DNA from: a virus
Strand: one strand, 5' to 3'
DNA: 64,000 bases
IMG/VR virus record: IMGVR_UViG_3300046820_003928
Span: 1 to 64,000 of that record
Shown here: in pieces, positions 1-64,000 of the stretch
How positions within the stretch are numbered: position 1 is the first letter of the stretch
Layout: each line of letters opens with the position of its first letter
Notes under the pieces: model-generated
What the model was told of the DNA's origin: nothing
Databases searched by the model: none
The model's input: only the letters and a program-made list of their open reading frames with translations
Made by a program: the position numbers and the translations under genes

Positions 1-906
<906 letters not shown>

Positions 907-910
<4 letters not shown>

Positions 911-1710
911 CCGTAAATCGGTGCAAACGTCTTAGAGTAGTTCTTCCAGGCAGTCTCATTTACCATTGAGAAGAAACGCAATGAAGTCAGATTGCGGCGA
1001 AGAGAATCAAGGCTAACCTCGGGAGGACTGATCTCAAGCTCTTCGTGATTGACAATCTTGAGACGAATGAGCTGTAGATTGCGCTCATAAGATGCTCTGT
1101 TATCGCCCACGCTTAGAAACTCCTCAAGCTTTTCTGGATTAGCAAGGATCTTTTCTGCTGCTTTGTCTGTCATTCCTGCAACTGCAGGGACATTGTCGGC
1201 TTTGTCGCCTCGTAGCGCTTTCCACGCGACATAGTCATAAAGAACGCCTTCAATGTATTCCTTTCTAACGGGATTGTAGAGGTGAGCATTGTCCCTGCTT
1301 AGCAGCTGGATAAAGTCTGTGTCTGTTGACACAACAGTGCATTCATCCTCAGCATGTTGATCTACGAGGGATGCAATCACATCATCGCATTCAAAATTAG
1401 GATGCCTAACAACCGTAATGGGAAGATATCGAAGTAGATCGACTATGATCTTCTTCTGCCGTCGAAATTCAACCATCTCATCCCACTGGGGCGTTCCTTC
1501 CTCGACGCGACGATTTGCCTTGTATTCTGTATCAAGAGCCTGCCGGTGGACTGGCATTCCCTCGAGAACAAGGTAGATCTTATCAGGAGAAAGCTTCTCA
1601 ACGAGGGGACGTAAGCTTCGAAAGAATGTAAAGACAATGCTGTTGTCTCCTTTCATTCCAAAGCGGGCCCGATGCATCAGATTATACCCATCAAGAATCG
1701 CAATCTTCAC
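907..1710 (-). CDS. 5'-3' exonuclease/flap endonuclease (PolA N-terminal/T4 RNase H-like), paralogue 1
   Basis: ILDGYNLMHRA, YKANR, ECDDVIA, STDTDFIQL, ALRGDKADNVP motifs. Confidence 0.92.
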
Positions 1711-1740
1711 TGGTCACCTCTATGTAAGCATCATACCACA

Positions 1741-2073
1741 CTAGTCCTCTTCCCGCACGGGACCAGGGTCGGTGCCACGATCAGGAGCATCAAAGGATCG
1801 AGAGACGTTTCGAGCTCTCTCGATGATGCCATCAATTGTCCGCATTGCATTCTCAGACATGTGAGATCTTAAATCAGCAGGAGAAGTAAAGACAGAGACG
1901 TCAAGCTCAGCAAGATCAACAACAGTTCGCTCCTTGTTGGGTAGCGAAACCTTGTAAGATACCACCTCAGATCCAACCCGTCTGCGAACTATCTCCTCTT
2001 CAATCCGCGCAGGAAAGACCTTCATTTCTCTGTTATCAAGAAGAAAGACGATGCTACCAACTTCATGTTTCAT
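1741..2073 (-). CDS. Hypothetical protein (110 aa)
   Basis: ORF with upstream GGAG; co-oriented with neighbours. Confidence 0.75.
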   Translation of the reverse strand: MKHEVGSIVFLLDNREMKVFPARIEEEIVRRRVGSEVVSYKVSLPNKERTVVDLAELDVSVFTSPADLRSHMSENAMRTIDGIIERARNVSRSFDAPDRGTDPGPVREED

Positions 2074-2122
2074 AAAAAAGCTCCAGCCCCTAATGATAGT
2101 GGGCTGGAGCCTAATTTTTCAA
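2074..2122 (-). terminator. Intrinsic terminator overlapping a sigma70-like promoter
   Basis: 10-bp perfect stem GCTCCAGCCC/GGGCTGGAGC followed by T6 on the minus strand; TTGAAA-18-TATCAT lies across it. Confidence 0.75.
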
Positions 2123-2134
2123 TTTTATCTGTGA

Positions 2135-2584
2135 TTACTTCTTAAAGCCAATTCCAAATCCACCGCGAGAGATCTGGCCTGCGCGAGAAGCTGTGGGCTT
2201 GTCAGCACCGTAGACCCATGAACCGCTCTTGTCGCTCAGAGCGCGACGGATCTCATCACGAACTGCATCGCGAACTGCTGATTCCTCGAGGCGCTGCTGG
2301 CGCATCTGAACGAGAGCCTCCATCAGCTCAGTCTCGTCGATGTCATAGGTCTCCTCATCGCTGAACTCCATCTCATCAGCTTCATCATAGGAGCCCATCT
2401 CGTCCATTGATGTGCCATCGGGTGTCATCTCAGCTGCGTCCTCTTCAGACATCTTCTTTTCTGCTGCAGGAGCCACCTTGCTGTGGGCTGCGGCTGCAGC
2501 TGGAACGACTGCCTCAGAGAGAAGGCCACCGGTCGCAGCATCAAGGCCGGCGAGCTCACAAATACGGTTGACATCAAAACGCAT
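2135..2584 (-). CDS. Acidic hypothetical protein, probably virion or head-associated
   Basis: ATG at 2584 with AGGAG RBS; very acidic middle region; preceded by GATAGTTA motif. Confidence 0.7.
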   Translation of the reverse strand: MRFDVNRICELAGLDAATGGLLSEAVVPAAAAAHSKVAPAAEKKMSEEDAAEMTPDGTSMDEMGSYDEADEMEFSDEETYDIDETELMEALVQMRQQRLEESAVRDAVRDEIRRALSDKSGSWVYGADKPTASRAGQISRGGFGIGFKK

Positions 2585-2621
2585 AAAGTCTCCTGCGATA
2601 ATCACTAACTATCAATTAGAA

Positions 2622-2948
2622 TCAATTGTTCCCAGAATTTTGTGATTTTTTTCTAGCTTTTTCAAGTGCAACCTGAACGGGATCAAGCCCAAGCGCGACT
2701 CGAACCTGGTCAAAGACTTCTTCAGATAGATTTGCCTTCAGTTCAGACATATCAGCGTACTGATGCATCACCCATTGCATCACTGGATACTCTACTCCTT
2801 CAGAATCTACCTCAGTCTCTTCTGTCTCTCTTGACTCATAGATGTAGAGAAGCTTAGGCATCTGTTGGTCGTTAGGAACGGGAATAAAAGGAAAATTCTG
2901 TGTCTGACCCTCTTGAGGATCCTCATACATGATCTCTGGCTGCCACAT
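2622..2948 (-). CDS. Hypothetical protein (108 aa)
   Basis: ORF with GAGGT RBS. Confidence 0.75.
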   Translation of the reverse strand: MWQPEIMYEDPQEGQTQNFPFIPVPNDQQMPKLLYIYESRETEETEVDSEGVEYPVMQWVMHQYADMSELKANLSEEVFDQVRVALGLDPVQVALEKARKKSQNSGNN

Positions 2949-2999
2949 GTTTACCTCGTATGCAGATTCTAATCAGAATCACTGCTGGGTAAAACTCAG

Positions 3000-3854
3000 C
3001 TATTCATCACTGATGGCTTCGTGGGCCGTCTTAAATGCGCCAATATTTGAAAACTGTCTTACAAGAGCATCTGTTACAGTGCTAACCTGTTGCATTTCAT
3101 CTTGATCTTTCGCAATGCTAGCAAGCTCCATAGAGGCATCTCCGATTGCGAACTGAATGTCAGCAGCATGCCTGGCGACAATCAATCGTGATGCCCAGGC
3201 CTTTGCTGCGGGATCTCCTCCGACGATATTGTCAATTTGCGACTTTAGAGGACTAAACTGTCTGATCTTTGAAATAACTGCGTCGTATTCACCTGAGGCA
3301 GTCCCTATGTTTGCAGACGTAAAGCTTTTTTGCAACGTGATACCTGATACATTTGACAATATTTTTTCAAAGTGTTCTCTAAATAATTTTATTTTTTCTG
3401 TCGTTGTCTTTGATGCATCATTTGTAGTATCTGAATCGAAGGCGATATCATTCATGAGATCGCTACTGTTCTTGGAGAATAATTCGCCGAGCTGAGATTC
3501 TATGTTCAGCATCTCATCTTCAGAATTTTGAACTTCCGTTTCTGCATTGTCGTCATTAGATTTCTTTCCGCTCTTCAGCCAGGAGAAAAGTGCAATACCT
3601 CCGACAACAGCAGATCCGATTCCTGCTCTTTTGCCCCATGCAGACTTTTTCCTGTTTCCGCTGAAGAGGCTCATCCTGCCTAAAAAGCTTAGACCTTTAC
3701 TGAACAAATTTTTAGAATAATTGTACGCCTTGCTGATTATTCCTTTTTCTTCTGAACTGGAGACAGCACGTTCGATGCCACCTTTCATCCAGGTCGTCTG
3801 TTCAATCTCTACAAGTAGAGACTCTCTAATGAAGTGTCTCAGAGTATCGCTCAT
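3000..3854 (-). CDS. Hypothetical protein with one hydrophobic helix
   Basis: 284-aa ORF; N-terminal LRHFIRESLLVE leader; GIGSAVVGGIALFSWL segment. Confidence 0.75.
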   Translation of the reverse strand: MSDTLRHFIRESLLVEIEQTTWMKGGIERAVSSSEEKGIISKAYNYSKNLFSKGLSFLGRMSLFSGNRKKSAWGKRAGIGSAVVGGIALFSWLKSGKKSNDDNAETEVQNSEDEMLNIESQLGELFSKNSSDLMNDIAFDSDTTNDASKTTTEKIKLFREHFEKILSNVSGITLQKSFTSANIGTASGEYDAVISKIRQFSPLKSQIDNIVGGDPAAKAWASRLIVARHAADIQFAIGDASMELASIAKDQDEMQQVSTVTDALVRQFSNIGAFKTAHEAISDE

Positions 3855-4066
3855 AGATCATCCTCAGATAGCAGACCCAGGTTGAGACCGTGCTTAGCTG
3901 CTCGGCGCTTTAGATCTCGAAGGCTTTCCATGGCACGGCTAATCGTGAAGCGCTCCTTGCGATCAAATTTGCTCAGATGTTTTCTGACACCATCGAGGTT
4001 CCCCAGGATCTCATCAAGTTCCTGGAGATACTCAATTGTGCCGTAATTCTCAGGTATCTTTGCCAT
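3851..4066 (-). CDS. Hypothetical protein (71 aa)
   Basis: Overlapping, coupled ORF. Confidence 0.7.
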   Translation of the reverse strand: MAKIPENYGTIEYLQELDEILGNLDGVRKHLSKFDRKERFTISRAMESLRDLKRRAAKHGLNLGLLSEDDL

Positions 4067-4256
4067 CAGGTGTTACATATTCAGCTGCTGCTCGATCGAG
4101 TGCGACGTTTGAGGCTTCTTTAAAAAATCCAAAGATCATCTCGTTGCTAACGCTACTAGGTGCAACTCCGACGCGCTGTGCAACGATTTCAACAAGCTGA
4201 TCAGAAACCTCGATCTCAATGTCACCCACTGGACTCTGGCTCGTTATCTTTCTCAT
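4050..4256 (-). CDS. Hypothetical protein (68 aa)
   Basis: Co-oriented ORF tiling the operon. Confidence 0.7.
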   Translation of the reverse strand: MRKITSQSPVGDIEIEVSDQLVEIVAQRVGVAPSSVSNEMIFGFFKEASNVALDRAAAEYVTPDGKDT

Positions 4257-4268
4257 AGAGAAAGTCTA

Positions 4269-4967
4269 TTACCTGGTACGACCCAGTAAATCCCTTATCT
4301 TTGCACGATAGGCCTCAGAGACCGGCTCTCCTACGCGAATAGGAGGAGTAGTGTCCTCCTCGCCGGCTGGAGCAGAGGATGCTGCAGGAGCGGATTTCTT
4401 TGCTGCAGGAGCTGCAACCTGAGCTGCACCGCCCTCTGCGGGCTTCTTGGTTGTTAGAATATCGTATTGCTCGGGCTCAGGTGCCTGTGCACCTACTAGA
4501 TTCTGCTGCATTATTCCAGCGATGCTACGCATCATAACGATCAGAGAGATGCGTTCTGCTTCGTCAAGTCGATCGAAATAAGCAGTAAGTTCTGCCTCGA
4601 CAGCACTATCAGATGCACCACGCCCGCCACGCATTTCTTTGATGGCATCGACTAGGGCGCTTAGTGTGGGATTGAGCTCAGATGTGTCTGCTGTTGCAGG
4701 TGTCGGAGCTGCAGGAGGCTTCGCAGCAGCAGGTGCCTCTTCCGGAGATGCAGCAGGAGGTGCCTTCTTCTCAGGGGCGGCAGGCGCTGCAGACTTCTCT
4801 GGATCCTCTTCTGTTAGGGCTGCTTTGTCGCGCTGGATGCTGCGAGCCATTGACTTCTGTCGAGAAGGCTCATCAGCAACAGCACGAGCTTGCATGACGC
4901 TCTCTTCGGCAAGAATCTTTAGAAACTTCTCAAGCTCTGATGCAGAGCCTAGCTTGATTGTGCTCAC
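4269..4967 (-). CDS. Ala/Pro-rich hypothetical protein
   Basis: 232-aa ORF with two low-complexity A/P linkers. Confidence 0.75.
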   Translation of the reverse strand: MSTIKLGSASELEKFLKILAEESVMQARAVADEPSRQKSMARSIQRDKAALTEEDPEKSAAPAAPEKKAPPAASPEEAPAAAKPPAAPTPATADTSELNPTLSALVDAIKEMRGGRGASDSAVEAELTAYFDRLDEAERISLIVMMRSIAGIMQQNLVGAQAPEPEQYDILTTKKPAEGGAAQVAAPAAKKSAPAASSAPAGEEDTTPPIRVGEPVSEAYRAKIRDLLGRTR

Positions 4968-5137
4968 TTGTCACCCCGATAGACGACGCGATTCTGCGGG
5001 AGCTCACGATATAGCTTGTTATAGCGACGTTGTGGGTGGTCTTCCTGTCCACGTCCATACTCTTCAAGGCGACGTTGCGTCTCTTCCTCGCGTCTGCAGA
5101 TGTCGTCTACAAACTTATCAAATGTAAAGTCTTCCAT
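4964..5137 (-). CDS. Small hypothetical protein (57 aa), below ORF-track cutoff
   Basis: MEDFTFDKFVDDICRREEETQRRLEEY...RGDK*; GGAG RBS; GTGA overlap with next gene. Confidence 0.75.
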   Translation of the reverse strand: MEDFTFDKFVDDICRREEETQRRLEEYGRGQEDHPQRRYNKLYRELPQNRVVYRGDK

Positions 5138-5156
5138 GGGGATTTCTCCGTTTCTA

Positions 5157-5486
5157 CTACTTATCTCGAACGATCATGCTAATTATAACACGACCGCCAC
5201 GAGGTAGAAATTCATAACCAACTTGAGCAATTCTACCAGATGCAACGAATGCTCCGTCAGCAAGTTCGATCTTTACATCAGCATTTTCTCTCAGATTAAG
5301 GATGCTAATTGCGTCATTGGGATTTCCGGACGCATAGACCCTAACAGACTTTCTATCAGTAATAAAACCGTCAATGGCATATGTCGTTCCATTGACATCA
5401 ATCTTTCCAAGAAAGTCAAAACCTTCATCTTCGAGAGAGTTCACATCAATGATGTCTGCAATTGAATCACTAAAAAGAAGGCTCAC
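5157..5486 (-). CDS. Hypothetical protein
   Basis: Track ORF 5157..5543; GTG at 5486 is the more likely start. Confidence 0.65.
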   Translation of the reverse strand: MSLLFSDSIADIIDVNSLEDEGFDFLGKIDVNGTTYAIDGFITDRKSVRVYASGNPNDAISILNLRENADVKIELADGAFVASGRIAQVGYEFLPRGGRVIISMIVRDK

Positions 5487-5850
5487 TGTAGTCGTCCCTT
5501 GCGTATTTTGAATCAGCAAAAATCTGATCGCACATTCTGGCAATCTGTAGATCCATCTCAGTCACGTCCATCAGGTCTCGTGTGTATGTCTCAATCAAGA
5601 CGTCTGATTCTTCAATGGTTATCTTGATGCCATGCTGCCAGGTCTCAGGAAGCTCCATAACACCGGATACAAAGGCCCGCTGTGAGGTGGGACGTTGGAA
5701 GCTATAGATCTTTGCAATTCGAAATGGGTTCTCAAGGTGCTCCCAGTTCTTCTTTCTGATCTTTACAGGCATCTCAGAAGCACCAGTAATCGAGTCGAGA
5801 CCCAGATCGGGACTTCTTATTGATTCTTTAAGAAAATAGAAACTTGCCAC
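5470..5850 (-). CDS. Pterin-4a-carbinolamine dehydratase (PCD/PhhB)-fold protein, degenerate
   Basis: W...IAKIYSF...AFVSGV...V.IETYTRD...VTEMDLQIARMCDQI matches the PCD pattern; HHP and THD histidines are mostly lost. Confidence 0.7.
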   Translation of the reverse strand: MASFYFLKESIRSPDLGLDSITGASEMPVKIRKKNWEHLENPFRIAKIYSFQRPTSQRAFVSGVMELPETWQHGIKITIEESDVLIETYTRDLMDVTEMDLQIARMCDQIFADSKYARDDYSEPSF

Positions 5851-5852
5851 GA

Positions 5853-8267
5853 TTACTTCTTCTTGGATCCCTGCTTGGGTTTGACCTTCAGCAAGGAGTC
5901 GACAGTTGCAGAAATCTTAGGTGCTATTTTGTTGAAAGCAGGATCGTCCTCAGCTGTCATTTGCATATCAGTTACAAACTTCTTGATGTAGTTGAGAACA
6001 GGCTTTGCAGCTGGATCGCTGATGTCACTTAAATCGACAAAGTCTGGTGACATAATCATTATAAAATTATCAATTGCTTCTTCGACTTTTGCATCGATGT
6101 TCCTTTGGACTCTTTGGCTTAGGCCTTTCTTTAGTCTAGCCGACATCAACGGAGAAACGATGTCAAAAATCTTTTTGGGGTCTTTGCTAAATGTATTTGC
6201 CAAACCCGATACTCCCTCTATCCCGTTTGATATGAGTAGCGCTCTGTAATCAGTGAAGAATCTGGTTGGATCTTTCTCAATCCCAGTGGCAATCTGTTTG
6301 GCGACTATCATTTTAAGCTTTTCAGGATTAGATATGTCATCAGCAAAATCAACTTTTCCTGACATCTCTTGCAATCTTGTGGTAACATCAATTGCCTTCA
6401 TGAAGGCAACGGGCGTCTTTAGATATTGGAAGATTGCGCGGAGTCGTCCTTTATCTTCGATTCCAAGCAGTCTAAAGCGACCCTCAAAAGACGACAGCGT
6501 CTTCTCATCTTTGGTCTCAACTGCCTTTCTAATCTTAGCAAAATCTGGCATAACTTCATCAAAGAGATCCGAATTATTTGTCAAGACTTCTTTGATAACT
6601 CCGTTAAAGAAGTTAATAAATGCAGCCCTATCATCGACGTTTTCTATGAAGTTTTCATAGCTATCAAAGGCAAATAGCTCGAGAACGTCATCGATTCCTA
6701 TTTCGATGTCTGGATTGTTATCAAGCATTGTGTCAACAACGTCTCTCATTGCCGGCTCAATAGCGGACCCAAAGAATTCTTTGGAAAGCTTTCCTACACC
6801 CAGCGCAACTGGGTCGCTTACAAAGACTCCCTCGTCTGTAACTGTGTATTTGTCATCAGACTCTTCAGAGAAAATATCTCTCAAATAATCCATGTCACCG
6901 ACTTCGTAATATGGACCCCTCTCCTTGTCAAGAACTGCGACAACCTTTGAAAGAACAACATCCTTTTCGTCTTCTGACAGATTATCAAAATCGGAAAGAG
7001 TCATGCTGGGATCAAGACTGCCAAGTATCTTCTCAAGCTTCTTTGGATCGTCCTCTCTCATTGATACAGCACTAGTCTTTGCAAGTCCTATAGAGAGAGA
7101 CTTTTGCATCGTGGCTGATCTTTTCTTCTTTTCGGAATCAGTAACCTTTTCCTGCTCTTTATCTTCTGCATTTCTCTGCTTTCTAGTGAGGTCTGCAAGT
7201 GCTTGATCGTGCATCTTTCGCCTTTCAGCCTGGAACGCCTCTCTAAAAGCATCAATATACTCCTGCTCAGAGAACGGAAAATTATTCAGAAGATAGTAGA
7301 TCTGGTCTATCTCTTTTCCATTCTGGTCTACGGTGTAAACCTCGATTGGCCCACCAGTGTGCACTATTGGAAGAAGCTTTCCTTTTAGTTTCTCTCTTTG
7401 CGCAAGGTCTTCAAATTTGACCCTTACTACGACTGTGGGAAGATCAAATCCCTTTGGCACAACATTTGAAATTGTTTCAGTTGAAATCTTTATCTGTGCC
7501 TGATCAAATGTACTTGGCAACTCAAGATCTGCCTTCAAGAAGGCGTCAAGAAGCCTGCTAGCATCTCCCGCAATAACGGTCGATAGCGGAACTTTTACCT
7601 GATCTCTTATCTGCCTCATGGCAATCAGATCAGGGGCAGCTGTCCATCTCTGGCGCATCAACTCTAGCTCATCAATAGTTGTGCTATCGAGTTTCTTTCC
7701 GCCAATTGATACAATTGGTGCTTCTCCGGCCTTTGCTCTTGCAATCTTTCCAGCAACCTTTGCAGCTTTCTTGGCTTCGACTGATTTTCTCTTTGGGGGA
7801 CCACCAGGTGCATCGTAAGTTGGCCCAGCACGAAACCCAGTTTCAGGTTTCTCGTCATTGTCTTCGTCCCCGTCTGGAACGAACATCCCAAGCTTTGCCT
7901 CTTTTGCAATAATTGGCCGAAGGGCCTCCATCAGGTCTGTCTCACTCATACCCTTGTATTGTTTGGGCTCAGACGACTTTCTTAGTAGCTTCTTTAGACC
8001 TGCGTAAAAGCCTTGGATCTTTCCAGGTGAGACCTCCCGGGCAATCTCAGATGCTGCCTTTGACAGCTGAAGCTTGTTGACAGGAAGAAAGTCTGGATCC
8101 TCAACTGGGACACGCTGTGTTGAGAGCTGTGTTGCCATTTGAGCATCTGGCAGGACAGGGTGATCATCTCCTGCAATCTGGTCTATTCTTCTGCTGTGAT
8201 ATCCGCGCTCTTCTGCCAGCTGCTTGACAATCTGATCAAGCGCGCTCTTTTTGACAACAACCTTCAT
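5853..8267 (-). CDS. Large helical hypothetical protein, probably virion-associated
   Basis: 804-aa ORF; GATAGTTA motif upstream; N-terminal leader KKSALDQIVKQLAEE. Confidence 0.8.
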   Translation of the reverse strand: MKVVVKKSALDQIVKQLAEERGYHSRRIDQIAGDDHPVLPDAQMATQLSTQRVPVEDPDFLPVNKLQLSKAASEIAREVSPGKIQGFYAGLKKLLRKSSEPKQYKGMSETDLMEALRPIIAKEAKLGMFVPDGDEDNDEKPETGFRAGPTYDAPGGPPKRKSVEAKKAAKVAGKIARAKAGEAPIVSIGGKKLDSTTIDELELMRQRWTAAPDLIAMRQIRDQVKVPLSTVIAGDASRLLDAFLKADLELPSTFDQAQIKISTETISNVVPKGFDLPTVVVRVKFEDLAQREKLKGKLLPIVHTGGPIEVYTVDQNGKEIDQIYYLLNNFPFSEQEYIDAFREAFQAERRKMHDQALADLTRKQRNAEDKEQEKVTDSEKKKRSATMQKSLSIGLAKTSAVSMREDDPKKLEKILGSLDPSMTLSDFDNLSEDEKDVVLSKVVAVLDKERGPYYEVGDMDYLRDIFSEESDDKYTVTDEGVFVSDPVALGVGKLSKEFFGSAIEPAMRDVVDTMLDNNPDIEIGIDDVLELFAFDSYENFIENVDDRAAFINFFNGVIKEVLTNNSDLFDEVMPDFAKIRKAVETKDEKTLSSFEGRFRLLGIEDKGRLRAIFQYLKTPVAFMKAIDVTTRLQEMSGKVDFADDISNPEKLKMIVAKQIATGIEKDPTRFFTDYRALLISNGIEGVSGLANTFSKDPKKIFDIVSPLMSARLKKGLSQRVQRNIDAKVEEAIDNFIMIMSPDFVDLSDISDPAAKPVLNYIKKFVTDMQMTAEDDPAFNKIAPKISATVDSLLKVKPKQGSKKK

Positions 8268-8302
8268 TTGGCACCCATTTGATTGCTAACTATCACTTTC
8301 CG

Positions 8303-8578
8303 TTAATTTGTGAACTCTGGGCCAGAACTCTTCTTAGTAGTTGCTGGTTTCTTTTTCTCTTTTTGCGACAGAAGATCCGAGATCTCGTTGAGAAGTCTTG
8401 CCTGGATAATTGCAAGTGTCGCAAGAGCACGTGAATTTTCCTTGAGATCAGACTGAATCTGATTTAGTCTGGCATTGATTTCGTCTTGTCCGTCCTGCAG
8501 TCTTTGCAATTGGGCATCTACTGCTAGATCTCTTTCCTTGTCGACAAAGAGATTCTTAAGCTCTTCTTTTAATCTCAT
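8303..8578 (-). CDS. Coiled-coil hypothetical protein
   Basis: 91 aa, heptad-like; ATGA overlap. Confidence 0.7.
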   Translation of the reverse strand: MRLKEELKNLFVDKERDLAVDAQLQRLQDGQDEINARLNQIQSDLKENSRALATLAIIQARLLNEISDLLSQKEKKKPATTKKSSGPEFTN

Positions 8579-8883
8579 GTTGCATCCTTTAGCGGGCTTT
8601 CTAACTCCAGGATGCTATAGATTGCATCAGAGTCGGCTTCGTCAAGCTGCCTTAGCTGTCTATTCAGCTTTCTAGAAGCAGCAGATTCTAAGACTCCAAT
8701 GGCATCAGGACGTCCTATTGTTACAAGCCGAGCAAATTCTTCAAGAACTTCTTGCATGCTTAGATCGTGATTAAAGCATGCAATCCTAAACCCTGCATGA
8801 GAAGAGACAGACATGCTGACATGTATTGTCTTCTTGGTTGCAAGATTTACTAGCTTTCTTTCTCTGCTTGACTTTTTCTTCAT
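8575..8883 (-). CDS. Hypothetical protein (possibly ribbon-helix-helix-like)
   Basis: 102 aa; KKTIHVSMS strand followed by two helices (weak inference). Confidence 0.6.
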   Translation of the reverse strand: MKKKSSRERKLVNLATKKTIHVSMSVSSHAGFRIACFNHDLSMQEVLEEFARLVTIGRPDAIGVLESAASRKLNRQLRQLDEADSDAIYSILELESPLKDAT

Positions 8884-8889
8884 CTGACG

Positions 8890-9420
8890 TTAGCCGCCAG
8901 CAGACCCCTTACCTGCAGCACCGGGAGCAATTGGAACATCAATGATGTCATCCTCTCCATCAAGGTCGAAGCCATACTGATTATCAAGGATATCCTGCAT
9001 TTGATCGACGTAACTCTGATCGTAGTTTTCTCTGAGATATTTCATTGCACGTGCAACAATAACCTCTTGGACAGGAAGTAGATCTGTTGCATTATTCACA
9101 AGTCTTGCAATCTTGCTTGTGAAAACCTCGATATCAAGGGGCAACCTGGGCTCCTTGGCGTCGTCTTTCGTGGCATCAGCTGGCTTTGCGCCCTTTTCAG
9201 GGGTTGTCTCTTCTTCCTCAAGAAGGAATCCAAGTGAAAGATTGGCTAGTGATTCCATCAATTCATCAGATTCTTGGTCATCTTCTGATTTAAGAGATTC
9301 ACTTTCATATCGAACAATACGTGCATCAATCTCAGAATCAAGAGAATCAGCAGGTGGACCCGGGTCCTTCATCATTCCTGCAACGGGAGAATCGTTCATC
9401 TCCTCATCTATTCTTTTCAT
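8890..9420 (-). CDS. Acidic hypothetical protein
   Basis: 176 aa; ATGA overlap with the SOD-like gene. Confidence 0.75.
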   Translation of the reverse strand: MKRIDEEMNDSPVAGMMKDPGPPADSLDSEIDARIVRYESESLKSEDDQESDELMESLANLSLGFLLEEEETTPEKGAKPADATKDDAKEPRLPLDIEVFTSKIARLVNNATDLLPVQEVIVARAMKYLRENYDQSYVDQMQDILDNQYGFDLDGEDDIIDVPIAPGAAGKGSAGG

Positions 9421-10112
9421 GATGCACTCACCTTCATCGCCTGTGCGACCTTTTCAGCCTTCCTGATTCTCTCTTCTACAACAGTCCAATTAAGCTCCTT
9501 CATCATAGCATATGTGAAGGTCTTGACATCGGAAAGATAATCGCGGTAGTAAGCATGCTGCCAGACATCCATTACGATCACTGGAATACATCCAATCGGA
9601 ACCTGCTGGCTGTGCAAGTCGATGAATGTGTTCATGTATGTTTGTGTGAAGATGTTGTAATATGTCATCGCCCATCCGCATCTTGATGAAAGACAGCAAG
9701 CAATAAAATCTGACTGCCATCTGTCAAAGTCACCAAAATCTCGGGAAAGACGCATGAAAGACAGCGTGTCCATTGAGATGCTACTTGCAACATCGCTGAT
9801 GTTTGCAAAATAAAGCTCGTGGAGATACATCGCATTCATGTTATAGGTCTCATCTTGCTTGAGAGATCTAAACTGCGATCCATTTGATCGTGCGGAAGCA
9901 CGATCTACAGTGTCAAGCTCGGCACTGATTCTATTGAAAGATTCAACATATCCCTGATAAAGACCTTCATGGGCCTTCTTTGTTGCAGCACTCTGGAATT
10001 CTGTGGAAAGATTAAAAGCCTTCTCCTGTGCTACGAGAGCTTCATCAAGTGACGCTCTCTTTGCTCCAAGAGACTCACTGATTATCTTTGCAACATCTGA
10101 ATTTTTTATCAT
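9417..10112 (-). CDS. sod: Fe/Mn superoxide dismutase-family protein
   Basis: AHEGLYQGYV, LHELYFANI, DFGDF, GWA, PVIVMDVWQHAYY; the four metal ligands (H, H, D, H) are present. Confidence 0.9.
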   Translation of the reverse strand: MIKNSDVAKIISESLGAKRASLDEALVAQEKAFNLSTEFQSAATKKAHEGLYQGYVESFNRISAELDTVDRASARSNGSQFRSLKQDETYNMNAMYLHELYFANISDVASSISMDTLSFMRLSRDFGDFDRWQSDFIACCLSSRCGWAMTYYNIFTQTYMNTFIDLHSQQVPIGCIPVIVMDVWQHAYYRDYLSDVKTFTYAMMKELNWTVVEERIRKAEKVAQAMKVSAS

Positions 10113-10113
10113 C

Positions 10114-10377
10114 TTAAAGTCCTCGATACTGCTTAAAATCTGAGCTGTGAATCTCTATTGGATTTCCATCGCCTGCAGTTGCTGTGAGAATGGGCTTTCC
10201 TTTTTCAATTCTTACGTCTTTAACTGTATATGTCAGTCCAGACTTGATGTGTTCTAGCTTGAATCCAGGAGCAATAACAACCTGCTGATTTTTTCCTTTC
10301 CCAACAGTTGCCTTTAGATGCTCAGCAACTCGTGCTTCGACCATGGCCTCAATGTCTTTTGCAGAAATTATTTTCAT
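10114..10377 (-). CDS. Hypothetical protein (87 aa)
   Basis: Tiles the operon; leader KIISAKDIEAMVE. Confidence 0.75.
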   Translation of the reverse strand: MKIISAKDIEAMVEARVAEHLKATVGKGKNQQVVIAPGFKLEHIKSGLTYTVKDVRIEKGKPILTATAGDGNPIEIHSSDFKQYRGL

Positions 10378-10391
10378 ATCTTAATCCGCTT

Positions 10392-10874
10392 TCAGCTACT
10401 TATCTTCCTTACTAAAATTCCTGCGCTTCTCAAGAGATCAATTCCTCCAAAGTCGCGATATTCTTCTCTAAAGACGACTTCTTTTATGCCAGAATTGATG
10501 ATTGACTTGGCACACATTCTGCATGGACTCATACTGACATACATGATTTTTTTCTTAGGATTATTGTAATCAAGCTTGATAAGAGCATTTACCTCTGCAT
10601 GGATAAATCCAGATTCTCCGGGCATGTCAGATTCTCTCTGATTCTTTCCCCCCGAATGATCTCCGTTATAGCCAAGAGCAAGAAGCTGAGTGTTGTCGCT
10701 TGTTACAACAATGGCAGCAACTTTATGCACTGAATCTGCAGACCTCTTTTCGATAGTCTTGACAACATCCATCCAGACTTGATCCCAGGTTGGCCTTTGA
10801 TCTTGTGTGTGTCTTAGATCATCAAGGAAATCATTTCTCACTGGCAGCACCCTCAATGTCAAATATCGTCTCAA
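10392..10874 (-). CDS. dCMP deaminase
   Basis: LGYNG, HAEVNAL and SPCRMC zinc-deaminase motifs; true start probably GTG at 10841. Confidence 0.93.
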   Translation of the reverse strand: MRRYLTLRVLPVRNDFLDDLRHTQDQRPTWDQVWMDVVKTIEKRSADSVHKVAAIVVTSDNTQLLALGYNGDHSGGKNQRESDMPGESGFIHAEVNALIKLDYNNPKKKIMYVSMSPCRMCAKSIINSGIKEVVFREEYRDFGGIDLLRSAGILVRKISS

Positions 10875-11718
10875 TGCTTATTCCGGCCGGAAGTGAAAAA
10901 CCAGCAGCCTTTCTGTGACCTCCTCCGCCGAACTTCTTGGCAATTTCACTAACGTCAGAATCGTCGTGGTGAGCTCTAAGGCTTACCTTGACCTGACTTG
11001 TCTCGTGATCCCAATACCAGATAACAGCGAAATCGCATTTAGGGGAAAGCGCGGCGCCGATTTCAGACATCCAATGTGGTGAATTTACAACAAGAACATC
11101 ATTTCCATCAAGCTTCCTTGAAGATGCATGCTTCGCGATCTTCGAGATAACAGTCTTGGAGTAAGCGAGGATGTAAGCACCTCTTTCCTGAGCACTGTCA
11201 ACTGCTGAGTCATCGAGGTACTTGTCGAACTCTTCGAAGTCAAATGGAACCATGTCGAACGCAGCGGAAAACTCCTTGGAGTAGGGAATCTGCCATTTCC
11301 AGAGATCACGATCCTCGATAAACTTGATCATTCGAGGTGCTTCCTTGCCTGGATGGAAGAAGTTCCAAGAGAGCATCGCACCGCTGTGGGTCATGTCAAA
11401 TCGAGTGCAGGTAATGTCATGCAGTTCCACCATCGCAGATTTGTGATGATCGATAACAAGAAATCCCTTTGCCTCTTTCATCAACCGCTTTGTTGTCGCA
11501 TTGTCATACGAGAAATCTAGAATGACAACATTTTTTCCAGCGACATCCGGCGGGGGTTCACCATACTTTGCAGCGTGGTATTCTGCACGATCACCAAGCA
11601 GCTTCCAGGCAGCATAAGCAGCCCCAAATCCGTCTGTACAATTTGCATGATAGATCACAAGATCGACACTACCGGGATCCATTAGAAGTCCTGCACACGA
11701 TTGTGATGATTCCAGCAT
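10831..11718 (-). CDS. DHH/DHHA1-family phosphoesterase
   Basis: YHANCTDG, LDFS, IDHH, SLR, GGGGHRKAAG. Confidence 0.9.
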   Translation of the reverse strand: MLESSQSCAGLLMDPGSVDLVIYHANCTDGFGAAYAAWKLLGDRAEYHAAKYGEPPPDVAGKNVVILDFSYDNATTKRLMKEAKGFLVIDHHKSAMVELHDITCTRFDMTHSGAMLSWNFFHPGKEAPRMIKFIEDRDLWKWQIPYSKEFSAAFDMVPFDFEEFDKYLDDSAVDSAQERGAYILAYSKTVISKIAKHASSRKLDGNDVLVVNSPHWMSEIGAALSPKCDFAVIWYWDHETSQVKVSLRAHHDDSDVSEIAKKFGGGGHRKAAGFSLPAGISIETIFDIEGAASEK

Positions 11719-12254
11719 CTTGGCTCATATAGCTCAGAACCTCCAACAGCAATTTCTCCGAGATTTTCAACTTTTCGTGTTGTGAAATAAGCATCAGAAC
11801 CGCAAGTTGTGCAAACTGCAGAGCACTTCTCAATGTGTGTCGCCCAGGGTAGAATCTCCTTGATCTCATCAAAGGCATTACAGGATGCTGACATCTCAAT
11901 TGAGGCGACAACAACTGTAAATCCAGATCGATACAAAGAGATCAGAGCATCAGAAACACCGTCGATCATAAATGCCTCGTCGACAGCAATGACATCTGGG
12001 CGCTGGTCTTGGTTTGTTACAACCCTTAGGATATCTTTTCCACTAGAGACATTGATAGCTGGAATCTTTCCACCATTGTGAGTACAGATCTCGCTTGTCT
12101 CATACCTGTCATCCATTCTAGGCTTAAACGCCAGAATTTTCAGACCTTTGTATCTAAACCTGTCAACAAGCGCAATCAGCCTGGTAGTCTTTGACCCCAT
12201 CATAGGCCCTGTAAAAACGTAGAAGGCTGGGTTCATCATGTTAGATTCCACCAT
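11682..12254 (-). CDS. tdk: Thymidine kinase (type II/TK1-like)
   Basis: GPMMGSKTT P-loop, DDRY, VDEAFM, CxxC, IAVGGSELYEPRC. Confidence 0.95.
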   Translation of the reverse strand: MVESNMMNPAFYVFTGPMMGSKTTRLIALVDRFRYKGLKILAFKPRMDDRYETSEICTHNGGKIPAINVSSGKDILRVVTNQDQRPDVIAVDEAFMIDGVSDALISLYRSGFTVVVASIEMSASCNAFDEIKEILPWATHIEKCSAVCTTCGSDAYFTTRKVENLGEIAVGGSELYEPRCWNHHNRVQDF

Positions 12255-13249
12255 TTTAGGGTCTTCTCCAATCCGTCCCTGAAAGAGACCTTGGGTACAT
12301 ATCCGAAATCTCTTTGTGCAGCGCTGTAATCTCCTAGAGTATGCATAACGTCTCCTGCGCGCCAGGGCGCATCGACTATATTAATGCCTTCGAAACGATT
12401 TTTTAAGTAATCGATAATTTCCCTATTTGTGATTCTTTCACCGCAACAAACGTTGTATGATTCACCTGAGAACTTTTTATCAGAAAATGCTGCAAGAATA
12501 TTTGCGTCAACAATGTTATCGACATGACACATATCTCGAGACTGACTTCCGTCTCCATCGGACCTTAGAGGTCTACCATCGTGAATAGCATGGCACCAAG
12601 CAGAGACTGCAGTTGAATAGGGCGAATCTCCAAGTTGCCCCTGACCAAATACGTTGAAGTATCTTAAAAAGACAATGTCAAGATCGTAAAGACTGCTAAA
12701 CAACTTTCCAAACTCTTCTAGGCAAGACTTCTGAAGGGCGTATGGAGAGACGGGATTCTTTGGTACTGATTCGTGAGTTGGCAGAACTTCGGAAGCTCCA
12801 TAGACTGCTGATGACGAAGCTGTAACTACACGGCGCGTATTTCCCGAACATGCAACAAGGAGATGAAGAGACTTCATCAGATTTTCGTCTGTTGTCTCTA
12901 TTGGGTTTTCAACCGAGTAAGAGACACGTGGCATTGCTGCCTGGTGGAAGACTACATCATACATCTTGCTTTGGATTCTTGAAAGTACGACTGGAGATGC
13001 AAAATCGTTCTCGATGACCCACACCTGATCAGCGGGTCGATTTTCAATTTGGGACTCGAAAATGTTGACAAGGTTACCGATAAACGTTTTAAAATTCAAA
13101 CCCTCAAGATTTTCTAGAGACCCATTTGACATGTTGTCAACTACGTCGACTGTGTGGCCGTTTTCAACGAGCTTCTTGACAAGGTTGGACCCAATAAAAC
13201 CGGCTCCTCCGGTTACAAGGATCCGTGAAAAAGGCAAAATCTCAGACAT
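12236..13249 (-). CDS. NAD-dependent NDP-sugar epimerase/dehydratase (extended SDR)
   Basis: VTGGAGFIGS, ASSSAVYG, YALQK (YxxxK), LRYFNVFG, GDGSQSRD. Confidence 0.95.
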   Translation of the reverse strand: MSEILPFSRILVTGGAGFIGSNLVKKLVENGHTVDVVDNMSNGSLENLEGLNFKTFIGNLVNIFESQIENRPADQVWVIENDFASPVVLSRIQSKMYDVVFHQAAMPRVSYSVENPIETTDENLMKSLHLLVACSGNTRRVVTASSSAVYGASEVLPTHESVPKNPVSPYALQKSCLEEFGKLFSSLYDLDIVFLRYFNVFGQGQLGDSPYSTAVSAWCHAIHDGRPLRSDGDGSQSRDMCHVDNIVDANILAAFSDKKFSGESYNVCCGERITNREIIDYLKNRFEGINIVDAPWRAGDVMHTLGDYSAAQRDFGYVPKVSFRDGLEKTLKWWNLT

Positions 13250-13283
13250 TCTATAATTCCTCCGCTATCTCAGTACCAATACA

Positions 13284-14156
13284 TTATGGAACAATGTGAG
13301 CGCAATTTAACTTGACTCTCATTTTAATGTTCCTGTTCTTGAGACCGGCAAGAATCTGGGTCTTGAATCCAAGATGGACAAGGGCATCAAGATCGATCTT
13401 TAGATTTTTTGGAATATTTGTTGATCTGCATACAACGTCAAGGACATCCTGTTCATCTCGATGGATAAATCTAACGTAAGAGATGCAGCTTGAGTTCGCT
13501 GTTACAAACCTGCGAGAAGCAGCAGATTGACCACTTGCCATCTCATTCACAATCCTGTTCATTAGATCTGACTCAATTGAAGAGTAATACTCCTCTTCTC
13601 CAGAGACGCTGAGTGAATCGGGACCGGGATCATCGACAGGGGAAAGGATCACCTCAAACTGTGTATCAATTGATTCGTTGCGTCCCGTTGTGGAAAGAGA
13701 CATCTCAGCATACTCGGCGATCCGCTTTGTTGTAACTGCCTCTCTGCTTGTGATAACATCGCGCACCGCTTCGGGATCTGGTAGTTCTCGACAAACAATT
13801 ACAGAGGGGTGATACCGCAGCGCCATCGCGTGACTGTTGAACTCCTCCCACGTTCTCCGTAGTGTATCAAGGTTGTGCATCTCATCACCTCTGGATGCAA
13901 ACCGCGCTGTTACAGTGTTCCACCCGGGGGCAAGAAGAACGACAACGTTGTTTAGATCGTCAAGAAATCTATTTAAGTCTCCCTTTTCATGGCTATCATC
14001 ACGTCCAAAAATCTTGGGATAAACAGCGCGGCTAAGATGACCTCGATCTCTAATGTCATATCGAAAATCTGTTGCCTTGTGGAAATCACGATAGAATGTA
14101 GTCTTCCCAGAGAGATCGCAGCCCTCAAGAACAACCTGCTTCGTTACCAGTCTCAT
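13284..14156 (-). CDS. Fusion of a dNMP (thymidylate) kinase-like domain and a thymidylate-synthase-fold domain
   Basis: N-terminal LEGCDLSGKTT P-loop and DRGHLS; C-terminal SRR...C..F...RSTN......D...AHI aligns with the TS core. Start ATG at 14156 overlaps the dnaE stop (ATGA). Confidence 0.75.
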   Translation of the reverse strand: MRLVTKQVVLEGCDLSGKTTFYRDFHKATDFRYDIRDRGHLSRAVYPKIFGRDDSHEKGDLNRFLDDLNNVVVLLAPGWNTVTARFASRGDEMHNLDTLRRTWEEFNSHAMALRYHPSVIVCRELPDPEAVRDVITSREAVTTKRIAEYAEMSLSTTGRNESIDTQFEVILSPVDDPGPDSLSVSGEEEYYSSIESDLMNRIVNEMASGQSAASRRFVTANSSCISYVRFIHRDEQDVLDVVCRSTNIPKNLKIDLDALVHLGFKTQILAGLKNRNIKMRVKLNCAHIVP

Positions 14157-17100
14157 ACTTGAATCTTCCTCATCTTGTTGTTGTTTGTGGAGCATCCCCA
14201 GTTTGCATCTTTGCTAACTTCAGCAATGTAGATCTCATAGTGATTGAGCGGCATTTCACCCCAGATTCTCAGATTCACCATTTGCATCTCATTGTCGCAT
14301 ACCTGGGCACGAATAAAACCCTTGCCATTCTTTGTCTTCTTTACAGTAAAGTCCTGAACCAAGAACCAGCAAATCTGCCTTTCTCCATCTCCAATCGCAG
14401 TGATGGGATCGACCTGGGCCTTTTTGATCTTAGCAATAATGTCATCTGGAAACATTAGATCTTCACGAGAAGTTGACGTTAGGTCAAAGTACATCTTAAG
14501 CTTCTCTGATCGTGTCCAGTCAGGTAGATCTTCAAACTGCTCAAGTAGATTCCAGAACGTCACTTCGGGCTTGATTCCTTCCTTCTGCATCTTCTTGAGC
14601 TGTGTTTTCGTGTACCCAAATCTGCCCCGTCGAAGAACATCATAATTCTTTCCCTCTGTCATGGTGGCAAGAAGCTGTCGATGGTTCTTGACCCGACCCG
14701 ATCTAAAGTCTTCAAGCGAGCTAAGTGCTTCGACGCTACAGAGTGAAGTGAGAGTCGTCTTGTTCACCTTTGAATGACGCCAGGATCCATCAGCAAGATA
14801 GAGCATCTGCTCAATCGACTTATAGGGTCGATTATCCATGATTTCCTTGACAGCAGTTTCACCAACGCCCTTGATCGATGTCAAGGGAGGAACAAAACCC
14901 TGTAGCTCCCGACTAAACATCCAAACATCTCCAGAGCTGTTGATGTCAGGTGGAAAGATCTTGAATCCCTGCTCCTTGATCTCAGCAGCTACCTTCGCGA
15001 GTCCTTCTGGGTTGCTATTCTCAGACTGGAGGCATGTGGCAAGCCACTCTTCTTCATAGTGCTTGTGCAGCCAGGCTGCGTAGTAAGAATCGACTGCATA
15101 TGAGACAGAGTGTGACTTGTTGAACCCGTATGCGGAGAAGGCCTCAATTGTTTCGTAGAGCTCCGTTGCGTCCTTCACCGACATTCCATTGAGATTGACA
15201 GCACCGTCTACGAATCTCTTACGAAGATCCTCACGCTCTTTTGCCTTCTTTTCGTTCATGTCAAGCGACTTCTTGACCAGCGTCTTGCGCATCTGGTCAG
15301 ATTCTCCCGGATTAAATCCAGCAAGCTTCTGGGCCAACAACATGAATTGCTCCTGGTAGACGACGAATCCGTGTGTCGGTCCCAGGATGTCTTTCAGAAT
15401 TGGATGCTTATAGGTTGCTGTTCCCTTGTTCTTGACATCGACGTATTTCTTGTGAACTCCTGCAGCAAGCGGACCAGGACGGTAGATTGCTGTGATGGCA
15501 GAGAGATCTTCGATTGACGTGGGCTTCGCCTCGAGGCAGAACTTTCTAGCTCCGCTATTCGTGAACTGGAAGATCTGGGTAAATCTACCAGAATGATAGA
15601 CGTGCTTCCACACATCTTGATCATCGGGTTCGTTATATCGAATGTTGAGATGCTTATCAAAGAACTCTTTGACCTGCGCAAAGCTAGGGTTTTGGATGCC
15701 AAAGCGAGTCTGCAGCAACATTCGAATGCAGTCTTCGACCATCTTTAGAAGCGACAGACCGAGGAAGTCAAACTTGAGGAATCCGTTCTCCTCAAGATGT
15801 CGGAAGTTCATGCCTTCAGACCACGGCGTCTGCAACTCACCTCGGACTGAGATGACAGGCATATGATCTTCAAGGCGTGGGCAGATAAGAACGCCGCCGG
15901 CATGGCGACCAATCGAACGTGTCTCCATGAAGAGTGACTGAACCTGATCACAAAGGTCAGGATACTTCTCCATGAAGATCTTGTACTTCTCAGAATATTT
16001 CATGCAGTCTGCATGAGAAAGAACGTATGTGCTCTTTTCCTCGTGGTCTCCGAGCGCTTTGTGCATGACATCATCCTGAAGAGGTCCTGTGACTTCATTT
16101 ACCTCTTCGAATGGAATCCCATGAAACTTAGCAATGTCCTTGATCAGAGACTTCAGCTTTAGGGTGTTGAAGTTTGAGACAGGAACAACAGAGTCTTCTC
16201 CAAATAGATTACGTGCCTCATCAATTAGAACGTCTCGGTCACCGACGTCTGTGTCGATATCCGGCCACGCGACCTTGTGACGACCGAGGAATCTCTCCCA
16301 CAGGAGATCGTACTTGATCGGATCGACCGATGTGATTCCGAGGACGTAATTGACCAGAGATCCGGCGCCAGATCCTCGACCTGGTCCGATCAGCGTGCGA
16401 TGCTGTGCTCGATCAAAGACAAAATAAAGTGTGAGGAAGTAGTTCTCAAACTTTAGATACTTGATGTCATCAAGTTCCATCTTAAGACGTTCAACGTACT
16501 CGGGCTTTGTATGAAGACCGAGCTCAACAAGACCCTTCTTGCACATCTCAAGAAGCTGATTGAACGCTGTTTGTTCGGGCTTGTTAAAGCTTGGGAGCTT
16601 AGCAGAAGTATCGAAGGTGATTTCCTCACACTTTTCCCACGCAATATCGTATGTTCGCTCAATTGAGTCGCGAACTAGTTCCTCAGTTCCGCTGTAGAAT
16701 TCAAACTTGTCCTTATGGGCAAGATACTCATCCCACATCTGGCGCGCGTTCTTTGGGTACAACTCACACTTTAGATCTTCAAAAGCAGGCAACGTCTGCT
16801 TCTGCATATCATCAGAGCGACCTCCCATTCTACCCAGCTTCTTGTAAAGCTCACGAGCTTGCCATGCGTTCGGACTATAATAGTGAGAGTCAGCAGTGGC
16901 AATTGTCTTGATACCAGTTCGACCCGCAAGCGTGATTAGATGCTTGTTTGTTGTATGCTGGATGTCAAGACGATTGAACTGAAGCTCTAGGAAAAAGTTA
17001 TCAATTCCAACTGCATCAACAAACCGATCAGTGTGATTCTGGAGCTCGCGCTGGATCTGTTCGTGAGACTTCTTGAGTGCCTCACCCCGGATGGCAGTAG

Positions 17101-17710
17101 AAGCCAAGAGCCCACCGACACACGCTGTCGAGACAACAAGCCCTTCTCCATGCTGCTTAAGCATGTCATAATCGATCCGAGGAAATCGATAGTATCCTTC
17201 AACGTAGGATCGCTTGACAAGGTTGAACAGATTCTTGAGTCCAGTTCGATTCTTGGCAAAAACAACCAAGTGATACCGACGCTTCCACTCGTCAGCGTCA
17301 TCTGACTCAACAGTCTTCGTCTCGTCCTCGTCTTCAACAACAAGTCCGCCTGTGACTTCATCCTCTGCAAGAATATCAGTAGTTTCAGGCTTTCCCTCTT
17401 CGTTCTTTACACGCTTAGATTCAAAATGAGCAGCACGCTTCCGCTCCCATTCAGAGATCGAGGGAACAAAATAGAACTCAGCGCCATAGATCTGTCGAAA
17501 CTTTCTACCCTTGCCTTTCATCTTCTTGGCGTAGGTGTGCGCGTGAGCGAGACCGTTGCCGCTTCCGTGATCTGTCAGCGCCCAGGCATCCATCTCGTTT
17601 GACAGGATCCAGTCGATGTGCTTGTCAGGATACCCAAGACCATCATTGACCGACAGGCCCGAATGGCAGTGAAGTCCGACGAACCGACTTGGAGGCACAA
17701 TGTTACCCAT
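14153..17710 (-). CDS. dnaE: DNA polymerase III alpha subunit (family C) with PHP domain
   Basis: LHCHS..DG, TDHG, ADSHY, GRGSGAGS, PDIDTD, RHAGG, KFDFLGL, YQEQ, FNKSH. Confidence 0.97.
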   Translation of the reverse strand: MGNIVPPSRFVGLHCHSGLSVNDGLGYPDKHIDWILSNEMDAWALTDHGSGNGLAHAHTYAKKMKGKGRKFRQIYGAEFYFVPSISEWERKRAAHFESKRVKNEEGKPETTDILAEDEVTGGLVVEDEDETKTVESDDADEWKRRYHLVVFAKNRTGLKNLFNLVKRSYVEGYYRFPRIDYDMLKQHGEGLVVSTACVGGLLASTAIRGEALKKSHEQIQRELQNHTDRFVDAVGIDNFFLELQFNRLDIQHTTNKHLITLAGRTGIKTIATADSHYYSPNAWQARELYKKLGRMGGRSDDMQKQTLPAFEDLKCELYPKNARQMWDEYLAHKDKFEFYSGTEELVRDSIERTYDIAWEKCEEITFDTSAKLPSFNKPEQTAFNQLLEMCKKGLVELGLHTKPEYVERLKMELDDIKYLKFENYFLTLYFVFDRAQHRTLIGPGRGSGAGSLVNYVLGITSVDPIKYDLLWERFLGRHKVAWPDIDTDVGDRDVLIDEARNLFGEDSVVPVSNFNTLKLKSLIKDIAKFHGIPFEEVNEVTGPLQDDVMHKALGDHEEKSTYVLSHADCMKYSEKYKIFMEKYPDLCDQVQSLFMETRSIGRHAGGVLICPRLEDHMPVISVRGELQTPWSEGMNFRHLEENGFLKFDFLGLSLLKMVEDCIRMLLQTRFGIQNPSFAQVKEFFDKHLNIRYNEPDDQDVWKHVYHSGRFTQIFQFTNSGARKFCLEAKPTSIEDLSAITAIYRPGPLAAGVHKKYVDVKNKGTATYKHPILKDILGPTHGFVVYQEQFMLLAQKLAGFNPGESDQMRKTLVKKSLDMNEKKAKEREDLRKRFVDGAVNLNGMSVKDATELYETIEAFSAYGFNKSHSVSYAVDSYYAAWLHKHYEEEWLATCLQSENSNPEGLAKVAAEIKEQGFKIFPPDINSSGDVWMFSRELQGFVPPLTSIKGVGETAVKEIMDNRPYKSIEQMLYLADGSWRHSKVNKTTLTSLCSVEALSSLEDFRSGRVKNHRQLLATMTEGKNYDVLRRGRFGYTKTQLKKMQKEGIKPEVTFWNLLEQFEDLPDWTRSEKLKMYFDLTSTSREDLMFPDDIIAKIKKAQVDPITAIGDGERQICWFLVQDFTVKKTKNGKGFIRAQVCDNEMQMVNLRIWGEMPLNHYEIYIAEVSKDANWGCSTNNNKMRKIQV

Positions 17711-17726
17711 TTTAATTCCTCATTAA

Positions 17727-17755
17727 ATTGTAGTCGAAGAGATGTCGAAATACAA
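17727..17755 (-). promoter_or_regulatory. Sigma70-like promoter of the dnaE operon
   Basis: TTGTAT-17 bp-TACAAT, followed by GAGG RBS. Confidence 0.7.
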
Positions 17756-17757
17756 GA

Positions 17758-18258
17758 CTAGCCGTCGAAGGCAATGACCATACGCAGACGACCAGAAAGA
17801 TCCTCGCTTCCGATATTTTCAGCAAGAGTGCCAGTCCAGGACATCAGTTTATATCTGTTCTCTGGGCCGGGCAGATAGATCTGAGAGATCTCAGTCTCAG
17901 GACTGGGAATGGTCTCGTGATAGTGGTCTGCACGGGAAAGATCTTCTGGAACGGGATCTCCGTCTTCGATAACATAGGACACATAAAGGTTTCTATTTGC
18001 CTGACGCACCTCGTCAGGATCTAGCCAGGTGTGGCTATGCAAGTTGCGTCCCCAAGCATCAACCAGCTGCTTCCAAGCCTGGGAGCAATCCTCAGGTGTA
18101 CCACGGCGTGCTGAGTAGGGTTGCAGCCCTGGCAAACCGCGCACATTAGCAATGATTCTAAACCATTCGTAGCTCCTGGTGTCATTTATCAGCTCAAAGG
18201 CGATCCAGTCTCCGTGTGGTGCCTTAAACTCCCAAAAACCCCGGATGTCGCAACTCAA
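17758..18258 (-). CDS. Hypothetical phage protein
   Basis: 166 aa; TTG start with GAGGAGG RBS; RSYEWF..IANVRG and HSHTWL motifs. Confidence 0.8.
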   Translation of the reverse strand: MSCDIRGFWEFKAPHGDWIAFELINDTRSYEWFRIIANVRGLPGLQPYSARRGTPEDCSQAWKQLVDAWGRNLHSHTWLDPDEVRQANRNLYVSYVIEDGDPVPEDLSRADHYHETIPSPETEISQIYLPGPENRYKLMSWTGTLAENIGSEDLSGRLRMVIAFDG

Positions 18259-18287
18259 GTTGCCTCCTCACCCATATTGTAACACAA

Positions 18288-18354
18288 ATTCGGGCCAACG
18301 CACGAGAACGTACGCGGCCCGAATAGAAACCGCCGACCGGCGGTGATTAGCCCC
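18288..18354 (-). terminator. Tandem hairpins (terminator-like) followed by an extended -10 (TGTTACAAT)
   Basis: ACCGCC/GGCGGT stem plus TTCT, then an ATTCGGGCC...GGCCCGAAT stem. Confidence 0.55.
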
Positions 18355-18355
18355 C

Positions 18356-18883
18356 TCAGGTGCCTTCGTCTGCTCTCGATGGCTTGCCCTTGACAGCCAT
18401 GAGTGCAGCATTGACAACGGCATCAGGATTATCTGCCCAATCTGCCATCTTTCGTAGTTCCTCATAAGAGGCGCCCTTTTCGATGGCTTTCTTCATTGCA
18501 GCAGAAGCCTTATATGTCTTGCCGTGATATTTTCCCTTTGTTACTCGGCCGTTTTTCTTCTTCTCATTGAGAGGAATCTCATCATGTGATCCGCCATCAG
18601 TGTCATGGTACTCGTACATGAGATAATCAAAAACAGATCCCATCATAGAGTCTACAACAGCAATCTTCTCCTGGACCCACTCAGGAAGATCGTCTCTTTC
18701 TCCGATCAAGTCGTGAAGTTCGTATGCCTTCTGTGCAACTGTGAAGAGATTAGACCTAATCATGTCAGATTCTTGCTCGGGTCCGTTATTGTGAAAGATT
18801 CGACCGGCATGATCCATTTGAACCATGCCCATCTCATGCATCTCACGAAGGACAAGTCGCCTAATGGCGTTTCTATCGATCAT
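18356..18883 (-). CDS. Hypothetical protein, probably virion-associated
   Basis: 175 aa; leader IRRLVLREMHE; LPEWVQEKIA motif; GATATTTA upstream. Confidence 0.75.
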   Translation of the reverse strand: MIDRNAIRRLVLREMHEMGMVQMDHAGRIFHNNGPEQESDMIRSNLFTVAQKAYELHDLIGERDDLPEWVQEKIAVVDSMMGSVFDYLMYEYHDTDGGSHDEIPLNEKKKNGRVTKGKYHGKTYKASAAMKKAIEKGASYEELRKMADWADNPDAVVNAALMAVKGKPSRADEGT

Positions 18884-18913
18884 CGATTTAGTTCCTTTTC
18901 AACTAAATATCAA

Positions 18914-19357
18914 CTACTCGATTAATCCACCGTAAGTTCGATTAAGAAGGCGTCCCGCCTCTCGACACTGGATGAGATAGCTTCGAAGATCATCAATTGA
19001 AGTACAAACTGCAACACCCGATGCCGCAAGCATTAGATTGAACTTTGCATTCGGAGGAAGTCCTGCGCAGAAATAAACGATGGGCTTATCAAGGCTATAG
19101 AAGTAACCTGCTTCCCAGATTGAACCCATATCCTTGTTGCGAGTATTGCAGATCATCCAGTCACAAAGATCCAGATGATTCACATTTCCATCGAAGATCG
19201 CCTTCTGCGTGTCCGTAGACGAATCTGCCTCGGCAATTGCATAATCCTTAGGAGAGAAATAGTCAAGACTAAGATCCTCGAGGACCTTTTTGATGTCCTC
19301 GACTTCCTGGAACCAATCTGGAGAAAACCAACCGCTTGCAATGTAGACGTTGTTCAT
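18914..19357 (-). CDS. Nucleoside 2'-deoxyribosyltransferase / nucleotide N-glycosidase family protein
   Basis: VYIASGWFS, F..N...L..CD, DMGSIWEAGY (catalytic Glu), NLML. Confidence 0.8.
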   Translation of the reverse strand: MNNVYIASGWFSPDWFQEVEDIKKVLEDLSLDYFSPKDYAIAEADSSTDTQKAIFDGNVNHLDLCDWMICNTRNKDMGSIWEAGYFYSLDKPIVYFCAGLPPNAKFNLMLAASGVAVCTSIDDLRSYLIQCREAGRLLNRTYGGLIE

Positions 19358-19399
19358 ATCGTTGCCTCAAAGAAAAGATACGCATCGATCTTTGAGTTT

Positions 19400-20089
19400 T
19401 TAAGAGATTCGCTTTCTTTCTTGCATCTTCTTCCTAGCCCTGTTCATGATATCATCCTTGCTGCCAGGATGAACTCCTGTAGCATACTTGACACCCTCAG
19501 ATATCATCTCATCAGTTACGTAAATCCAGCCGTTTCTTTTGCAAAGCTCTTTTATGACTGCAATCTTATTTTCTTCAGTGGCATTTATCCAATACCACTC
19601 AATAGAATTCCTAATTCGAGCTATCTCGTCTTCAAGAATCTTGGAACGTCGGCGCAAAGAAGCTGCGATTGCAAGATCATCAAAACCCGTATCAAGATCA
19701 AGGTCGACAGCAATCTCAACAAGTGTATCAGAATCAGCATCTCTAAGAGCCGCTGCGGCTCTCTGATAGGCTTTAACACGCTTATCTATCTCTTTTTGAG
19801 AAAGTCCCATCTTTTCTGTTTTGTCAGGATGGGTCTCTTGCACGATCTTTCGATAGAGCTTTTTTATCTCTGTTTCAACAGGAGACTTTTCTTCCTGTTG
19901 CTTTTGATCAACGTCGGCGGGCTTCTGCTGGGGATCTGAAGTCGGTCTTTGAGCTTCTGGGTCAACGCGTATGTGACGAAGAGCGTCAAGCATTTCACGC
20001 TTTCCCTTTTCGAAAAGCTCCTGGTGATGCTCTCTTTCTCCCCTGACGTATTTAAAAAGATTTACTGCTCTTGAGAGCTCTTTATCCAT
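19400..20089 (-). CDS. J-domain-like protein
   Basis: EIKKLYRKIVQETHPDK (helix II plus HPD) followed by helix III ...AY. Confidence 0.7.
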   Translation of the reverse strand: MDKELSRAVNLFKYVRGEREHHQELFEKGKREMLDALRHIRVDPEAQRPTSDPQQKPADVDQKQQEEKSPVETEIKKLYRKIVQETHPDKTEKMGLSQKEIDKRVKAYQRAAAALRDADSDTLVEIAVDLDLDTGFDDLAIAASLRRRSKILEDEIARIRNSIEWYWINATEENKIAVIKELCKRNGWIYVTDEMISEGVKYATGVHPGSKDDIMNRARKKMQERKRIS

Positions 20090-20336
20090 TGCTCTGCTTT
20101 GCTCGAATCCAATTAATGACAGGCTTTGCCTTCTTCGCCAGCGTCACAGGCCAAAGAAGGTCTGATTTGAAATTTGCAGCAAGGAAAAATGCGTAGTTCT
20201 TAATGTGCGACTTCTGCTCTCTAGCCCTTATCATCTGATATTCATCATGCAAAGAAACGATCGAATTAACACGATTTGCAGCAAGGAAAAGTGCTACAAA
20301 AAAATAGGAAAATAGAACAGAAAGAACTATTGTCAT
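20082..20336 (-). CDS. Small membrane protein
   Basis: N-terminal hydrophobic helix. Confidence 0.65.
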   Translation of the reverse strand: MTIVLSVLFSYFFVALFLAANRVNSIVSLHDEYQMIRAREQKSHIKNYAFFLAANFKSDLLWPVTLAKKAKPVINWIRAKQSNG

Positions 20337-20846
20337 TTATCCCAAGCCTCCTGATCTAATTATCTTCCTAAGATCCTCAGCGGTTATTTTCTTGCCACCA
20401 ACTGTGCCAACAAACTCCTCTTTGATGGGCTTTGGGGCTGCCGGCTTGTTTGACTGAGATTCTATAATGTGATCTTCTCTCTGAGAAGGAGATGCAACAA
20501 TTGATGCGCTGACTCCCAGCTTCTTTTGGACAGGCCTTGTGACAGACTCAGCTGTGACCCTTACAGACTCTTCGAAGCTCGCGTCAAAAGTTAGGGGAGT
20601 GAAATATCTGTCTTCTACCATCACTTCAAGGCTTGCTTTGTAATTACCTTCCTTAATAATGTTCTTCATGGTAGGAATGACAAAGGCAACCTCTCCTGCA
20701 GAAGCCTGTTGCCCCTTGAACGAGTAAGATAGAGATCTATCTTCGAATACTAGGCGATACCTTGGGGTACCGGGCTTTGATCCCTCGATTGAGACGTTAA
20801 AGCGAAGCTCGTTATCCTGATCAAGGTAAAGGGAAATATCACTCAT
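20337..20846 (-). CDS. Hypothetical protein (beta-rich N-terminus)
   Basis: 169 aa; tiles the operon. Confidence 0.75.
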   Translation of the reverse strand: MSDISLYLDQDNELRFNVSIEGSKPGTPRYRLVFEDRSLSYSFKGQQASAGEVAFVIPTMKNIIKEGNYKASLEVMVEDRYFTPLTFDASFEESVRVTAESVTRPVQKKLGVSASIVASPSQREDHIIESQSNKPAAPKPIKEEFVGTVGGKKITAEDLRKIIRSGGLG

Positions 20847-21210
20847 CTGACTCTCTTATGATTCTATGTTCACCAATAACTATTCTATATGGGTTGCTCT
20901 TCCTAGAAATTTGATCAGTGAGAGAAACTCCAATCTTTATCTTCTTGTCGTAGATGAGACGTGTGATCTTGTTGAAGAGAGGATTCGAAAGGGGCCTGCT
21001 ATTGACCTCTTGCAATATTGCAGCAAGCTTGTATATTTCTATGCCGTCATCAAAATCATAGGGAGCACCGTCGCCCTTAAGGGCTTCCCTTATCGCCTCT
21101 ATTATCTGGAAATATTCAACAGCGCCCATTACAGCAAGACCGGGCTCGAGAAGCTTTTCTTGTCCCATTCCCATTGTAACGATAAGCGGATTTCCTAGCG
21201 AAATCTGCAT
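20839..21210 (-). CDS. Hypothetical protein
   Basis: 123 aa; tiles the operon. Confidence 0.7.
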   Translation of the reverse strand: MQISLGNPLIVTMGMGQEKLLEPGLAVMGAVEYFQIIEAIREALKGDGAPYDFDDGIEIYKLAAILQEVNSRPLSNPLFNKITRLIYDKKIKIGVSLTDQISRKSNPYRIVIGEHRIIRESDE

Positions 21211-21211
21211 G

Positions 21212-21679
21212 CTATGTTACTCTATTCCTGTGAAAAACTGACAAATAGCTGGGATCGTTATTTTTGTCCCTTAGATCAAATCGCGCAACCTCTGTAGAAT
21301 TGTCATGCTTGTAGAATATCATCTGAAAATTATCGTGATCAATTACCCATCGACCCCCGATCATGTCTTTGACAAACTCAAGGTCCGCTGAAAGGAATGC
21401 TGCTGAGTCTGTGTAGTTTATTTCTTCAGAAGCGTAGACTGTTGAACCCCCATTGCCAGTATCCCACAGTATTGTGCCGCTGAAGCTTTCGGGTATTGTA
21501 ATCTCAGCACCGTAAATTCCCGTAGTTGAGCCTACCTCATAGACACCCGATGTAGTCCTCGGAGAGATAACAGACCCAGCAGACCCAAAGAGCGTGTATC
21601 CTACAGTAAGGAGACCCGCTTTTGTCTTGCCAAAATTAGCTGTCTTGATTGTCGTCGGCATCGTAAGATCCTTCCGCAA
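21212..21679 (-). CDS. Hypothetical protein, probably structural
   Basis: 155 aa, G/T/S-rich. Confidence 0.7.
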   Translation of the reverse strand: MRKDLTMPTTIKTANFGKTKAGLLTVGYTLFGSAGSVISPRTTSGVYEVGSTTGIYGAEITIPESFSGTILWDTGNGGSTVYASEEINYTDSAAFLSADLEFVKDMIGGRWVIDHDNFQMIFYKHDNSTEVARFDLRDKNNDPSYLSVFHRNRVT

Positions 21680-22163
21680 GCCCTGGTGTGGTTGCGTAAT
21701 TTCTTATGTCTTTAAGCTTGTGTGGTCGAGATCCAGATTTTCTTCTCTTTTCTAGCTCTCCTGCCATCTGGAGCTCCTGGATCTCTTTTGCTTTTTTTAT
21801 TTCAGAATCAAAAGATGAGCTTGTCTGTGAAAACTTTCCAAGGCTAAAATCCAAAGCCTCGATAAATCCAGTCAGCCTTTTGATTTCATCGTTTGTTTGC
21901 TGGATAACTGCAGATATTCTCTGATCAAGCTCGAGAATGTCTTTCTCGTATGATTCAGAGATTATTCCAGCAGCTTTATTCTTCTTGATAATCTCTTGCA
22001 AAGACAATCGAATTCCGCTTGAAAATTCAGATATGTATGAAACTCTCAGAGCGAGAGAGTCTCTTCTCTGCTTTGCAGCGATCAGGGGTTGTGAAATCTC
22101 AGCAGAAATCGATGTCAGCGCACTTTCTAATGCTTTTTTTACAATATCTTCTGTCATAGTCAA
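21636..22163 (-). CDS. Coiled-coil hypothetical protein
   Basis: 175 aa; GATAGTTA motif immediately upstream. Confidence 0.7.
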   Translation of the reverse strand: MTMTEDIVKKALESALTSISAEISQPLIAAKQRRDSLALRVSYISEFSSGIRLSLQEIIKKNKAAGIISESYEKDILELDQRISAVIQQTNDEIKRLTGFIEALDFSLGKFSQTSSSFDSEIKKAKEIQELQMAGELEKRRKSGSRPHKLKDIRNYATTPGLAEGSYDADDNQDS

Positions 22164-22182
22164 TTGTAACTTAACTATCTAG

Positions 22183-22218
22183 AAAATAAAAGGGGCGGAG
22201 CCCCGAAGAGCTCCGCCC
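22183..22218 (-). terminator. Intrinsic terminator with cUUCGg tetraloop
   Basis: GGGCGGAGCTC-TTCG-GGGCTCCGCCC followed by CTTTTATTTT. Confidence 0.9.
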
Positions 22219-22252
22219 AAAGAATCACGGGATTAGACCGTGATAGCCCAAA

Positions 22253-24193
22253 CTAGGCCTTCTGGACCACGACCACATCACCCTCTTGGAGGGCAAACTT
22301 GAATGCAAGGGTCTTGGCGACTTCGTCGAGTGTGAAGTCGGAATCGTCCATCATGAGCTGTCCGTTGACGAAGATCATCGCATTGGCTGCGCTGAGCTCA
22401 TCCAGGAAGTTCGATGTCAACGAGGCCTGCATTGCAGCGTCAGCAGCAAATCCGCCGGCACCAACAGTGTGGGTTGCCTTCTTGGACGAAGACAGGGCTG
22501 TTGACCTGAGCTCGTTGAGGGCGCCCATGATTGTGGTGGCAGTGAATCCGACGAGTGAGGCGGTGCCGAGGGAGATTGACTTGCCTGCGTCGTACTCGAA
22601 GACGATGGAATCGCCTGCGAGTCCGGCGTGGAGGACAAGACCTTCGCCGCTGGAATCAACGTAGTTGTCGGAGCCATCGAGCTTGACCTGCGCGAACTGG
22701 GGCGAAGCACCAGTGTGGATGTCCTGGGGAAGGCTGAGAACTACGTTACCGAAGGCGCCTGCAGCAAGCTGGACCTGATTGACAGTTCCAGTGACGAAGT
22801 CCATGATTCCAGCAGAGACCAGGAGGCCCGAGGCTGCATTGGTCTTCACCAGACGGTTTGCAGTGAGGTCACCCAGCACAAGGCTGTCGAACTCTACGTC
22901 TGCATCGGTGTGGATGGACTGGGGCAGGCTGAGGGTGATGGTTCCATCTGCATCATCTGCAACGCTGACCTGGTTGGCAGTTCCAGCAACCCAGTTTGCA
23001 AGGTTGGCAACAGAAACTGTGTTCTTGTCTGCGTCAGAAGCCATCAAGCGGGTAGCTGTGAGGCTTGAGAACTTCGCCTTGACGAACTCAGGTGAGGCGC
23101 CAGCGTGAATGTCCTGGGGTCCAGACAGAGTTACTGTGCCATTTGCATTTCCAGTTACAGAAACGCGGTTGAGTGTGCCAGTGACGTAGTCAGCAGCAGC
23201 TGCGTTGATCAGCTTGCCAGAGGGATCGTGCTGGACGAGACGGATGTTGCCCTGGAGGTTGCCGAAGCTTCCCGAGGGGGCGAACATCTGGTGTGAGAAC
23301 TCCCAGCGAGCGTTGGCCTGGCTCCAGGTGAGCCTCTTGTCGCCTGCATCAGACGAAAGAGCGATACCTGCGCCGTTAAGGGACGCACCTGATGCACCAG
23401 AGGCGATGACGATGAGCGTGTCTTCGACAGCAAGCTCAGTGGTGTTCAGGATGGTCTTCGTTCCCTGGACGATGAAGTTACCCATGACTGTGAGGTCATC
23501 AGCAACGACAACGTCTGCACTGAAGGTTGATCCGTTGACTGTGAGAACGCTTGAGCCGTAGGTCATGTTCGCATCGTCGACGAGAGCGCCATCAGCGCCA
23601 GCGTAGACAACGCGAGTTGCAGTCAGGTCAGAGACCTTGGCAGAGGGGACAATCAGGTCAGATCCGTTGAAGGCGAGCGAAGCAGTGCCGACGAGGGCGC
23701 CAGAGGCACCAGCGTAGACAATGTGCGTAGCTGTAAGATCGGAAACCTTGGCAGAAGCCATGGTAAGATCTGTGCCATCGAAGACGAGGTTTGCGCTGTC
23801 AACGAGCTCACCAGCGGCGCCAGCGTAGACAACACGACCTGACGTGAGGTCCTTGACGTTGAGGGAGGCCGCTGTGGCCTGGCCGTCAACTTTGAATGTG
23901 CCTGCAACTGTGCCTGAACCGACGATTGCGATGTCCTTCTTGATTGAAAGCTCGGTTGCACCAGAGGCGTCAATGTGAGCAGCAAGGTCAACGATCTGGA
24001 CCTTGGCATACTCGCCTGCGATCTCTTCCTTGTAGTCAGCAGCACCGATGATGTCCTTGACCTGACCACGAAGGGCTTCGAGGTCAATAGCGAGAGAGCC
24101 AAGTCCGTCCTCGGACTTGATCTGCTCTGCACGCATCTTTGTCATCGAGCCAGTGGGCTGGAGGGATAGAGCCTGATAATTTTTGTTAGCCAT
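22253..24193 (-). CDS. Repeat-rich fibre or decoration-like virion protein
   Basis: 646 aa, A/G/S/T/V-rich, internal repeats, visibly C-ending codon bias, strong GGAG RBS. Confidence 0.75.
   Translation of the reverse strand: MANKNYQALSLQPTGSMTKMRAEQIKSEDGLGSLAIDLEALRGQVKDIIGAADYKEEIAGEYAKVQIVDLAAHIDASGATELSIKKDIAIVGSGTVAGTFKVDGQATAASLNVKDLTSGRVVYAGAAGELVDSANLVFDGTDLTMASAKVSDLTATHIVYAGASGALVGTASLAFNGSDLIVPSAKVSDLTATRVVYAGADGALVDDANMTYGSSVLTVNGSTFSADVVVADDLTVMGNFIVQGTKTILNTTELAVEDTLIVIASGASGASLNGAGIALSSDAGDKRLTWSQANARWEFSHQMFAPSGSFGNLQGNIRLVQHDPSGKLINAAAADYVTGTLNRVSVTGNANGTVTLSGPQDIHAGASPEFVKAKFSSLTATRLMASDADKNTVSVANLANWVAGTANQVSVADDADGTITLSLPQSIHTDADVEFDSLVLGDLTANRLVKTNAASGLLVSAGIMDFVTGTVNQVQLAAGAFGNVVLSLPQDIHTGASPQFAQVKLDGSDNYVDSSGEGLVLHAGLAGDSIVFEYDAGKSISLGTASLVGFTATTIMGALNELRSTALSSSKKATHTVGAGGFAADAAMQASLTSNFLDELSAANAMIFVNGQLMMDDSDFTLDEVAKTLAFKFALQEGDVVVVQKA
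23570..23880 (-). repeat. Three tandem 37-aa (111-bp) repeats within the fibre gene
   Basis: AGCGTAGACAA recurs at about 23600, 23711 and 23822; peptide unit (S)AKVSDLTAT.VVYAGA.GALV. Confidence 0.85.
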
Positions 24194-24334
24194 TTTAGTT
24201 TTCTCCAGTTAATGAAAAGCTCACGCTATGACGTCACGCATGAGTCCAAACTCTAACTAATCTATAGAAACTAAATGAACTGTAACTCGGAAAATCTTCC
24301 CGACAAGCTAATTATGCTTTCAAAAAAATATTAT

Positions 24335-24571
24335 TCAATTCTTTTTAGAGTAGATCATCTTTTTTAGAGACTTAAGATGGGCATCAAAAGTACTGAATTC
24401 TCCTGATAGAAACTCCAATAGCAAATCATCGCACCTGGAGTCCGGATCATCAAACACAAATTGAAACTTTCCTGTTGCTCCCTTGGATGCACTTATCATC
24501 TTAATACCGCGCATCTTGAGATATGCTGCAACTGGCAACTCAGAAGTCGTGTATGTCACATTGTTTTCCAT
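24335..24571 (-). CDS. Small hypothetical protein (DUF5659-like)
   Basis: YTTSELPVAAYL...G...FQFVF pattern; family call is tentative. Confidence 0.55.
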   Translation of the reverse strand: MENNVTYTTSELPVAAYLKMRGIKMISASKGATGKFQFVFDDPDSRCDDLLLEFLSGEFSTFDAHLKSLKKMIYSKKN

Positions 24572-24600
24572 TATACCCTAAATATCAATCAGGCTGTTAT

Positions 24601-25659
24601 TTAAGACACATAGGAGTATGTTGCCAAAAAAATATCTTCAGAATTGACGAAGGGTGCCAGGAACTGGACGCTAGATCCTGAAAGGATGTAATCAGTATTT
24701 TGAGTTAAAAGTTGGCCATTCATGAAGAGCATCAGAGACTGTGCAGGATTCGGGACCTGATTCAAGCTGACTCCAAGGGATCCCGATACTGAAACAATCG
24801 AGGCAGACTCATTAAGGACAAACTGCTTGACTGTTACTGACTTCTGGTACATACAGATCAAGATGTCGTTGGGATCCGGAGAGAACCCAGTGAAACTAAT
24901 TGTCCGACCAGAAACAGAAAAATCTCGATTGCGTCCCTGTGTAAGAAGCTGTCCGTTCAGCCACATCATGACGCCAGCGGTATTCGTAGGATCCGAGCTT
25001 AGTGTAAATTCTCGATTAGATCCATCAATCAGCCCAATAGGTGTCTCATTCAAGACTAGCTCAGTAAGCACTCCTGGTGAAGCAGCTATCGTTATCTGGC
25101 CAGTAGATCCCGTTGAAATTGAAATTCCAGGCCCAGCAGCAAGGTAAGAAGAACCATCAACAAGTCTTGTAAGAGAACCTGTTATTCCTTCGTGGAATAT
25201 CGAAGGAGACATAACTTCAAGAGGAGATCCTCCAGTTAGAACACCCTCTATCAGTACGTTTCCATCAAAGACTACGTTACCGCCGACAACAAGATTAGAG
25301 CTGCTGGCAAGAGAATCCAAAGTAAGAACGTCGCTAGATAGAGATATCTCGATTGATCCGTTTGATCCAGTTGAGATATCTAGTCCACTCATTCCGAGGA
25401 TATAAGGGCTCCCGTCTTCAAGAGACTGAAGAGACCCAGTGAGTCCACTTGAAAACAAGACGGGGCCGGTAAAAACCGACCCAGTTAGAGCTGCTACAAC
25501 ATTAAAATCATTTTGAACTACAAGGAGATTTCCAATTTGTTCTCTTAGTATTCCACCCTGTGTAGAAAGTTGAAGCTCATTTTCAAAAACACCTCCTGAC
25601 CCCGAATATACAATAACTGGAGAAAGGAGGTGTTCATCTACTACTCTATTTGCTGGCAT
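24601..25659 (-). CDS. Fibre-like virion protein with internal duplications
   Basis: Two GxTGSL..L.DGS.Y...G..ISTGS.G.I.I units and two NGQLLTQ..D[FY] units. Confidence 0.7.
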   Translation of the reverse strand: MPANRVVDEHLLSPVIVYSGSGGVFENELQLSTQGGILREQIGNLLVVQNDFNVVAALTGSVFTGPVLFSSGLTGSLQSLEDGSPYILGMSGLDISTGSNGSIEISLSSDVLTLDSLASSSNLVVGGNVVFDGNVLIEGVLTGGSPLEVMSPSIFHEGITGSLTRLVDGSSYLAAGPGISISTGSTGQITIAASPGVLTELVLNETPIGLIDGSNREFTLSSDPTNTAGVMMWLNGQLLTQGRNRDFSVSGRTISFTGFSPDPNDILICMYQKSVTVKQFVLNESASIVSVSGSLGVSLNQVPNPAQSLMLFMNGQLLTQNTDYILSGSSVQFLAPFVNSEDIFLATYSYVS

Positions 25660-25702
25660 ACTTGCAGGCTCTTCTTTTTACTATAAACAGCCTGCTTAAG
25701 TA

Positions 25703-26653
25703 TTAAATGCCTCGAGAATTCTTGTAATTGGTAACAATCTGATCAATGTCACCAAGAATCTCATTCCAGAGCTCACGGAAGTGAGGAACTCCACCATCTG
25801 TTCCATTCATGTCATCACGAGTAGCCTGATAGATTGTATCATTTGGATGATAGGTAAGATGCTTCTCGCTGTCCTCGTCGGGCCAATAGAGATTTGTTCC
25901 GGTTCCGTTACGGAACGTCTTGATGTAATGCCAGGCAGGCTCCTTAAGATTGATCGCCACGTGAGCCTCAGGAAAAACCTTGAGAATCTCACGAGCCATG
26001 AGGGCTGCAATGATGTTGTCCTCTTCGGGCTGGATCTGCTTGTCCTGACGCTGCTTGATGAATCCAAAAGCATCGCGGATGTTCATGCGCATGTAATAGA
26101 AAGTTTCTAGGCACTTAGGCAGGACGTGTCGAGCATCCATAAGACTGATCTGCTTGGAATCAACCATGTCAACATAGAGCTGCTTCGCTTCCTTGACGTG
26201 ACGTTTCCACCGATCGTAGAACTCAGGGCTGTTCTGGATAGATCCCGGTACAAGACTGCGCTCGTGAGAAAGCCAGCGATCACCTGTGCACTGTGCAGCA
26301 AAAGAGCCTGCACGATGACGGATGAGGTGAGTTACTGTCTGCGTATCGATACCTCCAACAAGGAAGGTAAGACCAATAAGCTCCATCGCTGCAGGAAGCG
26401 CACGACCTGCAAAGACGTCTTCAAGGGTCTTGCTAAGATCAGCATCTGTTGCTTCTGCATATGGAACATGCTTGTCTGCCCAGGTAGACTTAACGAAGCA
26501 ATAAACAGCCTGTCGAATGGTCTTTGGATCTGGACTATCTACAAGCTCGATCTTTAGTGCATCGAGGCTATTAACGAACTCAGTTGTTGGCTTCTCGTCA
26601 AAACGAATTGCCATGGGAAGGGTGATTGGCTTAAGATCAAGGCTTTGTGGCAA
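25703..26653 (-). CDS. Divergent ThyX-like flavoprotein (paralogue)
   Basis: HLIRHRAGSFAAQCTGDR (RHR-x7-S motif with C in place of S), DARHVLP, late R..KQIQPE. Confidence 0.8.
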   Translation of the reverse strand: MPQSLDLKPITLPMAIRFDEKPTTEFVNSLDALKIELVDSPDPKTIRQAVYCFVKSTWADKHVPYAEATDADLSKTLEDVFAGRALPAAMELIGLTFLVGGIDTQTVTHLIRHRAGSFAAQCTGDRWLSHERSLVPGSIQNSPEFYDRWKRHVKEAKQLYVDMVDSKQISLMDARHVLPKCLETFYYMRMNIRDAFGFIKQRQDKQIQPEEDNIIAALMAREILKVFPEAHVAINLKEPAWHYIKTFRNGTGTNLYWPDEDSEKHLTYHPNDTIYQATRDDMNGTDGGVPHFRELWNEILGDIDQIVTNYKNSRGI

Positions 26654-26661
26654 GTTTTCTC

Positions 26662-27579
26662 CTATGAAAGATTATCGATGATTTGTAGCAGGTTTTCAAC
26701 CAAGATTACACCTTTTTGCTGATGTAGAGCAGTGTTGTATGGCTGAATGGGACTAAATGTCTTGAGACCATGCGAGGCAAATTCAGCAGCATGCTTAGGG
26801 GAGTCATCAACACAAAATGCCACATGTCCAGAGAATTTAGACTGAATGATCCATCTAAACTTCTCGCCGCTGAATGCTAGATCGTCAAAATAGATGCTGG
26901 ATTCCTGTAACCATCTTGCAGTATCAAAAAGACAAAGTGGATTATCTGCAGGTCGAGCAGTAAGAATCTGAACCCAGTAGCCCATGTCTCGAAGAGCATG
27001 TGTGAATCTTACTGCATGATGATCGACTCCCAGACTTCTAAGCTTGCGCTCAGAGATGAAATCCTTGAATAGCTGTTCAGTGTTGTGCCCAAGCTCTTGT
27101 GCAGCTGATGCTGCATAATACTCAGGACAATCATAGGAGATCGTTACACCTTTTGTCTCAGACAGCCAATCAAAAAATCCCTTTCGAAACTCGGCAATCA
27201 CATCATCCATGTCAAGGATAACAACAGGTCGACCATCCCACTGACGCTGAGCTAGCGTGTGCCTAAAGTGAAGATACGCATCTTTGTCATCAAATGCCTC
27301 CTTAAACTCTTCCTGATCGATCTTCCAGACATTCATGATTGCCATCAAGTATCTGAGGACATCAACGCTCTCATAGAGGATCTTTGTCCTGTCTGGCATC
27401 TTTCTATCTGAATGATGCTCCTTAAAGTTAATTGAAGATATCAGATCTGAGACCTCTGAATGAAGTTCAAGAGCAAATGATTTGGTCATCTGCTCTCGAT
27501 CTGTATCTGTGAACTTTGTGCTATCGAAGAAGAGATCAGAAAAAGACTTCTGTCTCTCTAGCATGTCCTTTAGCTTCAC
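26662..27579 (-). CDS. All-alpha NTP pyrophosphatase (MazG/dUTPase-like) fused to a HAD 5'-nucleotidase
   Basis: N-terminal ELHSEVSDL...YESVDVLRY; C-terminal ILDMDDVI, ILTARP, K, VDDSP (HAD motifs I-IV). Confidence 0.8.
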   Translation of the reverse strand: MKLKDMLERQKSFSDLFFDSTKFTDTDREQMTKSFALELHSEVSDLISSINFKEHHSDRKMPDRTKILYESVDVLRYLMAIMNVWKIDQEEFKEAFDDKDAYLHFRHTLAQRQWDGRPVVILDMDDVIAEFRKGFFDWLSETKGVTISYDCPEYYAASAAQELGHNTEQLFKDFISERKLRSLGVDHHAVRFTHALRDMGYWVQILTARPADNPLCLFDTARWLQESSIYFDDLAFSGEKFRWIIQSKFSGHVAFCVDDSPKHAAEFASHGLKTFSPIQPYNTALHQQKGVILVENLLQIIDNLS

Positions 27580-27588
27580 TAATCCCTC

Positions 27589-27963
27589 TTAGTACTTGGA
27601 TCTAATCCTATCATGAATGATTCGATCTTTACTAACGTAAGCATCAAAAAGCTCATCGGGTGTCACACCCATAATGATTAGAAGAGAAATAAAATAATTA
27701 AAAGAATCAACCATCTCTTCTTTGAATGCTGATCTGTCAAATTCCTTGATCTCCGTCTGTCTGTGTGACTTTGCATTCTTTAGCTCTTGAACCGCCTCAA
27801 AGACCTCTTCAACTCCCCTGAGGGCGAGATCTCTAAGGTGTTGCTGCGTTTGCTTGTCTGTAAGATCGATTGGCATCTCAGGATAGACGTCTGGAACATG
27901 AGCTTGCAAAGCCCTCATAAAGGACTGTCTAAGCTCAAACATCTGGTCGAGCTTATCCTTCAA
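27589..27963 (-). CDS. Dimeric all-alpha dUTPase/dCTPase-like pyrophosphatase
   Basis: EEVFEA...K.H...KEEMVDSFNYF...Y.SK..IIHDR. Confidence 0.8.
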   Translation of the reverse strand: MKDKLDQMFELRQSFMRALQAHVPDVYPEMPIDLTDKQTQQHLRDLALRGVEEVFEAVQELKNAKSHRQTEIKEFDRSAFKEEMVDSFNYFISLLIIMGVTPDELFDAYVSKDRIIHDRIRSKY

Positions 27964-27964
27964 T

Positions 27965-28201
27965 TTATTCCTCTAGCTCAACGGGTGGAGACATTGCTGC
28001 AATTGCAGCGATCATCTTGTTGATGTTCTGATCGAAGCTAGCGAGGTACTCAGGGTCTGGAGAAAGAGTTCCGCCACCATCGACAACGACTCGCAGTGTC
28101 CTTAGATTGTCAACAATATCAGTTCCTGAAAGGATTGCAATCTGTAGAAGTCTTGCAATCTGTCCAATTGTGTCGTCCGAAAGCTTGTATGAATTTGCCA
28201 T
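27965..28201 (-). CDS. Hypothetical protein (78 aa)
   Basis: Tiles the operon. Confidence 0.75.
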   Translation of the reverse strand: MANSYKLSDDTIGQIARLLQIAILSGTDIVDNLRTLRVVVDGGGTLSPDPEYLASFDQNINKMIAAIAAMSPPVELEE

Positions 28202-28212
28202 TTTTATTTTCC

Positions 28213-29010
28213 TTATTTTTGAATTTCTGGTACCCAGAACGTTGTCCGCCCGTCTTCAGTCGTCTCTCTCTTGATCTCTCTTCCGTCTGGGTCCTTGATT
28301 TGATTGTAGACTGCGAAACGTCTACTGTAATCTCCCTTTTTCCCATCAAATCCAGAAAACGTGTAGATAGTAGCCCCTCCAGTCTCATATGACTTACGGA
28401 TCACTGTCTTTATAACCCTGTTAAGAGTTTCTAGTTCTTTTCTAGATAGATCTAATGCATTTCTATAGGGATTAATCTTACTGAAGTAAAGGCACTCTGA
28501 TTTAAGATAGTTTCCTACTCCAGAGATAATAGACTGATCCATAAGAGTTGCAGCGATAGTCTTTTTACTTTTTCTAATTCTCTTCTCAAAGACTTCATCT
28601 TCTACATCTTCAGATAGCATATCAGGACCAAGAGAAGACAGTTTAGAAGAAAGAAGACTTTTTTGCGTGACCAGTTTTATGGTCCCAAAATTTCTCGTAT
28701 CGTTGAAATAGATCTCTCCTCCGCCGTCAAGACAAAATCGAACTCTACTGTGCTTTGTCTGGTTCTCAGACCAACCACCTGTCATTCCAAGAGTATTGAA
28801 GATGTGTAAATCGTCTTCCAAAGAAACAAAGATAAACTTTCCCTTACAGCCAATCTCAGTCACTTTAACAGGGAGCTTTAGATTCTCCCATCCATCAGGA
28901 TTCTTCTTTGTGTATCTCCCACTCAGAAGTTGAGCATTGACAATTGTTCGACCCAGCATCTTGCTGCTAAGGCCATCAGTTACGACTTTCGTCTCTGGTC
29001 CCTCTGGCAA
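28213..29010 (-). CDS. mutM: Fpg/Nei-family DNA glycosylase/AP lyase, zincless finger
   Basis: N-terminal PEGPE, KGKF, LGMTG, DTRNFG, LGPD, H2TH motif LMDQ..ISGVGNY; GRTTFW without zinc cysteines. Confidence 0.93.
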   Translation of the reverse strand: MPEGPETKVVTDGLSSKMLGRTIVNAQLLSGRYTKKNPDGWENLKLPVKVTEIGCKGKFIFVSLEDDLHIFNTLGMTGGWSENQTKHSRVRFCLDGGGEIYFNDTRNFGTIKLVTQKSLLSSKLSSLGPDMLSEDVEDEVFEKRIRKSKKTIAATLMDQSIISGVGNYLKSECLYFSKINPYRNALDLSRKELETLNRVIKTVIRKSYETGGATIYTFSGFDGKKGDYSRRFAVYNQIKDPDGREIKRETTEDGRTTFWVPEIQK

Positions 29011-29011
29011 T

Positions 29012-29716
29012 TTAAATTCTCCCTTTGTTTTTGTGAAATTTTTTTAATGATTCTGATATTTTCAGCTTTTGTTCATCGGTCATTTTGTTTCCCTGATTTG
29101 AAGAATGAGATGGTCCTCCTCTTCGAATCATCCCCAAAATAACGTGATGGCCGGTGTCAAAAAGCAATCCTATTTTAGATGCTGACATTCCAGATTCGTA
29201 CAATTCTTTAATTCGCAAATAGTCTTCATATAAAATCTTTTTGGGCTCCCTTCTCTTGCTATAGAACTCGGATCCTGCTAGTTCAAGACCCTTATTCCAC
29301 GGTATTCTGCCTTTTGCAGCATTAGTGACATTTTCTCTCCACTTAGGAGGAAGTCCTGTGTCACCGTAGACATCTTTCATTCTCTCTCTTATCTTTTCTT
29401 TTGTCTCATCTGTGTGCTTGTCGCCTGCACCCATTCCTCCGGTATCATTGCTTGCATTGTAGAAATCTGATGAATTTTTGCAATCAAATTTTAGAAGCCA
29501 TTCTTTTTCAAGATCAATTGCTTCTCTCAGCGATGCTGCATCAGGAAGCTCTTGTAAGATCTCGCGTTTAAAGCTTTCTTTTCCATACTTCTTGATTGCT
29601 TGCTTGAGAAAGACACCAGATCCAAGATACCCAGAATCCCACCTTTCATCTTTGGAACATCTACCAACGTACTTTTTTCCATTGATAAGATTTGTTGTCA
29701 TGTATATTCTGTGCAT
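29012..29716 (-). mobile_element. Free-standing GIY-YIG homing endonuclease with NUMOD3-like motifs
   Basis: IYMTTNLINGKKYVG, YLGSG, FYN; HTDETKEKI and MTDEQKLKISES. Confidence 0.85.
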
Positions 29717-29756
29717 TTATCCTCCTGACAATAGATATCTATGCCCGAGGGTTTTG

Positions 29757-30170
29757 CTATACTTTGTTAATCCATCGCCAGTAATTCTTTAACGCACCAT
29801 CTTTGGGCTCGGGAATTCCTGACCAATTATGCTTACAGAAGATCTCATACGCAGCAGATGCGTACTCACCAATCCCGTGAAGAGACTTTGGATCCGATTT
29901 GTCCCACGAAAGATAGTCAGTGGACATTTTGATCAAAGTCTTTGCTCGTCTTTCTCCAAGCCCTAAGTCTTTGACAAGCTCATGAACCTGATCAAAGTCT
30001 GCAGTTGATGCAGACCCTGGATCTGGCCAACACTCAAAGAATTTCCACATTGTTGGCTCTGCATCAACCCTTCGGGTCAGATTGCAGAAGATACAAACAA
30101 CAAAGACACGCCAGGGATCTTCCTGGACGTGTTCTTGTATGAGATTGTATGGCGATCGTGGTGCGTACAT
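29757..30170 (-). CDS. MBD4-like HhH DNA glycosylase (catalytic domain only)
   Basis: SPYNLIQE..DPW...CIFCNLT, LGL..RA, LHGIGEYA, PKD..L..Y. Confidence 0.85.
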   Translation of the reverse strand: MYAPRSPYNLIQEHVQEDPWRVFVVCIFCNLTRRVDAEPTMWKFFECWPDPGSASTADFDQVHELVKDLGLGERRAKTLIKMSTDYLSWDKSDPKSLHGIGEYASAAYEIFCKHNWSGIPEPKDGALKNYWRWINKV

Positions 30171-30214
30171 GCACTTATTTTACGTAAAAGTGCAAAATTT
30201 ACACCCGATAGGGC

Positions 30215-30487
30215 CTATACAGTTTTAGATTTTTTCTTCAATAGGCTTCCTGCCCATTTAGGTGCTCTCTCAACGTACGCCTTAAGAGCATACCTGTGTG
30301 CTTCTTTTCTTTCCTGACCGCGCCGGTTCATGGCATGATCTATGATAGAGCTATAGATTGACCTGAACCGACGCTTCTCCTTCTCTATTTCTTCTGTTTC
30401 TCGCCTAGATTCATCAAGCTTCTTTTCAAAGAATCTAATTACTTTCTTTGATGTCTTGTCTGGATCTGGTGCATATTTTGATGGCAT
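30215..30487 (-). CDS. Basic hypothetical protein (90 aa)
   Basis: AATAATTA motif 5 nt upstream of the ATG. Confidence 0.65.
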   Translation of the reverse strand: MPSKYAPDPDKTSKKVIRFFEKKLDESRRETEEIEKEKRRFRSIYSSIIDHAMNRRGQERKEAHRYALKAYVERAPKWAGSLLKKKSKTV

Positions 30488-30499
30488 GTCTCTAATTAT

Positions 30500-30775
30500 T
30501 CAATGCGCTCCACAATGAACTCGACCGTCTCTGTGCGTGTGACATGCTCCCCTGCCAGCCGGAGGTGGAGGTGGAGGAACAGGTCTAACTGCATATGTGA
30601 CCCAATATCCTGGTACCCAAATTCCGCTTCGTGTCCAATATCCGGAAACCCACCTTCTAGCAGGTGCGCTATAGGGAGAAACATAGACAGGTCTCGCATA
30701 ATGGGTGTGGTGATCTACTGGGTGAGCTGACGCTGCGTGAATGACGCAACCAAATAGCAGAGAAAAGAAAATCAT
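30500..30775 (-). CDS. Secreted WxxGxW-repeat, Pro/His-rich small protein
   Basis: Signal peptide-like N-terminus; WVSGYW and WVPGYW; AGGAGG RBS. Confidence 0.75.
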   Translation of the reverse strand: MIFFSLLFGCVIHAASAHPVDHHTHYARPVYVSPYSAPARRWVSGYWTRSGIWVPGYWVTYAVRPVPPPPPPAGRGACHTHRDGRVHCGAH

Positions 30776-30832
30776 ATTAACCTCCTTTCTCTTAGGTGCC
30801 TCTTGAGATCAATTTATTCTAAATTGAATGTT

Positions 30833-31465
30833 TTAATATCCAAACGCTGAGATCGTTTCTTTGAATGGAGATCCTGGAATTTCTCTAACTTGTCGCAGCA
30901 TCTCTTCTGCGATCCAGCAGATTTCACGTTGAGCATCTGGCTTCATGCGAAGGCCAAGAAAGTGATTGAAAGATCGCCAGTTGAACATGACGTCCATTGT
31001 GATTTGATTTCCATACGGGAGATAGAATCGAGCTGATTCTTTTGCCCGCTTCCGACTCATGCCTCCTGCGACTAACCTCTCAAGTGTATCGTGGTAGCGC
31101 ATAATTGCATCTTCCATGAAAGCAATGTACTTTGCTCTCTCCTCAAGGGGCCAATCGCTTGGAACGTAGTACTTGTCATCCTTCAGCTCCTTATAGCGAG
31201 CTGACTCACCATTTATCGAAACACCAATTCGATGCTTGAGAAGATGGATATGGCTGGCACAATCAACTGTAACAAGGAAATGAAGACTTGACTTCTCAAA
31301 GGGAGTCTCGTGTCCATTCTCAGCCAGCATTTTAAGAAGAGATGAAATTCTCGACCTCTTGTCATCATTTAGATCTCTGCTTGTACTCGTCCAAGCAGAC
31401 AATGCATGAATCTCATCAGATCCGTAATAGCCAACTAGTTCAACTTTGTTTTCTTGAAATGACAT
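30833..31465 (-). CDS. thyX: Flavin-dependent thymidylate synthase
   Basis: GHETPFE, KHR-x8-SARY, KESARFYLP, NWRS, LR...AQREI. Confidence 0.95.
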   Translation of the reverse strand: MSFQENKVELVGYYGSDEIHALSAWTSTSRDLNDDKRSRISSLLKMLAENGHETPFEKSSLHFLVTVDCASHIHLLKHRIGVSINGESARYKELKDDKYYVPSDWPLEERAKYIAFMEDAIMRYHDTLERLVAGGMSRKRAKESARFYLPYGNQITMDVMFNWRSFNHFLGLRMKPDAQREICWIAEEMLRQVREIPGSPFKETISAFGY

Positions 31466-31673
31466 TTCTTAAACTCTCTCTGATTTTTCTATCCCAAATT
31501 ATTTCAAAGAACCACTGGAGAGCTGTAAGAAACAATCCTGATACAAGTACCATGATTGTCGATTTTACAGCATCTCCGGTGAAAAGGTAAGTAATCCAGG
31601 TTCCAAATAGCATTGAAAATATTCGCCAAACAATTGTTTTAATGAAAAGCTCAATGCTATCTGTCTTCATCAT
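31440..31673 (-). CDS. Small membrane protein (DUF2061-like)
   Basis: KTIVWRI...Y.FTG...FEIIW with two hydrophobic helices. Confidence 0.65.
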   Translation of the reverse strand: MMKTDSIELFIKTIVWRIFSMLFGTWITYLFTGDAVKSTIMVLVSGLFLTALQWFFEIIWDRKIRESLRNVISRKQS

Positions 31674-32686
31674 GAAGCCTCAAGAAGAAGTCTTGTTACA
31701 ATATAGGGATCAATATTTGCACATGGTCTCCTATCTTCGAAGTATCCACATTTCTCTTTTGCAACTTGCAAAGGAATTCTAATAGAAGCACCTCTGTCTG
31801 AGACTCCACATCTAAATTCCCTATATGAGCAAGTCTCATGCTGCCCTGTTAGTCGTTGTTCAATTCCGTGACCATAATAGGGAATGTAATCATCATGCAA
31901 TCGACGCAGGACGCTAACAATTCTGTCTATCTCTTTCATTCCTGTTTCTGGATTTCTCGTTGCAGCAGTTGACCAATTTGTATGAGCACCTGCCCCATTT
32001 AGCTCCTTGACCGGCTTCGGATCGAGCTTGGCATTGATACCGTGCTTTTCTCCAACCCGATAGAGAAGCCATCTAGCAATCCAGAGATGGTCTGAAACTG
32101 TGAGAGGATCAGCAGTTCCAATCTGGAATTCCCACTGCCCAGGCATCACCTCAGCATTCACACCGCAAATCACGATTCCTGCGTCCAAACAAGCTCTCAT
32201 GTGGTCTTCAACAAGATCTCGACCACATACTTCATCTGATCCAACGCCGCAGTAGTAGGGGCCTTGCTGTGGTGGATATCCGCCCGCAGGCCACCCGAGA
32301 GGTGTTCCTCCCCTAAACAGCGTGTATTCCTGTTCAATCCCACAAAGCGGTGCCTTGTGAGAATTCTTCTCCATCAGCTTGACAAGATGATGCCGCATAT
32401 TGGAGCGATGAGGTGTTCCATCTGCGTTGTAGACCTCGCAAAGGACAAGAATAGCGAGCTTGTCACTGCTTCTTGTCGGATCCTTGCAGAAAGTGACAGG
32501 AACGAGGATGCAATCACTTTTATCACCGGGAGCTTGATTTGTTGAAGATCCGTCGAATGTCCATTGCGGGATGTCACTGACATCAAGTCTTTCTCCAGAA
32601 AATCCAAAAATCTTTGTCTTGCTTCTAACTCTAGAAGTTGGAAGAGTTCCATCTACCCAAATGTATTCTGCTATAATATTAACCAC
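31670..32686 (-). CDS. glnII: Glutamine synthetase type II
   Basis: AEYIW.DG, WTFDGSST, QGPYYCGVG, NAEVMPGQWEFQ, NGAGAHTN, RLTG.HET, RGASIRIP, EDRRP; 338 aa. Confidence 0.96.
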   Translation of the reverse strand: MVNIIAEYIWVDGTLPTSRVRSKTKIFGFSGERLDVSDIPQWTFDGSSTNQAPGDKSDCILVPVTFCKDPTRSSDKLAILVLCEVYNADGTPHRSNMRHHLVKLMEKNSHKAPLCGIEQEYTLFRGGTPLGWPAGGYPPQQGPYYCGVGSDEVCGRDLVEDHMRACLDAGIVICGVNAEVMPGQWEFQIGTADPLTVSDHLWIARWLLYRVGEKHGINAKLDPKPVKELNGAGAHTNWSTAATRNPETGMKEIDRIVSVLRRLHDDYIPYYGHGIEQRLTGQHETCSYREFRCGVSDRGASIRIPLQVAKEKCGYFEDRRPCANIDPYIVTRLLLEAS

Positions 32687-32693
32687 GTCTCAC

Positions 32694-33296
32694 CTATTCA
32701 AACTTGTATTTGATGTCCACGTTGATCTTCAGGTCTGGAACTCTCTTGTGATTTGCAAGACCATGAAGAATTGCTTCATCTGCATCAAGATACCAATCTG
32801 CGTGGCTTTTTTCATGGATTATGTCTAGAAAGTAATTTGGCTCCTTGCCACAATTTGAAGACATCATCTTATAGACTTTCTGATTTAGTCTTTCTGCCTC
32901 TTTTGAGTCTGCCTTAATATCCTCGATCTTTCCAATGGCGCCACTCGAGACGTCATGAATCATGATTGTTGCATCAGGATCGATGAATCTGTAGCCCTGA
33001 TTTCCAAAGCTAAACAAGATTGCACCACAGCTCATTGCCTTTCCCTCGACAATTGTAGCAACAGGAACCTTTGACGACTTAATGTTTCCAATCATCGACA
33101 TTAGGGAGTAAACTTGACCTCCGTAGCTATCGATGACAATTGGTATGATAGGCTGTCCCGTTGATTGAGCCAATGACATCTGTTGTCCAAACTCTTTTGC
33201 AGAGTCTTCATCAAACTTATTGACCCTAATGATTACAGGAGCAGCGCGAAGCTCAATCTCCTTGATCAAGGGAGATACGCAAGTTATTACATTCAT
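32694..33296 (-). CDS. clpP: ClpP-like serine protease
   Basis: IDSYGG, AMSCG (Ser), IMIHD (His), DWYLDADEA (Asp). Confidence 0.9.
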   Translation of the reverse strand: MNVITCVSPLIKEIELRAAPVIIRVNKFDEDSAKEFGQQMSLAQSTGQPIIPIVIDSYGGQVYSLMSMIGNIKSSKVPVATIVEGKAMSCGAILFSFGNQGYRFIDPDATIMIHDVSSGAIGKIEDIKADSKEAERLNQKVYKMMSSNCGKEPNYFLDIIHEKSHADWYLDADEAILHGLANHKRVPDLKINVDIKYKFE

Positions 33297-33321
33297 TTGA
33301 TTCTCTCGTGTTAGATGAAAA

Positions 33322-36300
33322 CTATCCGCACTTTGCGTATGAACAACTCATACAGCTAAGGCATCCTTCCTGATAGACAAGATCTGAATTTCCACACTGT
33401 GGGCAGGATTTATCTGATGACTTAGTACCGTCCTTGATGTACCCCTTGAGAACGCGAGATATTACCTTTGCAAAGGAAAACATGTCGCTGTTCTTGTCTT
33501 TTTGAAGCTGCTCAACAACGTAGTGAAGAGGAACATCATGTCGCAAAGCAAGAGAGACGGTTCTAGAAAAAGCACCCTGCGTGGGATTGTTGAAGAGATT
33601 GACAACATCCTTGAAGATTAGGTTGTCATCATCTCCAACAGGAACAACAAGATTGTACGTTGTAACCCCGTCTCTCTTTCCGTTCTTAATCAGAGATCCT
33701 GTCTTGTATTTCCGAGGAATCTCAATATTCTCAGGGATACCGCAGAAGACCTCATAGGGCTTTCCGTCATTCAATCCTACGAGAACAAGCCAGGACTCGG
33801 AGATGTCACCATTTCTAATTGTTGCACGGTGAATGTCACAACCAAGGCTCTTTGGGCGCTTCGGCGTAAGACGGCCGTCATCTACCTTCTTTTCTGGTTT
33901 GGGCTCATCAGCCTGGACGAGAACACCTGTCCTGCAACCATCGCGATAGACTGTGAATCCCTTGCAACCTGACTTCCAGGCTCTAAGGTAAACGTCATTG
34001 ACTGTTTCACGGGTTGCTGAATTGGGCAGATTGCAGGTCTTGGAGATCGAATGATCGATCCAGCGCTGTGCTGCAGCCTGGATCTCGACAGACTTCACCC
34101 AATCGATGTCGTTGGCTGTGCCGCCCCAGTACGGGCTCGCCTGTGGATCAGTCTTTCCGGTGACATCCATCCACTTCTTGAACCAGTGGTGATACACTGT
34201 GTACTCCTGCCACTTGTCACCCATGGGATCGACGAAGTCAACGCGGGAGGTGAGGTCTCCCTGTGTGATCTTGCGACGACGCTTGTAGGAGAGGAGGAAG
34301 GCAGGCTCGATGCCGGATGTCGTACGAGTGAGACAGGAGACTGACCCAACGGGCGCTGTCGTGGTGAGAGCGATGTTGCGACGGCCTGTGGTTTCCCACA
34401 TTCTCATGGCATCATCCCCGCATGCCGACATCACCTTGTTGAGGTAGCTGTGATCCTTCTCCTTTCCGTAGTTCCAGACTGGGAAAGCACCTCGCTCCTG
34501 AGCCATAATGAGGGAGGAACGGTGGGCTCCAACCGCGAGGGCCTTGTAGATCTCCTCGGTGACCGCGATCGAACGATCATCGCCGTAACGAACATTCAGA
34601 GCTGCAAGTGCGTCTCCGAGTCCTGTCACGCCGAGACCTGTGCGACGACCGTTAAGACCAGCAGCACGGATCTTGTTCCATAGGTCTGTCTCAATCCGCT
34701 TCACGTGTCCAGGCTGGGGATCATTCTCAATCTTTTGCAAGATCCGATCCACACACTCCACCTCGAGGTCGACAAGGTCATCCATAAGACGCTGGGCCTT
34801 CATGACGACGCTATCGAAACGATCGAAGTCAAACTTTGCCTTGTCGGTGAATGGATTAACCACGAATGACGTGAGATTGACAACCATGAGGCGGCAGCTG
34901 TCATATGGGCTGAGGGGGATCTCACCGCAATTCTTCACACAGACGCCAGAAGATTCTATAAACTTGTCATCTGAATTTGAAGTAATCACAAAATAGTTGT
35001 GGTTGTCATCAACGGTGATGTTGTAGACATCTTCGAAGCCAACGAATTCCACAGAGGCGACCTTGTGGTTTCCAATGACACAGCTCTTGAAGTTGCTGAA
35101 GTTTTCAAATCTAAACTCATTAGAGATGTGGATCGGTGCGCCGATGGACTTGGCGTGCGATGTCCATGACTGCTTGGTGATCTTTCCATCGCGCGCATAG
35201 ATCTTCTGGCCCTCAGAAATTAGCTCTTCGTTCGTGAAGCCGCTGAACCTTCCGTTGGTTTCTCCTGGATGAGATGCGAAGCTATGTTTCCACTCATCAT
35301 CCATCTGATGATAGGGATTGTTCTCCCCTCTCATTTTGGAGGCATGAAGCTCTCGATGGTCTTCGTGAAGAAGAACGGACAGGTTTTCGATTCGATCGTT
35401 GTGGCTGTCAAAATCCAAGTGGTGGATTGCGTGAGTTTTCGCATCAACTGGTCCACTAAAGAACTCGTGAATGAGACGATACTGCCGTCTGTTCCTGAAT
35501 CCGCCTCCCTTGAGCTTCTCTCCCGTATTGCAGATCTGTCTGTATCCGTTTGAATCGAAGGAGTTGAATGGGACGATGCTATCACCCGGCTTCAGCTCGG
35601 AGAGTGGAACATACACGAGATCCTTACGAAGAATCTTGTGATCTGGGGTGGCGCGAAGAGACGATCCATCATCCAGCATTAGCTTCCAAACTTCTCTCTT
35701 TTCCCCGGTGAGGCGAGGACTTCTGCCCATCTTTATGACAGTCTGTCCCGTCTTGAGATCAGTAGAATAGACCGGAACGTCACGTCCCTCTTGAGCGAGG
35801 AGCGCAATGCTCACAGCATTTCGACCGTCGGCGACAGCAATGAGAGAGTCTCCCGTGATGCAGGGATTCGTCGAGATTGTCTTGTAACCAGCGTCACGGT
35901 AGCAATCGACGATACCTTCATTTACCACAGTGTCCCAGAAGAGAGCACCCGGCTCTGCAGATGACCAGGCAGCATCAACAAACTTATCCCAAACCTGCTT
36001 AGCGTTGATGACCTTCGTGATCTGAGCGTCCTCGACCTGAGATTCAACGGGCCAACGAAGGGTGAAGTCGGATCCAATCTCAACAGCCTGCATGAACTCG
36101 TCAGTGAAGCGGATCGAGATGTTGGCTCCTGTCACCTTCTTGAGGTCACGCTTGATATCGATAAAAGTCTCAATCTCCGGATGACGACAGTCAATTGTGA
36201 GCATGAGTGCGCCACGGCGTCCACCCTGCGCCACCTCGCGCGTGGAGTTAGAGAAGCGCTCCATGAATACACCAATGCCATCTGTGGTCCGAGCAGCATT

Positions 36301-36753
36301 GGACGTAGGCTGCCCCTTCGGGCGTATGGTCGAGATGTCAAACCCGACTCCGCCGCGGCGCTTCATGATCTGGACCTGCTCCTGATCAGTGAACAGGATG
36401 CCAGCATAGCTGTCATGTGGCTGCTCAACAACAAAACAGTTCGACAGGCTCTGGAGCTGGTGAGGGTTCCCGATACCAGACATCGGGGAGCCCTGGGGCA
36501 CCACATCCCTGAAATCTCTAAGGAGACTGTAGATCTCATCCTCGCTCATTGCGTTTGGATACTTTGCCTCGACGCGGGCGAACTCCTTTGCAATACGACG
36601 ATGCATCTGATCTGGGTTTGTTTCCAGTAGATCTTCTCCGTTTCGCAAAGCATACTTCATAAAAACATCGGGTGCGAGAGCATCGCCCTCAAAATACTCA
36701 GAGGACTCGCGAAGAGCCCTCTCCTTGACAGATTCAGACATTTCAAGCTCCAT
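33322..36753 (-). CDS. nrdJ: Class II (B12-dependent) ribonucleotide reductase containing an intein
   Basis: SNC, RRGGVG, RRGA, TNP|CGE, RRTGLG, APVGS, SSGIEP-like, ISKTCN, KGFTVYRDG, C-terminal zinc ribbon. Confidence 0.95.
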   Translation of the reverse strand: MELEMSESVKERALRESSEYFEGDALAPDVFMKYALRNGEDLLETNPDQMHRRIAKEFARVEAKYPNAMSEDEIYSLLRDFRDVVPQGSPMSGIGNPHQLQSLSNCFVVEQPHDSYAGILFTDQEQVQIMKRRGGVGFDISTIRPKGQPTSNAARTTDGIGVFMERFSNSTREVAQGGRRGALMLTIDCRHPEIETFIDIKRDLKKVTGANISIRFTDEFMQAVEIGSDFTLRWPVESQVEDAQITKVINAKQVWDKFVDAAWSSAEPGALFWDTVVNEGIVDCYRDAGYKTISTNPCITGDSLIAVADGRNAVSIALLAQEGRDVPVYSTDLKTGQTVIKMGRSPRLTGEKREVWKLMLDDGSSLRATPDHKILRKDLVYVPLSELKPGDSIVPFNSFDSNGYRQICNTGEKLKGGGFRNRRQYRLIHEFFSGPVDAKTHAIHHLDFDSHNDRIENLSVLLHEDHRELHASKMRGENNPYHQMDDEWKHSFASHPGETNGRFSGFTNEELISEGQKIYARDGKITKQSWTSHAKSIGAPIHISNEFRFENFSNFKSCVIGNHKVASVEFVGFEDVYNITVDDNHNYFVITSNSDDKFIESSGVCVKNCGEIPLSPYDSCRLMVVNLTSFVVNPFTDKAKFDFDRFDSVVMKAQRLMDDLVDLEVECVDRILQKIENDPQPGHVKRIETDLWNKIRAAGLNGRRTGLGVTGLGDALAALNVRYGDDRSIAVTEEIYKALAVGAHRSSLIMAQERGAFPVWNYGKEKDHSYLNKVMSACGDDAMRMWETTGRRNIALTTTAPVGSVSCLTRTTSGIEPAFLLSYKRRRKITQGDLTSRVDFVDPMGDKWQEYTVYHHWFKKWMDVTGKTDPQASPYWGGTANDIDWVKSVEIQAAAQRWIDHSISKTCNLPNSATRETVNDVYLRAWKSGCKGFTVYRDGCRTGVLVQADEPKPEKKVDDGRLTPKRPKSLGCDIHRATIRNGDISESWLVLVGLNDGKPYEVFCGIPENIEIPRKYKTGSLIKNGKRDGVTTYNLVVPVGDDDNLIFKDVVNLFNNPTQGAFSRTVSLALRHDVPLHYVVEQLQKDKNSDMFSFAKVISRVLKGYIKDGTKSSDKSCPQCGNSDLVYQEGCLSCMSCSYAKCG
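34930..35862 (-). mobile_element. 311-aa intein with HNH endonuclease, inserted at the RNR active-site NP|CGE
   Basis: Starts CITGDS, block B ATPDH, block F VYNITV, ends VCVKN with +1 Cys; internal IHH.D....ND.IENL HNH motif. Confidence 0.93.
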
Positions 36754-36772
36754 AAGAATTCTTACTCTTAGA

Positions 36773-38140
36773 CTACTTTCCGTTAATCTCTTTCCACTTC
36801 TCTTTTAGAAGCGTTTTCATGGACGTTCCGTCAGCTTTTACAACATCGTTGAGCGACATCTCATCGGCGTTGAGCAACGTGAATTTCGACATGGAAGTAT
36901 CTATCTGCATAGGAAAGAGCATACCATCTCGACCTGCACGATTCTTTGCAACGAAGATTCGACCAGCGCCGGTTGCTTTTTCATTTGGCTTTCTTGAAAT
37001 TGACAAGACAACGTCAGCGACCATTGCTTTACCATAAGCCTCAGACATGTTTTCGAGTCCAACAATGTCTGAGTTTGACGCATCTCGGTTTGCCTGCGAT
37101 GCTGTCCAGATCGGGAAATTCATCTCCATGGCCATGTTTCGAAGCTCCTCATAGACAAGCTTGAGCTCGTGTCGAAGAGAATCAAACTTGCGAGATGACT
37201 TCATAATATCTGCATAGTCAATAATGATGATGCTCGGCACAAACGACTTGAGAAGAAGCTTCTCAATGTGATTCCGCAAGGTCTGAACTGAAGCCGTTCC
37301 TGTTGGATATTCCTTGATGATAAGCCGCCCAAGCTGCGTGCCCTTGTAGAATTCGATCACTTCATCTTTGCGATCGATGACCTCGCTGCTTGGAATGTTG
37401 CACAGATTGGAGTCGTATCTCAGGCCAACTGCAGACTCAGTAAGCTCGAACGTGTAATGCACCACGTTCTTTCCGACTCGCAAGGCCTCAGCGCCCATCT
37501 GAACAAGAAAGTGTGACTTTCCAACGCCAGTCGGAGCGATAACAACCCCGAGCTCTCCGCGACCGAGTCCGCCATTCAAGATGTCAGGAGCATCAATCTG
37601 CGGCAGTCCAGTCGGGCAGACCTGTCGGCGTGTTCTAACAAATCGTGCCTCCATGTCCTCGAAGAAATCATGACCAACAGAGGCTGGCGTTCCTGCAGCA
37701 AGCGCATCTTTCATGAGACCGACAACTGAATCAAGGTTATCGGTTGCGATCATTTCTACGGCTTTCTCGAGTGCCTCCTTCATCGCCTGCTTCTTGCAGA
37801 AGTCAAGAGTCTTATCCTTGACATAGTCAAGATCGCCAACATTTGGATTTGTTCGCATCCGCTGAAGGTAATCAATGATCTGATCTCGAAGAATGGTGTC
37901 TTTCCCTTCTCGAAGATCTTCTTTGATAATCGTAACCAGCAGCGGCAGGGTCGGGAAGTCCTTGTACTTCTGGTGATAGGTAAAGTATGACTTGCAGAGA
38001 TATTGCAGATACTTGAGATCAAAGTACTCTGGCGTCATGATCTCAATCATCTGCATTGCCCAGGCTCGATCAGTCAGGAATGCCTGAAAGATCTTTTCCT
38101 GGAACTGCTTGCCGTACTGGCTGAAAAAAGCCTCACTCAT
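36773..38140 (-). CDS. dnaB: Replicative helicase, DnaB/T4 gp41-like
   Basis: GELGVVIAPTGVGKS, IIDYAD, SQANR, KNRAG. Confidence 0.93.
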   Translation of the reverse strand: MSEAFFSQYGKQFQEKIFQAFLTDRAWAMQMIEIMTPEYFDLKYLQYLCKSYFTYHQKYKDFPTLPLLVTIIKEDLREGKDTILRDQIIDYLQRMRTNPNVGDLDYVKDKTLDFCKKQAMKEALEKAVEMIATDNLDSVVGLMKDALAAGTPASVGHDFFEDMEARFVRTRRQVCPTGLPQIDAPDILNGGLGRGELGVVIAPTGVGKSHFLVQMGAEALRVGKNVVHYTFELTESAVGLRYDSNLCNIPSSEVIDRKDEVIEFYKGTQLGRLIIKEYPTGTASVQTLRNHIEKLLLKSFVPSIIIIDYADIMKSSRKFDSLRHELKLVYEELRNMAMEMNFPIWTASQANRDASNSDIVGLENMSEAYGKAMVADVVLSISRKPNEKATGAGRIFVAKNRAGRDGMLFPMQIDTSMSKFTLLNADEMSLNDVVKADGTSMKTLLKEKWKEINGK

Positions 38141-39093
38141 TCTGCACCAATGTGATTAACTGCGTAGAACATGTTGTCAATGTCAAAATTTCTAATTCCA
38201 ATAGATTGTGCTTCCCGCATGAAGCCAATCTTATCTCGCTTAGGGGCCCATTTTTCATTCGTAAATCGTATTCTTTCGATTTGTTGCGGAGGGATTGATG
38301 ATGAATCAAGGTAGACTAGCTTCCAGTTGCGACGAATTAGATCTGCAGCGTCACAGACTGATTCGAAGACTTTGACCTTGCCAGTCTTCCTAGATTCTGA
38401 TATTGACAAAAAGTCATCAAGAAGAATATCGTCCTGCAGAGAAAGCTCTGGAAACCGCTTTGCAAGCGTCTTAAACCCGACACCTTGAACGCCGGGAATG
38501 TTATCGGAATCATCGCCGCAAACAGCCTTTGCAAGAGCAAAGTTGTTTGGATGAACTCCAAATTTAGAAATCACCTCGCTGGTATCGACTAGCTTTTTCC
38601 AGGTCGGAGAGTAGATGATCGAATTGTCTCGAATTAGCTGATAGTAATCTTTGTCAGCTGAGAGAATAATGTGAAGCGACTCAGGATGCATGTACCTGCA
38701 GATGTATGCAATGACGTCATCTGCCTCACAATCCTGACCATACATCTGCACAATAGGAAGATGATTTAGCAGCTTTACTATTGCAATAATCTGACTATTT
38801 CGATCAGATACTGTCTGTGGGATATCTTCTTCGTAATATCTGTTAAGCTTCTCAGGTCTCCTGTGCATTTTATAGTTGGGATAGAGAGATCGACGTCTAG
38901 CAGATCCTCCGCTTTCCCAAACAACATAGACTCTCTTTGGTCTAAATCTGGTACAAAGAGATCGAAGCTCGCCCAAAAACCCGACAACTCCGCCAAGGTG
39001 GTTACCATTCACACCCATGGCTGGATGTGCAACGAAGTGTCGGGTAAAAAGGTTGAGAGCATCGACCAACAAGATCGATGCGTCTCCTTTCAT
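38137..39093 (-). CDS. 5'-3' exonuclease/flap endonuclease, paralogue 2
   Basis: LVDALNL, YK..R, EADDVIA, SADKDYYQL, GDDSDNIPGVQGVGFKT. Confidence 0.92.
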   Translation of the reverse strand: MKGDASILLVDALNLFTRHFVAHPAMGVNGNHLGGVVGFLGELRSLCTRFRPKRVYVVWESGGSARRRSLYPNYKMHRRPEKLNRYYEEDIPQTVSDRNSQIIAIVKLLNHLPIVQMYGQDCEADDVIAYICRYMHPESLHIILSADKDYYQLIRDNSIIYSPTWKKLVDTSEVISKFGVHPNNFALAKAVCGDDSDNIPGVQGVGFKTLAKRFPELSLQDDILLDDFLSISESRKTGKVKVFESVCDAADLIRRNWKLVYLDSSSIPPQQIERIRFTNEKWAPKRDKIGFMREAQSIGIRNFDIDNMFYAVNHIGAE

Positions 39094-40247
39094 TCTTCTG
39101 ACGCTCCATCAAGATCCGAGAAGTCATCTTGAGGTTCATCGCCAGTTCGCGTAAGAACAACGTCGATTAGAGAATCAAGGTACTCTTTGTATTCTGGATT
39201 CTGTAGAAGCTCTCCAAAGTCTGATTTGTGGAACTTCTTCTCAATGATGGTGTTCCCAGAAGCATCGGTGACTGTAAATGTCTTCCAGGCAGTCGTTCCT
39301 GCAACGCAGATAGTCTTTCCTCCGATGGTCCTCTCTCCAGCATCTCGAAGAACGTCAAAGACCTCCTCGTGCTCAAAGATTCCCTTTCCAAAATGAATCT
39401 GGAAATTGGCAACCCTGAATGGAGGGGCTACTTTGTTCTTCACAGTCTTTGCAGAAACGTTGATTCCAATGATATCTCCGTTCTTGTTCTGGATCTGCTG
39501 ACCTGCGCCCAGCTTGATTCGAACTGAGGCATGGAATGGAATTGCCATTCCACCCGGGACAGTTGTCGGGTCTCCGTGCAGAACACCGATCTTTGTTCTC
39601 GTCTGGTTCAGACAAACCATCAAGACAGACTGGTCACCGATGACACCAGTGATCTTTCGCATGCCCTTCGAGATCGCGCGTGCCTGAAGTCCGATGCTTT
39701 CTTTATCGTAATCCCCTAGAAGCTCTGCCTTCGGAGACGATGCGGCAACGGAGTCCCAGATGATAGTGATGGGAACGTCTTTCTGCATCGCCTTCGCCTT
39801 GACGATCGTCTTCTCAGCAACATCAAAGACTTCTTCAGTACAGTGAGTATCGACGTAGACAAATCGCTTTGAGACGTCAACGCCCAGGGCTCCGAGGTTC
39901 TCAACCGATGTGGCGTTCTCGGTGTCAATATAAACGCAAATTCCTCCCATTCGCTGCGTGGATCGTGCAATCTGTGTCGCGATGTGAGACTTTCCAATAG
40001 AAGGAGGCCCAAAGATCTCGACAATGCGACCTTCGGGCAATCCGCCGTCATGCCTGTTGGATACAATGTAGTCTAGCAGGGTCGAACCCGTTGAGATCCA
40101 CCGCTTTACATGTGTGGGTGATTCATCTTCTGAGAGGTTGTATGCAATTCGTGATCCGTGCTCCTTGTTAAGAGAAGAGATTAGATCAGAGGTAAAGTCG
40201 CCAGAAGCGTCTTCTCCTCTAGTTTTTTCCTTCGCAATTCTTGCCAT
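39090..40247 (-). CDS. recA: RecA/UvsX recombinase
   Basis: ISTGS..LD, GRIVEIFGPPSIGKS, DSVAA, GLQAR, NQ.R, KNKVAPPF. Confidence 0.96.
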   Translation of the reverse strand: MARIAKEKTRGEDASGDFTSDLISSLNKEHGSRIAYNLSEDESPTHVKRWISTGSTLLDYIVSNRHDGGLPEGRIVEIFGPPSIGKSHIATQIARSTQRMGGICVYIDTENATSVENLGALGVDVSKRFVYVDTHCTEEVFDVAEKTIVKAKAMQKDVPITIIWDSVAASSPKAELLGDYDKESIGLQARAISKGMRKITGVIGDQSVLMVCLNQTRTKIGVLHGDPTTVPGGMAIPFHASVRIKLGAGQQIQNKNGDIIGINVSAKTVKNKVAPPFRVANFQIHFGKGIFEHEEVFDVLRDAGERTIGGKTICVAGTTAWKTFTVTDASGNTIIEKKFHKSDFGELLQNPEYKEYLDSLIDVVLTRTGDEPQDDFSDLDGASEE

Positions 40248-40260
40248 TTTTTCTCCTTTT

Positions 40261-40315
40261 AAAAACAGTACGGGCCCGGAGCATGATTTATACCCCGAGC
40301 CCGAAAGACTATCAA
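40261..40315 (-). promoter_or_regulatory. Hairpin/terminator with an embedded sigma70-like promoter upstream of recA
   Basis: CGGGCTCGGGGTAT/ATGCTCCGGGCCCG stem followed by a T-tract; TTGATA-17-TATAAA. Confidence 0.6.
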
Positions 40316-41136
40316 GAATCGATTAGATCATTGAAAGCATCATCAAGGGTCTTGAAAGACTTCTTGGGTGCGCTTGCTGTAGACTTCGTAGTCTGGCTAG
40401 GAGCATCATCGTCGTCTGCAGATAGCGTAGAAGTGCGAGAATCGGATCCTCCGCGTGCTGTTCCATCGCCATCTGTCGGCATACCGCCCTCGACCCAGTC
40501 ATTTACGATCTTGGAGAGCTCATCATATGACTTGAGCTCAAACATCTTGTTCACATCTGGAATATTCTCAATCCACTGCTTGGCAGTTGCAGAAGATGGA
40601 GAAAGCGGGCTTGCCTTGCCACGAGGCATAACCTCAGTTTCAGAGTACTTCTTGCCCTGTGGCTTATAGCACTTAACTTTCACGTCACGACCGCTCTCGG
40701 GATCGGTGATATCACCGTAGTCCTCATCGAGCATGATGCCGAGAAGAGACTGGTAAACCTGCTTACCAAAGCCCCAGATCTGTACTCCCTTGTCTTCCTC
40801 GCCGCGGACGATGACTGCAGCATAGCAGCGCATCTTTGGATAGAGCTTCTTAGCAAGCTCATAGGAATCCTTTGTGCCCTCGTTGCGAAGCTTGGTGATT
40901 AGCTCCTGAATCGGATCAGACTTTCCAAACTGGTTCGGTGTAAGAAGACCCGGGTTGTTTCCGATGTTGTAGTAGAACCAGAGCTCCTTGAACGGCTGAC
41001 CATCATTGTTCGGGAAGGAGAGGAGTCGAACTGTGTACTCCTCGCCCTCCTTAGGCTTCCAGGAGGTGGACGACTTCTTTGTGTTTCCAGACAGATTGTC
41101 GAGACGCTTGCGGATTGCGTCAAAATTAATTGCCAT
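40312..41136 (-). CDS. Single-stranded DNA-binding protein (T4 gp32-like)
   Basis: WKP...VRLL, DPI, V.RGEE..GVQIW.FGK, DITDPESGRD; acidic tail; sits next to recA. Confidence 0.85.
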   Translation of the reverse strand: MAINFDAIRKRLDNLSGNTKKSSTSWKPKEGEEYTVRLLSFPNNDGQPFKELWFYYNIGNNPGLLTPNQFGKSDPIQELITKLRNEGTKDSYELAKKLYPKMRCYAAVIVRGEEDKGVQIWGFGKQVYQSLLGIMLDEDYGDITDPESGRDVKVKCYKPQGKKYSETEVMPRGKASPLSPSSATAKQWIENIPDVNKMFELKSYDELSKIVNDWVEGGMPTDGDGTARGGSDSRTSTLSADDDDAPSQTTKSTASAPKKSFKTLDDAFNDLIDS

Positions 41137-41214
41137 GTTGTTTTTCCTTTAATGTTTAATGTGCAACTTACAATTCTTAAGTCTCAAGATTATTCTTGCG
41201 GCTTGCGTTGTAAG

Positions 41215-41254
41215 CTCACACCCCAATCATAGCCTGGGATGCGAGAGTTTTCAT
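41215..41254 (-). promoter_or_regulatory. Hairpin with an embedded promoter upstream of ssb
   Basis: CTCGCATCCCAG/TTGGGGTGTGAG stem; ATGAAA-17-TATGAT. Confidence 0.55.
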
Positions 41255-42498
41255 GGTTTTGGCTTAAGAGTTTTCGCTGGGTCAACCAGATACTCACTTC
41301 CAGCAACCTTTGCCATGGTATTGTAGAACTTTTTAGGATCTTTGGGACCAGCGAGGGGTCCAGTATATCCTGCGACTGATCCGGCGCCGCTAAACTCATC
41401 AGTCCTGCGACGCTTCTTTCTATTGCGCTTCTCAGCAAGGGGCATCGAATCATCAGGAGATTCAGACTCCTGCTCAAGAGTTGAAATTCTAATGTACACT
41501 AGAGCTAGATTTGCAATTAGATTAGAAAGCTTGTTGAGCTCAGCAGCGTCTTTTCCGGGAATTACTCGACCGAGCATGCTCTCAGCCGATCTCAGAGCCC
41601 CAGAGAGACCGATGGCAGCCTGATAAAACACATCAGCAGTCCCTTCTCCTTCAGGATCAAAGGTTGTGCCCAGTGTTGTTATGCTAGAGAGCACAGCATC
41701 AAGAGCAGAGTCTAGCATTCCAAGACCTATTGTCTCAAGGGGAATTGCAGAAAAAGAGTTTACTAAAAACTCAACACAAAGCGTTGCAATTCTAACCAGT
41801 CTTTCCTTGATGATAGCACGATCAGCAGGAAGTCTTAGAGATAGATCAAGTTCTCCCTTCTGCAGTTTTTCATCGTTTTGTTCGGGAGGTGCAAAGAAAT
41901 CCAGACTTTCTGTCTTTCCCTTTAGCATCTCGCTAAGATCTTCTATTGCTTCATTAACATCTTTGAAGTTGTTGAAGGCGAGATATCCCTTGTAGATATC
42001 TCCTGCAAAAGGTATGAAAGAAGTCCCTGCTCCAAGAGCACCCCTTTCGAGGTCTGATGCATCTTCTCCCTTTGCAACCCTAAGCAGTCCCTTTCCAAAA
42101 TCTTTAATATCTTCAAGAGAAAACTCAAAGAGCTTGTATCGCTCTCCAATTTCCTCATTTGTCATATTGAGCGTCTCATTAAGAGGCGTTGTGTGAAGAT
42201 ATCTCTTCATATTTCCCAGCTTTCTAGGTAAATATCTTCGATCCGATGTTTTTCTGCTTACGATTGACCCAACGTTGATCTGATCCTCGGGCATCTCCTC
42301 ATCAACGTTGTGTCTACCCATCGAGATCGACGCCATTGTATCTGCTGACGTGCTCATACCGCCAGTCGATCTAAACGGTTTTGGAACAAAGGGTCTTGCA
42401 AGTCGTGTAAGCGCAGTGTCAGCACCCCCAAAACCGCCCGCGGCTGGAGGTGCTGTCCCACGACCTGATCTTTCTGTTCCGTCTGGTTTTCTGCTCAC
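41251..42498 (-). CDS. Hypothetical protein, probably virion-associated
   Basis: 415 aa; AATAATTA 5 nt upstream; DEFSGAGSVAGYTGPL motif. Confidence 0.75.
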   Translation of the reverse strand: MSRKPDGTERSGRGTAPPAAGGFGGADTALTRLARPFVPKPFRSTGGMSTSADTMASISMGRHNVDEEMPEDQINVGSIVSRKTSDRRYLPRKLGNMKRYLHTTPLNETLNMTNEEIGERYKLFEFSLEDIKDFGKGLLRVAKGEDASDLERGALGAGTSFIPFAGDIYKGYLAFNNFKDVNEAIEDLSEMLKGKTESLDFFAPPEQNDEKLQKGELDLSLRLPADRAIIKERLVRIATLCVEFLVNSFSAIPLETIGLGMLDSALDAVLSSITTLGTTFDPEGEGTADVFYQAAIGLSGALRSAESMLGRVIPGKDAAELNKLSNLIANLALVYIRISTLEQESESPDDSMPLAEKRNRKKRRRTDEFSGAGSVAGYTGPLAGPKDPKKFYNTMAKVAGSEYLVDPAKTLKPKP

Positions 42499-42502
42499 AT
42501 TT

Positions 42503-43105
42503 CTAATTATTCTCTGGCCCGCACGAATCTTGCATTCCTGTGATCTTTAGTGCTGTCTGAAGAAGCGCCATAAGCGGGATCTCGTGGCCGACATAAAACT
42601 TTCCTTCCTCGAAGGCAGTCGGCTGTGACACAATTGCCATCCACTCGTCCTGCGTTAGTTTCACTCCAGCAGACTGCAAAAGATATAGACCTCTATGCGG
42701 ATGAGTCATCCGTCTGATATCTGGATTATAGACGTAATTGATTCCTCTCTCCAGGTGCCAAGACGACGTCTGAGGCAGATAGTAATCGCCAATATCATCT
42801 CCAATTCTTCCGATATCGTGAAGTAGAGAGACTACAATCACAGATTCGATATCGATCTCTTTCTCAGAAAAAGCAGGAAGTCTACAGATCTCACGTGCAT
42901 TTGCAAATGTCTGCAAGCTCCTCTTGACAAGGCCTCCCGGGACCGCTGCGTGCTTATTATTTCGATCGTGTCCAGGAGCAGTTGCGATCCTGTCTCCGTA
43001 TGTGTCAAGAAGCACCTCAAGAGAGCCCCTGCGACTCTCAACCTTTAGAAGCAGCTTCTTAAACTTCTCAAAGTTGTCAAAGATCTCACTTTCACTCATC
43101 TCCAA
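42503..43105 (-). CDS. HD-domain protein, degenerate
   Basis: H.A.PGGLV.RSL and LLHDIG; the first His and last Asp of the HD signature appear substituted. Confidence 0.75.
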   Translation of the reverse strand: MEMSESEIFDNFEKFKKLLLKVESRRGSLEVLLDTYGDRIATAPGHDRNNKHAAVPGGLVKRSLQTFANAREICRLPAFSEKEIDIESVIVVSLLHDIGRIGDDIGDYYLPQTSSWHLERGINYVYNPDIRRMTHPHRGLYLLQSAGVKLTQDEWMAIVSQPTAFEEGKFYVGHEIPLMALLQTALKITGMQDSCGPENN

Positions 43106-44225
43106 ACCTCCTCATCTTGACTGGAAAAATTCTGTCGATAATATCGATGTTCAGACCTGATTTACAGATTGATTCAATCTCTGGGATTGCGTGCTTTTTT
43201 ACATCAAGCACAATCGCATCGTGGATGAGAAAGACCGGCTTTGCAATCTCTGCATCCAGATTCTTGACAAGTCCTAAAAATCCGCTGCAAGCAACATCGA
43301 CCGCGGATGACTGGACGTGGTGACTGATTCTTGCACTTGTCTCTCCTAGCGGTCGACCGAATGAGTTTGAGAAATCTTGCATCTCTCGAAGTCTATCATC
43401 GAGCTGCTTGACTCGCATTAGCCTTCGAATGGCCTCGTAGATCTCAACGGCATCGGGTGTGTCCTGGTATCTAAGGGCGAAGTTTCTTTTTGACATGCCG
43501 TAGATTGCAGATAGCGTCGCCTCTTTGATTACAGCACGCGGCGTATCGACAAATCCTGCCTCTTTTCCGATCCATGTGTATGCGTCATCATCTCCGATAT
43601 CGTTTCCGGATATCCAACCAAGGACGCGTGCTTCAAGACCGTTAAAGTCAATCTCGATAAGTTCGCCGTCGTCCCATCGAGATCTTATTTTTTTCCTAAG
43701 ATCTCGTTGCAAGGTCAGGATGCGAGGTCCCTCCTTGATGGACATTCGACCTGTAGCGGAGTGAACGTTATCATATTTGGGAACATCAACTGTTCTGTCT
43801 TCCTTTGGAACAAATCCATGCTCTGCAAGCGATCCATCACGAACAGCAGACCTGCAAAGCGAGTCAAGGAGTTCCTGCTGGATCTGGAAAGCGCCAGTGA
43901 AATACCCATGCTTCTCGTCTAAAAGAAAGGATGTGACTTGATCAACTTGATCTCGAAGGTGAGCTCCAAACAACTCGCGAGATAGTATCTTGTGCCACGC
44001 TGGGTGCTGCGTGTGCTTGGTCCAGAACCTCGCCTGTGGTGCACTAGGTGCAACAATAGCGTTTAATCCTGCAGCTTCTGACGCTGAGATTACGCATCCT
44101 CGGCGCTGCTGGAGGTCTGAGAGGTGCCAATCAAAGCTTCCTAGATCACCAACGATCAGTGATCCGTCTTCCCAGATAAAATCATGCTTTGCGCCTGTCT
44201 TTTTGTGTGAAAAGTAAATACGCAC
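43092..44225 (-). CDS. Minimal family A (PolA-like) polymerase domain
   Basis: TGRMS, motif A IDFNGLEARVL, motif B R..IK...L..IYG, VQSSAVD, motif C IHDAI. Confidence 0.82.
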   Translation of the reverse strand: MRIYFSHKKTGAKHDFIWEDGSLIVGDLGSFDWHLSDLQQRRGCVISASEAAGLNAIVAPSAPQARFWTKHTQHPAWHKILSRELFGAHLRDQVDQVTSFLLDEKHGYFTGAFQIQQELLDSLCRSAVRDGSLAEHGFVPKEDRTVDVPKYDNVHSATGRMSIKEGPRILTLQRDLRKKIRSRWDDGELIEIDFNGLEARVLGWISGNDIGDDDAYTWIGKEAGFVDTPRAVIKEATLSAIYGMSKRNFALRYQDTPDAVEIYEAIRRLMRVKQLDDRLREMQDFSNSFGRPLGETSARISHHVQSSAVDVACSGFLGLVKNLDAEIAKPVFLIHDAIVLDVKKHAIPEIESICKSGLNIDIIDRIFPVKMRRFGDE

Positions 44226-44255
44226 AACAAACCATAAGCTCGGTATGATTTGTTT

Positions 44256-47111
44256 TCATGGGATGCCTGTCTTATTTTGGCTCTTTTCGAGCAGAGTCAC
44301 TAGTTCGTTAATCTGTCGCGATGCAGTTCGAACGGTTGCAGAGTTGACTGGAATCATCGTTGCAGTGGTCGTGAAAGAACCTGGGCGAATGGTATGCGTA
44401 ACGCCCTGAACTGCATAGGAGTTGTCGACTGTGGTTCCTGTCGAGAAGTCAACATAGTAGATCTGACCGCGTGACATGCAGACATTTCCCAGCATGTTGA
44501 GTGTCACTGTTGATGGAATGATGATGACATCATCTGCAAGATCACCAGAAGATGTGTCTCCAAGCACAGAGCTTGCACTTCCTCCATCGAGTGCAGTGAG
44601 AAGATAGGATGAGGCGATCTCACCCGAAGGAGAGGACGAGAAGTTGGCTGATGTGACGCAAGATCCATCGGTTCCAACTGTAATAGTTGGATACATCTTC
44701 GAAGCAAGCTCCCTGAATGCTTGCTTGCTTTTGAATCCATAGACTGTTTCTTCACCAGCTATCTGGCTGTTGTTTGTTTTGATTTTATTTAATAGCTCTG
44801 CGCTTAGCGTCTCGCTAGCACCGCCCAGGACAGACGCAAGCCCGTTTGTGTTTGCCATCCCAAAGATCAGATTTCCTAGATCATTGTGACCTCCTGCTCT
44901 TTCGTCATAGATGACAATCCGGATGATGTTCTTGTCTGCTCTTCCCTTTTCATTAGAATTCGAATATGCTCCGAGTGTGTCCATCTGCATCTTAACACGA
45001 GCAGGTATGAATGCTGTGTCGCTGGTGATGTTCTTTTCTCGGAGAATAGCCCTGTTTAGCTCTTCTATTTTTTCATTTGAGGATTTAACCAATGTATCGA
45101 TTTGCTTTTGCGCGCCCTCTTTTGCGTTCTTCTGTGTGTCCTCTTCCTCGCTTGCAAGTTTAGCTGCATCCTGTCTGTATTGTTCTCGGATTGCCTCCAC
45201 AGCCGCACTAAGCCGCTCTGTCTCAGCGCTAAATCCGTAATACCTGGATCCTGGGCTGTTCACCTGCGCAAGAATCTTGTTAAGAGCTGTCTGGGCAGAG
45301 GATCGTGTGTTAAGCCCAGACTTTTTCAGCTTGTTTTCGTCAGACCTCTCTTCTAGAAGATCACTTATCACAATTGGAAAATTTCCAATGTTCTCTCCAG
45401 ACATGACGCCACACGATTTGTTGAATGAGAAGCAGTGGATCCTAACCTCATCTATATCCGGCAAAGTGAGAAGCAGAGGCTTGGCAACAAGCTGAGCCAC
45501 AGCAGTCACAAGTGGAACAGCGTTCACTGACTGAGATCCCGATGCTGGGAGTAGACCCGCATCTTTGTTTATAGCGGCTATCTTTTGTCTAATATCATAG
45601 TTTGAAACAAACTGTGTCTCAGAGTTGAACACGAAGGGTTCTATGTTTATGCCATACTCTAGTGACCCGCTGGGGTCAGCAATAAATTTGAGAGCAGACT
45701 TTAGATGATCTGATGTCTCAAGGGTGACACCTTTGCCGTCTATACTCACTAGTTGCTCAATGATTGCATCTATTTTTTCATTGTCAGGCGTGGTGCCTTT
45801 TGCAGTCTCTTCTACTTTTTTTACAAGATCATAGAAAGCAGAGACAGGAATAAACTTGTTTGATGTGGTCCCATTTGATGTGCTGGCAACGATGGAAGTT
45901 CCAACCTTGCCGGGATTATATGTGACAGTTGTGGGTGCATTTTTACCTGTAGAGCTTCCGGAATTTCTCTTCGTTGTCACATTGACAAACTGTTTTAGAA
46001 GCGTCTGAATGACAGAATATGGAAGATATTCACCACCTGCAGTCACGACTGAGGCGCTCTTTGCAACATAGCTACTCTTTGAGACGAGACTAAGATTGAT
46101 CTTGAGAGAGGACGTGTCTCTTGTTGAGACCGACACTGAGTAGAGAGCAAACTGCTGCTTTGATCTCATCGCATTAAGCAGTTTTGCGAAGGCACCGCCC
46201 GTCATCTTGTTTGTGTCTGGATGTGCCCATCCGTATTCTATCTGAAACGTAAGTGCTGGGAAGACCTCGACAGAGACCAGCTGCTCGATGTCCGAAAGTC
46301 GAGACCTGTCATGCAGGATAATGCTAAGATCGACCTTTGTCTGAGCATATAGAGACCCACCGATTCCTGTTTGTTGGATATTGGCACTCTCAATTGTCAT
46401 CAGCGGGACGAGCGGGTCAAGAACTTCCAGACCTCGATCAGCAAGAAGCTCTGGGCTGTTAAGCTGCGCCTTGTCGCCAGCAAGTGTCTGCGGCATACAA
46501 AAGATCTCCATTCCCGCCACGTCGAAACCGATCAGGCTGTTCGTCTCCAGACTGTTGCTTGAATCAAACCGCTTCTGCTTTTCTGAGCTAAGTCCGACAA
46601 ATCTAAACGGACTAAGTGCTCCAACCCCTGATCCCCCGGTTGGATAGACGATCTTGACATCAAAATAGGGGACGCAGAGAGACATCTCGACAGGAGGAAC
46701 AAGGCCGCAAAACAGCGCTGAGACGTCTGTCTGCGTGGCAGAAAAATCAACTTTTGCGTCAGCTCGATGATAGACAACTGATATTTCTTTTGTACGTTTT
46801 AGCACGCTTTCCGGAATTGCGTAATTCTCTATCGACAGACTAGCACCCTGACCAGGTTCTTCCTGGATGGCTTCGAGTTCTGTTTGAAGTGCGCTGTAAG
46901 TTGGAATGTTCTCTGAGTTTCCTAGCATCTTCTGACACAGGGCAGAATCAAACGAGCTTTGTGGGCTAGCCAGACCGAGAGCTGTGATCTGTGCCTGGGA
47001 AATCTCTTCTTGTGTCGCAAAAGAGACGTACCGCAGAAGGTTATCTGCAGCTTCCCGAAGTTCAGTTAGAGACTCAACTGTGATCGCAGGTGTCGTGATT
47101 GACTGCGGCAT
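44256..47111 (-). CDS. Baseplate hub-like tail protein
   Basis: 951 aa in the tail cluster; C-terminal TLNMLGN...GQ......Y.VQGVTHTI..GSFTT typical of hub proteins. Confidence 0.6.
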   Translation of the reverse strand: MPQSITTPAITVESLTELREAADNLLRYVSFATQEEISQAQITALGLASPQSSFDSALCQKMLGNSENIPTYSALQTELEAIQEEPGQGASLSIENYAIPESVLKRTKEISVVYHRADAKVDFSATQTDVSALFCGLVPPVEMSLCVPYFDVKIVYPTGGSGVGALSPFRFVGLSSEKQKRFDSSNSLETNSLIGFDVAGMEIFCMPQTLAGDKAQLNSPELLADRGLEVLDPLVPLMTIESANIQQTGIGGSLYAQTKVDLSIILHDRSRLSDIEQLVSVEVFPALTFQIEYGWAHPDTNKMTGGAFAKLLNAMRSKQQFALYSVSVSTRDTSSLKINLSLVSKSSYVAKSASVVTAGGEYLPYSVIQTLLKQFVNVTTKRNSGSSTGKNAPTTVTYNPGKVGTSIVASTSNGTTSNKFIPVSAFYDLVKKVEETAKGTTPDNEKIDAIIEQLVSIDGKGVTLETSDHLKSALKFIADPSGSLEYGINIEPFVFNSETQFVSNYDIRQKIAAINKDAGLLPASGSQSVNAVPLVTAVAQLVAKPLLLTLPDIDEVRIHCFSFNKSCGVMSGENIGNFPIVISDLLEERSDENKLKKSGLNTRSSAQTALNKILAQVNSPGSRYYGFSAETERLSAAVEAIREQYRQDAAKLASEEEDTQKNAKEGAQKQIDTLVKSSNEKIEELNRAILREKNITSDTAFIPARVKMQMDTLGAYSNSNEKGRADKNIIRIVIYDERAGGHNDLGNLIFGMANTNGLASVLGGASETLSAELLNKIKTNNSQIAGEETVYGFKSKQAFRELASKMYPTITVGTDGSCVTSANFSSSPSGEIASSYLLTALDGGSASSVLGDTSSGDLADDVIIIPSTVTLNMLGNVCMSRGQIYYVDFSTGTTVDNSYAVQGVTHTIRPGSFTTTATMIPVNSATVRTASRQINELVTLLEKSQNKTGIP

Positions 47112-47114
47112 TCT

Positions 47115-47408
47115 CTACCTCAGAAGCTCATAGACTTGATTTAGATCTGACGGTACATTCAAGACAGTGTCTCTTGGGCACTGGAGGTTCCATCCTATCC
47201 CGGATGCAGCAGCGATCACCCACCAGAGCGTAGAGTCGCTGTATGTCTGACCTGCAATTGTGTCAAGTCGACGTCCCTCTACAAGTCTAATCGTGTTGTA
47301 TCTTATCCTGTTCTGCTGTACAGCAAAGTAGATCCTTGAGCTGATGTCGGTCGTGGAGATCTTTTCTCCGTTTATCCTTGGGACGAATGCGTATCGGCTC
47401 GTTGCCAT
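47115..47408 (-). CDS. LysM-like baseplate wedge protein (T4 gp53/P2 gpX-like)
   Basis: RLDTIAGQTYSDSTLWWVIAAAS...L.VP. Confidence 0.8.
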   Translation of the reverse strand: MATSRYAFVPRINGEKISTTDISSRIYFAVQQNRIRYNTIRLVEGRRLDTIAGQTYSDSTLWWVIAAASGIGWNLQCPRDTVLNVPSDLNQVYELLR

Positions 47409-47409
47409 C

Positions 47410-50400
47410 TTACTTTCTCACAGTTTGTTGGAATGAGGGAAGGTTGACAATCTCAGGATTCGATGCGTTTTCTGCGACAGCTCCGCCCTTTTTGTAGAAG
47501 TACCTGGATGCATTGCCTCCGTCGGCACGCGGCTGTCCGAAGGTGTCGTTCATAATCTGGCCCACGTTGTAGATGGGAGCGCGGTTGAATCCGTTCGAAT
47601 CGAGACCCGGAGAGATATCGTGGATGGGTGCAAACGAGAGAGTCACCTTGCATGCCATCGGTGCACGAGAGTTCCAGTCTGTCTCCCAGGGTGCTTCCAT
47701 CCAATTGAAGCTCATGGATTTTGCTACCCCTGCGAGTCCCTCACCCATCCGATCTTCAAATGCTTTTGTAAGCGGGTTGTTGTAAGGGGAGGTGAACGTC
47801 CTGGCAACGGAGCCAAAGAAGTCAGCAAGCGGCAAATCAATGGGTGCGCTTCCGACACCTGCTTCGTTAAGTTTGGTCTGAACAAATCCTGCAGCTGCAT
47901 TTGAGGCAATTCCAGTAAGACCTACGAGTGCTCCAATCCCTAGAAGATATCCAGGTGCAGACGTTATATTGACTATCTGTCCTGCATCAACGTAGAGATC
48001 AGCAGCAGAAACCACGACACGCGTACCATTGATGCTGGATCCGGCTGTTGGATCGTCTATCTCGACCTGGTAAGCTGGGCCAGTTCTATTTCTATCGTTT
48101 GTGTTGATAGACTTTACAAACTTAACAAGAACAGGCCTCTGAATTCTGATATTTTGTGAGTCTGTCCTGTACGGCGTACCTCGTGCCTTAAGGATGAGAC
48201 CGCTTCTAAGGTTAAACGTTTCGAGAAAACCCCTTTCATCAGCGTCTTCAGCCTGTGCTGATCCGGGCACACCTGGATCGTTTGTAAAGAACCGAATCCT
48301 GTCTGCATAAAGCAAGGGATTGACAAATCCATTTTTGAGGAAATAGGCGCCGGCTTCGGCTGCAACATCGGTTGCGGCATTAACTATTCCAGATGCAACC
48401 TGCGTCTGCACGAGAGATGAGAGCTGTGTGAGCTCCATCGGAGATGCTGCATAGGCAAGAAACGGTGCAAGACGAATATCAAAGTTCGATACGTTTCTAC
48501 TAGAGTTAAGCACATCCACAGAATCAGCTAGCCCAGAAAGTCCTTCGCTGGCTTCAGTTCCCTTGTTTGCAAAAAACGTGTCGTTTCCAACGCCAAAAAG
48601 CTTTGCAAAGCTTGATCTGCTATAGTTCGTCTTTAACAAATCTCCAATTCGCAACCTAATAACAGGAGTGCCACCGGCAATCTGGCTAAAGGGCTGCTCA
48701 AAAGTCACATCCTGATTAAATAGAGCTGCTCCCAGGCTAGCACTTTCATCTCTCTGCGTGACAGATCTTCCACGCGTATACTGGGGGTATAGCAATGTCG
48801 TCAGCTTGTTGATCTTGAACCACATCTCATCGAAGTCTTCCTTCGAGGTAGCTGCGATCCAGAATGAAATGCTGATGGATCGATTGGTGCTGTTGTAGTT
48901 CTGAACTGGGTCTGCCCTGCCAAATCCTCTTGTTTCAGTGTAGTTTGCTGTAAAGCCGTCTGTGACACTTTCTAGAAAAGCGTGAAAGGCGATGATCTCA
49001 TTGGTGCGCAAATCCCTGAAATAGAAGGGAACATACTCAGAACCGAGCCTATCTTCAAGCACGCGCGCTGCAATGGCAGGTATGTTGCTTGAGTTTCTCA
49101 CTGCTTTCACGTAGGTCTTATCGTATAGGGAGGATCCCAGCATTCCCTTGACAGGATTGGCGCCCTTGTCTGGGTCGAACATGTAATCAAGATCTAGAGT
49201 TGCAGCCATCGCCTCGACTGGCAATATGAACATGCTCGGGAGCACGCTGTTGCGCCATGCCAGTGACGAATTGCTGATGAACTCTCCGTCGCGAGATTTC
49301 ATCTGTCTCGTGCCCGGAGCGTTTGGATAGCTGTCAACATCGTATGGGTTTTTGATCTCATCCCCAGCCGCAGCTGCCTCTGAGCTTATTCCCTGGATGA
49401 CAAGGCGCTGGTACCCAATTGAGCAAAAGACATTCATTATCCTGACAGCCAGGGAGTCCTTCATGCCCATGATCGCTTCTACGAAGTCTGCACCGTTTAT
49501 GCGCTCTGCTGATTTCTGCATCTTAACAATGGATCGATAGGCGCTTTCAGAGACAGCTCGCCAGAAGCCCTGTGACATAAACATGGGAGAATCGTATCTG
49601 CTAGCATAGCCTCCCGCAAGGTCTCCTGCGATTCTTTCGATCTCAGCGGTATACTTTCTTGCAAGATCAGGTGTTTCAAATGGAATGCCAGATCCAAGAG
49701 CAGAGAAGTCGCTTCCGAGACCAAAGTAGGCATAAAGACCCTCAGCAACGCAGGCTGTGTAGCTGTAGATTCCGGTCTGGAACATAAACGAGTGAACGAG
49801 AATTCGGGTCTTGGCACTCACATTAGATCTGATGCTTGTGCCGAGGTGATAGGGTCCACGCAGGACGTTGTCGTTGTCTCCAACTGATAGCTCAGCGATC
49901 TCTCGGGCAACGCTGCTCACCTTTCTGTCAATGATGTTAGCGAGTCCGAGCATTGCGATGCCCGCCTGTAAGGATTGAACTCGCTCACTAGATTCAAGGT
50001 TTAGGTCAAAGTCTCCAAATCTTTGGTCAGTCGTATGAGTCGATCCGCGAGTCTGCGTGTAAACAGCCTCGGCAGATGACTTCTGGATAGCATCGCCGCG
50101 ACCTGTAAGAAGACTATCCTCGCCGTTTTCTGCAAGAGGCATCCCATAGGAATCCTGCGCTCGGAAGTGGTCGGGAGTTCCCTGATTTCGTGATTCGATT
50201 GTTGGAAATTTCCCCATGTCTGCAGATGTGACACCGTCAAATGCGACGTCTGGATCCACTGCCTGATTGGGGAAATCGGAGATATCCCATCCTGCAGCCT
50301 TCAATAACATACTTCTCGCGACAATCTGGAGCTCATCTTGGGAGACGTCAGCCGAAAGCTCGACTGTCTGAGGCTCATAGGTCCCAGCACCTACCTGCAG

Positions 50401-51033
50401 CCTCATCGACCTCGTGTCATCATACTCTGCTGATGTAAGAGGAACCCCGGAGTTATCATCAGCGTAGCTGCTTGGCGACGATGTGGGCGAAAAGTTGTTA
50501 TACTTTCGAAGCGATGCAAAAGATCCAAGAACTGCTCGAGACTGGTCCAGCTCTGCGTCAGAGTTCTGAGTTGCAGGGATGACACTCGATAAGAGGTCAT
50601 TTCCATTTTGTGCAGATCCGTCTCCGGTCTTGTCAACGATTGAGTCAATTGAATACCCAGCAGCATCAAACTGTGCGCTGTTTGATCGATCAAGAGAGAT
50701 GCTGTTCTCTCCGACGCTTGGATCTGCAAAGACCTCGGGTGCGCTGGATGCCTGTGCCTGCTGGATGGCGCTGCCCCGATTAGAGCTGGGTGCCTCGTGT
50801 GTTCCTGGAGACAGAGGGTAGAGATTTCTCTGCGTCGTAAACGAAGTGTAATCTCCCAAGAGGGAGTCACCCGTTGACAGATCGACCAGCTCTCGCTCGG
50901 TCCCGGGATCGACCCCAAGATCATCACCCTCAGCGACAATCCCATCTGGCCCGGGATCGACTGGCATCGAGATTGAGTCAGTCGTCTTTCCGATGCTCGT
51001 TAGAAAATCACGCAGGGTCTGTCGTGTTGCCAT
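47410..51033 (-). CDS. Large baseplate/tube-initiator-like protein
   Basis: 1207 aa; FHAFLESVTDGF.ANY...GRADPV..Y.ST.RSISISF tube-initiator-like segment. Confidence 0.65.
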   Translation of the reverse strand: MATRQTLRDFLTSIGKTTDSISMPVDPGPDGIVAEGDDLGVDPGTERELVDLSTGDSLLGDYTSFTTQRNLYPLSPGTHEAPSSNRGSAIQQAQASSAPEVFADPSVGENSISLDRSNSAQFDAAGYSIDSIVDKTGDGSAQNGNDLLSSVIPATQNSDAELDQSRAVLGSFASLRKYNNFSPTSSPSSYADDNSGVPLTSAEYDDTRSMRLQVGAGTYEPQTVELSADVSQDELQIVARSMLLKAAGWDISDFPNQAVDPDVAFDGVTSADMGKFPTIESRNQGTPDHFRAQDSYGMPLAENGEDSLLTGRGDAIQKSSAEAVYTQTRGSTHTTDQRFGDFDLNLESSERVQSLQAGIAMLGLANIIDRKVSSVAREIAELSVGDNDNVLRGPYHLGTSIRSNVSAKTRILVHSFMFQTGIYSYTACVAEGLYAYFGLGSDFSALGSGIPFETPDLARKYTAEIERIAGDLAGGYASRYDSPMFMSQGFWRAVSESAYRSIVKMQKSAERINGADFVEAIMGMKDSLAVRIMNVFCSIGYQRLVIQGISSEAAAAGDEIKNPYDVDSYPNAPGTRQMKSRDGEFISNSSLAWRNSVLPSMFILPVEAMAATLDLDYMFDPDKGANPVKGMLGSSLYDKTYVKAVRNSSNIPAIAARVLEDRLGSEYVPFYFRDLRTNEIIAFHAFLESVTDGFTANYTETRGFGRADPVQNYNSTNRSISISFWIAATSKEDFDEMWFKINKLTTLLYPQYTRGRSVTQRDESASLGAALFNQDVTFEQPFSQIAGGTPVIRLRIGDLLKTNYSRSSFAKLFGVGNDTFFANKGTEASEGLSGLADSVDVLNSSRNVSNFDIRLAPFLAYAASPMELTQLSSLVQTQVASGIVNAATDVAAEAGAYFLKNGFVNPLLYADRIRFFTNDPGVPGSAQAEDADERGFLETFNLRSGLILKARGTPYRTDSQNIRIQRPVLVKFVKSINTNDRNRTGPAYQVEIDDPTAGSSINGTRVVVSAADLYVDAGQIVNITSAPGYLLGIGALVGLTGIASNAAAGFVQTKLNEAGVGSAPIDLPLADFFGSVARTFTSPYNNPLTKAFEDRMGEGLAGVAKSMSFNWMEAPWETDWNSRAPMACKVTLSFAPIHDISPGLDSNGFNRAPIYNVGQIMNDTFGQPRADGGNASRYFYKKGGAVAENASNPEIVNLPSFQQTVRK

Positions 51034-51202
51034 CTTTCTCCGCCTGTGACCCTAGGTCTCTAAGAATAGGTATCCTGTCGAAGGACTCGTTCGCACTCTT
51101 CAAGAAGTCCTCAGACAGGTAGGCTGAATCGATGGCAGCACATGTATCTGCGATGAGCTGCTCAATCTGAGTTGCAAAGTCCCTAGGGTCGCTCTGATTC
51201 AT
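51008..51202 (-). CDS. Hypothetical protein (64 aa)
   Basis: TAATG coupling to the tape measure gene. Confidence 0.65.
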   Translation of the reverse strand: MNQSDPRDFATQIEQLIADTCAAIDSAYLSEDFLKSANESFDRIPILRDLGSQAEKDGNTTDPA

Positions 51203-52941
51203 TATGCAGTTCGCTCTTCTGTAACAAATGTGTATTGCTTACTGTTAAATGTGACACCGCCAGCGAGATGCACTGCTATCATTGGTGCAAGCACTGCGGC
51301 AAGCTCACCACCGTCTCCCTTTACAGTTACCGCTGCTGTGCTTGTCACCGTGATTGGCTGCGGGGGTGGCGGAGTTGCAGGAACAGTAGGCGTCGGGACA
51401 GCAGGAGCGCCCGGTGCAGTTGTTGTCCCAGGGGTCCCGGGCGATGCTGGGACTGTGGGTGCAACGGGAGAAGCAGGCTCTGCTCCAGTAGCCTCGATCA
51501 GTCTCTGATTTAATATCGAAATTGCTTTTCTTAACTCTGCTTGTGACTTAATTGCAGCATCTTTCACACCCCCGAGGCTTTTAATCATTTCTTCATTTGT
51601 AGAAATGATAGCACTGCTCTGTGTCCCTATGCTTTCTGCTGTTTGAAGTGATGCTGCTGCTGCTTGTGTCTTTAGCTCAAGAAGGCTTGCAACGTTTTCT
51701 CGGGCTTTCTTTTGAGAATCAGCAAGGGAGTTTAGAAGGCGCTCAGCATCTGCCTGTGTGGTCTCCTCTATCTTGTCTTCAAGTCCAATGCTAGCGCCTG
51801 TGATAGATTCGATGTTCTCATTCATCAGACGCTGTAAGACGCGAGGATCGAGTCCGAAAGCCTGAGAAAGCTGACGCTGCTGAATCAGGTTCAGCTCATC
51901 AAACTGAATTCCTTGCGCTTCAAGTTGCTCGCGCAAATCAACAACAAATGCCTCGGGATCTTCATTTGCAAGCCTGAAGAGTTCCAGAGTATCAAGTGTG
52001 GCTCCAGTAATCGCAGAAAAATTGCTCATTGCCTGTGTGGCAGCATCAAAGCTTTGAAATTTTCCAACAACAGAAGTCAGGTCTGATAGATTCAATCCAA
52101 GGTTGTTTAGTGTAACTGTAAGAGAAGCAGCACGAGCTTCAGTAATATCACCGAACGTGTTGAAATCACGCATCACGTCGATCATCGACTTTGAGACCTT
52201 CTCCGCAGATAGGCCCGTCGCTTTGACTGTTGCTGCAACAGCAGTCTCATATTTGCTAAGTGCTTCTCCCGTTATTTCTCCCGCCTCAGAAAGCTCATTT
52301 TGAAAGATTAGATTGATATCTCTTGCATCCAGCCTCAGCGCTGTTTGAGCGCGTGTGATGCCTCGAACCATGTCTGCGTTGTCAGCTGTTAGAGACTCAG
52401 CAGCAAACTTATAAAGACGGGTATCATTGAGAAGTGCAGCAGAGTAATTTCCTAGCTGTTCCTTGGCACCACCAAAGAGAAGCCCGCTTGTCTTGATCAC
52501 ATTTCCCGATGCGTCTATGAATTCTGTCTGTGAATCTGCAAGTGTGTTCACAAGATCAAAGGAGTTCTGTGAAAACTTCCCAAGTGCTTGATCAGACGCA
52601 ATACCCAGCGATTCAAATGAAGCAGCTGTTAAACCCGTTACCTTGGATATCTCGTTTGAGGTCTCTACAGTTCCCTTGGCAAGGCCCTCGACTGTTCCAA
52701 GTGCCTCATTGAGTGCACTAATTGGAATACTTACAGCTTTTATTGCAGCAGTTTCAACGCCCAATGCTGGCAATGTAGTTGCAAAAGACCTGAGAGAATC
52801 GATGATCTCTTTTCCAGGAACGCTCTTGATAACGTCTGAGAATTCTGAGGCTGCTCCAATTAGAGTGTCAAATTCTTTGCTAAGGGAATCCAGAACCGCT
52901 GAAATCCCGGATTGGGTGCTTGTATCATTAGGGTCTGCCAT
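51202..52941 (-). CDS. Tape measure-like protein
   Basis: 579 aa, helical and A/S/L-rich, directly downstream of the tail chaperone genes. Confidence 0.65.
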   Translation of the reverse strand: MADPNDTSTQSGISAVLDSLSKEFDTLIGAASEFSDVIKSVPGKEIIDSLRSFATTLPALGVETAAIKAVSIPISALNEALGTVEGLAKGTVETSNEISKVTGLTAASFESLGIASDQALGKFSQNSFDLVNTLADSQTEFIDASGNVIKTSGLLFGGAKEQLGNYSAALLNDTRLYKFAAESLTADNADMVRGITRAQTALRLDARDINLIFQNELSEAGEITGEALSKYETAVAATVKATGLSAEKVSKSMIDVMRDFNTFGDITEARAASLTVTLNNLGLNLSDLTSVVGKFQSFDAATQAMSNFSAITGATLDTLELFRLANEDPEAFVVDLREQLEAQGIQFDELNLIQQRQLSQAFGLDPRVLQRLMNENIESITGASIGLEDKIEETTQADAERLLNSLADSQKKARENVASLLELKTQAAAASLQTAESIGTQSSAIISTNEEMIKSLGGVKDAAIKSQAELRKAISILNQRLIEATGAEPASPVAPTVPASPGTPGTTTAPGAPAVPTPTVPATPPPPQPITVTSTAAVTVKGDGGELAAVLAPMIAVHLAGGVTFNSKQYTFVTEERTA

Positions 52942-52950
52942 GCTAGATAA

Positions 52951-53164
52951 CTATTTGATCTGTGAGATCGGTGTGTCATCGTCAAGGCCATATTGATCTT
53001 TAGGCGCCGACTGTTTCCACAGCTGGATGAGCCTGTTTCTAAACCAGGATCGATATGATACAGGCATTCCACGCAGTGAGACATAGTCGATCTTGAGATG
53101 GTTCATTAGCAGAAACATCTCCTCAAGAATGTCTGCTCGGCTTTGTTCATTCAGGCCAAAAAAA
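52951..53164 (-). CDS. Tail assembly chaperone extension (GT-like/T4 gp51-like), probably made by frameshift
   Basis: FFGL.....ILEEMFLL....DY....MPVSYRSWF..RL; frame is open across the T7 run; an internal ATG start is an alternative. Confidence 0.65.
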
Positions 53165-53983
53165 TGCAGCACCCAGGGGCAAAGCCACCTTCGACTCAAC
53201 GCCACAAGATCTGCATTCCATATCAAGCTGCATGTCAAGACCTGGTTCTGTATCTCTCATTCGCGTCCTAAGCGCGCGGCTATCAGCTGCTGGCATCACC
53301 TTGATGAAAGCTGCGATCGCAGTCCTATCAGTCTTTCCATCGATGCTGATCACCTGGTTCTCGAGCTGTCTAGTCACCGGGTTGTTCTGGTTGGCATCCG
53401 GGAATAGGCGCTGCATTCTCTCTTTGGCAATTCTATCGTCGTCCTCGTCCTGAACTGTGAGAAGCTTAAAGACGACTCGCTTCTTTGAGACAGGTAGCAC
53501 AAACTCAAACTCGTTGGCGCCAGGAGCAACTGGATTAGATCCCATCCTCTTGATTCCGATCTGAGATAGATCGAAGGTGTAGCTGTCACTCTTGCTGCAT
53601 GCGGGACATGTTGCTGTTGCTCGATAGTCAGTTCCATATCCAGTGATTCGAATTGAGACAAGCAGCGCATTTCTGTCTCCCGATAGAAGCTCTGCGGGAT
53701 TGACACTCTTATCAATTAGGCAGTTCTTAATGAGGTGTGTCGTAACTGTCCCCTCCTTCCAGAGCGCCCTTGACATGAGGATATCCTCCTCCTGCGCTGT
53801 CATCGCCTTGATCTGCAAAGTCTCTCTGCCGTGAAGCGGACTGCCCTTAGGGTAAATCAGACCCGCAGACGGGAGCGGAACCTGCTCCACTGGAACTGTC
53901 CACCCAAAGACATCTTGAACAGGCGCTGCCCTTGGGATCTGACTAACAACTTCGCTTATTGGAACATCTGTCCGCTTTGGCAT
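53147..53983 (-). CDS. Tail/baseplate-hub assembly chaperone (T4 gp26-like)
   Basis: VPLPS.G..YP, MTAQEEDIL, GDRNALL..IRI.GYG, two CxxC, terminal FFWP; start ATG 53983 preferred over the track start. Confidence 0.8.
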   Translation of the reverse strand: MPKRTDVPISEVVSQIPRAAPVQDVFGWTVPVEQVPLPSAGLIYPKGSPLHGRETLQIKAMTAQEEDILMSRALWKEGTVTTHLIKNCLIDKSVNPAELLSGDRNALLVSIRITGYGTDYRATATCPACSKSDSYTFDLSQIGIKRMGSNPVAPGANEFEFVLPVSKKRVVFKLLTVQDEDDDRIAKERMQRLFPDANQNNPVTRQLENQVISIDGKTDRTAIAAFIKVMPAADSRALRTRMRDTEPGLDMQLDMECRSCGVESKVALPLGAAFFWPE

Positions 53984-54186
53984 CTTTGTCTCTCTTGGGC
54001 AAATAGATGCCCATATTCCCTTTATTATTAAGAGACTTAGACAGACTGTTAAACGACAATGAGCCCCAACGCACAAAGAAGCAATTCAGAGAGACGTGCA
54101 AAGCAAACCTGGTCCCGTGGCGACCAGCGCAGCTTGGGACCAGATGACTTATTAATTTGACAAAATGCTTTTGTCGAATGCTTATG

Positions 54187-54684
54187 TCAAAACTGGAGTA
54201 CGCAGTTATCAAACCGGATCGTGAGTGCGATGTCGATTGGATCATCCTGTCCGTAGTCAACTCCGTTGAAGTTTGCCGACGTCAAGAATGCTCCCTTGAT
54301 GTCCCAAAGCTCAACGACAGTTCCGATTGGATCAAGCATCTTAAGCTGGATGTCGCGCTTGTAGAAGTCAGCATATCCAGATCGCCCTGAGACTGACTCG
54401 TGGTGTGTGCGGATCCATTCCATCACCTGCTGTGAAGCAGAAGGTGCAATCGGATCGTGAAGGTTCACGTTGATTGTGTTGAATGTCAGCTTTCCCGAGA
54501 TGTAACGTTGTGTGTTCATCCAGGGAATCGTTTTATCTGTCATTGTAAACGTGGGACGAGCTGCTGACTTAATCAGAAAAGCATCGATTCCCTCGATGGC
54601 AAAGACCCATCTGTGCTTTCTCTTTGGCTCAAACTTGTTGGGGAGCATATCTGTGACAGATAGTGTCTCAGCGGACGTTGCCAT
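54187..54684 (-). CDS. Tail tube protein (T4 gp19-like)
   Basis: FEPKR, RP, DPI, V.EW, YKRDI.L.MLDP.G.VVE.W; follows the sheath genes. Confidence 0.9.
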   Translation of the reverse strand: MATSAETLSVTDMLPNKFEPKRKHRWVFAIEGIDAFLIKSAARPTFTMTDKTIPWMNTQRYISGKLTFNTINVNLHDPIAPSASQQVMEWIRTHHESVSGRSGYADFYKRDIQLKMLDPIGTVVELWDIKGAFLTSANFNGVDYGQDDPIDIALTIRFDNCVLQF

Positions 54685-54730
54685 TTACTTCTCCTGTTAC
54701 TTTTTAAATATCACGTTATTGTCTTTCTGA

Positions 54731-57607
54731 TCACAGATCTGTGCTGCGTCCCTTGACCTCGAAATCAATCGAGATGAACTCAGCTGTTCTTGTTGGTTGC
54801 AAGAAGATCTTGCCCCTGATAGTGTTGTTTTCGATATCTGCCTGTGTTGTTGTCGTTGTATCGATCTGAACTTTAAACCGTTCTACACCGCCGCCAGACT
54901 GGACACGCTGGAGGATGGGGTTGACAAGTGCGTTGAACTTATCAAGCGTTGCCTGTGTATTGGGCTCAAACAGGAGACTATTGGCGACCTGACGAACCTG
55001 ACGACGGATGAAGATTAGTAGTCGGCGAACGTTGATTCTGTCAAGAGCAGAAGCTGTCCGCAGCAGTGTCTTTTGTCCCCAGACGACGAATCCGCTTCCC
55101 GGGAATTCAACGAGGGGATTCAGCGATGCATCATAGAGAAGATCAAGATCATCCTGTGACAGAGATATGGAAGATCCCACGACGCTTGGAAGCGCTGCCC
55201 TGTTGTATCCTGCAGGAGCGTTCCAGTAGGATCCGATTCTGTCGTTGGCTGCAATGGCACCGAGAACTGCAACTGAGGGTGGCACAGAGCTTAGGTCGCC
55301 TGTGTCCGGATTTGAGACGGTAACGTCAGGGAAGTAAGCAGCTGCAAACGATGTGTTTAGATTTCTTCCCACGAATTGGTCAACTGTGTATGAGACATCC
55401 GGGGTATCACCAGAGCCTGTAATGACAGTGTTGAATGCATCTCTCTCTTCGATGTCCATCACGTACATTGCATCAAAGCGATTTTCAACTGCTGTGATAG
55501 CGTAGTTTGTGACTGATGGATGCCTGATTCCAGGAATTGCAAGAAGCTGAACATCAGTGTCGGACTTGCTTCCCATGATGTCAACTGCTTTCTTGTATGC
55601 AACAACAGTTGGACCAGCAGATGCCCCTCCCTGGTTTCCAGCATCGTCAATTTCACGCTTAATAGCGAGGTTTGTCAGTCTTGACTTCTGTGAGTCGAAG
55701 ATATTGACTCCATCAAATCCGCCCTGCATTATCATCTCAAAAGAGATGTACTGTGAAGTGCGAGAAGTAACGTTAGAAAGGTCGCCCACGGTTAGACCGC
55801 GTGTCTTTGTTGCATTATCTGCGATGATTCCACCTTCTCTAACGTAGACTGCAGAGGCCCATTCATTAGGATCTGCATAAGTGTTCGAAGCAGTCACAAC
55901 CTTGATGTTTTCAATGGAGAACAGGTTGTTTGCAAAATTATCTGCAGCAACAGCATCTTCTACGAAGAATTTTGCACCAGGTGCAAAAGACGGGAAGAAC
56001 TGTGTAAAGCTTCTAATTGAATCATCTTCAGCAGACGTGTAATTGTAATCAGAGAGGCTTTGGAGCTGCAGCTGAGTTCCCCAGGCGAGATCAGAGGTTG
56101 CATTTCCACCCACAACAATGTTCTTTCTCATGGGAACGGGTGGGATTGAAGCCTTCTGGATATCCGCGAGGTGGCCTGCAATCATTGTCCCAGCATCAGA
56201 CGTGTATGTGAGGATGCTACCAGAGGTGTTTAGGTATCCGTATCCTCTGTATCCAAAGGGAAGTGCATTATCTGGAACATTTCCCTGGATGACATCATCT
56301 GACATCTCAACGCGAACGTAGTTGTTTGTAACTGGGTAGTCACCTGTGATCGCAATCTTCTGGGATGCAGCTGATCTATCGAAATCAAAATATACGTGCT
56401 GATCGCCGATAACTCGGGCTATGTAGTTTACCGAGCTTGGATCCAGATTTACGCTGAATCTCTGAAGGACAACATCAGTGCTGTAATCATACACTGCAAC
56501 ATCAAAGCGACCAAAAAGGTATGCAGGATCAGCTGAGGGTATGATATTCTCGACGAGAATGCGATATTTCTCATTTGCATTCGATCCGTCTGAGAGCGCA
56601 AAGAACTTGAACAGTGGGTATCTTGTTCCGCCAAAGTCCTGGGAGACAACACTTGGCGTGTGTGGTGTTGTATATCTCTCTCTAAAGTTTTCAAAGTTTG
56701 GAACAGTTGCGTTTCCTGTATCCCGGGCAATAGAGCTTGTTGTTATGAAGACTGTATCTTGAAGTGTTGTAGATCCGATTGTGGTGGGTTTGGTGAAAAC
56801 GCCAGTACCAGTATGAACTGCGAGAGAAGTCGGAATGTCATAATACGTGTATAGACAGTGTCCTGCCTTTTCGATCAATGTTGGATCTGTGTTTAGCTTG
56901 CTTGAAATATGGTTATCTCCCACCTCAAACGATGCTGTAATGACATTGGGATACTCAGAAGTATTGATGTGACCATTTAGGAGCATCACAAATAGCGATC
57001 CGTCAATCGACAATGATCCAGTAATGCCGCCGTTCGGAGAGGAAGAGAGAGATGCAGGAGAGTTATTTGTGTTGTAGTTGCCCGACAGCGTGAGGGAGAC
57101 TCCAGATGGTGTCATAATGACACCTCTGACTATCGGGTAAGCAGTACTGTCAGATTGGAAGCCCGCTTCGCTGAAGATTGTCGATCCTGCAGACTCGGAC
57201 ATGAAGGCGCCGAGGAAGTGCGTTCTTCCTAGCGTTCCCCCGTTGTTTGCATTTGGGTTTCTTGCAACTATTCCGGAGTTCTGGACCTGCCGATCTCCGA
57301 CAACGAATCCTGCATTTGTAACCTGTCCAGTTGAGACGTCTCTCTTTAGTCCGTTTCCTGCCCCGAGTACACGCAAGTAGGTTGCCTGAGTTGCGCTGGA
57401 GAGCCACTGACTAACAGCGATTGGACCAAACCTATCGCCACTTTCACCAAACAGAGTCTTCCACTCTCCATAAGTCGTAAATGTCACAGGAACAAATGCG
57501 GGGCCTGTCTCGGCCGTTCCAACGATGCCTGCGGGAATGCCAGATGCAACTGCCCTTGCAGGTTGCGACTGGTCAATAATGCTGACTGTTACTTTTGCGC
57601 TGCCCAT
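54731..57607 (-). CDS. Tail sheath protein, paralogue 2
   Basis: GPAFVP, FG, LRVLG, W.APAG.NR, WGQKTL, LDRINVRRLL, QPTRTAEFI.IDF. Confidence 0.93.
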   Translation of the reverse strand: MGSAKVTVSIIDQSQPARAVASGIPAGIVGTAETGPAFVPVTFTTYGEWKTLFGESGDRFGPIAVSQWLSSATQATYLRVLGAGNGLKRDVSTGQVTNAGFVVGDRQVQNSGIVARNPNANNGGTLGRTHFLGAFMSESAGSTIFSEAGFQSDSTAYPIVRGVIMTPSGVSLTLSGNYNTNNSPASLSSSPNGGITGSLSIDGSLFVMLLNGHINTSEYPNVITASFEVGDNHISSKLNTDPTLIEKAGHCLYTYYDIPTSLAVHTGTGVFTKPTTIGSTTLQDTVFITTSSIARDTGNATVPNFENFRERYTTPHTPSVVSQDFGGTRYPLFKFFALSDGSNANEKYRILVENIIPSADPAYLFGRFDVAVYDYSTDVVLQRFSVNLDPSSVNYIARVIGDQHVYFDFDRSAASQKIAITGDYPVTNNYVRVEMSDDVIQGNVPDNALPFGYRGYGYLNTSGSILTYTSDAGTMIAGHLADIQKASIPPVPMRKNIVVGGNATSDLAWGTQLQLQSLSDYNYTSAEDDSIRSFTQFFPSFAPGAKFFVEDAVAADNFANNLFSIENIKVVTASNTYADPNEWASAVYVREGGIIADNATKTRGLTVGDLSNVTSRTSQYISFEMIMQGGFDGVNIFDSQKSRLTNLAIKREIDDAGNQGGASAGPTVVAYKKAVDIMGSKSDTDVQLLAIPGIRHPSVTNYAITAVENRFDAMYVMDIEERDAFNTVITGSGDTPDVSYTVDQFVGRNLNTSFAAAYFPDVTVSNPDTGDLSSVPPSVAVLGAIAANDRIGSYWNAPAGYNRAALPSVVGSSISLSQDDLDLLYDASLNPLVEFPGSGFVVWGQKTLLRTASALDRINVRRLLIFIRRQVRQVANSLLFEPNTQATLDKFNALVNPILQRVQSGGGVERFKVQIDTTTTTQADIENNTIRGKIFLQPTRTAEFISIDFEVKGRSTDL

Positions 57608-57633
57608 TTATTTGCTCCTAGACGTAAGTATTC

Positions 57634-60600
57634 TCAAACGAACTCAACGCCTGCGTTTGTGATAATGAAATCAATGGCGATGTATTCAACAGCGCGCGTT
57701 GGAACGAGTAGAATTCTACCATTAAGCTTGTTTTGCTCAATGTCTACTGCCGTGTTGTTTGTCTCGTCCATTACAACTCGGAATGCCTCTATTCCGCTCT
57801 GGCTTTGCACCAGGGTCAGCTCAGATGTAAGCTGGTTTACAAATCTTGCTCTAACAGATGCTGTATTCTGCTCAAAGACGTACTGAAGTCCGATAACTCC
57901 GACTCGTCTTGCAAGCTCAATCAGCATTCTCATGACGTTTACCCTGTCAAGAGAAGACCTTGCAATCTGGAGCGTCTTCTGACCAAATATAACGAATCCT
58001 GCGCCCGGGAAAGACGTGATGGGATTGATTCTTGCATCATAAAGACTGTCGCGATCTGCACTTGTAAGGCGTGTTGCAAGCCCTGTAACGTCAGCAAGAG
58101 AGGCTCGATTAAATCCGGCAGGTGCATACCATGGGAATGCAAGTTTGTCGTTCTGAGCGATTGCACTAAGCGCTGCAACTGAGGCTGGGACTCGAATCCT
58201 TCTGCCCGATGTGCTATCGATTAGATTCACATCTGGGAAGTATGTTGCTGCATATCTGTTATCAATTCCGCGCCCGGAGAACGCCTGAATTGTATTTGAA
58301 ACATCTGGCATATCAGTTGCGTCAAATATTCTTACGTTATCATCGTCGTAGGTTGGGATATCCATCAGATAGAAACCCCTTGCATATTGACGTGTTCTTA
58401 GGAGCGCGTAGTTTGTGATATTTGAGTCTCGAATCCCTGGGATTGTTATTGTGTTTGATGTGGAGACAAGAGGATCAGTTATGATGCTAATGGCACCCCT
58501 GTATGAATTAACCACAGAGTTTGCTGCACCTGTTCCAAAGGTGTTAGAGGTTGAGCTAATGCTCAAGCCTATATTAGGAGACGTAATTGCCTTGCCGCCT
58601 GTCTCAGAAGATGACGCCCTATCATTGAGAGCTGCCATATCCCTGTCAAGGATGTTGGTTCCATCCCATCCGCCGTACATGACGTTAGTGAATTTCGTAA
58701 AATCAGAGAACCTATTGAACTGGTAAGGTGATGTCTGAGTTGCAAGGGTTGCAAATGTTATTCTTGCTGATTCTCCTGCAAATGTCACCTTGTAGTCGGG
58801 AGCAGCTGGTGTCGCACCTCTACCGTAGAAGGCATTGATCATGTGCTGATTTACTGTTCCTGTCACGTCTGCAACAGCACCGTTATAGAATGCAACCTTT
58901 GCAAGAGTAAACTTGTTTGAACCAAAGGTATCAGCCCCAGATCCAGAGGTAAGCATATCAAGCTTCTGAATTCCTGAGAATTTTACGATGTTTTCAAGAT
59001 ACTTGCTTCGGGATGTTCCTGAGTTTGGATCAAGTGCATCAGTGACGTTTTCTGTCTTGACTCCCCAATAGAGCTGTCCATTTACAGATTCCTGCACTCC
59101 TTCTTGCCCAAAGAATGAAGGTGAACTGTCTGTCTGACCTGTGGTCACCTTGAATCTCATTGGAACAGGAGGTAGAATCGATGCAGTAAGACTCGTTGTA
59201 GCGCCTACAAGACCGAGTCTACGCGTATTACCAGAGTCAATAAGCGTATCTGATGTCTTAACAACAGGCAGACCAGTAAATCCGAAAGGAAGAGCTGCAG
59301 CTGGGACGTTTCCTGATTCAACGAGGCTATTCATTACGACTCGAACAAACCTTGAATTGTTCGGGAATCGACCTGAGGTAATGAATCTGCGCTCAGATTC
59401 AGATGCTGCATCAAAATTAAAGTATCTGCGTCTATCTCCGATCACCTTCGCAATATACCTGTCACTTGCAGGATTTAGATCGCACAAGGGGAACTGCTCA
59501 AGAATTCGAACGTCTGTATCGGAATCATAGAAGTCTCTAACAAGAACCGTAAATGTTCCATACGGATTTGCTGGATCGTCTGAACGACGCAGGTTTGAAA
59601 TAGAGATCTTAAACTTGAGGCTTGTGTCAATTCCGGATCCAATCGTCTCAACGTGGAAGAGCTCGTATTCCTTGTCGACGAATGGCTGGCTGATGAAGGG
59701 TGTTGTTCTTGCAGCCTGGAATCTTGCATCAAACTTTCCAAAACCTCTGACAAAGGGAAGCGAGGCATCACCCGTAGCTGAGGTTGAATTAGATCCGCTG
59801 ACAATTGCTACAGATCCCGCTGAGACAGTGGGTGTGGCAATTGCTGTATCGACTGGGTAGTCAGCATAAAGAAGGTGCTCACTAGACTGAAACATCTCAG
59901 GAGACGTGTTCAGAACATTAGAGATGTAGTTGCTGCTGTTTGGATCTAGAGATGCTGTATAGATTCTTAGTCCCGTATATCCATCTGCCGTTCCGAATCC
60001 GGGAGCTGAGCTCGAAATGACGATCTTAAAGTTGCCAGCGGCACTTGGCGTGGCAAGATCGTCAGAGGCATTTGAAGGTGAATATGCAACTGTGTTATCA
60101 AGAACCTGGACGCGAGTTCCGGATGCAAGCAGCAGCATGCCTCTCACAAGGTTAACAACGGAGCTTGGCGAGGCTCCCGGGAAAGAGCTGTTCTGTGTGA
60201 ATATCGGATAGGCAGCTTCGGCGTCCTGGAGCGTGTGCTTTCCTACGATAAACTGAACAAAGCCCTTGCCTCTAAGATCTGTTGCACTTGCTGCTGATCC
60301 AGAGATAACAAATCCTGCACCTACTGTCGTTCCCTTCGTCTGTGTTGTAAGAGCATCTCCAGACGATGCATTTCCACCTGCACCAAGGACTCTTACGAAG
60401 GTTAGTGCATCTCCGCTTTTGAAATATTCCTGTGCAGCATAGTATGCAGGTGATCGATCGTTCTCAACATCTCCGAAAATGGTTGTGAACTCACTCAACG
60501 ATGTTATAGTCGTTGGAACAAATGCAGGTCCCATAGGAGACGTTCCAATCAGTCCCGCAGGTGTGCCCGCGACTCCAGGAGTCGGCCCACTCTGATCTAT

Positions 60601-60645
60601 TTCAGCCTCAAAAAATCCGGGAGACCGATAGGTTACTTCTGCCAT
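57634..60645 (-). CDS. Tail sheath protein, paralogue 1
   Basis: SPG...EID.S, GPAFVP, PWYAPAG.NR, FGQKTL, LDRVNV.R, PTRAVEYI.IDF; ATG 60645 with GGAG RBS. Confidence 0.95.
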   Translation of the reverse strand: MAEVTYRSPGFFEAEIDQSGPTPGVAGTPAGLIGTSPMGPAFVPTTITSLSEFTTIFGDVENDRSPAYYAAQEYFKSGDALTFVRVLGAGGNASSGDALTTQTKGTTVGAGFVISGSAASATDLRGKGFVQFIVGKHTLQDAEAAYPIFTQNSSFPGASPSSVVNLVRGMLLLASGTRVQVLDNTVAYSPSNASDDLATPSAAGNFKIVISSSAPGFGTADGYTGLRIYTASLDPNSSNYISNVLNTSPEMFQSSEHLLYADYPVDTAIATPTVSAGSVAIVSGSNSTSATGDASLPFVRGFGKFDARFQAARTTPFISQPFVDKEYELFHVETIGSGIDTSLKFKISISNLRRSDDPANPYGTFTVLVRDFYDSDTDVRILEQFPLCDLNPASDRYIAKVIGDRRRYFNFDAASESERRFITSGRFPNNSRFVRVVMNSLVESGNVPAAALPFGFTGLPVVKTSDTLIDSGNTRRLGLVGATTSLTASILPPVPMRFKVTTGQTDSSPSFFGQEGVQESVNGQLYWGVKTENVTDALDPNSGTSRSKYLENIVKFSGIQKLDMLTSGSGADTFGSNKFTLAKVAFYNGAVADVTGTVNQHMINAFYGRGATPAAPDYKVTFAGESARITFATLATQTSPYQFNRFSDFTKFTNVMYGGWDGTNILDRDMAALNDRASSSETGGKAITSPNIGLSISSTSNTFGTGAANSVVNSYRGAISIITDPLVSTSNTITIPGIRDSNITNYALLRTRQYARGFYLMDIPTYDDDNVRIFDATDMPDVSNTIQAFSGRGIDNRYAATYFPDVNLIDSTSGRRIRVPASVAALSAIAQNDKLAFPWYAPAGFNRASLADVTGLATRLTSADRDSLYDARINPITSFPGAGFVIFGQKTLQIARSSLDRVNVMRMLIELARRVGVIGLQYVFEQNTASVRARFVNQLTSELTLVQSQSGIEAFRVVMDETNNTAVDIEQNKLNGRILLVPTRAVEYIAIDFIITNAGVEFV

Positions 60646-60699
60646 TTTCACTCCAAGTGCATTCTTAGCAAATACATATCACGGAAAGCAATGAAGTGA

Positions 60700-61881
60700 C
60701 TAATTCTTGGTAGTCTCTATCTTCTTAATTATTCTTCCCGGATCTATGTCTTCTCCTTGTCTCGGAGATCTTTCAATAAGATTATCATATTTTGCAGGAT
60801 CTCCCACGGCAGTTTTAATAATCTCTTCACCTCTATCAGATGCCATATATCCAGAATTATCAAGAATTTCAACATCACTAAGAACGAATCTGTTCACACG
60901 TCCAACAGCAGTTTCAACAGTAGGAGGTTCTGCTACTTGCTGTCTAATCTCATATGTGTCAAACACAACGTCAGGAGCTGTCTGGAACACTCTTGTCGGT
61001 GTCCCTAGGCCAGGATGACGCGGGGCTAGAATATAGGCAGGAACGCGAACAGAGAATGAGTATCGTATAATTCTTTCAGTAGCTGTAAAGTTCTCGAAGT
61101 TATCTCCAGATGTGAGAGTTCCCATTAAGAACGCTGTGAATGTGAAACCCTTGCTAGACTTAATCTGGAACTCTCTCCCTTGCCCGCTCGTCTTAATGAG
61201 CATTGTCTCAATAAGCTGGTTCATCTGGGACATGTATTGAGTCCAAAATGTTATTTCGTAATTGAGCTGAACAAAGACAGGATAGGGAATTGTGATAACT
61301 TCAAAAATGTTATTATTGGGATTGTTTTCAAGCGCAAAGTTTAATTTTCCGGTTCCATACGCAATCCCGGGTCCGTTTCTTCTTGAAGCAACTGTTCCTG
61401 GAACCGCTCCGTATCCCGGTGAGGTGCTAGTATCAAGAAAGTTCTTTCTAGCAGCAACATTATCTTGATTTTTAATAGAGAGACGATTGACAATGTTCTG
61501 GTAGTCTCGATCTGTTTCTGCCAGCCTCTTTCTTATGACGTAGTCAGTGTTCTGTCTGAAGGAGATGGCCACACCTCCCGCATCCGACTCTGTCTTAAAC
61601 CCTACATTGGTGCGCCTAACTGCTATCAGCGGAAGGATTAGAGCGTTGTTTTTATCTCTGATCGGCTTCTGCCTTCGAGTCAATACAAATCTTTCACCGG
61701 CAGCAAAGACAACCGGGACCTTTGTAGTCTGTTCATTGACATGAACTTCAAATGCTAGATCCTTGTCAAAGAGATCAAAAAGGGCCCGATCGACGTCTTC
61801 CATTCCGCAAGAAGGAAAGGAGAAGCTCTCGGGTACATTGTATCCTTCGTATCCTTTTTTAAGTGTCTCTTTAGGAGGCAT
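60700..61881 (-). CDS. Tail completion/terminator-like protein
   Basis: D.D.A, VPV......ER, ILPLI, P.P......Y....WT....MNQL.E; position upstream of the sheaths. Confidence 0.6.
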   Translation of the reverse strand: MPPKETLKKGYEGYNVPESFSFPSCGMEDVDRALFDLFDKDLAFEVHVNEQTTKVPVVFAAGERFVLTRRQKPIRDKNNALILPLIAVRRTNVGFKTESDAGGVAISFRQNTDYVIRKRLAETDRDYQNIVNRLSIKNQDNVAARKNFLDTSTSPGYGAVPGTVASRRNGPGIAYGTGKLNFALENNPNNNIFEVITIPYPVFVQLNYEITFWTQYMSQMNQLIETMLIKTSGQGREFQIKSSKGFTFTAFLMGTLTSGDNFENFTATERIIRYSFSVRVPAYILAPRHPGLGTPTRVFQTAPDVVFDTYEIRQQVAEPPTVETAVGRVNRFVLSDVEILDNSGYMASDRGEEIIKTAVGDPAKYDNLIERSPRQGEDIDPGRIIKKIETTKN

Positions 61882-61883
61882 GG

Positions 61884-62549
61884 CTATGACTCATCATAGA
61901 ACGAAGATCCAACATTGTCTGGGTCGCCAAGAAGTGACACCTCAGCCGGACCCGTAATCGGTGCATCAAGAACACCATTCTGTTGCAAAGCGCGGACATC
62001 CCCAGTAGCTCCCTGCTTGTTTTCAGAGAAGCCACGCTGCTGAACAAAGGTCTCTTGGACGGCGTCTGGATCTGAGTACCATTCTGACGTTGGTCCGAAT
62101 ATCTTTGACAAGAACTGTCCTTTTCTTGATTGCTTTCCTGTGATCGTGATGTAGCTTTTGTGTTCAATCTGGCCAAAAATTGTATCAGTTCTAGGGGCCT
62201 GTACGATCTCAAAGAACGTCTCACCGTAAGAGAAGAAATCTCCTTCTACAAGATCAATCTTTTTATCGATAAGATCTCTAACCTGAACATAGCACTCAAC
62301 TGTGTAGTACTCTTCTGATCCGAACTTGTTAGTTGAAATGGCCTGGGGTGAATACTTTACAAGACACTCAAGCTCAATTGGTGTCTCAAATATCTTGTCA
62401 GGTGCTTCTTCATAGACGTCGTGAACTCGCGTCTTGATCTCGTTGATAGAGAAATAGTAGATCTTCTGACCGATTACGTCCTTAATGAGCTCTTTGGCGA
62501 TGTCATTTATGAAGTTGATCTCTCTGGGTGTAACAAAAAGTCTTGACAT
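61884..62549 (-). CDS. Neck/head-closure protein (T4 gp14-like)
   Basis: ELI..VIGQ.I.Y, VY.E, EGDF, FEI; position. Confidence 0.6.
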   Translation of the reverse strand: MSRLFVTPREINFINDIAKELIKDVIGQKIYYFSINEIKTRVHDVYEEAPDKIFETPIELECLVKYSPQAISTNKFGSEEYYTVECYVQVRDLIDKKIDLVEGDFFSYGETFFEIVQAPRTDTIFGQIEHKSYITITGKQSRKGQFLSKIFGPTSEWYSDPDAVQETFVQQRGFSENKQGATGDVRALQQNGVLDAPITGPAEVSLLGDPDNVGSSFYDES

Positions 62550-62561
62550 GTAATCCTCCTG

Positions 62562-63749
62562 TTATCCCATGAAGATTGCTTTGCCATTAGGGACTGGTAT
62601 CTTGGCAAGCTGCTTTGTTAGATTTTCTGCCCGAGTAGCTGCTGTCTCAATTAGCTTGTCATAGGTAAGTGTATCAAGCATCTCTCTAAGCTTTGTATTT
62701 AGGTTTGTCTTGTCTTCTCTTCCACGAGTAATCAGATCTGAGCCGTTCAGGGTTACAGTTCCTCCCGGGATTGGAAGTGTTCCAAATTTATTTCTAATGA
62801 GACCAAGCTGTTCCATGCAGAGAGCAAGCGTATATTGCCTAATCCATTGCTTGCCCATGCTATTTACACGTGTGTAGTCAACATTTCCGAAAGGAATATT
62901 TGAGAGATTGGACACGCCGTTTGTGGATTGATCTTCATAGTCTGGATTGAGCGGGTTTGCGTAAAAGCGAACTCTCACCCAGAGCTTATTTGGGACCTCG
63001 TTCAAGGAAGGGGTCGGATAGATTCGAAGATTTGTTCCGATTACCTTGTAGGAATAGTTCGATCTCCTGACTCTGTTTGAGATGTCAAGCATTCCCGCCC
63101 TTAGTACGTCTTCAAAGACAGGCAAGACGTAAAATATTGTCTCTGGGGTGAAGGATTCAAATGAAAAAGCGTTGTTCAGATAGTTGATAGCCGAAGTTGT
63201 ATCGAAGAATCGATAGGCTGCCTGCGGGCTGAAGTGAAAGACCTCCATTATCCTCATCTTTGTCTTGGGAGATTCATTGTGACTCCCGCTAAAGAGAGCT
63301 ATCCCGTCTCCGCCAAGAAGGTCATTGTAGAGGTTATAGTCCTGCTGACCAGGCTTAAGGGTTATGGACCCTGAGTAGTGATTGTATGATCCTCCGAGAC
63401 CTGCCTCTGTTGCATAGGGCTCAGCAAATCTTGCAAGATATTCAAGGCTCTCTCTTGGCATCTTGTTTGACGCCTCATCTCCAGATCCCGTGTTAAAACC
63501 GAGATATGTAAGAAGTTGAGATTTTGCCTGGTATTGATTTAGTATGTTACCATACTCCAGGGTGGCCTCTTCGAAGTTTCCCCAGACCATCTTTTTCGTG
63601 AGCTCAACAGAAAGAACGTCGTCTCCAAGCTTTCTCTTGACAAAGACAACCATTTTATCCGCATCAGTCTGGAAGACAGAGTCTAAATCGAATATCCCGA
63701 AAGGGGTAGGATTCAGGGTTGTGCTAAAAATTGACATTTGCTCACCCAC
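62562..63749 (-). CDS. Neck adaptor protein (T4 gp13-like)
   Basis: RKLG...VEL, WIRQYTLAL..E.LG.IR.KF..LPIPG..VTLNG..L. Confidence 0.75.
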   Translation of the reverse strand: MGEQMSIFSTTLNPTPFGIFDLDSVFQTDADKMVVFVKRKLGDDVLSVELTKKMVWGNFEEATLEYGNILNQYQAKSQLLTYLGFNTGSGDEASNKMPRESLEYLARFAEPYATEAGLGGSYNHYSGSITLKPGQQDYNLYNDLLGGDGIALFSGSHNESPKTKMRIMEVFHFSPQAAYRFFDTTSAINYLNNAFSFESFTPETIFYVLPVFEDVLRAGMLDISNRVRRSNYSYKVIGTNLRIYPTPSLNEVPNKLWVRVRFYANPLNPDYEDQSTNGVSNLSNIPFGNVDYTRVNSMGKQWIRQYTLALCMEQLGLIRNKFGTLPIPGGTVTLNGSDLITRGREDKTNLNTKLREMLDTLTYDKLIETAATRAENLTKQLAKIPVPNGKAIFMG

Positions 63750-63780
63750 ATTCTAGAAGTAAATAGGCTGCAAACGCAAG

Positions 63781-63808
63781 TCAAGCGCCCAAGATTTTGG
63801 ACGCTTGA
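63781..63808 (-). terminator. Hairpin, probable terminator
   Basis: TCAAGCGTCCAA/TTGGGCGCTTGA stem downstream of the partial ORF. Confidence 0.55.
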
Positions 63809-63817
63809 TCTATAATG

Positions 63818-64000
63818 CTAAACTAGATCTTTTTCTGCAACAATTTCAAAGGATCCTGATTCCCATTTGACTTTCATCTTTCTTCCATCGGGATACTTTC
63901 CTATCCAGACGACAGTTCCTGACTTGCCACCCTTTTGAATGCTTGAACCGACAGTCAAGTGAACTGCTGTCTTTGTGCTGCTCTTTTTGGACTTTGGTGA
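63818..64000 (-). CDS. C-terminal end of a protein entering from outside the window
   Basis: Open frame ...LTVGSSIQKGGKSGTVVWIGKYPDGRKMKVKWESGSFEIVAEKDLV*. Confidence 0.65.
   Translation of the reverse strand, partial: SPKSKKSSTKTAVHLTVGSSIQKGGKSGTVVWIGKYPDGRKMKVKWESGSFEIVAEKDLV

What the first reader, a model, noticed from the sequence alone, without database searches (positions are those of the whole stretch)
13284..14156. dNMP kinase fused to a stripped-down thymidylate-synthase fold with a cytosine-type specificity residue, coupled to dnaE
Seen: a P-loop kinase (GCDLSGKT, DR) followed by SRRFV...C-ISYVRF...VVCRSTNIPKNLKIDL...AHIVP. This aligns by eye with E. coli ThyA SRRII...PC-HAFFQF...YQRSCDVFLGLPFNI...THLY. 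The catalytic Cys, RS and His are kept, D169 becomes N and N177 becomes D. Established: Asp at the N177 position marks dCMP-acting TS-family enzymes such as T4 dCMP hydroxymethylase. The phage already has a canonical ThyX for dTMP. The domain ends just after the His, so it lacks the usual C-terminal folate-closing tail. Inference: a one-polypeptide modify-and-phosphorylate enzyme that makes a non-canonical dCNTP precursor. It is translationally coupled (ATGA) to the polymerase and followed by an NDP-sugar epimerase.
Basis: partly seen in the sequence, partly recalled or inferred. Interest (0 to 1): 0.85.

Follow-up and report, generated by a model that had tools for sequence, protein, structure and literature searches.

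The report
Kinase fused to mini thymidylate-synthase fold
An uncultured T4-like marine phage encodes, right after its DNA polymerase gene, one protein that joins a small nucleotide kinase to a stripped-down thymidylate-synthase-type domain built for cytosine nucleotides, so this phage group probably makes or handles an altered cytosine for its DNA, by chemistry still unknown.

Summary
Window 13284-14156 (-) encodes a 290-aa protein whose start overlaps the dnaE stop (ATGA).

- **Kinase domain:** residues 1-137 form a minimal TMPK/YorR-like P-loop kinase.
- **TS-fold domain:** residues 138-290 form a 150-aa thymidylate-synthase (TS) fold. The top structural matches are all TS-superfamily enzymes, and profile comparison with phage 5-hydroxy-dCMP synthases gives E 1.2e-8.
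- **Residue mapping:** C224=C146, R215/R216=R126/R127, R244/S245=R166/S167, N247=D169, D255=N177 and H287=H207. All are invariant in 81 relatives except R216 (80/81) and position 247 (N 38, D 35, E 8).
- **What is missing:** the folate/flavin-pocket segment and the C-terminal tail.

Asn at 169 with Asp at 177 is the published signature of flavin-dependent 5-hydroxy-dCMP synthases. Those gene clusters also carry a related kinase.

New here:
- Split kinase + mini-TS gene pairs exist.
- The module co-occurs with a divergent ThyX paralogue or with a second cytosine-type TS homologue.
- One cultured phage, Geobacillus phage GR1, carries kinase, ThyX paralogue and mini-TS beside dnaE.

The "modify-and-phosphorylate" reading is plausible but unproven, so it is partly supported. 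The scan found this family before on other DNA, with the same verdict.

The parts
13284..14156 (-). Whole gene: 290-aa kinase / mini-TS fusion (stop codon 13284-13286)
   Evidence: Translation. 51 close and 455 cluster-level homologues, mostly about 290-300 aa. AF2 model with pLDDT 89.4 and pTM 0.87.
13746..14156 (-). N-terminal minimal P-loop nucleotide kinase domain (residues 1-137)
   Evidence: VIA-align: YorR 3kb2 Z 12.1, thymidylate kinases Z about 10.5. hhalign to the RB69 gp45-type kinase family: probability 92.9, E 3.8e-7. Weak PHROG thymidylate-kinase hit.
14097..14126 (-). Walker A / P-loop, EGCDLSGKTT (residues 11-20)
   Evidence: E11, G12, D14, G17 and K18 are invariant in 81 sequences.
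13287..13745 (-). C-terminal minimal thymidylate-synthase-fold domain (residues 138-290)
   Evidence: Domain model pLDDT 93.6. Foldseek and VIA-align top hits are all TS superfamily. hhalign to 5hodCMP synthases: probability 95.6, E 1.2e-8.
13506..13517 (-). SRRF (residues 214-217), equivalent to ThyA S-R126-R127
   Evidence: Profile alignments. R215 is invariant and R216 is kept in 80/81. Both lie in the predicted dimer interface.
13485..13487 (-). Cys224 (TGC), equivalent to the catalytic Cys146 of ThyA
   Evidence: Aligned. Invariant in 81/81 fused and 24/24 stand-alone or mixed sequences.
13416..13427 (-). R244-S245-T246-N247, equivalent to ThyA R166-S167-C168-D169
   Evidence: R and S are invariant. 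Position 247 is N 38, D 35, E 8.
13392..13394 (-). Asp255, equivalent to ThyA Asn177 (base-specificity position, cytosine type)
   Evidence: alignment. Invariant in 81/81.
13296..13298 (-). His287, equivalent to ThyA His207. The protein ends 3 residues later.
   Evidence: SAH aligned with SAH of RB69 gp48, and that SAH with T-H207 of ThyA. Invariant.
14153..17710 (-). dnaE (Pol III alpha, 1185 aa) immediately upstream; its stop overlaps the start of the fusion gene
   Evidence: ORF. DnaE homologues. The upstream neighbour is dnaE in 81/81 related loci.
12236..13249 (-). NAD-dependent NDP-sugar epimerase/dehydratase (337 aa) immediately downstream
   Evidence: Pfam Epimerase 5e-47. GalE/TviC-like. 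Present in 59/81 loci.
25703..26653 (-). Divergent ThyX paralogue (316 aa) that co-occurs with the mini-TS module in other lineages
   Evidence: Pfam Thy1 9e-20. Homologues stand next to the mini-TS in L111 and in Geobacillus phage GR1, and in the same cassette in L102 and L108. Present in 5/5 large relatives.
30833..31465 (-). Canonical ThyX (210 aa)
   Evidence: Pfam Thy1 8.8e-36.
10392..12254 (-). Downstream nucleotide-metabolism genes of the same strand block: thymidine kinase (11682-12254), DHH phosphoesterase (10831-11718), dCMP deaminase (10392-10874)
   Evidence: Pfam. Conserved in 64, 39 and 54 of 81 loci respectively.

Best explanation
The protein is a homodimeric, two-domain enzyme of phage pyrimidine-precursor synthesis.

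1. The C-terminal mini thymidylate-synthase domain binds a cytosine deoxynucleoside 5'-monophosphate. The phosphate is held by R244/S245 and by R215/R216 of the partner subunit. The base is read by Asp255 and the 3'-OH by His287.
2. Cys224 attacks C6 and makes C5 reactive, as in every TS-family enzyme.
3. A C5 substituent is then installed. For the Asn247 clade, to which the window belongs, the leading candidate is a hydroxyl from O2 and reduced flavin, as in AfhB / RB69 gp48.
4. The fused TMPK-like kinase phosphorylates the product to the diphosphate. A modified dCTP then reaches the co-expressed DnaE replicase.

**Shown:** the fold, the residue equivalences, their conservation, the fusion and split forms, and the synteny.
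**Inferred:** the substrate, the covalent catalysis, the identity of the C5 group, the kinase's substrate, and incorporation into DNA.
For: **Fold and homology**
- Top 7 of 48,161 chains are all TS superfamily, Z 9.3-11.8.
- The Foldseek top two hits are AfhB dCMP hydroxylase, 9iqu and 9iqc.
- hhalign to the RB69 gp48 family gives probability 95.6 and E 1.2e-8, with SRR / C / RSxN / D / SAH in register.
- Single-sequence comparisons rank gp48 (E 2e-6) and a gp42-like dCMP hydroxymethylase homologue (E 5e-6) above E. coli ThyA (E 7e-5).

**Active-site conservation**
- All pyrimidine-activating residues are invariant across 81 fused proteins of about 25-30% identity, and across stand-alone forms.
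- N247 with D255 equals the D169N + N177D signature. That signature predicted 5hodC production in nine of nine tested TS homologues (PMC13326640).

**Kinase link (Rosetta-stone argument)**
- The 5hodC clusters of RB69, DLP3 and RL38J1 carry a YorR/TMPK-like nucleotide kinase beside the synthase.
- The N-domain is homologous to that kinase.
- Kinase and mini-TS also occur as adjacent genes in L102, L108 and L109.

**Dimer prediction**
- Homodimer score 0.85, best of 3 controls 0.00. The mark was reached by 20 of 30 proteins solved as pairs of one chain and by 1 of 23 solved as single chains.
- The runs agree in at least 73% of contacts, and the partner's pLDDT is at least 85.
- The interface is the TS-type beta-sheet and includes R215/R216. 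Because TS dimers are solved, the pass may reflect likeness only.

**Genome context**
- No other TS-family (PF00303) gene is found in five large relatives, including a 100%-complete 284-kb genome.
- The own genome has a large glycosyltransferase / NDP-sugar cluster.
- In GR1 a flavin reductase-type nitroreductase and a glycosyltransferase stand near the split module.
Against: - **Missing cofactor pocket.** Only about 10 residues link the E187 helix to the SRRF strand. ThyA has about 60 there, carrying W80, W83 and Y94, and the 5hodCMP synthases retain them (consensus). The C-terminal tail is also absent, so no folate or flavin pocket of the known kind exists.
- **Position 247 varies.** It is Asn in only 38/81 sequences. 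The hydroxylase signature is therefore not a family trait.
- **Other C5 enzymes are always near.** In every informative contig, split or stand-alone mini-TS genes sit with another pyrimidine-C5 enzyme homologue. These are a ThyX paralogue (L102, L108, L111, GR1) or a cytosine-type full TS homologue (L102, L103, L107, L108). The window lineage always has the ThyX paralogue. This suggests an accessory or later step.
- **Repair genes.** The phage encodes Fpg/Nei and HhH-GPD glycosylases. From established knowledge, enzymes of these families excise free 5-hydroxycytosine.
- **Synteny is not independent.** The 81 loci belong to one viral lineage, so their synteny is not independent evidence.
- **No flavin reductase.** None of the nitroreductase type is found in the marine lineage.
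- **No data on activity or virion DNA.**
Confidence: 0.4

Rival explanations
1. Second-step enzyme. Another enzyme first makes a C5-substituted pyrimidine nucleotide such as 5-hydroxymethyl-dCMP. That enzyme would be the ThyX paralogue here, or gp42-like TS homologues in other phages. The mini-TS domain has an open C5 face. It re-activates this nucleotide through Cys224 (exocyclic-methylene chemistry) to exchange or elaborate the substituent. The kinase either phosphorylates the 5'-phosphate or activates the C5 side-chain hydroxyl as a leaving group.
For: - In every informative contig the mini-TS co-occurs with a ThyX paralogue or a cytosine-type full-length TS homologue.
- In GR1 the ThyX paralogue's stop overlaps the mini-TS start. 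In L111 the gene order is ThyX paralogue, mini-TS, dnaE.
- The cofactor-pocket segment is lost while all base-activating residues are kept.
- Kinase and mini-TS are tied more tightly to each other than to the other enzymes, by fusion or by overlapping genes.
Against: - No precedent exists for such a nucleotide-level exchange by a TS-fold enzyme.
- No candidate nucleophile-donor enzyme was identified.
- The function of the ThyX paralogue is itself unknown.
- The N247 + D255 signature points to hydroxylation instead.
Confidence: 0.22
2. Kinase with a reader domain. The kinase is the phage's dNMP kinase. The mini-TS domain does no net chemistry. It is a TS-derived nucleotide-binding module that selects, or allosterically senses, a cytosine-type nucleotide, for example by admitting modified dCMP and excluding dCMP.
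For: - No canonical thymidylate kinase (PF02223 over its cut-off) is found in the own record or in five large relatives. This is despite heavy investment in dTMP supply through TK, ThyX and dCMP deaminase.
- The gene lies in a general nucleotide-metabolism island containing GMP reductase, dUTPase, a PRTase and a deoxyribosyltransferase-like gene.
- The cofactor pocket is missing.
Against: - The catalytic Cys, the E58-like Glu187 and Asp255 are invariant across sequences that share only about 25% identity, and in stand-alone proteins that have no fused kinase. That pattern is expected of an enzyme, not of a binding module.
Confidence: 0.18
3. Cofactor-free chemistry on dCMP. Cys224 addition at C6 promotes hydrolytic deamination (dCMP to dUMP), or addition of a small free electrophile. 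This feeds the ThyX / TMPK-like route to dTTP.
For: - From established chemistry, saturation of the 5,6 double bond of cytosine accelerates deamination, and C5-methyltransferases can add aldehydes without a cofactor.
- The domain has no cofactor pocket.
- The kinase is TMPK-like.
Against: - A canonical zinc dCMP deaminase is co-conserved in the same block (54/81 loci), which would make this activity redundant.
- There is no precedent in the TS family.
Confidence: 0.05
4. Chance resemblance or a mis-called gene: the motifs are coincidental and the domain is not TS-related.
For: Pfam, NCBIfam and PDB sequence searches give no TS hit.
Against: - Structure searches are unanimous.
- hhalign gives E 1.2e-8 with all motifs in register.
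- 455 homologous clusters were found, and the sampled members share the same invariant residues.
Confidence: 0.01

Closest known systems
Flavin/O2-dependent 5-hydroxy-dCMP synthases of the TS superfamily (phage HY126 AfhB, PDB 9iqu/9iqc; RB69 gp48; DLP3 gp80; RL38J1 gp216)
   Same: - TS fold, with the best Foldseek hits.
- Profile-level homology: probability 95.6.
- Shared Cys, SRR, RS, Asn at the D169 position, Asp at the N177 position and an SAH motif.
- A YorR/TMPK-like kinase encoded in the same cluster, homologous to the fused N-domain.
   Different: - Those enzymes are about 217-240 aa and are detected by PF00303. They keep the W80/Y94-type segment and are separate from the kinase.
- The domain here is 150 aa, is not detected by Pfam, and lacks that segment and the tail.
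- It is fused to, or overlaps, its kinase gene.
- Half of the family has Asp/Glu instead of Asn at position 247.
T4 gp42 dCMP hydroxymethylase with gp1 dNMP kinase (hmC pathway)
   Same: - Cytosine-type Asp at the N177 position and a catalytic Cys.
- Structural match: 6l18, Z 9.3.
- The logic of modifying the base and then phosphorylating the nucleotide.
- A gp42-like homologue scores E 4.6e-6 against the family profile.
   Different: - gp42 is folate-dependent, with a full pocket and 246 aa.
- gp1 is an unrelated kinase family and a separate gene.
- In L103 and L107 a gp42-like gene stands beside a stand-alone mini-TS, so the two are not equivalent.
E. coli ThyA (canonical thymidylate synthase)
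   Same: - Fold: ThyA of Brucella, Z 11.8.
- Residue-for-residue equivalents of R126/R127, C146, R166/S167 and H207.
- A predicted beta-sheet homodimer.
   Different: - N177 is Asp and D169 is Asn.
- About 60 internal residues and about 50 C-terminal residues are missing.
- dTMP in this phage comes from ThyX.
Geobacillus phage GR1 (OK896991.1) genes UDY80706 (P-loop NTPase), UDY80709 (ThyX paralogue) and UDY80710 (hypothetical, 151 aa)
   Same: - Split orthologues. The kinase scores E 2.8e-17 against the N-domain HMM.
- The 151-aa protein scores E 1e-13 against the mini-TS HMM, with C, RSSN, D and H kept.
- The ThyX paralogue is 45.5% identical to the window's.
- dnaE, DHH and a deoxyribosyltransferase-like gene are also nearby.
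   Different: - Separate genes in a 79-kb siphovirus of a thermophilic Firmicute.
- A flavin reductase-type nitroreductase and a glycosyltransferase are adjacent.
- The R216 equivalent is Gln.
- The only cultured carrier found.
B. subtilis SPbeta YorR (PDB 3kb2, 2axp) and thymidylate kinases
   Same: - Best structural matches of residues 4-146: Z 12.1, and about 10.5 for thymidylate kinases.
- An EGxDxxGK(S/T)T P-loop, a DR motif and a lid Arg.
   Different: - Only 137 residues, against 170-210.
- No Pfam Thymidylate_kin hit.
- Substrate unknown.

Membership tests
Thymidylate synthase superfamily (ThyA / dCMP hydroxymethylase fold) | Characteristic alpha/beta fold with a central sheet and a long J helix | tested here: met
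   VIA-align wide: the top 7 of 48,161 chains are all TS family, Z 9.3-11.8, with 134-146 of 153 residues aligned at rmsd about 3.1. Foldseek gives TS hits only.
Thymidylate synthase superfamily (ThyA / dCMP hydroxymethylase fold) | Catalytic Cys (C146), with phosphate-binding R166/S167 and the R126/R127 pair | tested here: met
   In register in hhalign. Invariant, or 80/81 for R216.
Thymidylate synthase superfamily (ThyA / dCMP hydroxymethylase fold) | Obligate homodimer through the beta-sheet, with Arg residues reaching across | tested here: inconclusive
   Prediction only. Score 0.85 against a best control of 0.00, with strands 215-245 and 282-285 in the interface. It may reflect likeness to solved TS dimers.
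Thymidylate synthase superfamily (ThyA / dCMP hydroxymethylase fold) | Match to the curated family model PF00303 above its cut-off | tested here: not met
   No Pfam hit at E up to 10. No PF00303 match in the own record, whereas RB69 gp48 scores 2e-16.
Thymidylate synthase superfamily (ThyA / dCMP hydroxymethylase fold) | Cofactor pocket: the W80/W83/Y94 segment and the C-terminal closing tail | tested here: not met
   About 10 residues lie between the helix at 51-70 and the SRRF strand of the domain model. The chain ends 3 residues after H287. The structural alignment stops near residue 210-219 of the targets.
5-hydroxy-dCMP synthase (AfhB / RB69 gp48 type) | Asp at the ThyA N177 position (dCMP specificity) | tested here: met
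   D255 aligned to N177. Invariant in 81/81.
5-hydroxy-dCMP synthase (AfhB / RB69 gp48 type) | Asn at the ThyA D169 position (published diagnostic, PMC13326640) | tested here: met
   N247 in the window protein is aligned to D169 and to N186 of gp48. Across the family it is N 38, D 35, E 8.
5-hydroxy-dCMP synthase (AfhB / RB69 gp48 type) | Acidic residue at the L143 position | tested here: inconclusive
   The segment before the Cys is shortened and gapped in every alignment. Most relatives have Asp two residues before the Cys, whereas the window protein has Ser.
5-hydroxy-dCMP synthase (AfhB / RB69 gp48 type) | Binds a flavin and makes 5-hydroxy-dCMP from dCMP and O2 | not testable with these tools
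   Needs protein and LC-MS. He et al. 2026 (Nat Chem Biol) is not in the held library.
Thymidylate/dNMP kinase-like P-loop kinases (TMPK, YorR) | P-loop NMP-kinase fold with Walker A, a DR motif and a lid arginine | tested here: met
   Z 12.1 to YorR and 10-11 to TMPKs. Motifs invariant.
Thymidylate/dNMP kinase-like P-loop kinases (TMPK, YorR) | Match to the curated model PF02223, or a demonstrated dNMP substrate | tested here: not met
   No Pfam or NCBIfam hit. Only a weak PHROG thymidylate-kinase hit, E 8.7e-5. The substrate cannot be tested here.

The most novel reading that the evidence does not exclude
The kinase, the mini-TS domain and the divergent ThyX-fold paralogue together form a previously unknown, folate-pocket-free route to a modified cytosine nucleotide. 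The mini-TS domain holds dCMP as an open-faced covalent Cys adduct. The C5 chemistry is completed by a partner protein (the ThyX paralogue) or on a kinase-activated side chain. If so, a large group of abundant marine T4-like, DnaE-replicating phages, and Geobacillus phage GR1, would carry a DNA base not yet described.
Probability: 0.2. Interest if true: 0.9.

Novelty: new variant of a known kind. Interest (0 to 1): 0.68.

Why it matters
The TS superfamily is the entry point of nearly all known phage pyrimidine hypermodifications. A 150-residue version that keeps the base-activating half and discards the cofactor half would be of interest for two reasons.

- **Enzymology.** It would show how little of the fold is needed and where the electrophile comes from.
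- **Annotation.** It would mark a hidden DNA-modification pathway in hundreds of uncultured, mostly aquatic large phages. These proteins are invisible to Pfam and NCBIfam and are labelled hypothetical.

Modified cytosines affect restriction and CRISPR evasion. They also affect how well such phages are recovered by sequencing.

The link to a cultured phage (GR1) and to a ThyX paralogue makes the question directly testable.

Tried and rejected
**Sequence searches of the fusion protein**
- Pfam, NCBIfam and PDB sequence searches gave nothing useful.
- tblastn against 50,697 cultured-phage records gave no match for the fusion or for two stand-alone forms.
- GR1 was reached only through the ThyX paralogue and then through local HMMs.

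**Structure search**
- The whole-model pdb_via list was filled by kinases. It showed the TS domain only once (MilA, Z 9.7), so the domain was folded and searched alone.

**Genome context checks**
- No PF00303 was found in the own record or in five large relatives.
- No nitroreductase-type flavin reductase was found there.
- No canonical TMPK was found.
- These are absences at HMM sensitivity, and the own record is only 39% complete.
- I asked whether Asn or Asp at position 247 tracks with the epimerase or other neighbours. It does not in any useful way: the epimerase is present in 18/38 N-type, 33/35 D-type and 8/8 E-type loci.

**Checks that fell short**
- My script measuring the dnaE-to-gene spacing across loci was incomplete. 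It failed to find dnaE in many loci, and gaps ranged from -8 to about +190. I therefore claim adjacency, not universal translational coupling.
- The 147-aa gene upstream of the L107 mini-TS is not a kinase.

**Literature**
- Searches found no description of a kinase / mini-TS fusion.
- The GR1 paper says nothing on DNA modification.
- He et al. 2026 on AfhB could not be read.

**Not tested**
Full report
**1. What is there**

On the minus strand, 13284-14156 encodes a 290-aa protein. Its ATG overlaps the TGA of the 1185-aa dnaE gene upstream (ATGA at 14156-14153), and a GAGGA lies 10 nt before the start. A longer ORF from 14195 exists, but homologues begin at the MRL position.

Pfam, NCBIfam and a PDB sequence search give no family. 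PHROGs gives only a weak thymidylate-kinase hit, plus a hit to an unknown-function family over residues 186-273.

**2. Two domains**

An AlphaFold model built on 24 homologues is confident (pLDDT 89.4, pTM 0.87).

Residues 4-146 match nucleotide kinases:
- YorR of SPbeta (3kb2): Z 12.1.
- Thymidylate kinases: Z about 10.5.
- Deoxyadenosine kinase: Z 10.7.

The P-loop EGxDxxGK(T/S), D37-R38, R85 and R89-G-D are invariant in 81 relatives.

Residues 138-290 were folded alone on 37 diverse sequences (pLDDT 93.6).
- In a Foldseek-independent search of 48,161 chains, the seven best matches are all TS-superfamily enzymes. They are Brucella ThyA (Z 11.8), AfhB 9iqc (11.4), MilA (10.5), three other thymidylate synthases (Z 10.0-10.5) and T4 dCMP hydroxymethylase (9.3).
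- These cover 134-146 of the 153 residues. The next hit has Z 6.2.
- Foldseek ranks the two AfhB dCMP-hydroxylase entries first.
- The viral-protein library also returns TS homologues, together with a 151-aa protein of Synechococcus phage S-CBWM1 that matches over its whole length.

**3. Residue equivalences**

Profile-profile comparison with 20 RB69 gp48-type 5-hydroxy-dCMP synthases gives probability 95.6 and E 1.2e-8. SRR, Cys, RS-x-N, Asp and S-A-H are all in register. Against E. coli ThyA the mapping is (with H287 = H207 through):

| This protein | E. coli ThyA |
|---|---|
| R215 / R216 | R126 / R127 |
| C224 | C146 |
| R244 / S245 | R166 / S167 |
| N247 | D169 |
| D255 | N177 |
| H287 | H207 |

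- Across 81 fused proteins, C224, R215, R233, R244, S245, D255, H287 and E187 are invariant.
- Position 247 is N in 38, D in 35 and E in 8.
- Stand-alone forms keep the same set.

What is missing is the cofactor half of the fold. About ten residues join the E187 helix to the SRRF strand. ThyA and the gp48 family have a long segment there that carries the Trp and Tyr residues of the pocket. The chain also ends three residues after the His.

**4. Link to known biology**

Lee et al. (PMC13326640) showed the following.
- TS homologues with N177D and D169N make 5-hydroxy-dCMP with a loosely bound flavin and O2. All nine diverse D169N homologues tested did so.
- The hydroxyl is then glycosylated on DNA.
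- The RB69, DLP3 and RL38J1 clusters also hold a YorR/TMPK-like "nucleotide kinase".

The N-domain here is homologous to the RB69 gp45 kinase family (probability 92.9, E 3.8e-7; shared P-loop and DRGxxSxxVY). The fusion thus joins two proteins that are neighbours in a proven cytosine-modification cluster.

Single-sequence comparisons place the mini domain about equally near gp48 (E 2e-6) and a gp42-like hydroxymethylase homologue (E 5e-6). It is nearer to both than to ThyA (E 7e-5).

**5. Distribution and context**

- An exhaustive profile search finds 455 clusters, mostly about 300-aa fusions.
- In 81 IMG/VR loci dnaE is always the upstream gene. Thymidine kinase (64 loci), the epimerase (59), dCMP deaminase (54), DHH (39) and an SOD-like gene (39) follow.
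- Other neighbours are GMP reductase, dUTPase, a PRTase and a deoxyribosyltransferase-like gene.
- These loci belong to one lineage, so this synteny is not independent evidence.
- The own record is 140 kb and 39% complete. It has T4-type portal, capsid and prohead-protease genes, RNR, RecA, DnaB, Fpg/Nei and HhH-GPD glycosylases, and a large glycosyltransferase / NDP-sugar cluster.
- Five large relatives, one of them a complete 284-kb genome, have no PF00303 gene and no canonical TMPK. All have a divergent ThyX paralogue of about 330-350 aa, and four of the five also have a canonical ThyX.

Stand-alone mini-TS genes were traced to their contigs.

- **L102 and L108.** The gene order is dUTPase_2, a short cytosine-type TS homologue, a ThyX paralogue, an unknown protein of about 320 aa, NT5C, a 150-aa kinase, the mini-TS, then dCMP deaminase.
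- **L109.** This contig shows NT5C, kinase, mini-TS.
- **The kinases of L102, L108 and L109.** They match the N-domain HMM at E 1e-12 to 1e-15.
- **L103 and L107.** A gp42-like TS homologue stands next to the mini-TS. In L103 a kinase, a cytidylyltransferase and an epimerase are also present.
- **L111.** The order is ThyX paralogue, mini-TS, dnaE.
- **Geobacillus phage GR1.** The window's ThyX paralogue has a single close relative among cultured phages, in GR1 (45.5% identity). In GR1 a P-loop protein (E 2.8e-17 to the N-domain), an RNase HI gene, a nitroreductase-type flavin reductase, the ThyX paralogue and a 151-aa protein (E 1e-13 to the mini-TS, with C, RSSN, D and H kept) stand in a row before dnaE. 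A glycosyltransferase is nearby.

The window itself has the matching cassette at 25.7-28.0 kb. It consists of a dUTPase_2-like gene, a dUTPase_2-NT5C fusion and the ThyX paralogue.

**7. Quaternary structure**

A homodimer is predicted with score 0.85, against a best of 3 controls of 0.00.
- The mark was reached by 20 of 30 proteins solved as pairs of one chain and by 1 of 23 solved as single chains.
- The runs agree in at least 73% of contacts, and the partner's pLDDT is at least 85.
- The interface is the TS-type sheet (215-222, 226-233, 238-245, 282-285) and includes R215/R216. Kinase residues 30-60 also take part.
- Since TS dimers are solved, this shows likeness rather than proof.

**8. 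Reading**

The conserved set of residues is what a TS-family enzyme needs to bind a cytosine 5'-nucleotide and attack C6. That makes a catalytic role much more likely than a passive one.

For the window's Asn247 clade, the published signature favours C5 hydroxylation followed by phosphorylation by the fused kinase (confidence about 0.4).

Against a simple equivalence stand three points: the lost cofactor pocket, the N/D/E split at position 247, and the constant company of another C5-enzyme homologue. These keep two rivals alive: a second-step or partner-assisted role (0.22) and a specificity-module role (0.18).

Earlier follow-ups of this scan on other genomes reached the same partial verdict. 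One of them independently pointed to the GR1 cassette around the ThyX-fold protein.

Noticed in passing
window 25703-27963 (-): A cassette of a dUTPase_2-like protein (124 aa), a dUTPase_2-NT5C fusion (305 aa) and a divergent ThyX paralogue (316 aa). In the paralogue the usual ThyX Ser-containing motif reads RHRAG-SFAAQCTGDR. Its homologues accompany the mini-TS in L102, L108, L111 and phage GR1.
   Followed up: partly
L112 (Geobacillus phage GR1, OK896991.1) 7400-10424: A cultured phage carries split orthologues: kinase, RNase HI, flavin reductase-type nitroreductase, ThyX paralogue and a 151-aa mini-TS, in that order, before dnaE. A 459-aa glycosyltransferase, an HD protein and a deoxyribosyltransferase-like gene lie upstream. 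Nothing is published on its DNA chemistry.
   Followed up: partly
L086 and L087 (own genome, about 101-140 kb): A large glycan gene set: three GT2, two GT1/GT4 (one matching the 'GT4 in conflict systems' model), GT10 and GT11 fucosyltransferase-like genes, GDP-mannose dehydratase and a DegT aminotransferase. The same region holds a PrkA/SpoVR/DUF444 trio and PhoH. Whether the glycosyltransferases act on DNA, the virion or the host envelope is open.
   Followed up: no
window 28213-29010 (-) and 29757-30170 (-): A full Fpg/Nei-type glycosylase and a small HhH-GPD glycosylase are encoded by the phage. Both families act on oxidised or deaminated pyrimidines, which is relevant if the DNA carries a C5-oxidised cytosine.
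   Followed up: no
window 9417-10112 (-): An Fe/Mn superoxide-dismutase-like gene lies in the same strand block. It is conserved in 39 of 81 related loci. It could relate to flavin/O2 chemistry, but that is speculation.
   Followed up: no
window 14157-14195 (-): An in-frame upstream ATG inside the end of dnaE gives a 303-aa ORF, and one database entry (P0002) was called that way. Homologue N-termini support the 290-aa start at 14156.
   Followed up: yes
L111 5001-5687: A mini-TS variant of 228 aa has an N-terminal Cys-rich (zinc-ribbon-like) extension. It sits between a ThyX paralogue and dnaE, with a radical-SAM/SPASM gene and an aldo-keto reductase upstream.
   Followed up: no
window 18914-19357 (-) and relatives (L003 641-1090): A nucleoside 2-deoxyribosyltransferase-like gene recurs just upstream of dnaE in this lineage and also in GR1. 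Members of this fold include dNMP N-glycosidases, so it may clear a canonical nucleotide.
   Followed up: no
own genome: L084/L085 and window 33322-36753: T4-type portal, gp23 capsid and prohead protease genes are combined with a DnaE replicase, a small PolA-like gene and an intein/HNH-containing RNR. This is an unusual mix for a T4-like myovirus.
   Followed up: no

Follow-up and report, generated by a model that had tools for sequence, protein, structure and literature searches.

The 316-aa ThyX-like protein encoded in the 64,000-nucleotide stretch of DNA that we analysed (the window) is, judged from its sequence, a member of a large and strongly conserved viral family and not a drifting duplicate, and it probably depends on flavin and has a pyrimidine nucleoside monophosphate as its substrate. 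As this second ThyX occurs among enzymes of nucleotide breakdown and re-handling in many phages, it probably makes an unusual pyrimidine for DNA. Our preferred reading, which we hold with moderate confidence, is that a neofunctionalised flavoenzyme of the ThyX fold makes a non-canonical pyrimidine nucleotide, accompanied by editing of the nucleotide pool. The module lies in the genome of an uncultured giant marine phage. If the reading is correct, a sizeable share of ocean jumbo-phage DNA would carry an unrecognised modification, with a bearing on restriction and CRISPR evasion, on sequencing bias in metagenomes, and on flavin enzymology. A cultured carrier of the gene, Geobacillus phage GR1, makes the base question directly testable.

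The ThyX-like protein and its family

The cassette consists of three adjacent open reading frames, all on the minus strand and separated by gaps of 9 and 8 nt, at the positions given in the initial annotation (Table 1). The cassette had no blastn match among cultured phages, and phmmer searches of the PDB gave no meaningful matches for the ThyX-like, fusion, and 124-aa proteins; relatives of the three were found by profiles and structure only.

Table 1. Genes of the nucleotide module and their positions in the window.
Feature	Position	Strand	Evidence
dCMP deaminase (dUMP supply)	10392..10874	-	PF00383 1.2e-20
Thymidine kinase	11682..12254	-	PF00265 2.6e-35
NAD-dependent nucleotide-sugar epimerase/dehydratase	12236..13249	-	PF01370 5.3e-47; phrog_540 2.9e-65
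Kinase-miniTS protein (orf303): YorR-like P-loop (deoxy)nucleotide kinase with miniature TS-fold domain, directly after dnaE	13284..14195	-	profile A4
Nucleoside 2-deoxyribosyltransferase-family protein (NDT), 147 aa	18914..19357	-	PF05014 2.7e-16
Putative ThyX-like flavoenzyme paralogue, 316 aa, hub of the module	25703..26653	-	Thy1 71.6 bits; AF2; Foldseek
MazG-HAD fusion, 305 aa: MazG/dUTPase_2-like four-helix domain (1-110) and NT5C-type HAD 5'(3')-deoxyribonucleotidase (117-305)	26662..27579	-	Pfam, PHROG, AF2, Foldseek
All-alpha NTP pyrophosphohydrolase, 124 aa	27589..27963	-	phrog_12184 4.8e-20 'nucleotide pyrophosphohydrolase'
Conserved 78-aa protein heading the block (orf78)	27965..28201	-	next gene upstream of the 124-aa one in 74/86 related loci
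Fpg/Nei-type DNA glycosylase, upstream of the block	28213..29010	-	H2TH 2.1e-22; Fapy_DNA_glyco 2.5e-19; 45/86 loci
Small HhH-GPD DNA glycosylase	29757..30170	-	PF00730 3.4e-5, 24.6 bits (below the cut-off of 26.2); 40/86 loci
Canonical ThyX, 210 aa, likely dTMP synthase	30833..31465	-	Thy1 123.9 bits; TIGR02170 101.6 bits

The Pfam Thy1 match of the ThyX-like protein covers residues 47-229, and its TIGR02170 score of 46.8 bits lies below the equivalog cut-off of 87.9, unlike that of the canonical copy in the same window. The AF2 model has a mean pLDDT of 96.8 including the terminal extensions, which measure about 45 aa at the N-terminus and about 85 aa at the C-terminus. The latter, already pointed out in the initial annotation, carries conserved motifs in an alignment of 18 sequences. 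With this model, Foldseek retrieved ThyX structures (1o26, 3gwc, and others) and PolB with a probability of 1.00, TMt values of 0.64-0.76, and about 20% identity, and the best PDB profile match was 3g4c, the S88C mutant of T. maritima ThyX.

Residues were mapped by profile alignment to T. maritima ThyX and by MAFFT alignment with 17 canonical ThyX sequences. The RHR motif (112-114) is kept, as are R147 (R175), N163 (N191), R165 (R193), and R174 (R202), whereas His53 (in GHxSxxEH) is replaced by Leu86 (in RALPAAME) and N169 by Gly. S88-x-R90-Y91 has become C122-T-G-D125 with the Arg displaced by two residues, although the alignments with T. maritima and C. glutamicum ThyX disagree on whether Cys122 or Gly124 stands at the Ser88 position. 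The motif thus reads R112-H113-R114-AGSFAAQ-C122-TGD-R126-W127, and its altered part takes the form C-[TS]-G-D throughout the family. The initial annotation had read this altered motif correctly but had missed the loss of His53, which we take, from the folate-complex structures (4gt9 series), to be the folate-stacking residue. Leu occupies this position in every aligned family member and His in 17 of 17 canonical enzymes. S88, R90, and Y91 have been reported to drive flavin carbinolamine consumption, and R174 activates dUMP (PMC8316439).

Among 82 diverse family members, R112 and R202 never vary and R114 and R175 hardly do; across 18 sequences down to 46% identity, 72 columns are invariant, the new Q-C-T-G-D-R loop included. 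Such strong conservation together with the kept Arg residues is a pattern typical of an active enzyme. The family comprises 1272 matches at E<1e-5 (483 representatives at 50% clustering, >1200 at 90%), is essentially virus-only and sister to ThyX, and occurs commonly among uncultured marine phages whose contigs measure 100-300 kb. We found no characterisation of it in the literature, the GR1 member included.

The conventional thyX gene that had been noticed about 4 kb away was confirmed: its product exceeds the TIGR02170 cut-off, matches ThyX structures in the PDB down to 5e-12, and retains GHETPFE and KHR-x8-S-A-R-Y. Canonical ThyX and the ThyX-like gene occur together in 10 of 19 long, incomplete related genomes; the nine contigs with no visible canonical ThyX are all 32-87% complete. 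ThyA (PF00303) was not found in G000, GR1, or the 19 relatives. The canonical enzymes of the relatives fall into two types that share only about 23% identity and are interleaved on the tree of the ThyX-like proteins, so that at least three changes are needed. The canonical enzyme has thus been repeatedly gained or swapped while the ThyX-like gene was always kept, and the two enzymes look non-redundant. The earlier suggestion that the paralogue does different chemistry therefore gains support from the virus-only conserved family, from the rewired one-carbon-transfer residues, and from its retention beside two canonical ThyX types. In the complete, 79-kb genome of GR1, the ThyX-like gene is the only Thy1 or ThyA match, which is compatible with an ordinary thymidylate synthase or with dependence on the host and counts against our main reading.

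Neighbouring genes and their linkage

The stand-alone 124-aa protein had been called an all-alpha NTP pyrophosphatase, and its PHROG match and an acidic motif, EExxE...EExxD, in 64 orthologues agree with this. The acidic residues of E52-E53-x-x-E56 and E82-E83-x-x-D86 show little or no variation (E53, E56, E82, E83, and D86 invariant). Its dUTPase_2 score of 21.7 bits is slightly below the cut-off of 22.9, and its PDB profile matches are insignificant (5mil 0.43, 1yvw 0.56). The 78-aa protein encoded upstream has no match in Pfam or PHROG.

The MazG-HAD fusion indeed has two domains, matching dUTPase_2 at residues 2-97 (23.8 bits, cut-off 22.9) and NT5C at residues 117-272 (23.4 bits, slightly below the cut-off of 24.8), with PHROG matches from 8e-14 to 3e-8 and an AF2 model (pLDDT 92.7) of a four-helix bundle and a HAD domain. 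Deoxyribonucleotidases were the closest structures found by Foldseek (3bwv, TMt 0.81; human mdN, 1q92 and 4mwo, about 0.75). HAD motif I reads DMDDV at 123-127 (DxDDV in 61/61 orthologues), and D123, D125, T207, K240, D258, and D259 of HAD motifs I-IV are invariant. In most orthologues, the acidic tetrad of the N-terminal domain is without its first Glu (E38 in the window), at which the consensus has Ala, whereas D73 is invariant and E42 almost so; pyrophosphatase activity of this domain is therefore less certain. Members of PF06941 and PF12917 have been shown to be dTMP phosphatases in the thymine-excluding phages PBS1 and DSS3_VP1 (PMC12697855).

We also considered a split dimeric dUTPase with the 124-aa protein as one half and the fusion's N-terminal domain as the other, the two matching Pfam profile positions 105-162 and 1-94, respectively. 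This was rejected, as the gene order is wrong, each part has its own acidic motif, and both are separate units in 76-81 of 86 loci.

The NDT is most similar in the PDB to the deoxyribosyltransferase 6evs (9e-10) and retains the catalytic Glu in DMGSIWEAG. Its gene directly follows the ThyX-like gene in most relatives; in the window, a structural-looking gene block (19.4-25.7 kb) separates the two.

The N-terminal half of profile A4, made for the kinase-miniTS protein, matched 2axp (2.6e-10), and the profile matched T4 gp42 dCMP hydroxymethylase (1b49) at 0.0025, with the pairs C148~C237, RSNDV~RSTDV, and D179~D268. The gp42-like part is only a C-terminal domain of about 120 aa, aligned to gp42 residues 145-217, with Cys and Asp kept. 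Stand-alone mini-TS proteins follow the ThyX-like gene in GR1, L092, L106, and L108, and they align with the domain of orf303 in hhalign (probability 95%, E 3.8e-8); an HMM of the C-terminal region of A4 retrieved the 151-aa protein of GR1 at 3e-8. By these alignments, a mini dCMP-hydroxymethylase-like domain travels with the ThyX-like family and is fused to a kinase in the window lineage. A predicted complex of two ThyX-like chains with the mini-TS domain of orf303 scored 0.00 against a mark of 0.32, which is no evidence either way.

Conservation of the neighbourhood had been proposed as a check, and the order orf78, MazG-like, MazG-HAD, ThyX-like, NDT recurs in 86 related loci. Beside the ThyX-like gene, the 124-aa pyrophosphatase gene is present in 81/86 (there directly upstream of the fusion), the fusion in 76/86, and NDT in 79/86. 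As the whole replication module is syntenic within the marine lineage, most of these loci are not independent, and the linkage amounts to about four independent contexts. In L090 (50% identity), dUTPase_2, NDT, a YfbR-type HD nucleotidase, and the ThyX-like gene are grouped; the HD enzyme (PF12917) occupies the place of the HAD one, a non-orthologous swap. L104, a PolA phage with about 25% identity, has NDT, dUTPase_2, the ThyX-like gene, a TylF-type methyltransferase, a UDG-like gene, and PolA, and the order in GR1 is NDT, HD, glycosyltransferase, ThyX-like, mini-TS. Pyrophosphatase, nucleotidase, and NDT are thus linked to the ThyX-like gene in unrelated phage backbones, in line with the pool editing proposed by the initial annotation.

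Five glycosyltransferase genes are clustered at 113-125 kb of the same genome, and the epimerase/dehydratase gene is syntenic with the kinase-miniTS gene in 27 loci. Glycosyltransferase family 8, seen in the relative L005, is absent from this genome fragment. The glycosyltransferase cluster and the epimerase gene speak for our preferred reading, but such enzymes often serve other ends in large phages, which weakens a reading in terms of DNA modification.

Likeness to known systems

With canonical ThyX/FDTS (EC 2.1.1.148; TM0449, M. tuberculosis ThyX; PF02511, TIGR02170), the ThyX-like protein has the fold, RHR, and the R147/N163/R165/R174 positions in common. It differs by its identity of only about 20%, its sub-cut-off score, the rewired motif, Leu for His53, the extensions, and its restriction to viruses. 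PolB, the UMP/dUMP C5-methylase of polyoxin biosynthesis in Streptomyces cacaoi (4p5a/4p5b), is a ThyX paralogue that stands beside a housekeeping ThyX and has been turned to another end (PMC5954106). PolB is among the best structural matches of the ThyX-like protein (Foldseek rank 4, 4p5b), but a sequence match to it was found with the canonical ThyX of the window and not with the ThyX-like protein. PolB still methylates and belongs to an antibiotic cluster, whereas the ThyX-like protein has the transfer residues themselves replaced and belongs to a phage replication module.

In Bacillus phage SP-15, part of the T in DNA is replaced by a 5-substituted uracil (PMC5977210, PMC12686479). Of its two Thy1 genes, gp9 was taken as thymidylate synthase and the divergent gp130 was hypothesised to be a hydroxymethyl-dUMP synthase (PMC5977210); the earlier statement that no characterised example is known thus holds for the biochemistry, but a published hypothesis exists. 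The likeness lies in two Thy1-fold genes in one phage and an NDT-family gene (gp127) near gp130, two genes upstream of it; gp9 adjoins a deoxynucleoside kinase. Other SP15-like T-hypermodified phages (YerA41, Carin-5, RP13, and RHph phages) carry 'thymidylate synthase homologues', and the ThyX of RHph_Y65 likewise lacks His53 and the S-x-R-Y signature. Orthology with gp130 was rejected: hhalign (A2) gave a probability of 2.2%, so SP-15 remains an analogy only, and gp130 (413 aa, no RHR) lies outside the ThyX-like family. SP15-like phages replicate with a UDG-PolA fusion and the window lineage with DnaE. To our knowledge, all enzymes shown to make C5-modified pyrimidines for phage DNA (dCMP and dUMP hydroxymethylases, dCMP methylase) have the ThyA fold, and a base-maker of the ThyX fold has been hypothesised only once, for gp130.

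Cytosine replacement in T4 uses gp42 dCMP hydroxymethylase, gp56 dCTPase, gp1 dNMP kinase, cd, td, tk, and glucosyltransferases. The proposed logic is alike in that two paralogous C1-transferases would serve dTMP and the modified pyrimidine, respectively, and both phages have an all-alpha NTP pyrophosphatase, a dNMP kinase, a dCMP deaminase, a thymidine kinase, and glycosyltransferases elsewhere in the genome. T4 gp42 also gives the best alignment of the kinase-fused mini domain, including Cys148 and Asp179. Unlike T4, this phage has no full-length ThyA-family enzyme, its candidate base-maker having the ThyX fold, and its module contains nucleotidase and NDT genes, both of which T4 lacks. With its HAD half, which has the PF06941/mdN type, the fusion resembles the dTMP phosphatase Dtm of PBS1 (PF06941), and the HD enzyme of L090 belongs to the family of DSS3_VP1 Dtm (PF12917). 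PBS1 and DSS3_VP1 have no thymidylate synthase and replace all T by U, whereas this phage has canonical ThyX and thymidine kinase.

Possible functions of the module

In our preferred reading, the ThyX-like protein would still bind FAD and a pyrimidine nucleoside 5'-monophosphate, with its one-carbon-transfer machinery rebuilt, and would yield a C5-modified pyrimidine deoxynucleotide other than dTMP. This nucleotide would be phosphorylated and built into the phage DNA, where it would probably be a partial replacement and might later be glycosylated; the kinase-miniTS protein could handle the modified dNMP. The 124-aa pyrophosphatase may convert a dNTP (dUTP, dCTP, or dTTP) to the dNMP, the fusion and the NDT-family enzyme may take the competing canonical pyrimidine nucleotide to the nucleoside or base, and canonical ThyX, dCMP deaminase, and thymidine kinase would keep ordinary dTMP supplied. 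A flavin-dependent route to a modified pyrimidine with pool editing, as the initial annotation proposed, fits the rewired residues and the linkage; its product, its substrate, and the DNA modification itself stay at the level of a proposal.

Tentatively, the product could be a 5-substituted uracil nucleotide (in the simplest case 5-hydroxymethyl-dUMP) or, with the same reserve, a 5-substituted cytosine nucleotide; we leave the rest of the probability to something other than these two. The clues to the base conflict: uracil is suggested by the Arg at the R174 position and by nucleotidases of the dTMP/dUMP type, cytosine by the mini-TS Asp at the position of gp42 D179 and by the new Cys/Asp pair. 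With thymidine nucleotides as the target, thymidine kinase and a nucleotidase of the dTMP type would work in a futile cycle.

It is rather unlikely, in our view, that the ThyX-like protein is a genuine dTMP synthase from a divergent ThyX subfamily specific to phages, with neighbours for dUMP supply and house-cleaning and a partly redundant canonical ThyX; such an enzyme could work with a different reductant or one-carbon donor, or under different conditions. The Thy1 fold, the retention of the Arg residues for flavin and nucleotide, among them the dUMP-activating one at the R174 position, the lack of any other thymidylate-synthase-type gene in GR1, and the presence of a dUTPase-like protein and dCMP deaminase, normal partners of thymidylate synthase, would suit this explanation. 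The T. maritima S88C mutant (3g4c), which is probably still active, is a further point in its favour. What speaks against it is the family-wide replacement of S88, R90, and Y91, the residues reported to be important for methylene transfer (PMC8316439), and of His53, as well as the thyX equivalog score of 46.8 against 87.9 bits. In addition, genomes with a ThyX-like gene already in place repeatedly acquired or exchanged a canonical ThyX, of one or the other of two unrelated types, and a dTMP operon needs neither the dNMP nucleotidase nor the NDT that are persistently linked here, even with the nucleotidase swapped.

We regard as unlikely a role in salvage and re-balancing of deoxynucleosides from host DNA breakdown, not in DNA modification, in which MazG-HAD would release the nucleoside, NDT would exchange the base, thymidine kinase and the other kinase would re-phosphorylate, and the ThyX-like protein would act on an intermediate (ribo- or deoxyuridylate, as PolB does) or serve a non-DNA end. 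The similarity of the NDT to a true nucleoside deoxyribosyltransferase, with its catalytic Glu, and the presence of thymidine kinase and a YorR-like kinase are consistent with salvage, and PolB, one of the top structural matches, shows that ThyX paralogues can shift their sugar specificity. Phages usually reuse dNMPs directly, though, and salvage alone leaves unexplained why the one-carbon site was rebuilt, why a mini dCMP-hydroxymethylase-like partner is present, and why distant members are linked to genes for a methyltransferase, a UDG-like protein, and a glycosyltransferase. That the ThyX-like protein is a non-catalytic, nucleotide- or flavin-binding regulator or scaffold of a phage dNTP-synthesis complex is highly improbable: several canonical catalytic residues are gone, as expected for such a role, but the very strong conservation, the new Q-C-T-G-D-R loop, and the kept flavin and substrate Arg residues argue against it.

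A further reading, which we consider distinctly unlikely, joins the ThyX-like protein and the mini-TS into a two-part flavin-dependent route to a modified pyrimidine, whose product would be phosphorylated by the kinase and glycosylated in the DNA of abundant marine jumbo phages. The flavoenzyme, with its folate-stacking His lost and an invariant Cys/Asp pair gained, would generate or carry the one-carbon unit, or would run ThyX chemistry backwards on dTMP; its stripped partner of the TS fold would bind a nucleotide of the cytosine type and activate it. The product could be, for example, 5-hydroxymethyl-dCMP or carry a longer C5 substituent. Such a pairing would be a kind of system not yet described.

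Gene block and active-site residues of the ThyX-like protein

Four minus-strand genes of the window are packed together with gaps of 1, 9, and 8 nt. The initial annotation had described three of them as a cassette of an all-alpha pyrophosphatase, a MazG-HAD fusion, and a ThyX paralogue with an altered active site, and this account was borne out by Pfam, PHROG, and NCBIfam scans as well as by two AlphaFold models. The 316-aa paralogue, termed ThyX-like here, shares its fold with ThyX, by both Pfam (Thy1, 71.6 bits) and Foldseek (Thermotoga maritima ThyX, TMt up to 0.76). It scored 46.8 bits with the thyX equivalog model, the cut-off of which is 87.9. The best PDB match of the family profile was the S88C mutant of T. 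maritima ThyX, and PolB, a neofunctionalised ThyX that the protein would resemble in this respect, was among the top Foldseek structures.

Features of the ThyX-like module and further genes mentioned in the text (positions in the window unless another source is named; the last column gives the number of the 86 surveyed loci)
Feature	Position	Strand	Remarks	Loci
orf303 (kinase-miniTS)	13284-14195	-	YorR-like P-loop kinase with stripped-down TS-fold domain; directly after dnaE	
Inserted block	19400-25659	-	Structural-looking genes: 646-aa and 352-aa fibre-like proteins, DnaJ-domain protein, small ORFs	
NDT (nucleoside 2-deoxyribosyltransferase family)				79
ThyX-like, 316 aa	25703-26653	-	Thy1, Foldseek	
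MazG-HAD, 305 aa	26662-27579	-	MazG/dUTPase_2-like and HAD fusion; Pfam/PHROG, AlphaFold model, structure matches	76
MazG124, 124 aa	27589-27963	-	All-alpha NTP pyrophosphohydrolase; EExxE...EExxD motif	81
orf78, 78 aa	27965-28201	-	Conserved ORF	74
GIY-YIG/NUMOD3 homing-endonuclease-like gene	29012-29716	-	Between Fpg and HhH-GPD genes	1
Canonical ThyX	30833-31465		TIGR02170, 101.6 bits	
Glutamine synthetase, type II-like	31670-32686	-	338 aa; adjoins RNR gene	~10
ClpP-like protease	32694-33296	-	Same location	
Tandem tail-sheath-like genes	54731-60651	-	958 and 1005 aa	
Five glycosyltransferases	G000:C1:113396-114987 and 122484-124521		Two GT1, three GT2; same genome, beyond the window (~113-125 kb)	
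Nitroreductase/dihydropteridine-reductase-like flavoprotein	GR1 7286-7885	+	Directly upstream of ThyX-like	
Cytidylyltransferase/FAD-synthetase-like nucleotidyltransferase and FkbM-type methyltransferase	L106 6541-7035 and 7208-7990	+	Two genes preceding ThyX-like	

The T. maritima numbering was transferred via the profile alignment and a MAFFT alignment with 17 canonical ThyX sequences. Retained residues (window residues in brackets) are R78-H79-R80 (R112-H113-R114), R147 (R175), N163 (N191), R165 (R193), and R174 (R202), the last of which is invariant in 82 members with identities down to 22%. Changed are His53 (Leu86), N169 (Gly), and the segment S88-G-R90-Y91, which reads C122-T-G-D125 and is followed by the Arg, shifted two residues on, and then by a variable W/F/D. 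For ThyX, it is reported that S88, R90, and Y91 hasten the step in which the flavin carbinolamine is consumed; R174 promotes loss of the N3 proton and thereby activates dUMP (PMC8316439). Judged from these roles and from which residues are kept or replaced, the sites for flavin and nucleotide seem to have been preserved, and the one-carbon-transfer/folate side seems to have been rebuilt. The new loop Q-C-T-G-D-R is invariant in 18 ThyX-like sequences down to 46% identity, as are the motifs GTNLYWP and DTIYQ of an 85-aa C-terminal extension. As far as conservation can tell, such a pattern speaks for an active enzyme rather than a decaying copy, and it is very improbable that the protein is non-catalytic.

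In the 90% collection, the family accounts for 1272 clusters (E<1e-5), which with few exceptions are metagenomic and 314-333 aa long; at 50% clustering, it has 483 representatives. Even members with RxR instead of RHR retain the C-[TS]-G-D signature. Atlas clusters are 86-97% viral, and a search of 185,579 prokaryote species genomes gave a single match, on a MAG contig. The sole cultured carrier found was Geobacillus phage GR1 (accession OK896991), whose protein is 45.5% identical across the full length, and literature searches for a paper characterising the family found none.

Gene neighborhood and putative partner proteins

In a tblastn survey of the window proteins against 86 family-carrying loci, the gene order was fixed as Fpg, orf78, MazG124, MazG-HAD, ThyX-like, and NDT, followed by DnaE, kinase-miniTS, epimerase, TK, DHH, and dCMP deaminase. 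In the window, the ThyX-like and NDT genes are separated by an inserted block, in which the local GC rises to 0.55 (at 22-24 kb); the two genes lie side by side in L018, a 91%-identical relative. As most of the 86 loci share one replication module and thus are not independent, the argument for linkage is carried by distant members with other backbones. The locus L090 (50% identity) has the order dUTPase_2, NDT, YfbR-type HD nucleotidase, ThyX-like; the PolA phage L104 (~40 kb, ~25% identity) has NDT, dUTPase_2, ThyX-like, TylF-type methyltransferase, UDG-like, PolA. In L091, a nucleotide-sugar transferase lies two genes downstream of ThyX-like, and in GR1, the gene is preceded by NDT, HD, glycosyltransferase, and nitroreductase genes and followed by a gene for a 151-aa protein.

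The EExxE...EExxD motif of MazG124 is invariant among orthologues. In the fusion, a four-helix MazG/dUTPase_2-like domain is joined to a HAD domain that in structure comes closest to 5'(3')-deoxyribonucleotidases (3bwv, TMt 0.81; human mdN, ~0.75), with HAD motif I DxDDV present in 61/61 orthologues. The nucleotidase of the module thus comes in two unrelated folds (HAD-NT5C and HD-YfbR), both of which belong to families experimentally shown to be dTMP phosphatases in the thymine-excluding phages PBS1 and DSS3_VP1 (PMC12697855).

The small proteins encoded after ThyX-like in GR1 and in three further loci (L092, L106, L108) are mutually homologous. One of them matches positions 101-209 of the Pfam thymidylate synthase (2e-7), and their profile matches ThyA structures (9e-4). 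They are also homologous to the last 120 residues of orf303 (hhalign probability 95%, E 3.8e-8; 3e-8 in a cross-check with an HMM built without GR1). The first half of the orf303 profile corresponds to a YorR-type kinase (2.6e-10), and the second half aligned best to T4 dCMP hydroxymethylase (gp42), whose Cys148, RSxD motif, and Asp179 align with the invariant C237, R257-S258, and D268. These mini-TS proteins are putative extra partners of ThyX-like.

Among the side aspects, the nitroreductase-like flavoprotein of GR1 is a candidate reductase partner. The nucleotidyltransferase and methyltransferases of the distant small phage L106 and of L104, where the TylF-type enzyme is an O-methyltransferase encoded after ThyX-like, possibly provide tailoring steps or flavin supply.

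Proposed function and relation to canonical ThyX

From its sequence, we class the ThyX-like protein as a neofunctionalised ThyX within a nucleotide-pool module of known logic, the chemistry of which could prove new. The most economical reading, to which we give somewhat better than an even chance, is that it would make a C5-modified pyrimidine deoxynucleotide other than dTMP, with the neighbouring enzymes shaping the nucleotide pool around this product. It is unlikely that it is instead a genuine, divergent dTMP synthase, and slightly less probable again is a salvage or re-balancing pathway without DNA modification. Among 19 related contigs (104-237 kb, all incomplete), 10 carry canonical ThyX together with ThyX-like, and ThyA is absent from all 19 of these incomplete contigs. 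The canonical copies are of two types, just ~23% identical to one another, which are interleaved on the maximum-likelihood tree of ThyX-like, where well-supported branches force at least 3 changes. The lineage has therefore acquired or replaced a canonical enzyme on several occasions while always retaining ThyX-like, which is difficult to reconcile with both enzymes having the same task. However, the complete 79-kb genome of GR1 carries the ThyX-like gene only, so that this phage either makes dTMP with ThyX-like or depends on the host.

The clustered glycosyltransferases and the conserved nucleotide-sugar epimerase would fit a subsequent decoration with sugars, though they are by no means specific for it; the cluster is reminiscent of the blocks of sugar genes in SP-15 and Carin-5, which is not a DNA-modification-specific feature. 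In the DNA of Bacillus phage SP-15, part of T is replaced by glycosylated 5-(dihydroxypentyl)uracil; gp9 is a canonical Thy1 adjoining a deoxynucleoside kinase, and gp130 is a very divergent Thy1 hypothesised to be a hydroxymethyl-dUMP synthase (PMC5977210). We found that a member of the NDT family is encoded two genes upstream of gp130. As replacement can be partial, the presence of canonical ThyX and TK does not conflict with a thymine-type modification. The homology of gp130 is too low for a place in the ThyX-like family (hhalign probability 2%), and the parallel is thus only an analogy.

As to a C5-modified product, the clues to the substrate base (U or C) conflict. Uracil is suggested by R202, the invariant Arg equivalent to R174, by the dTMP/dUMP type of the nucleotidases, the UDG-like neighbour in L104, and, by analogy, SP-15. 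Cytosine C5 chemistry requires a nucleophile/acid pair, and ThyX-like has acquired an invariant Cys/Asp pair on its substrate loop that recalls such a pair. Cytosine may also be indicated by the Asp of the mini-TS partner at the gp42 D179 position, by the T4-like set of deaminase, TK, canonical synthase, all-alpha pyrophosphatase, and dNMP kinase, and by the small HhH-GPD glycosylase.

Source genome and further genes

The window covers the initial 64 kb of a viral contig of 140 kb, which, at a CheckV completeness of only 39%, represents part of a jumbo myovirus genome. Encoded there are sheath and baseplate proteins, a gp32-like SSB, RecA, DnaB, DnaE, and an intein-bearing RNR; a search for a close cultured relative found none. 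The glutamine synthetase gene is rare among the related loci. The GIY-YIG/NUMOD3 gene is probably a mobile insertion, as it is present in just one of them. The two tandem sheath-like proteins are very long, and both have Phage_sheath_1 and sheath C-terminal domains.
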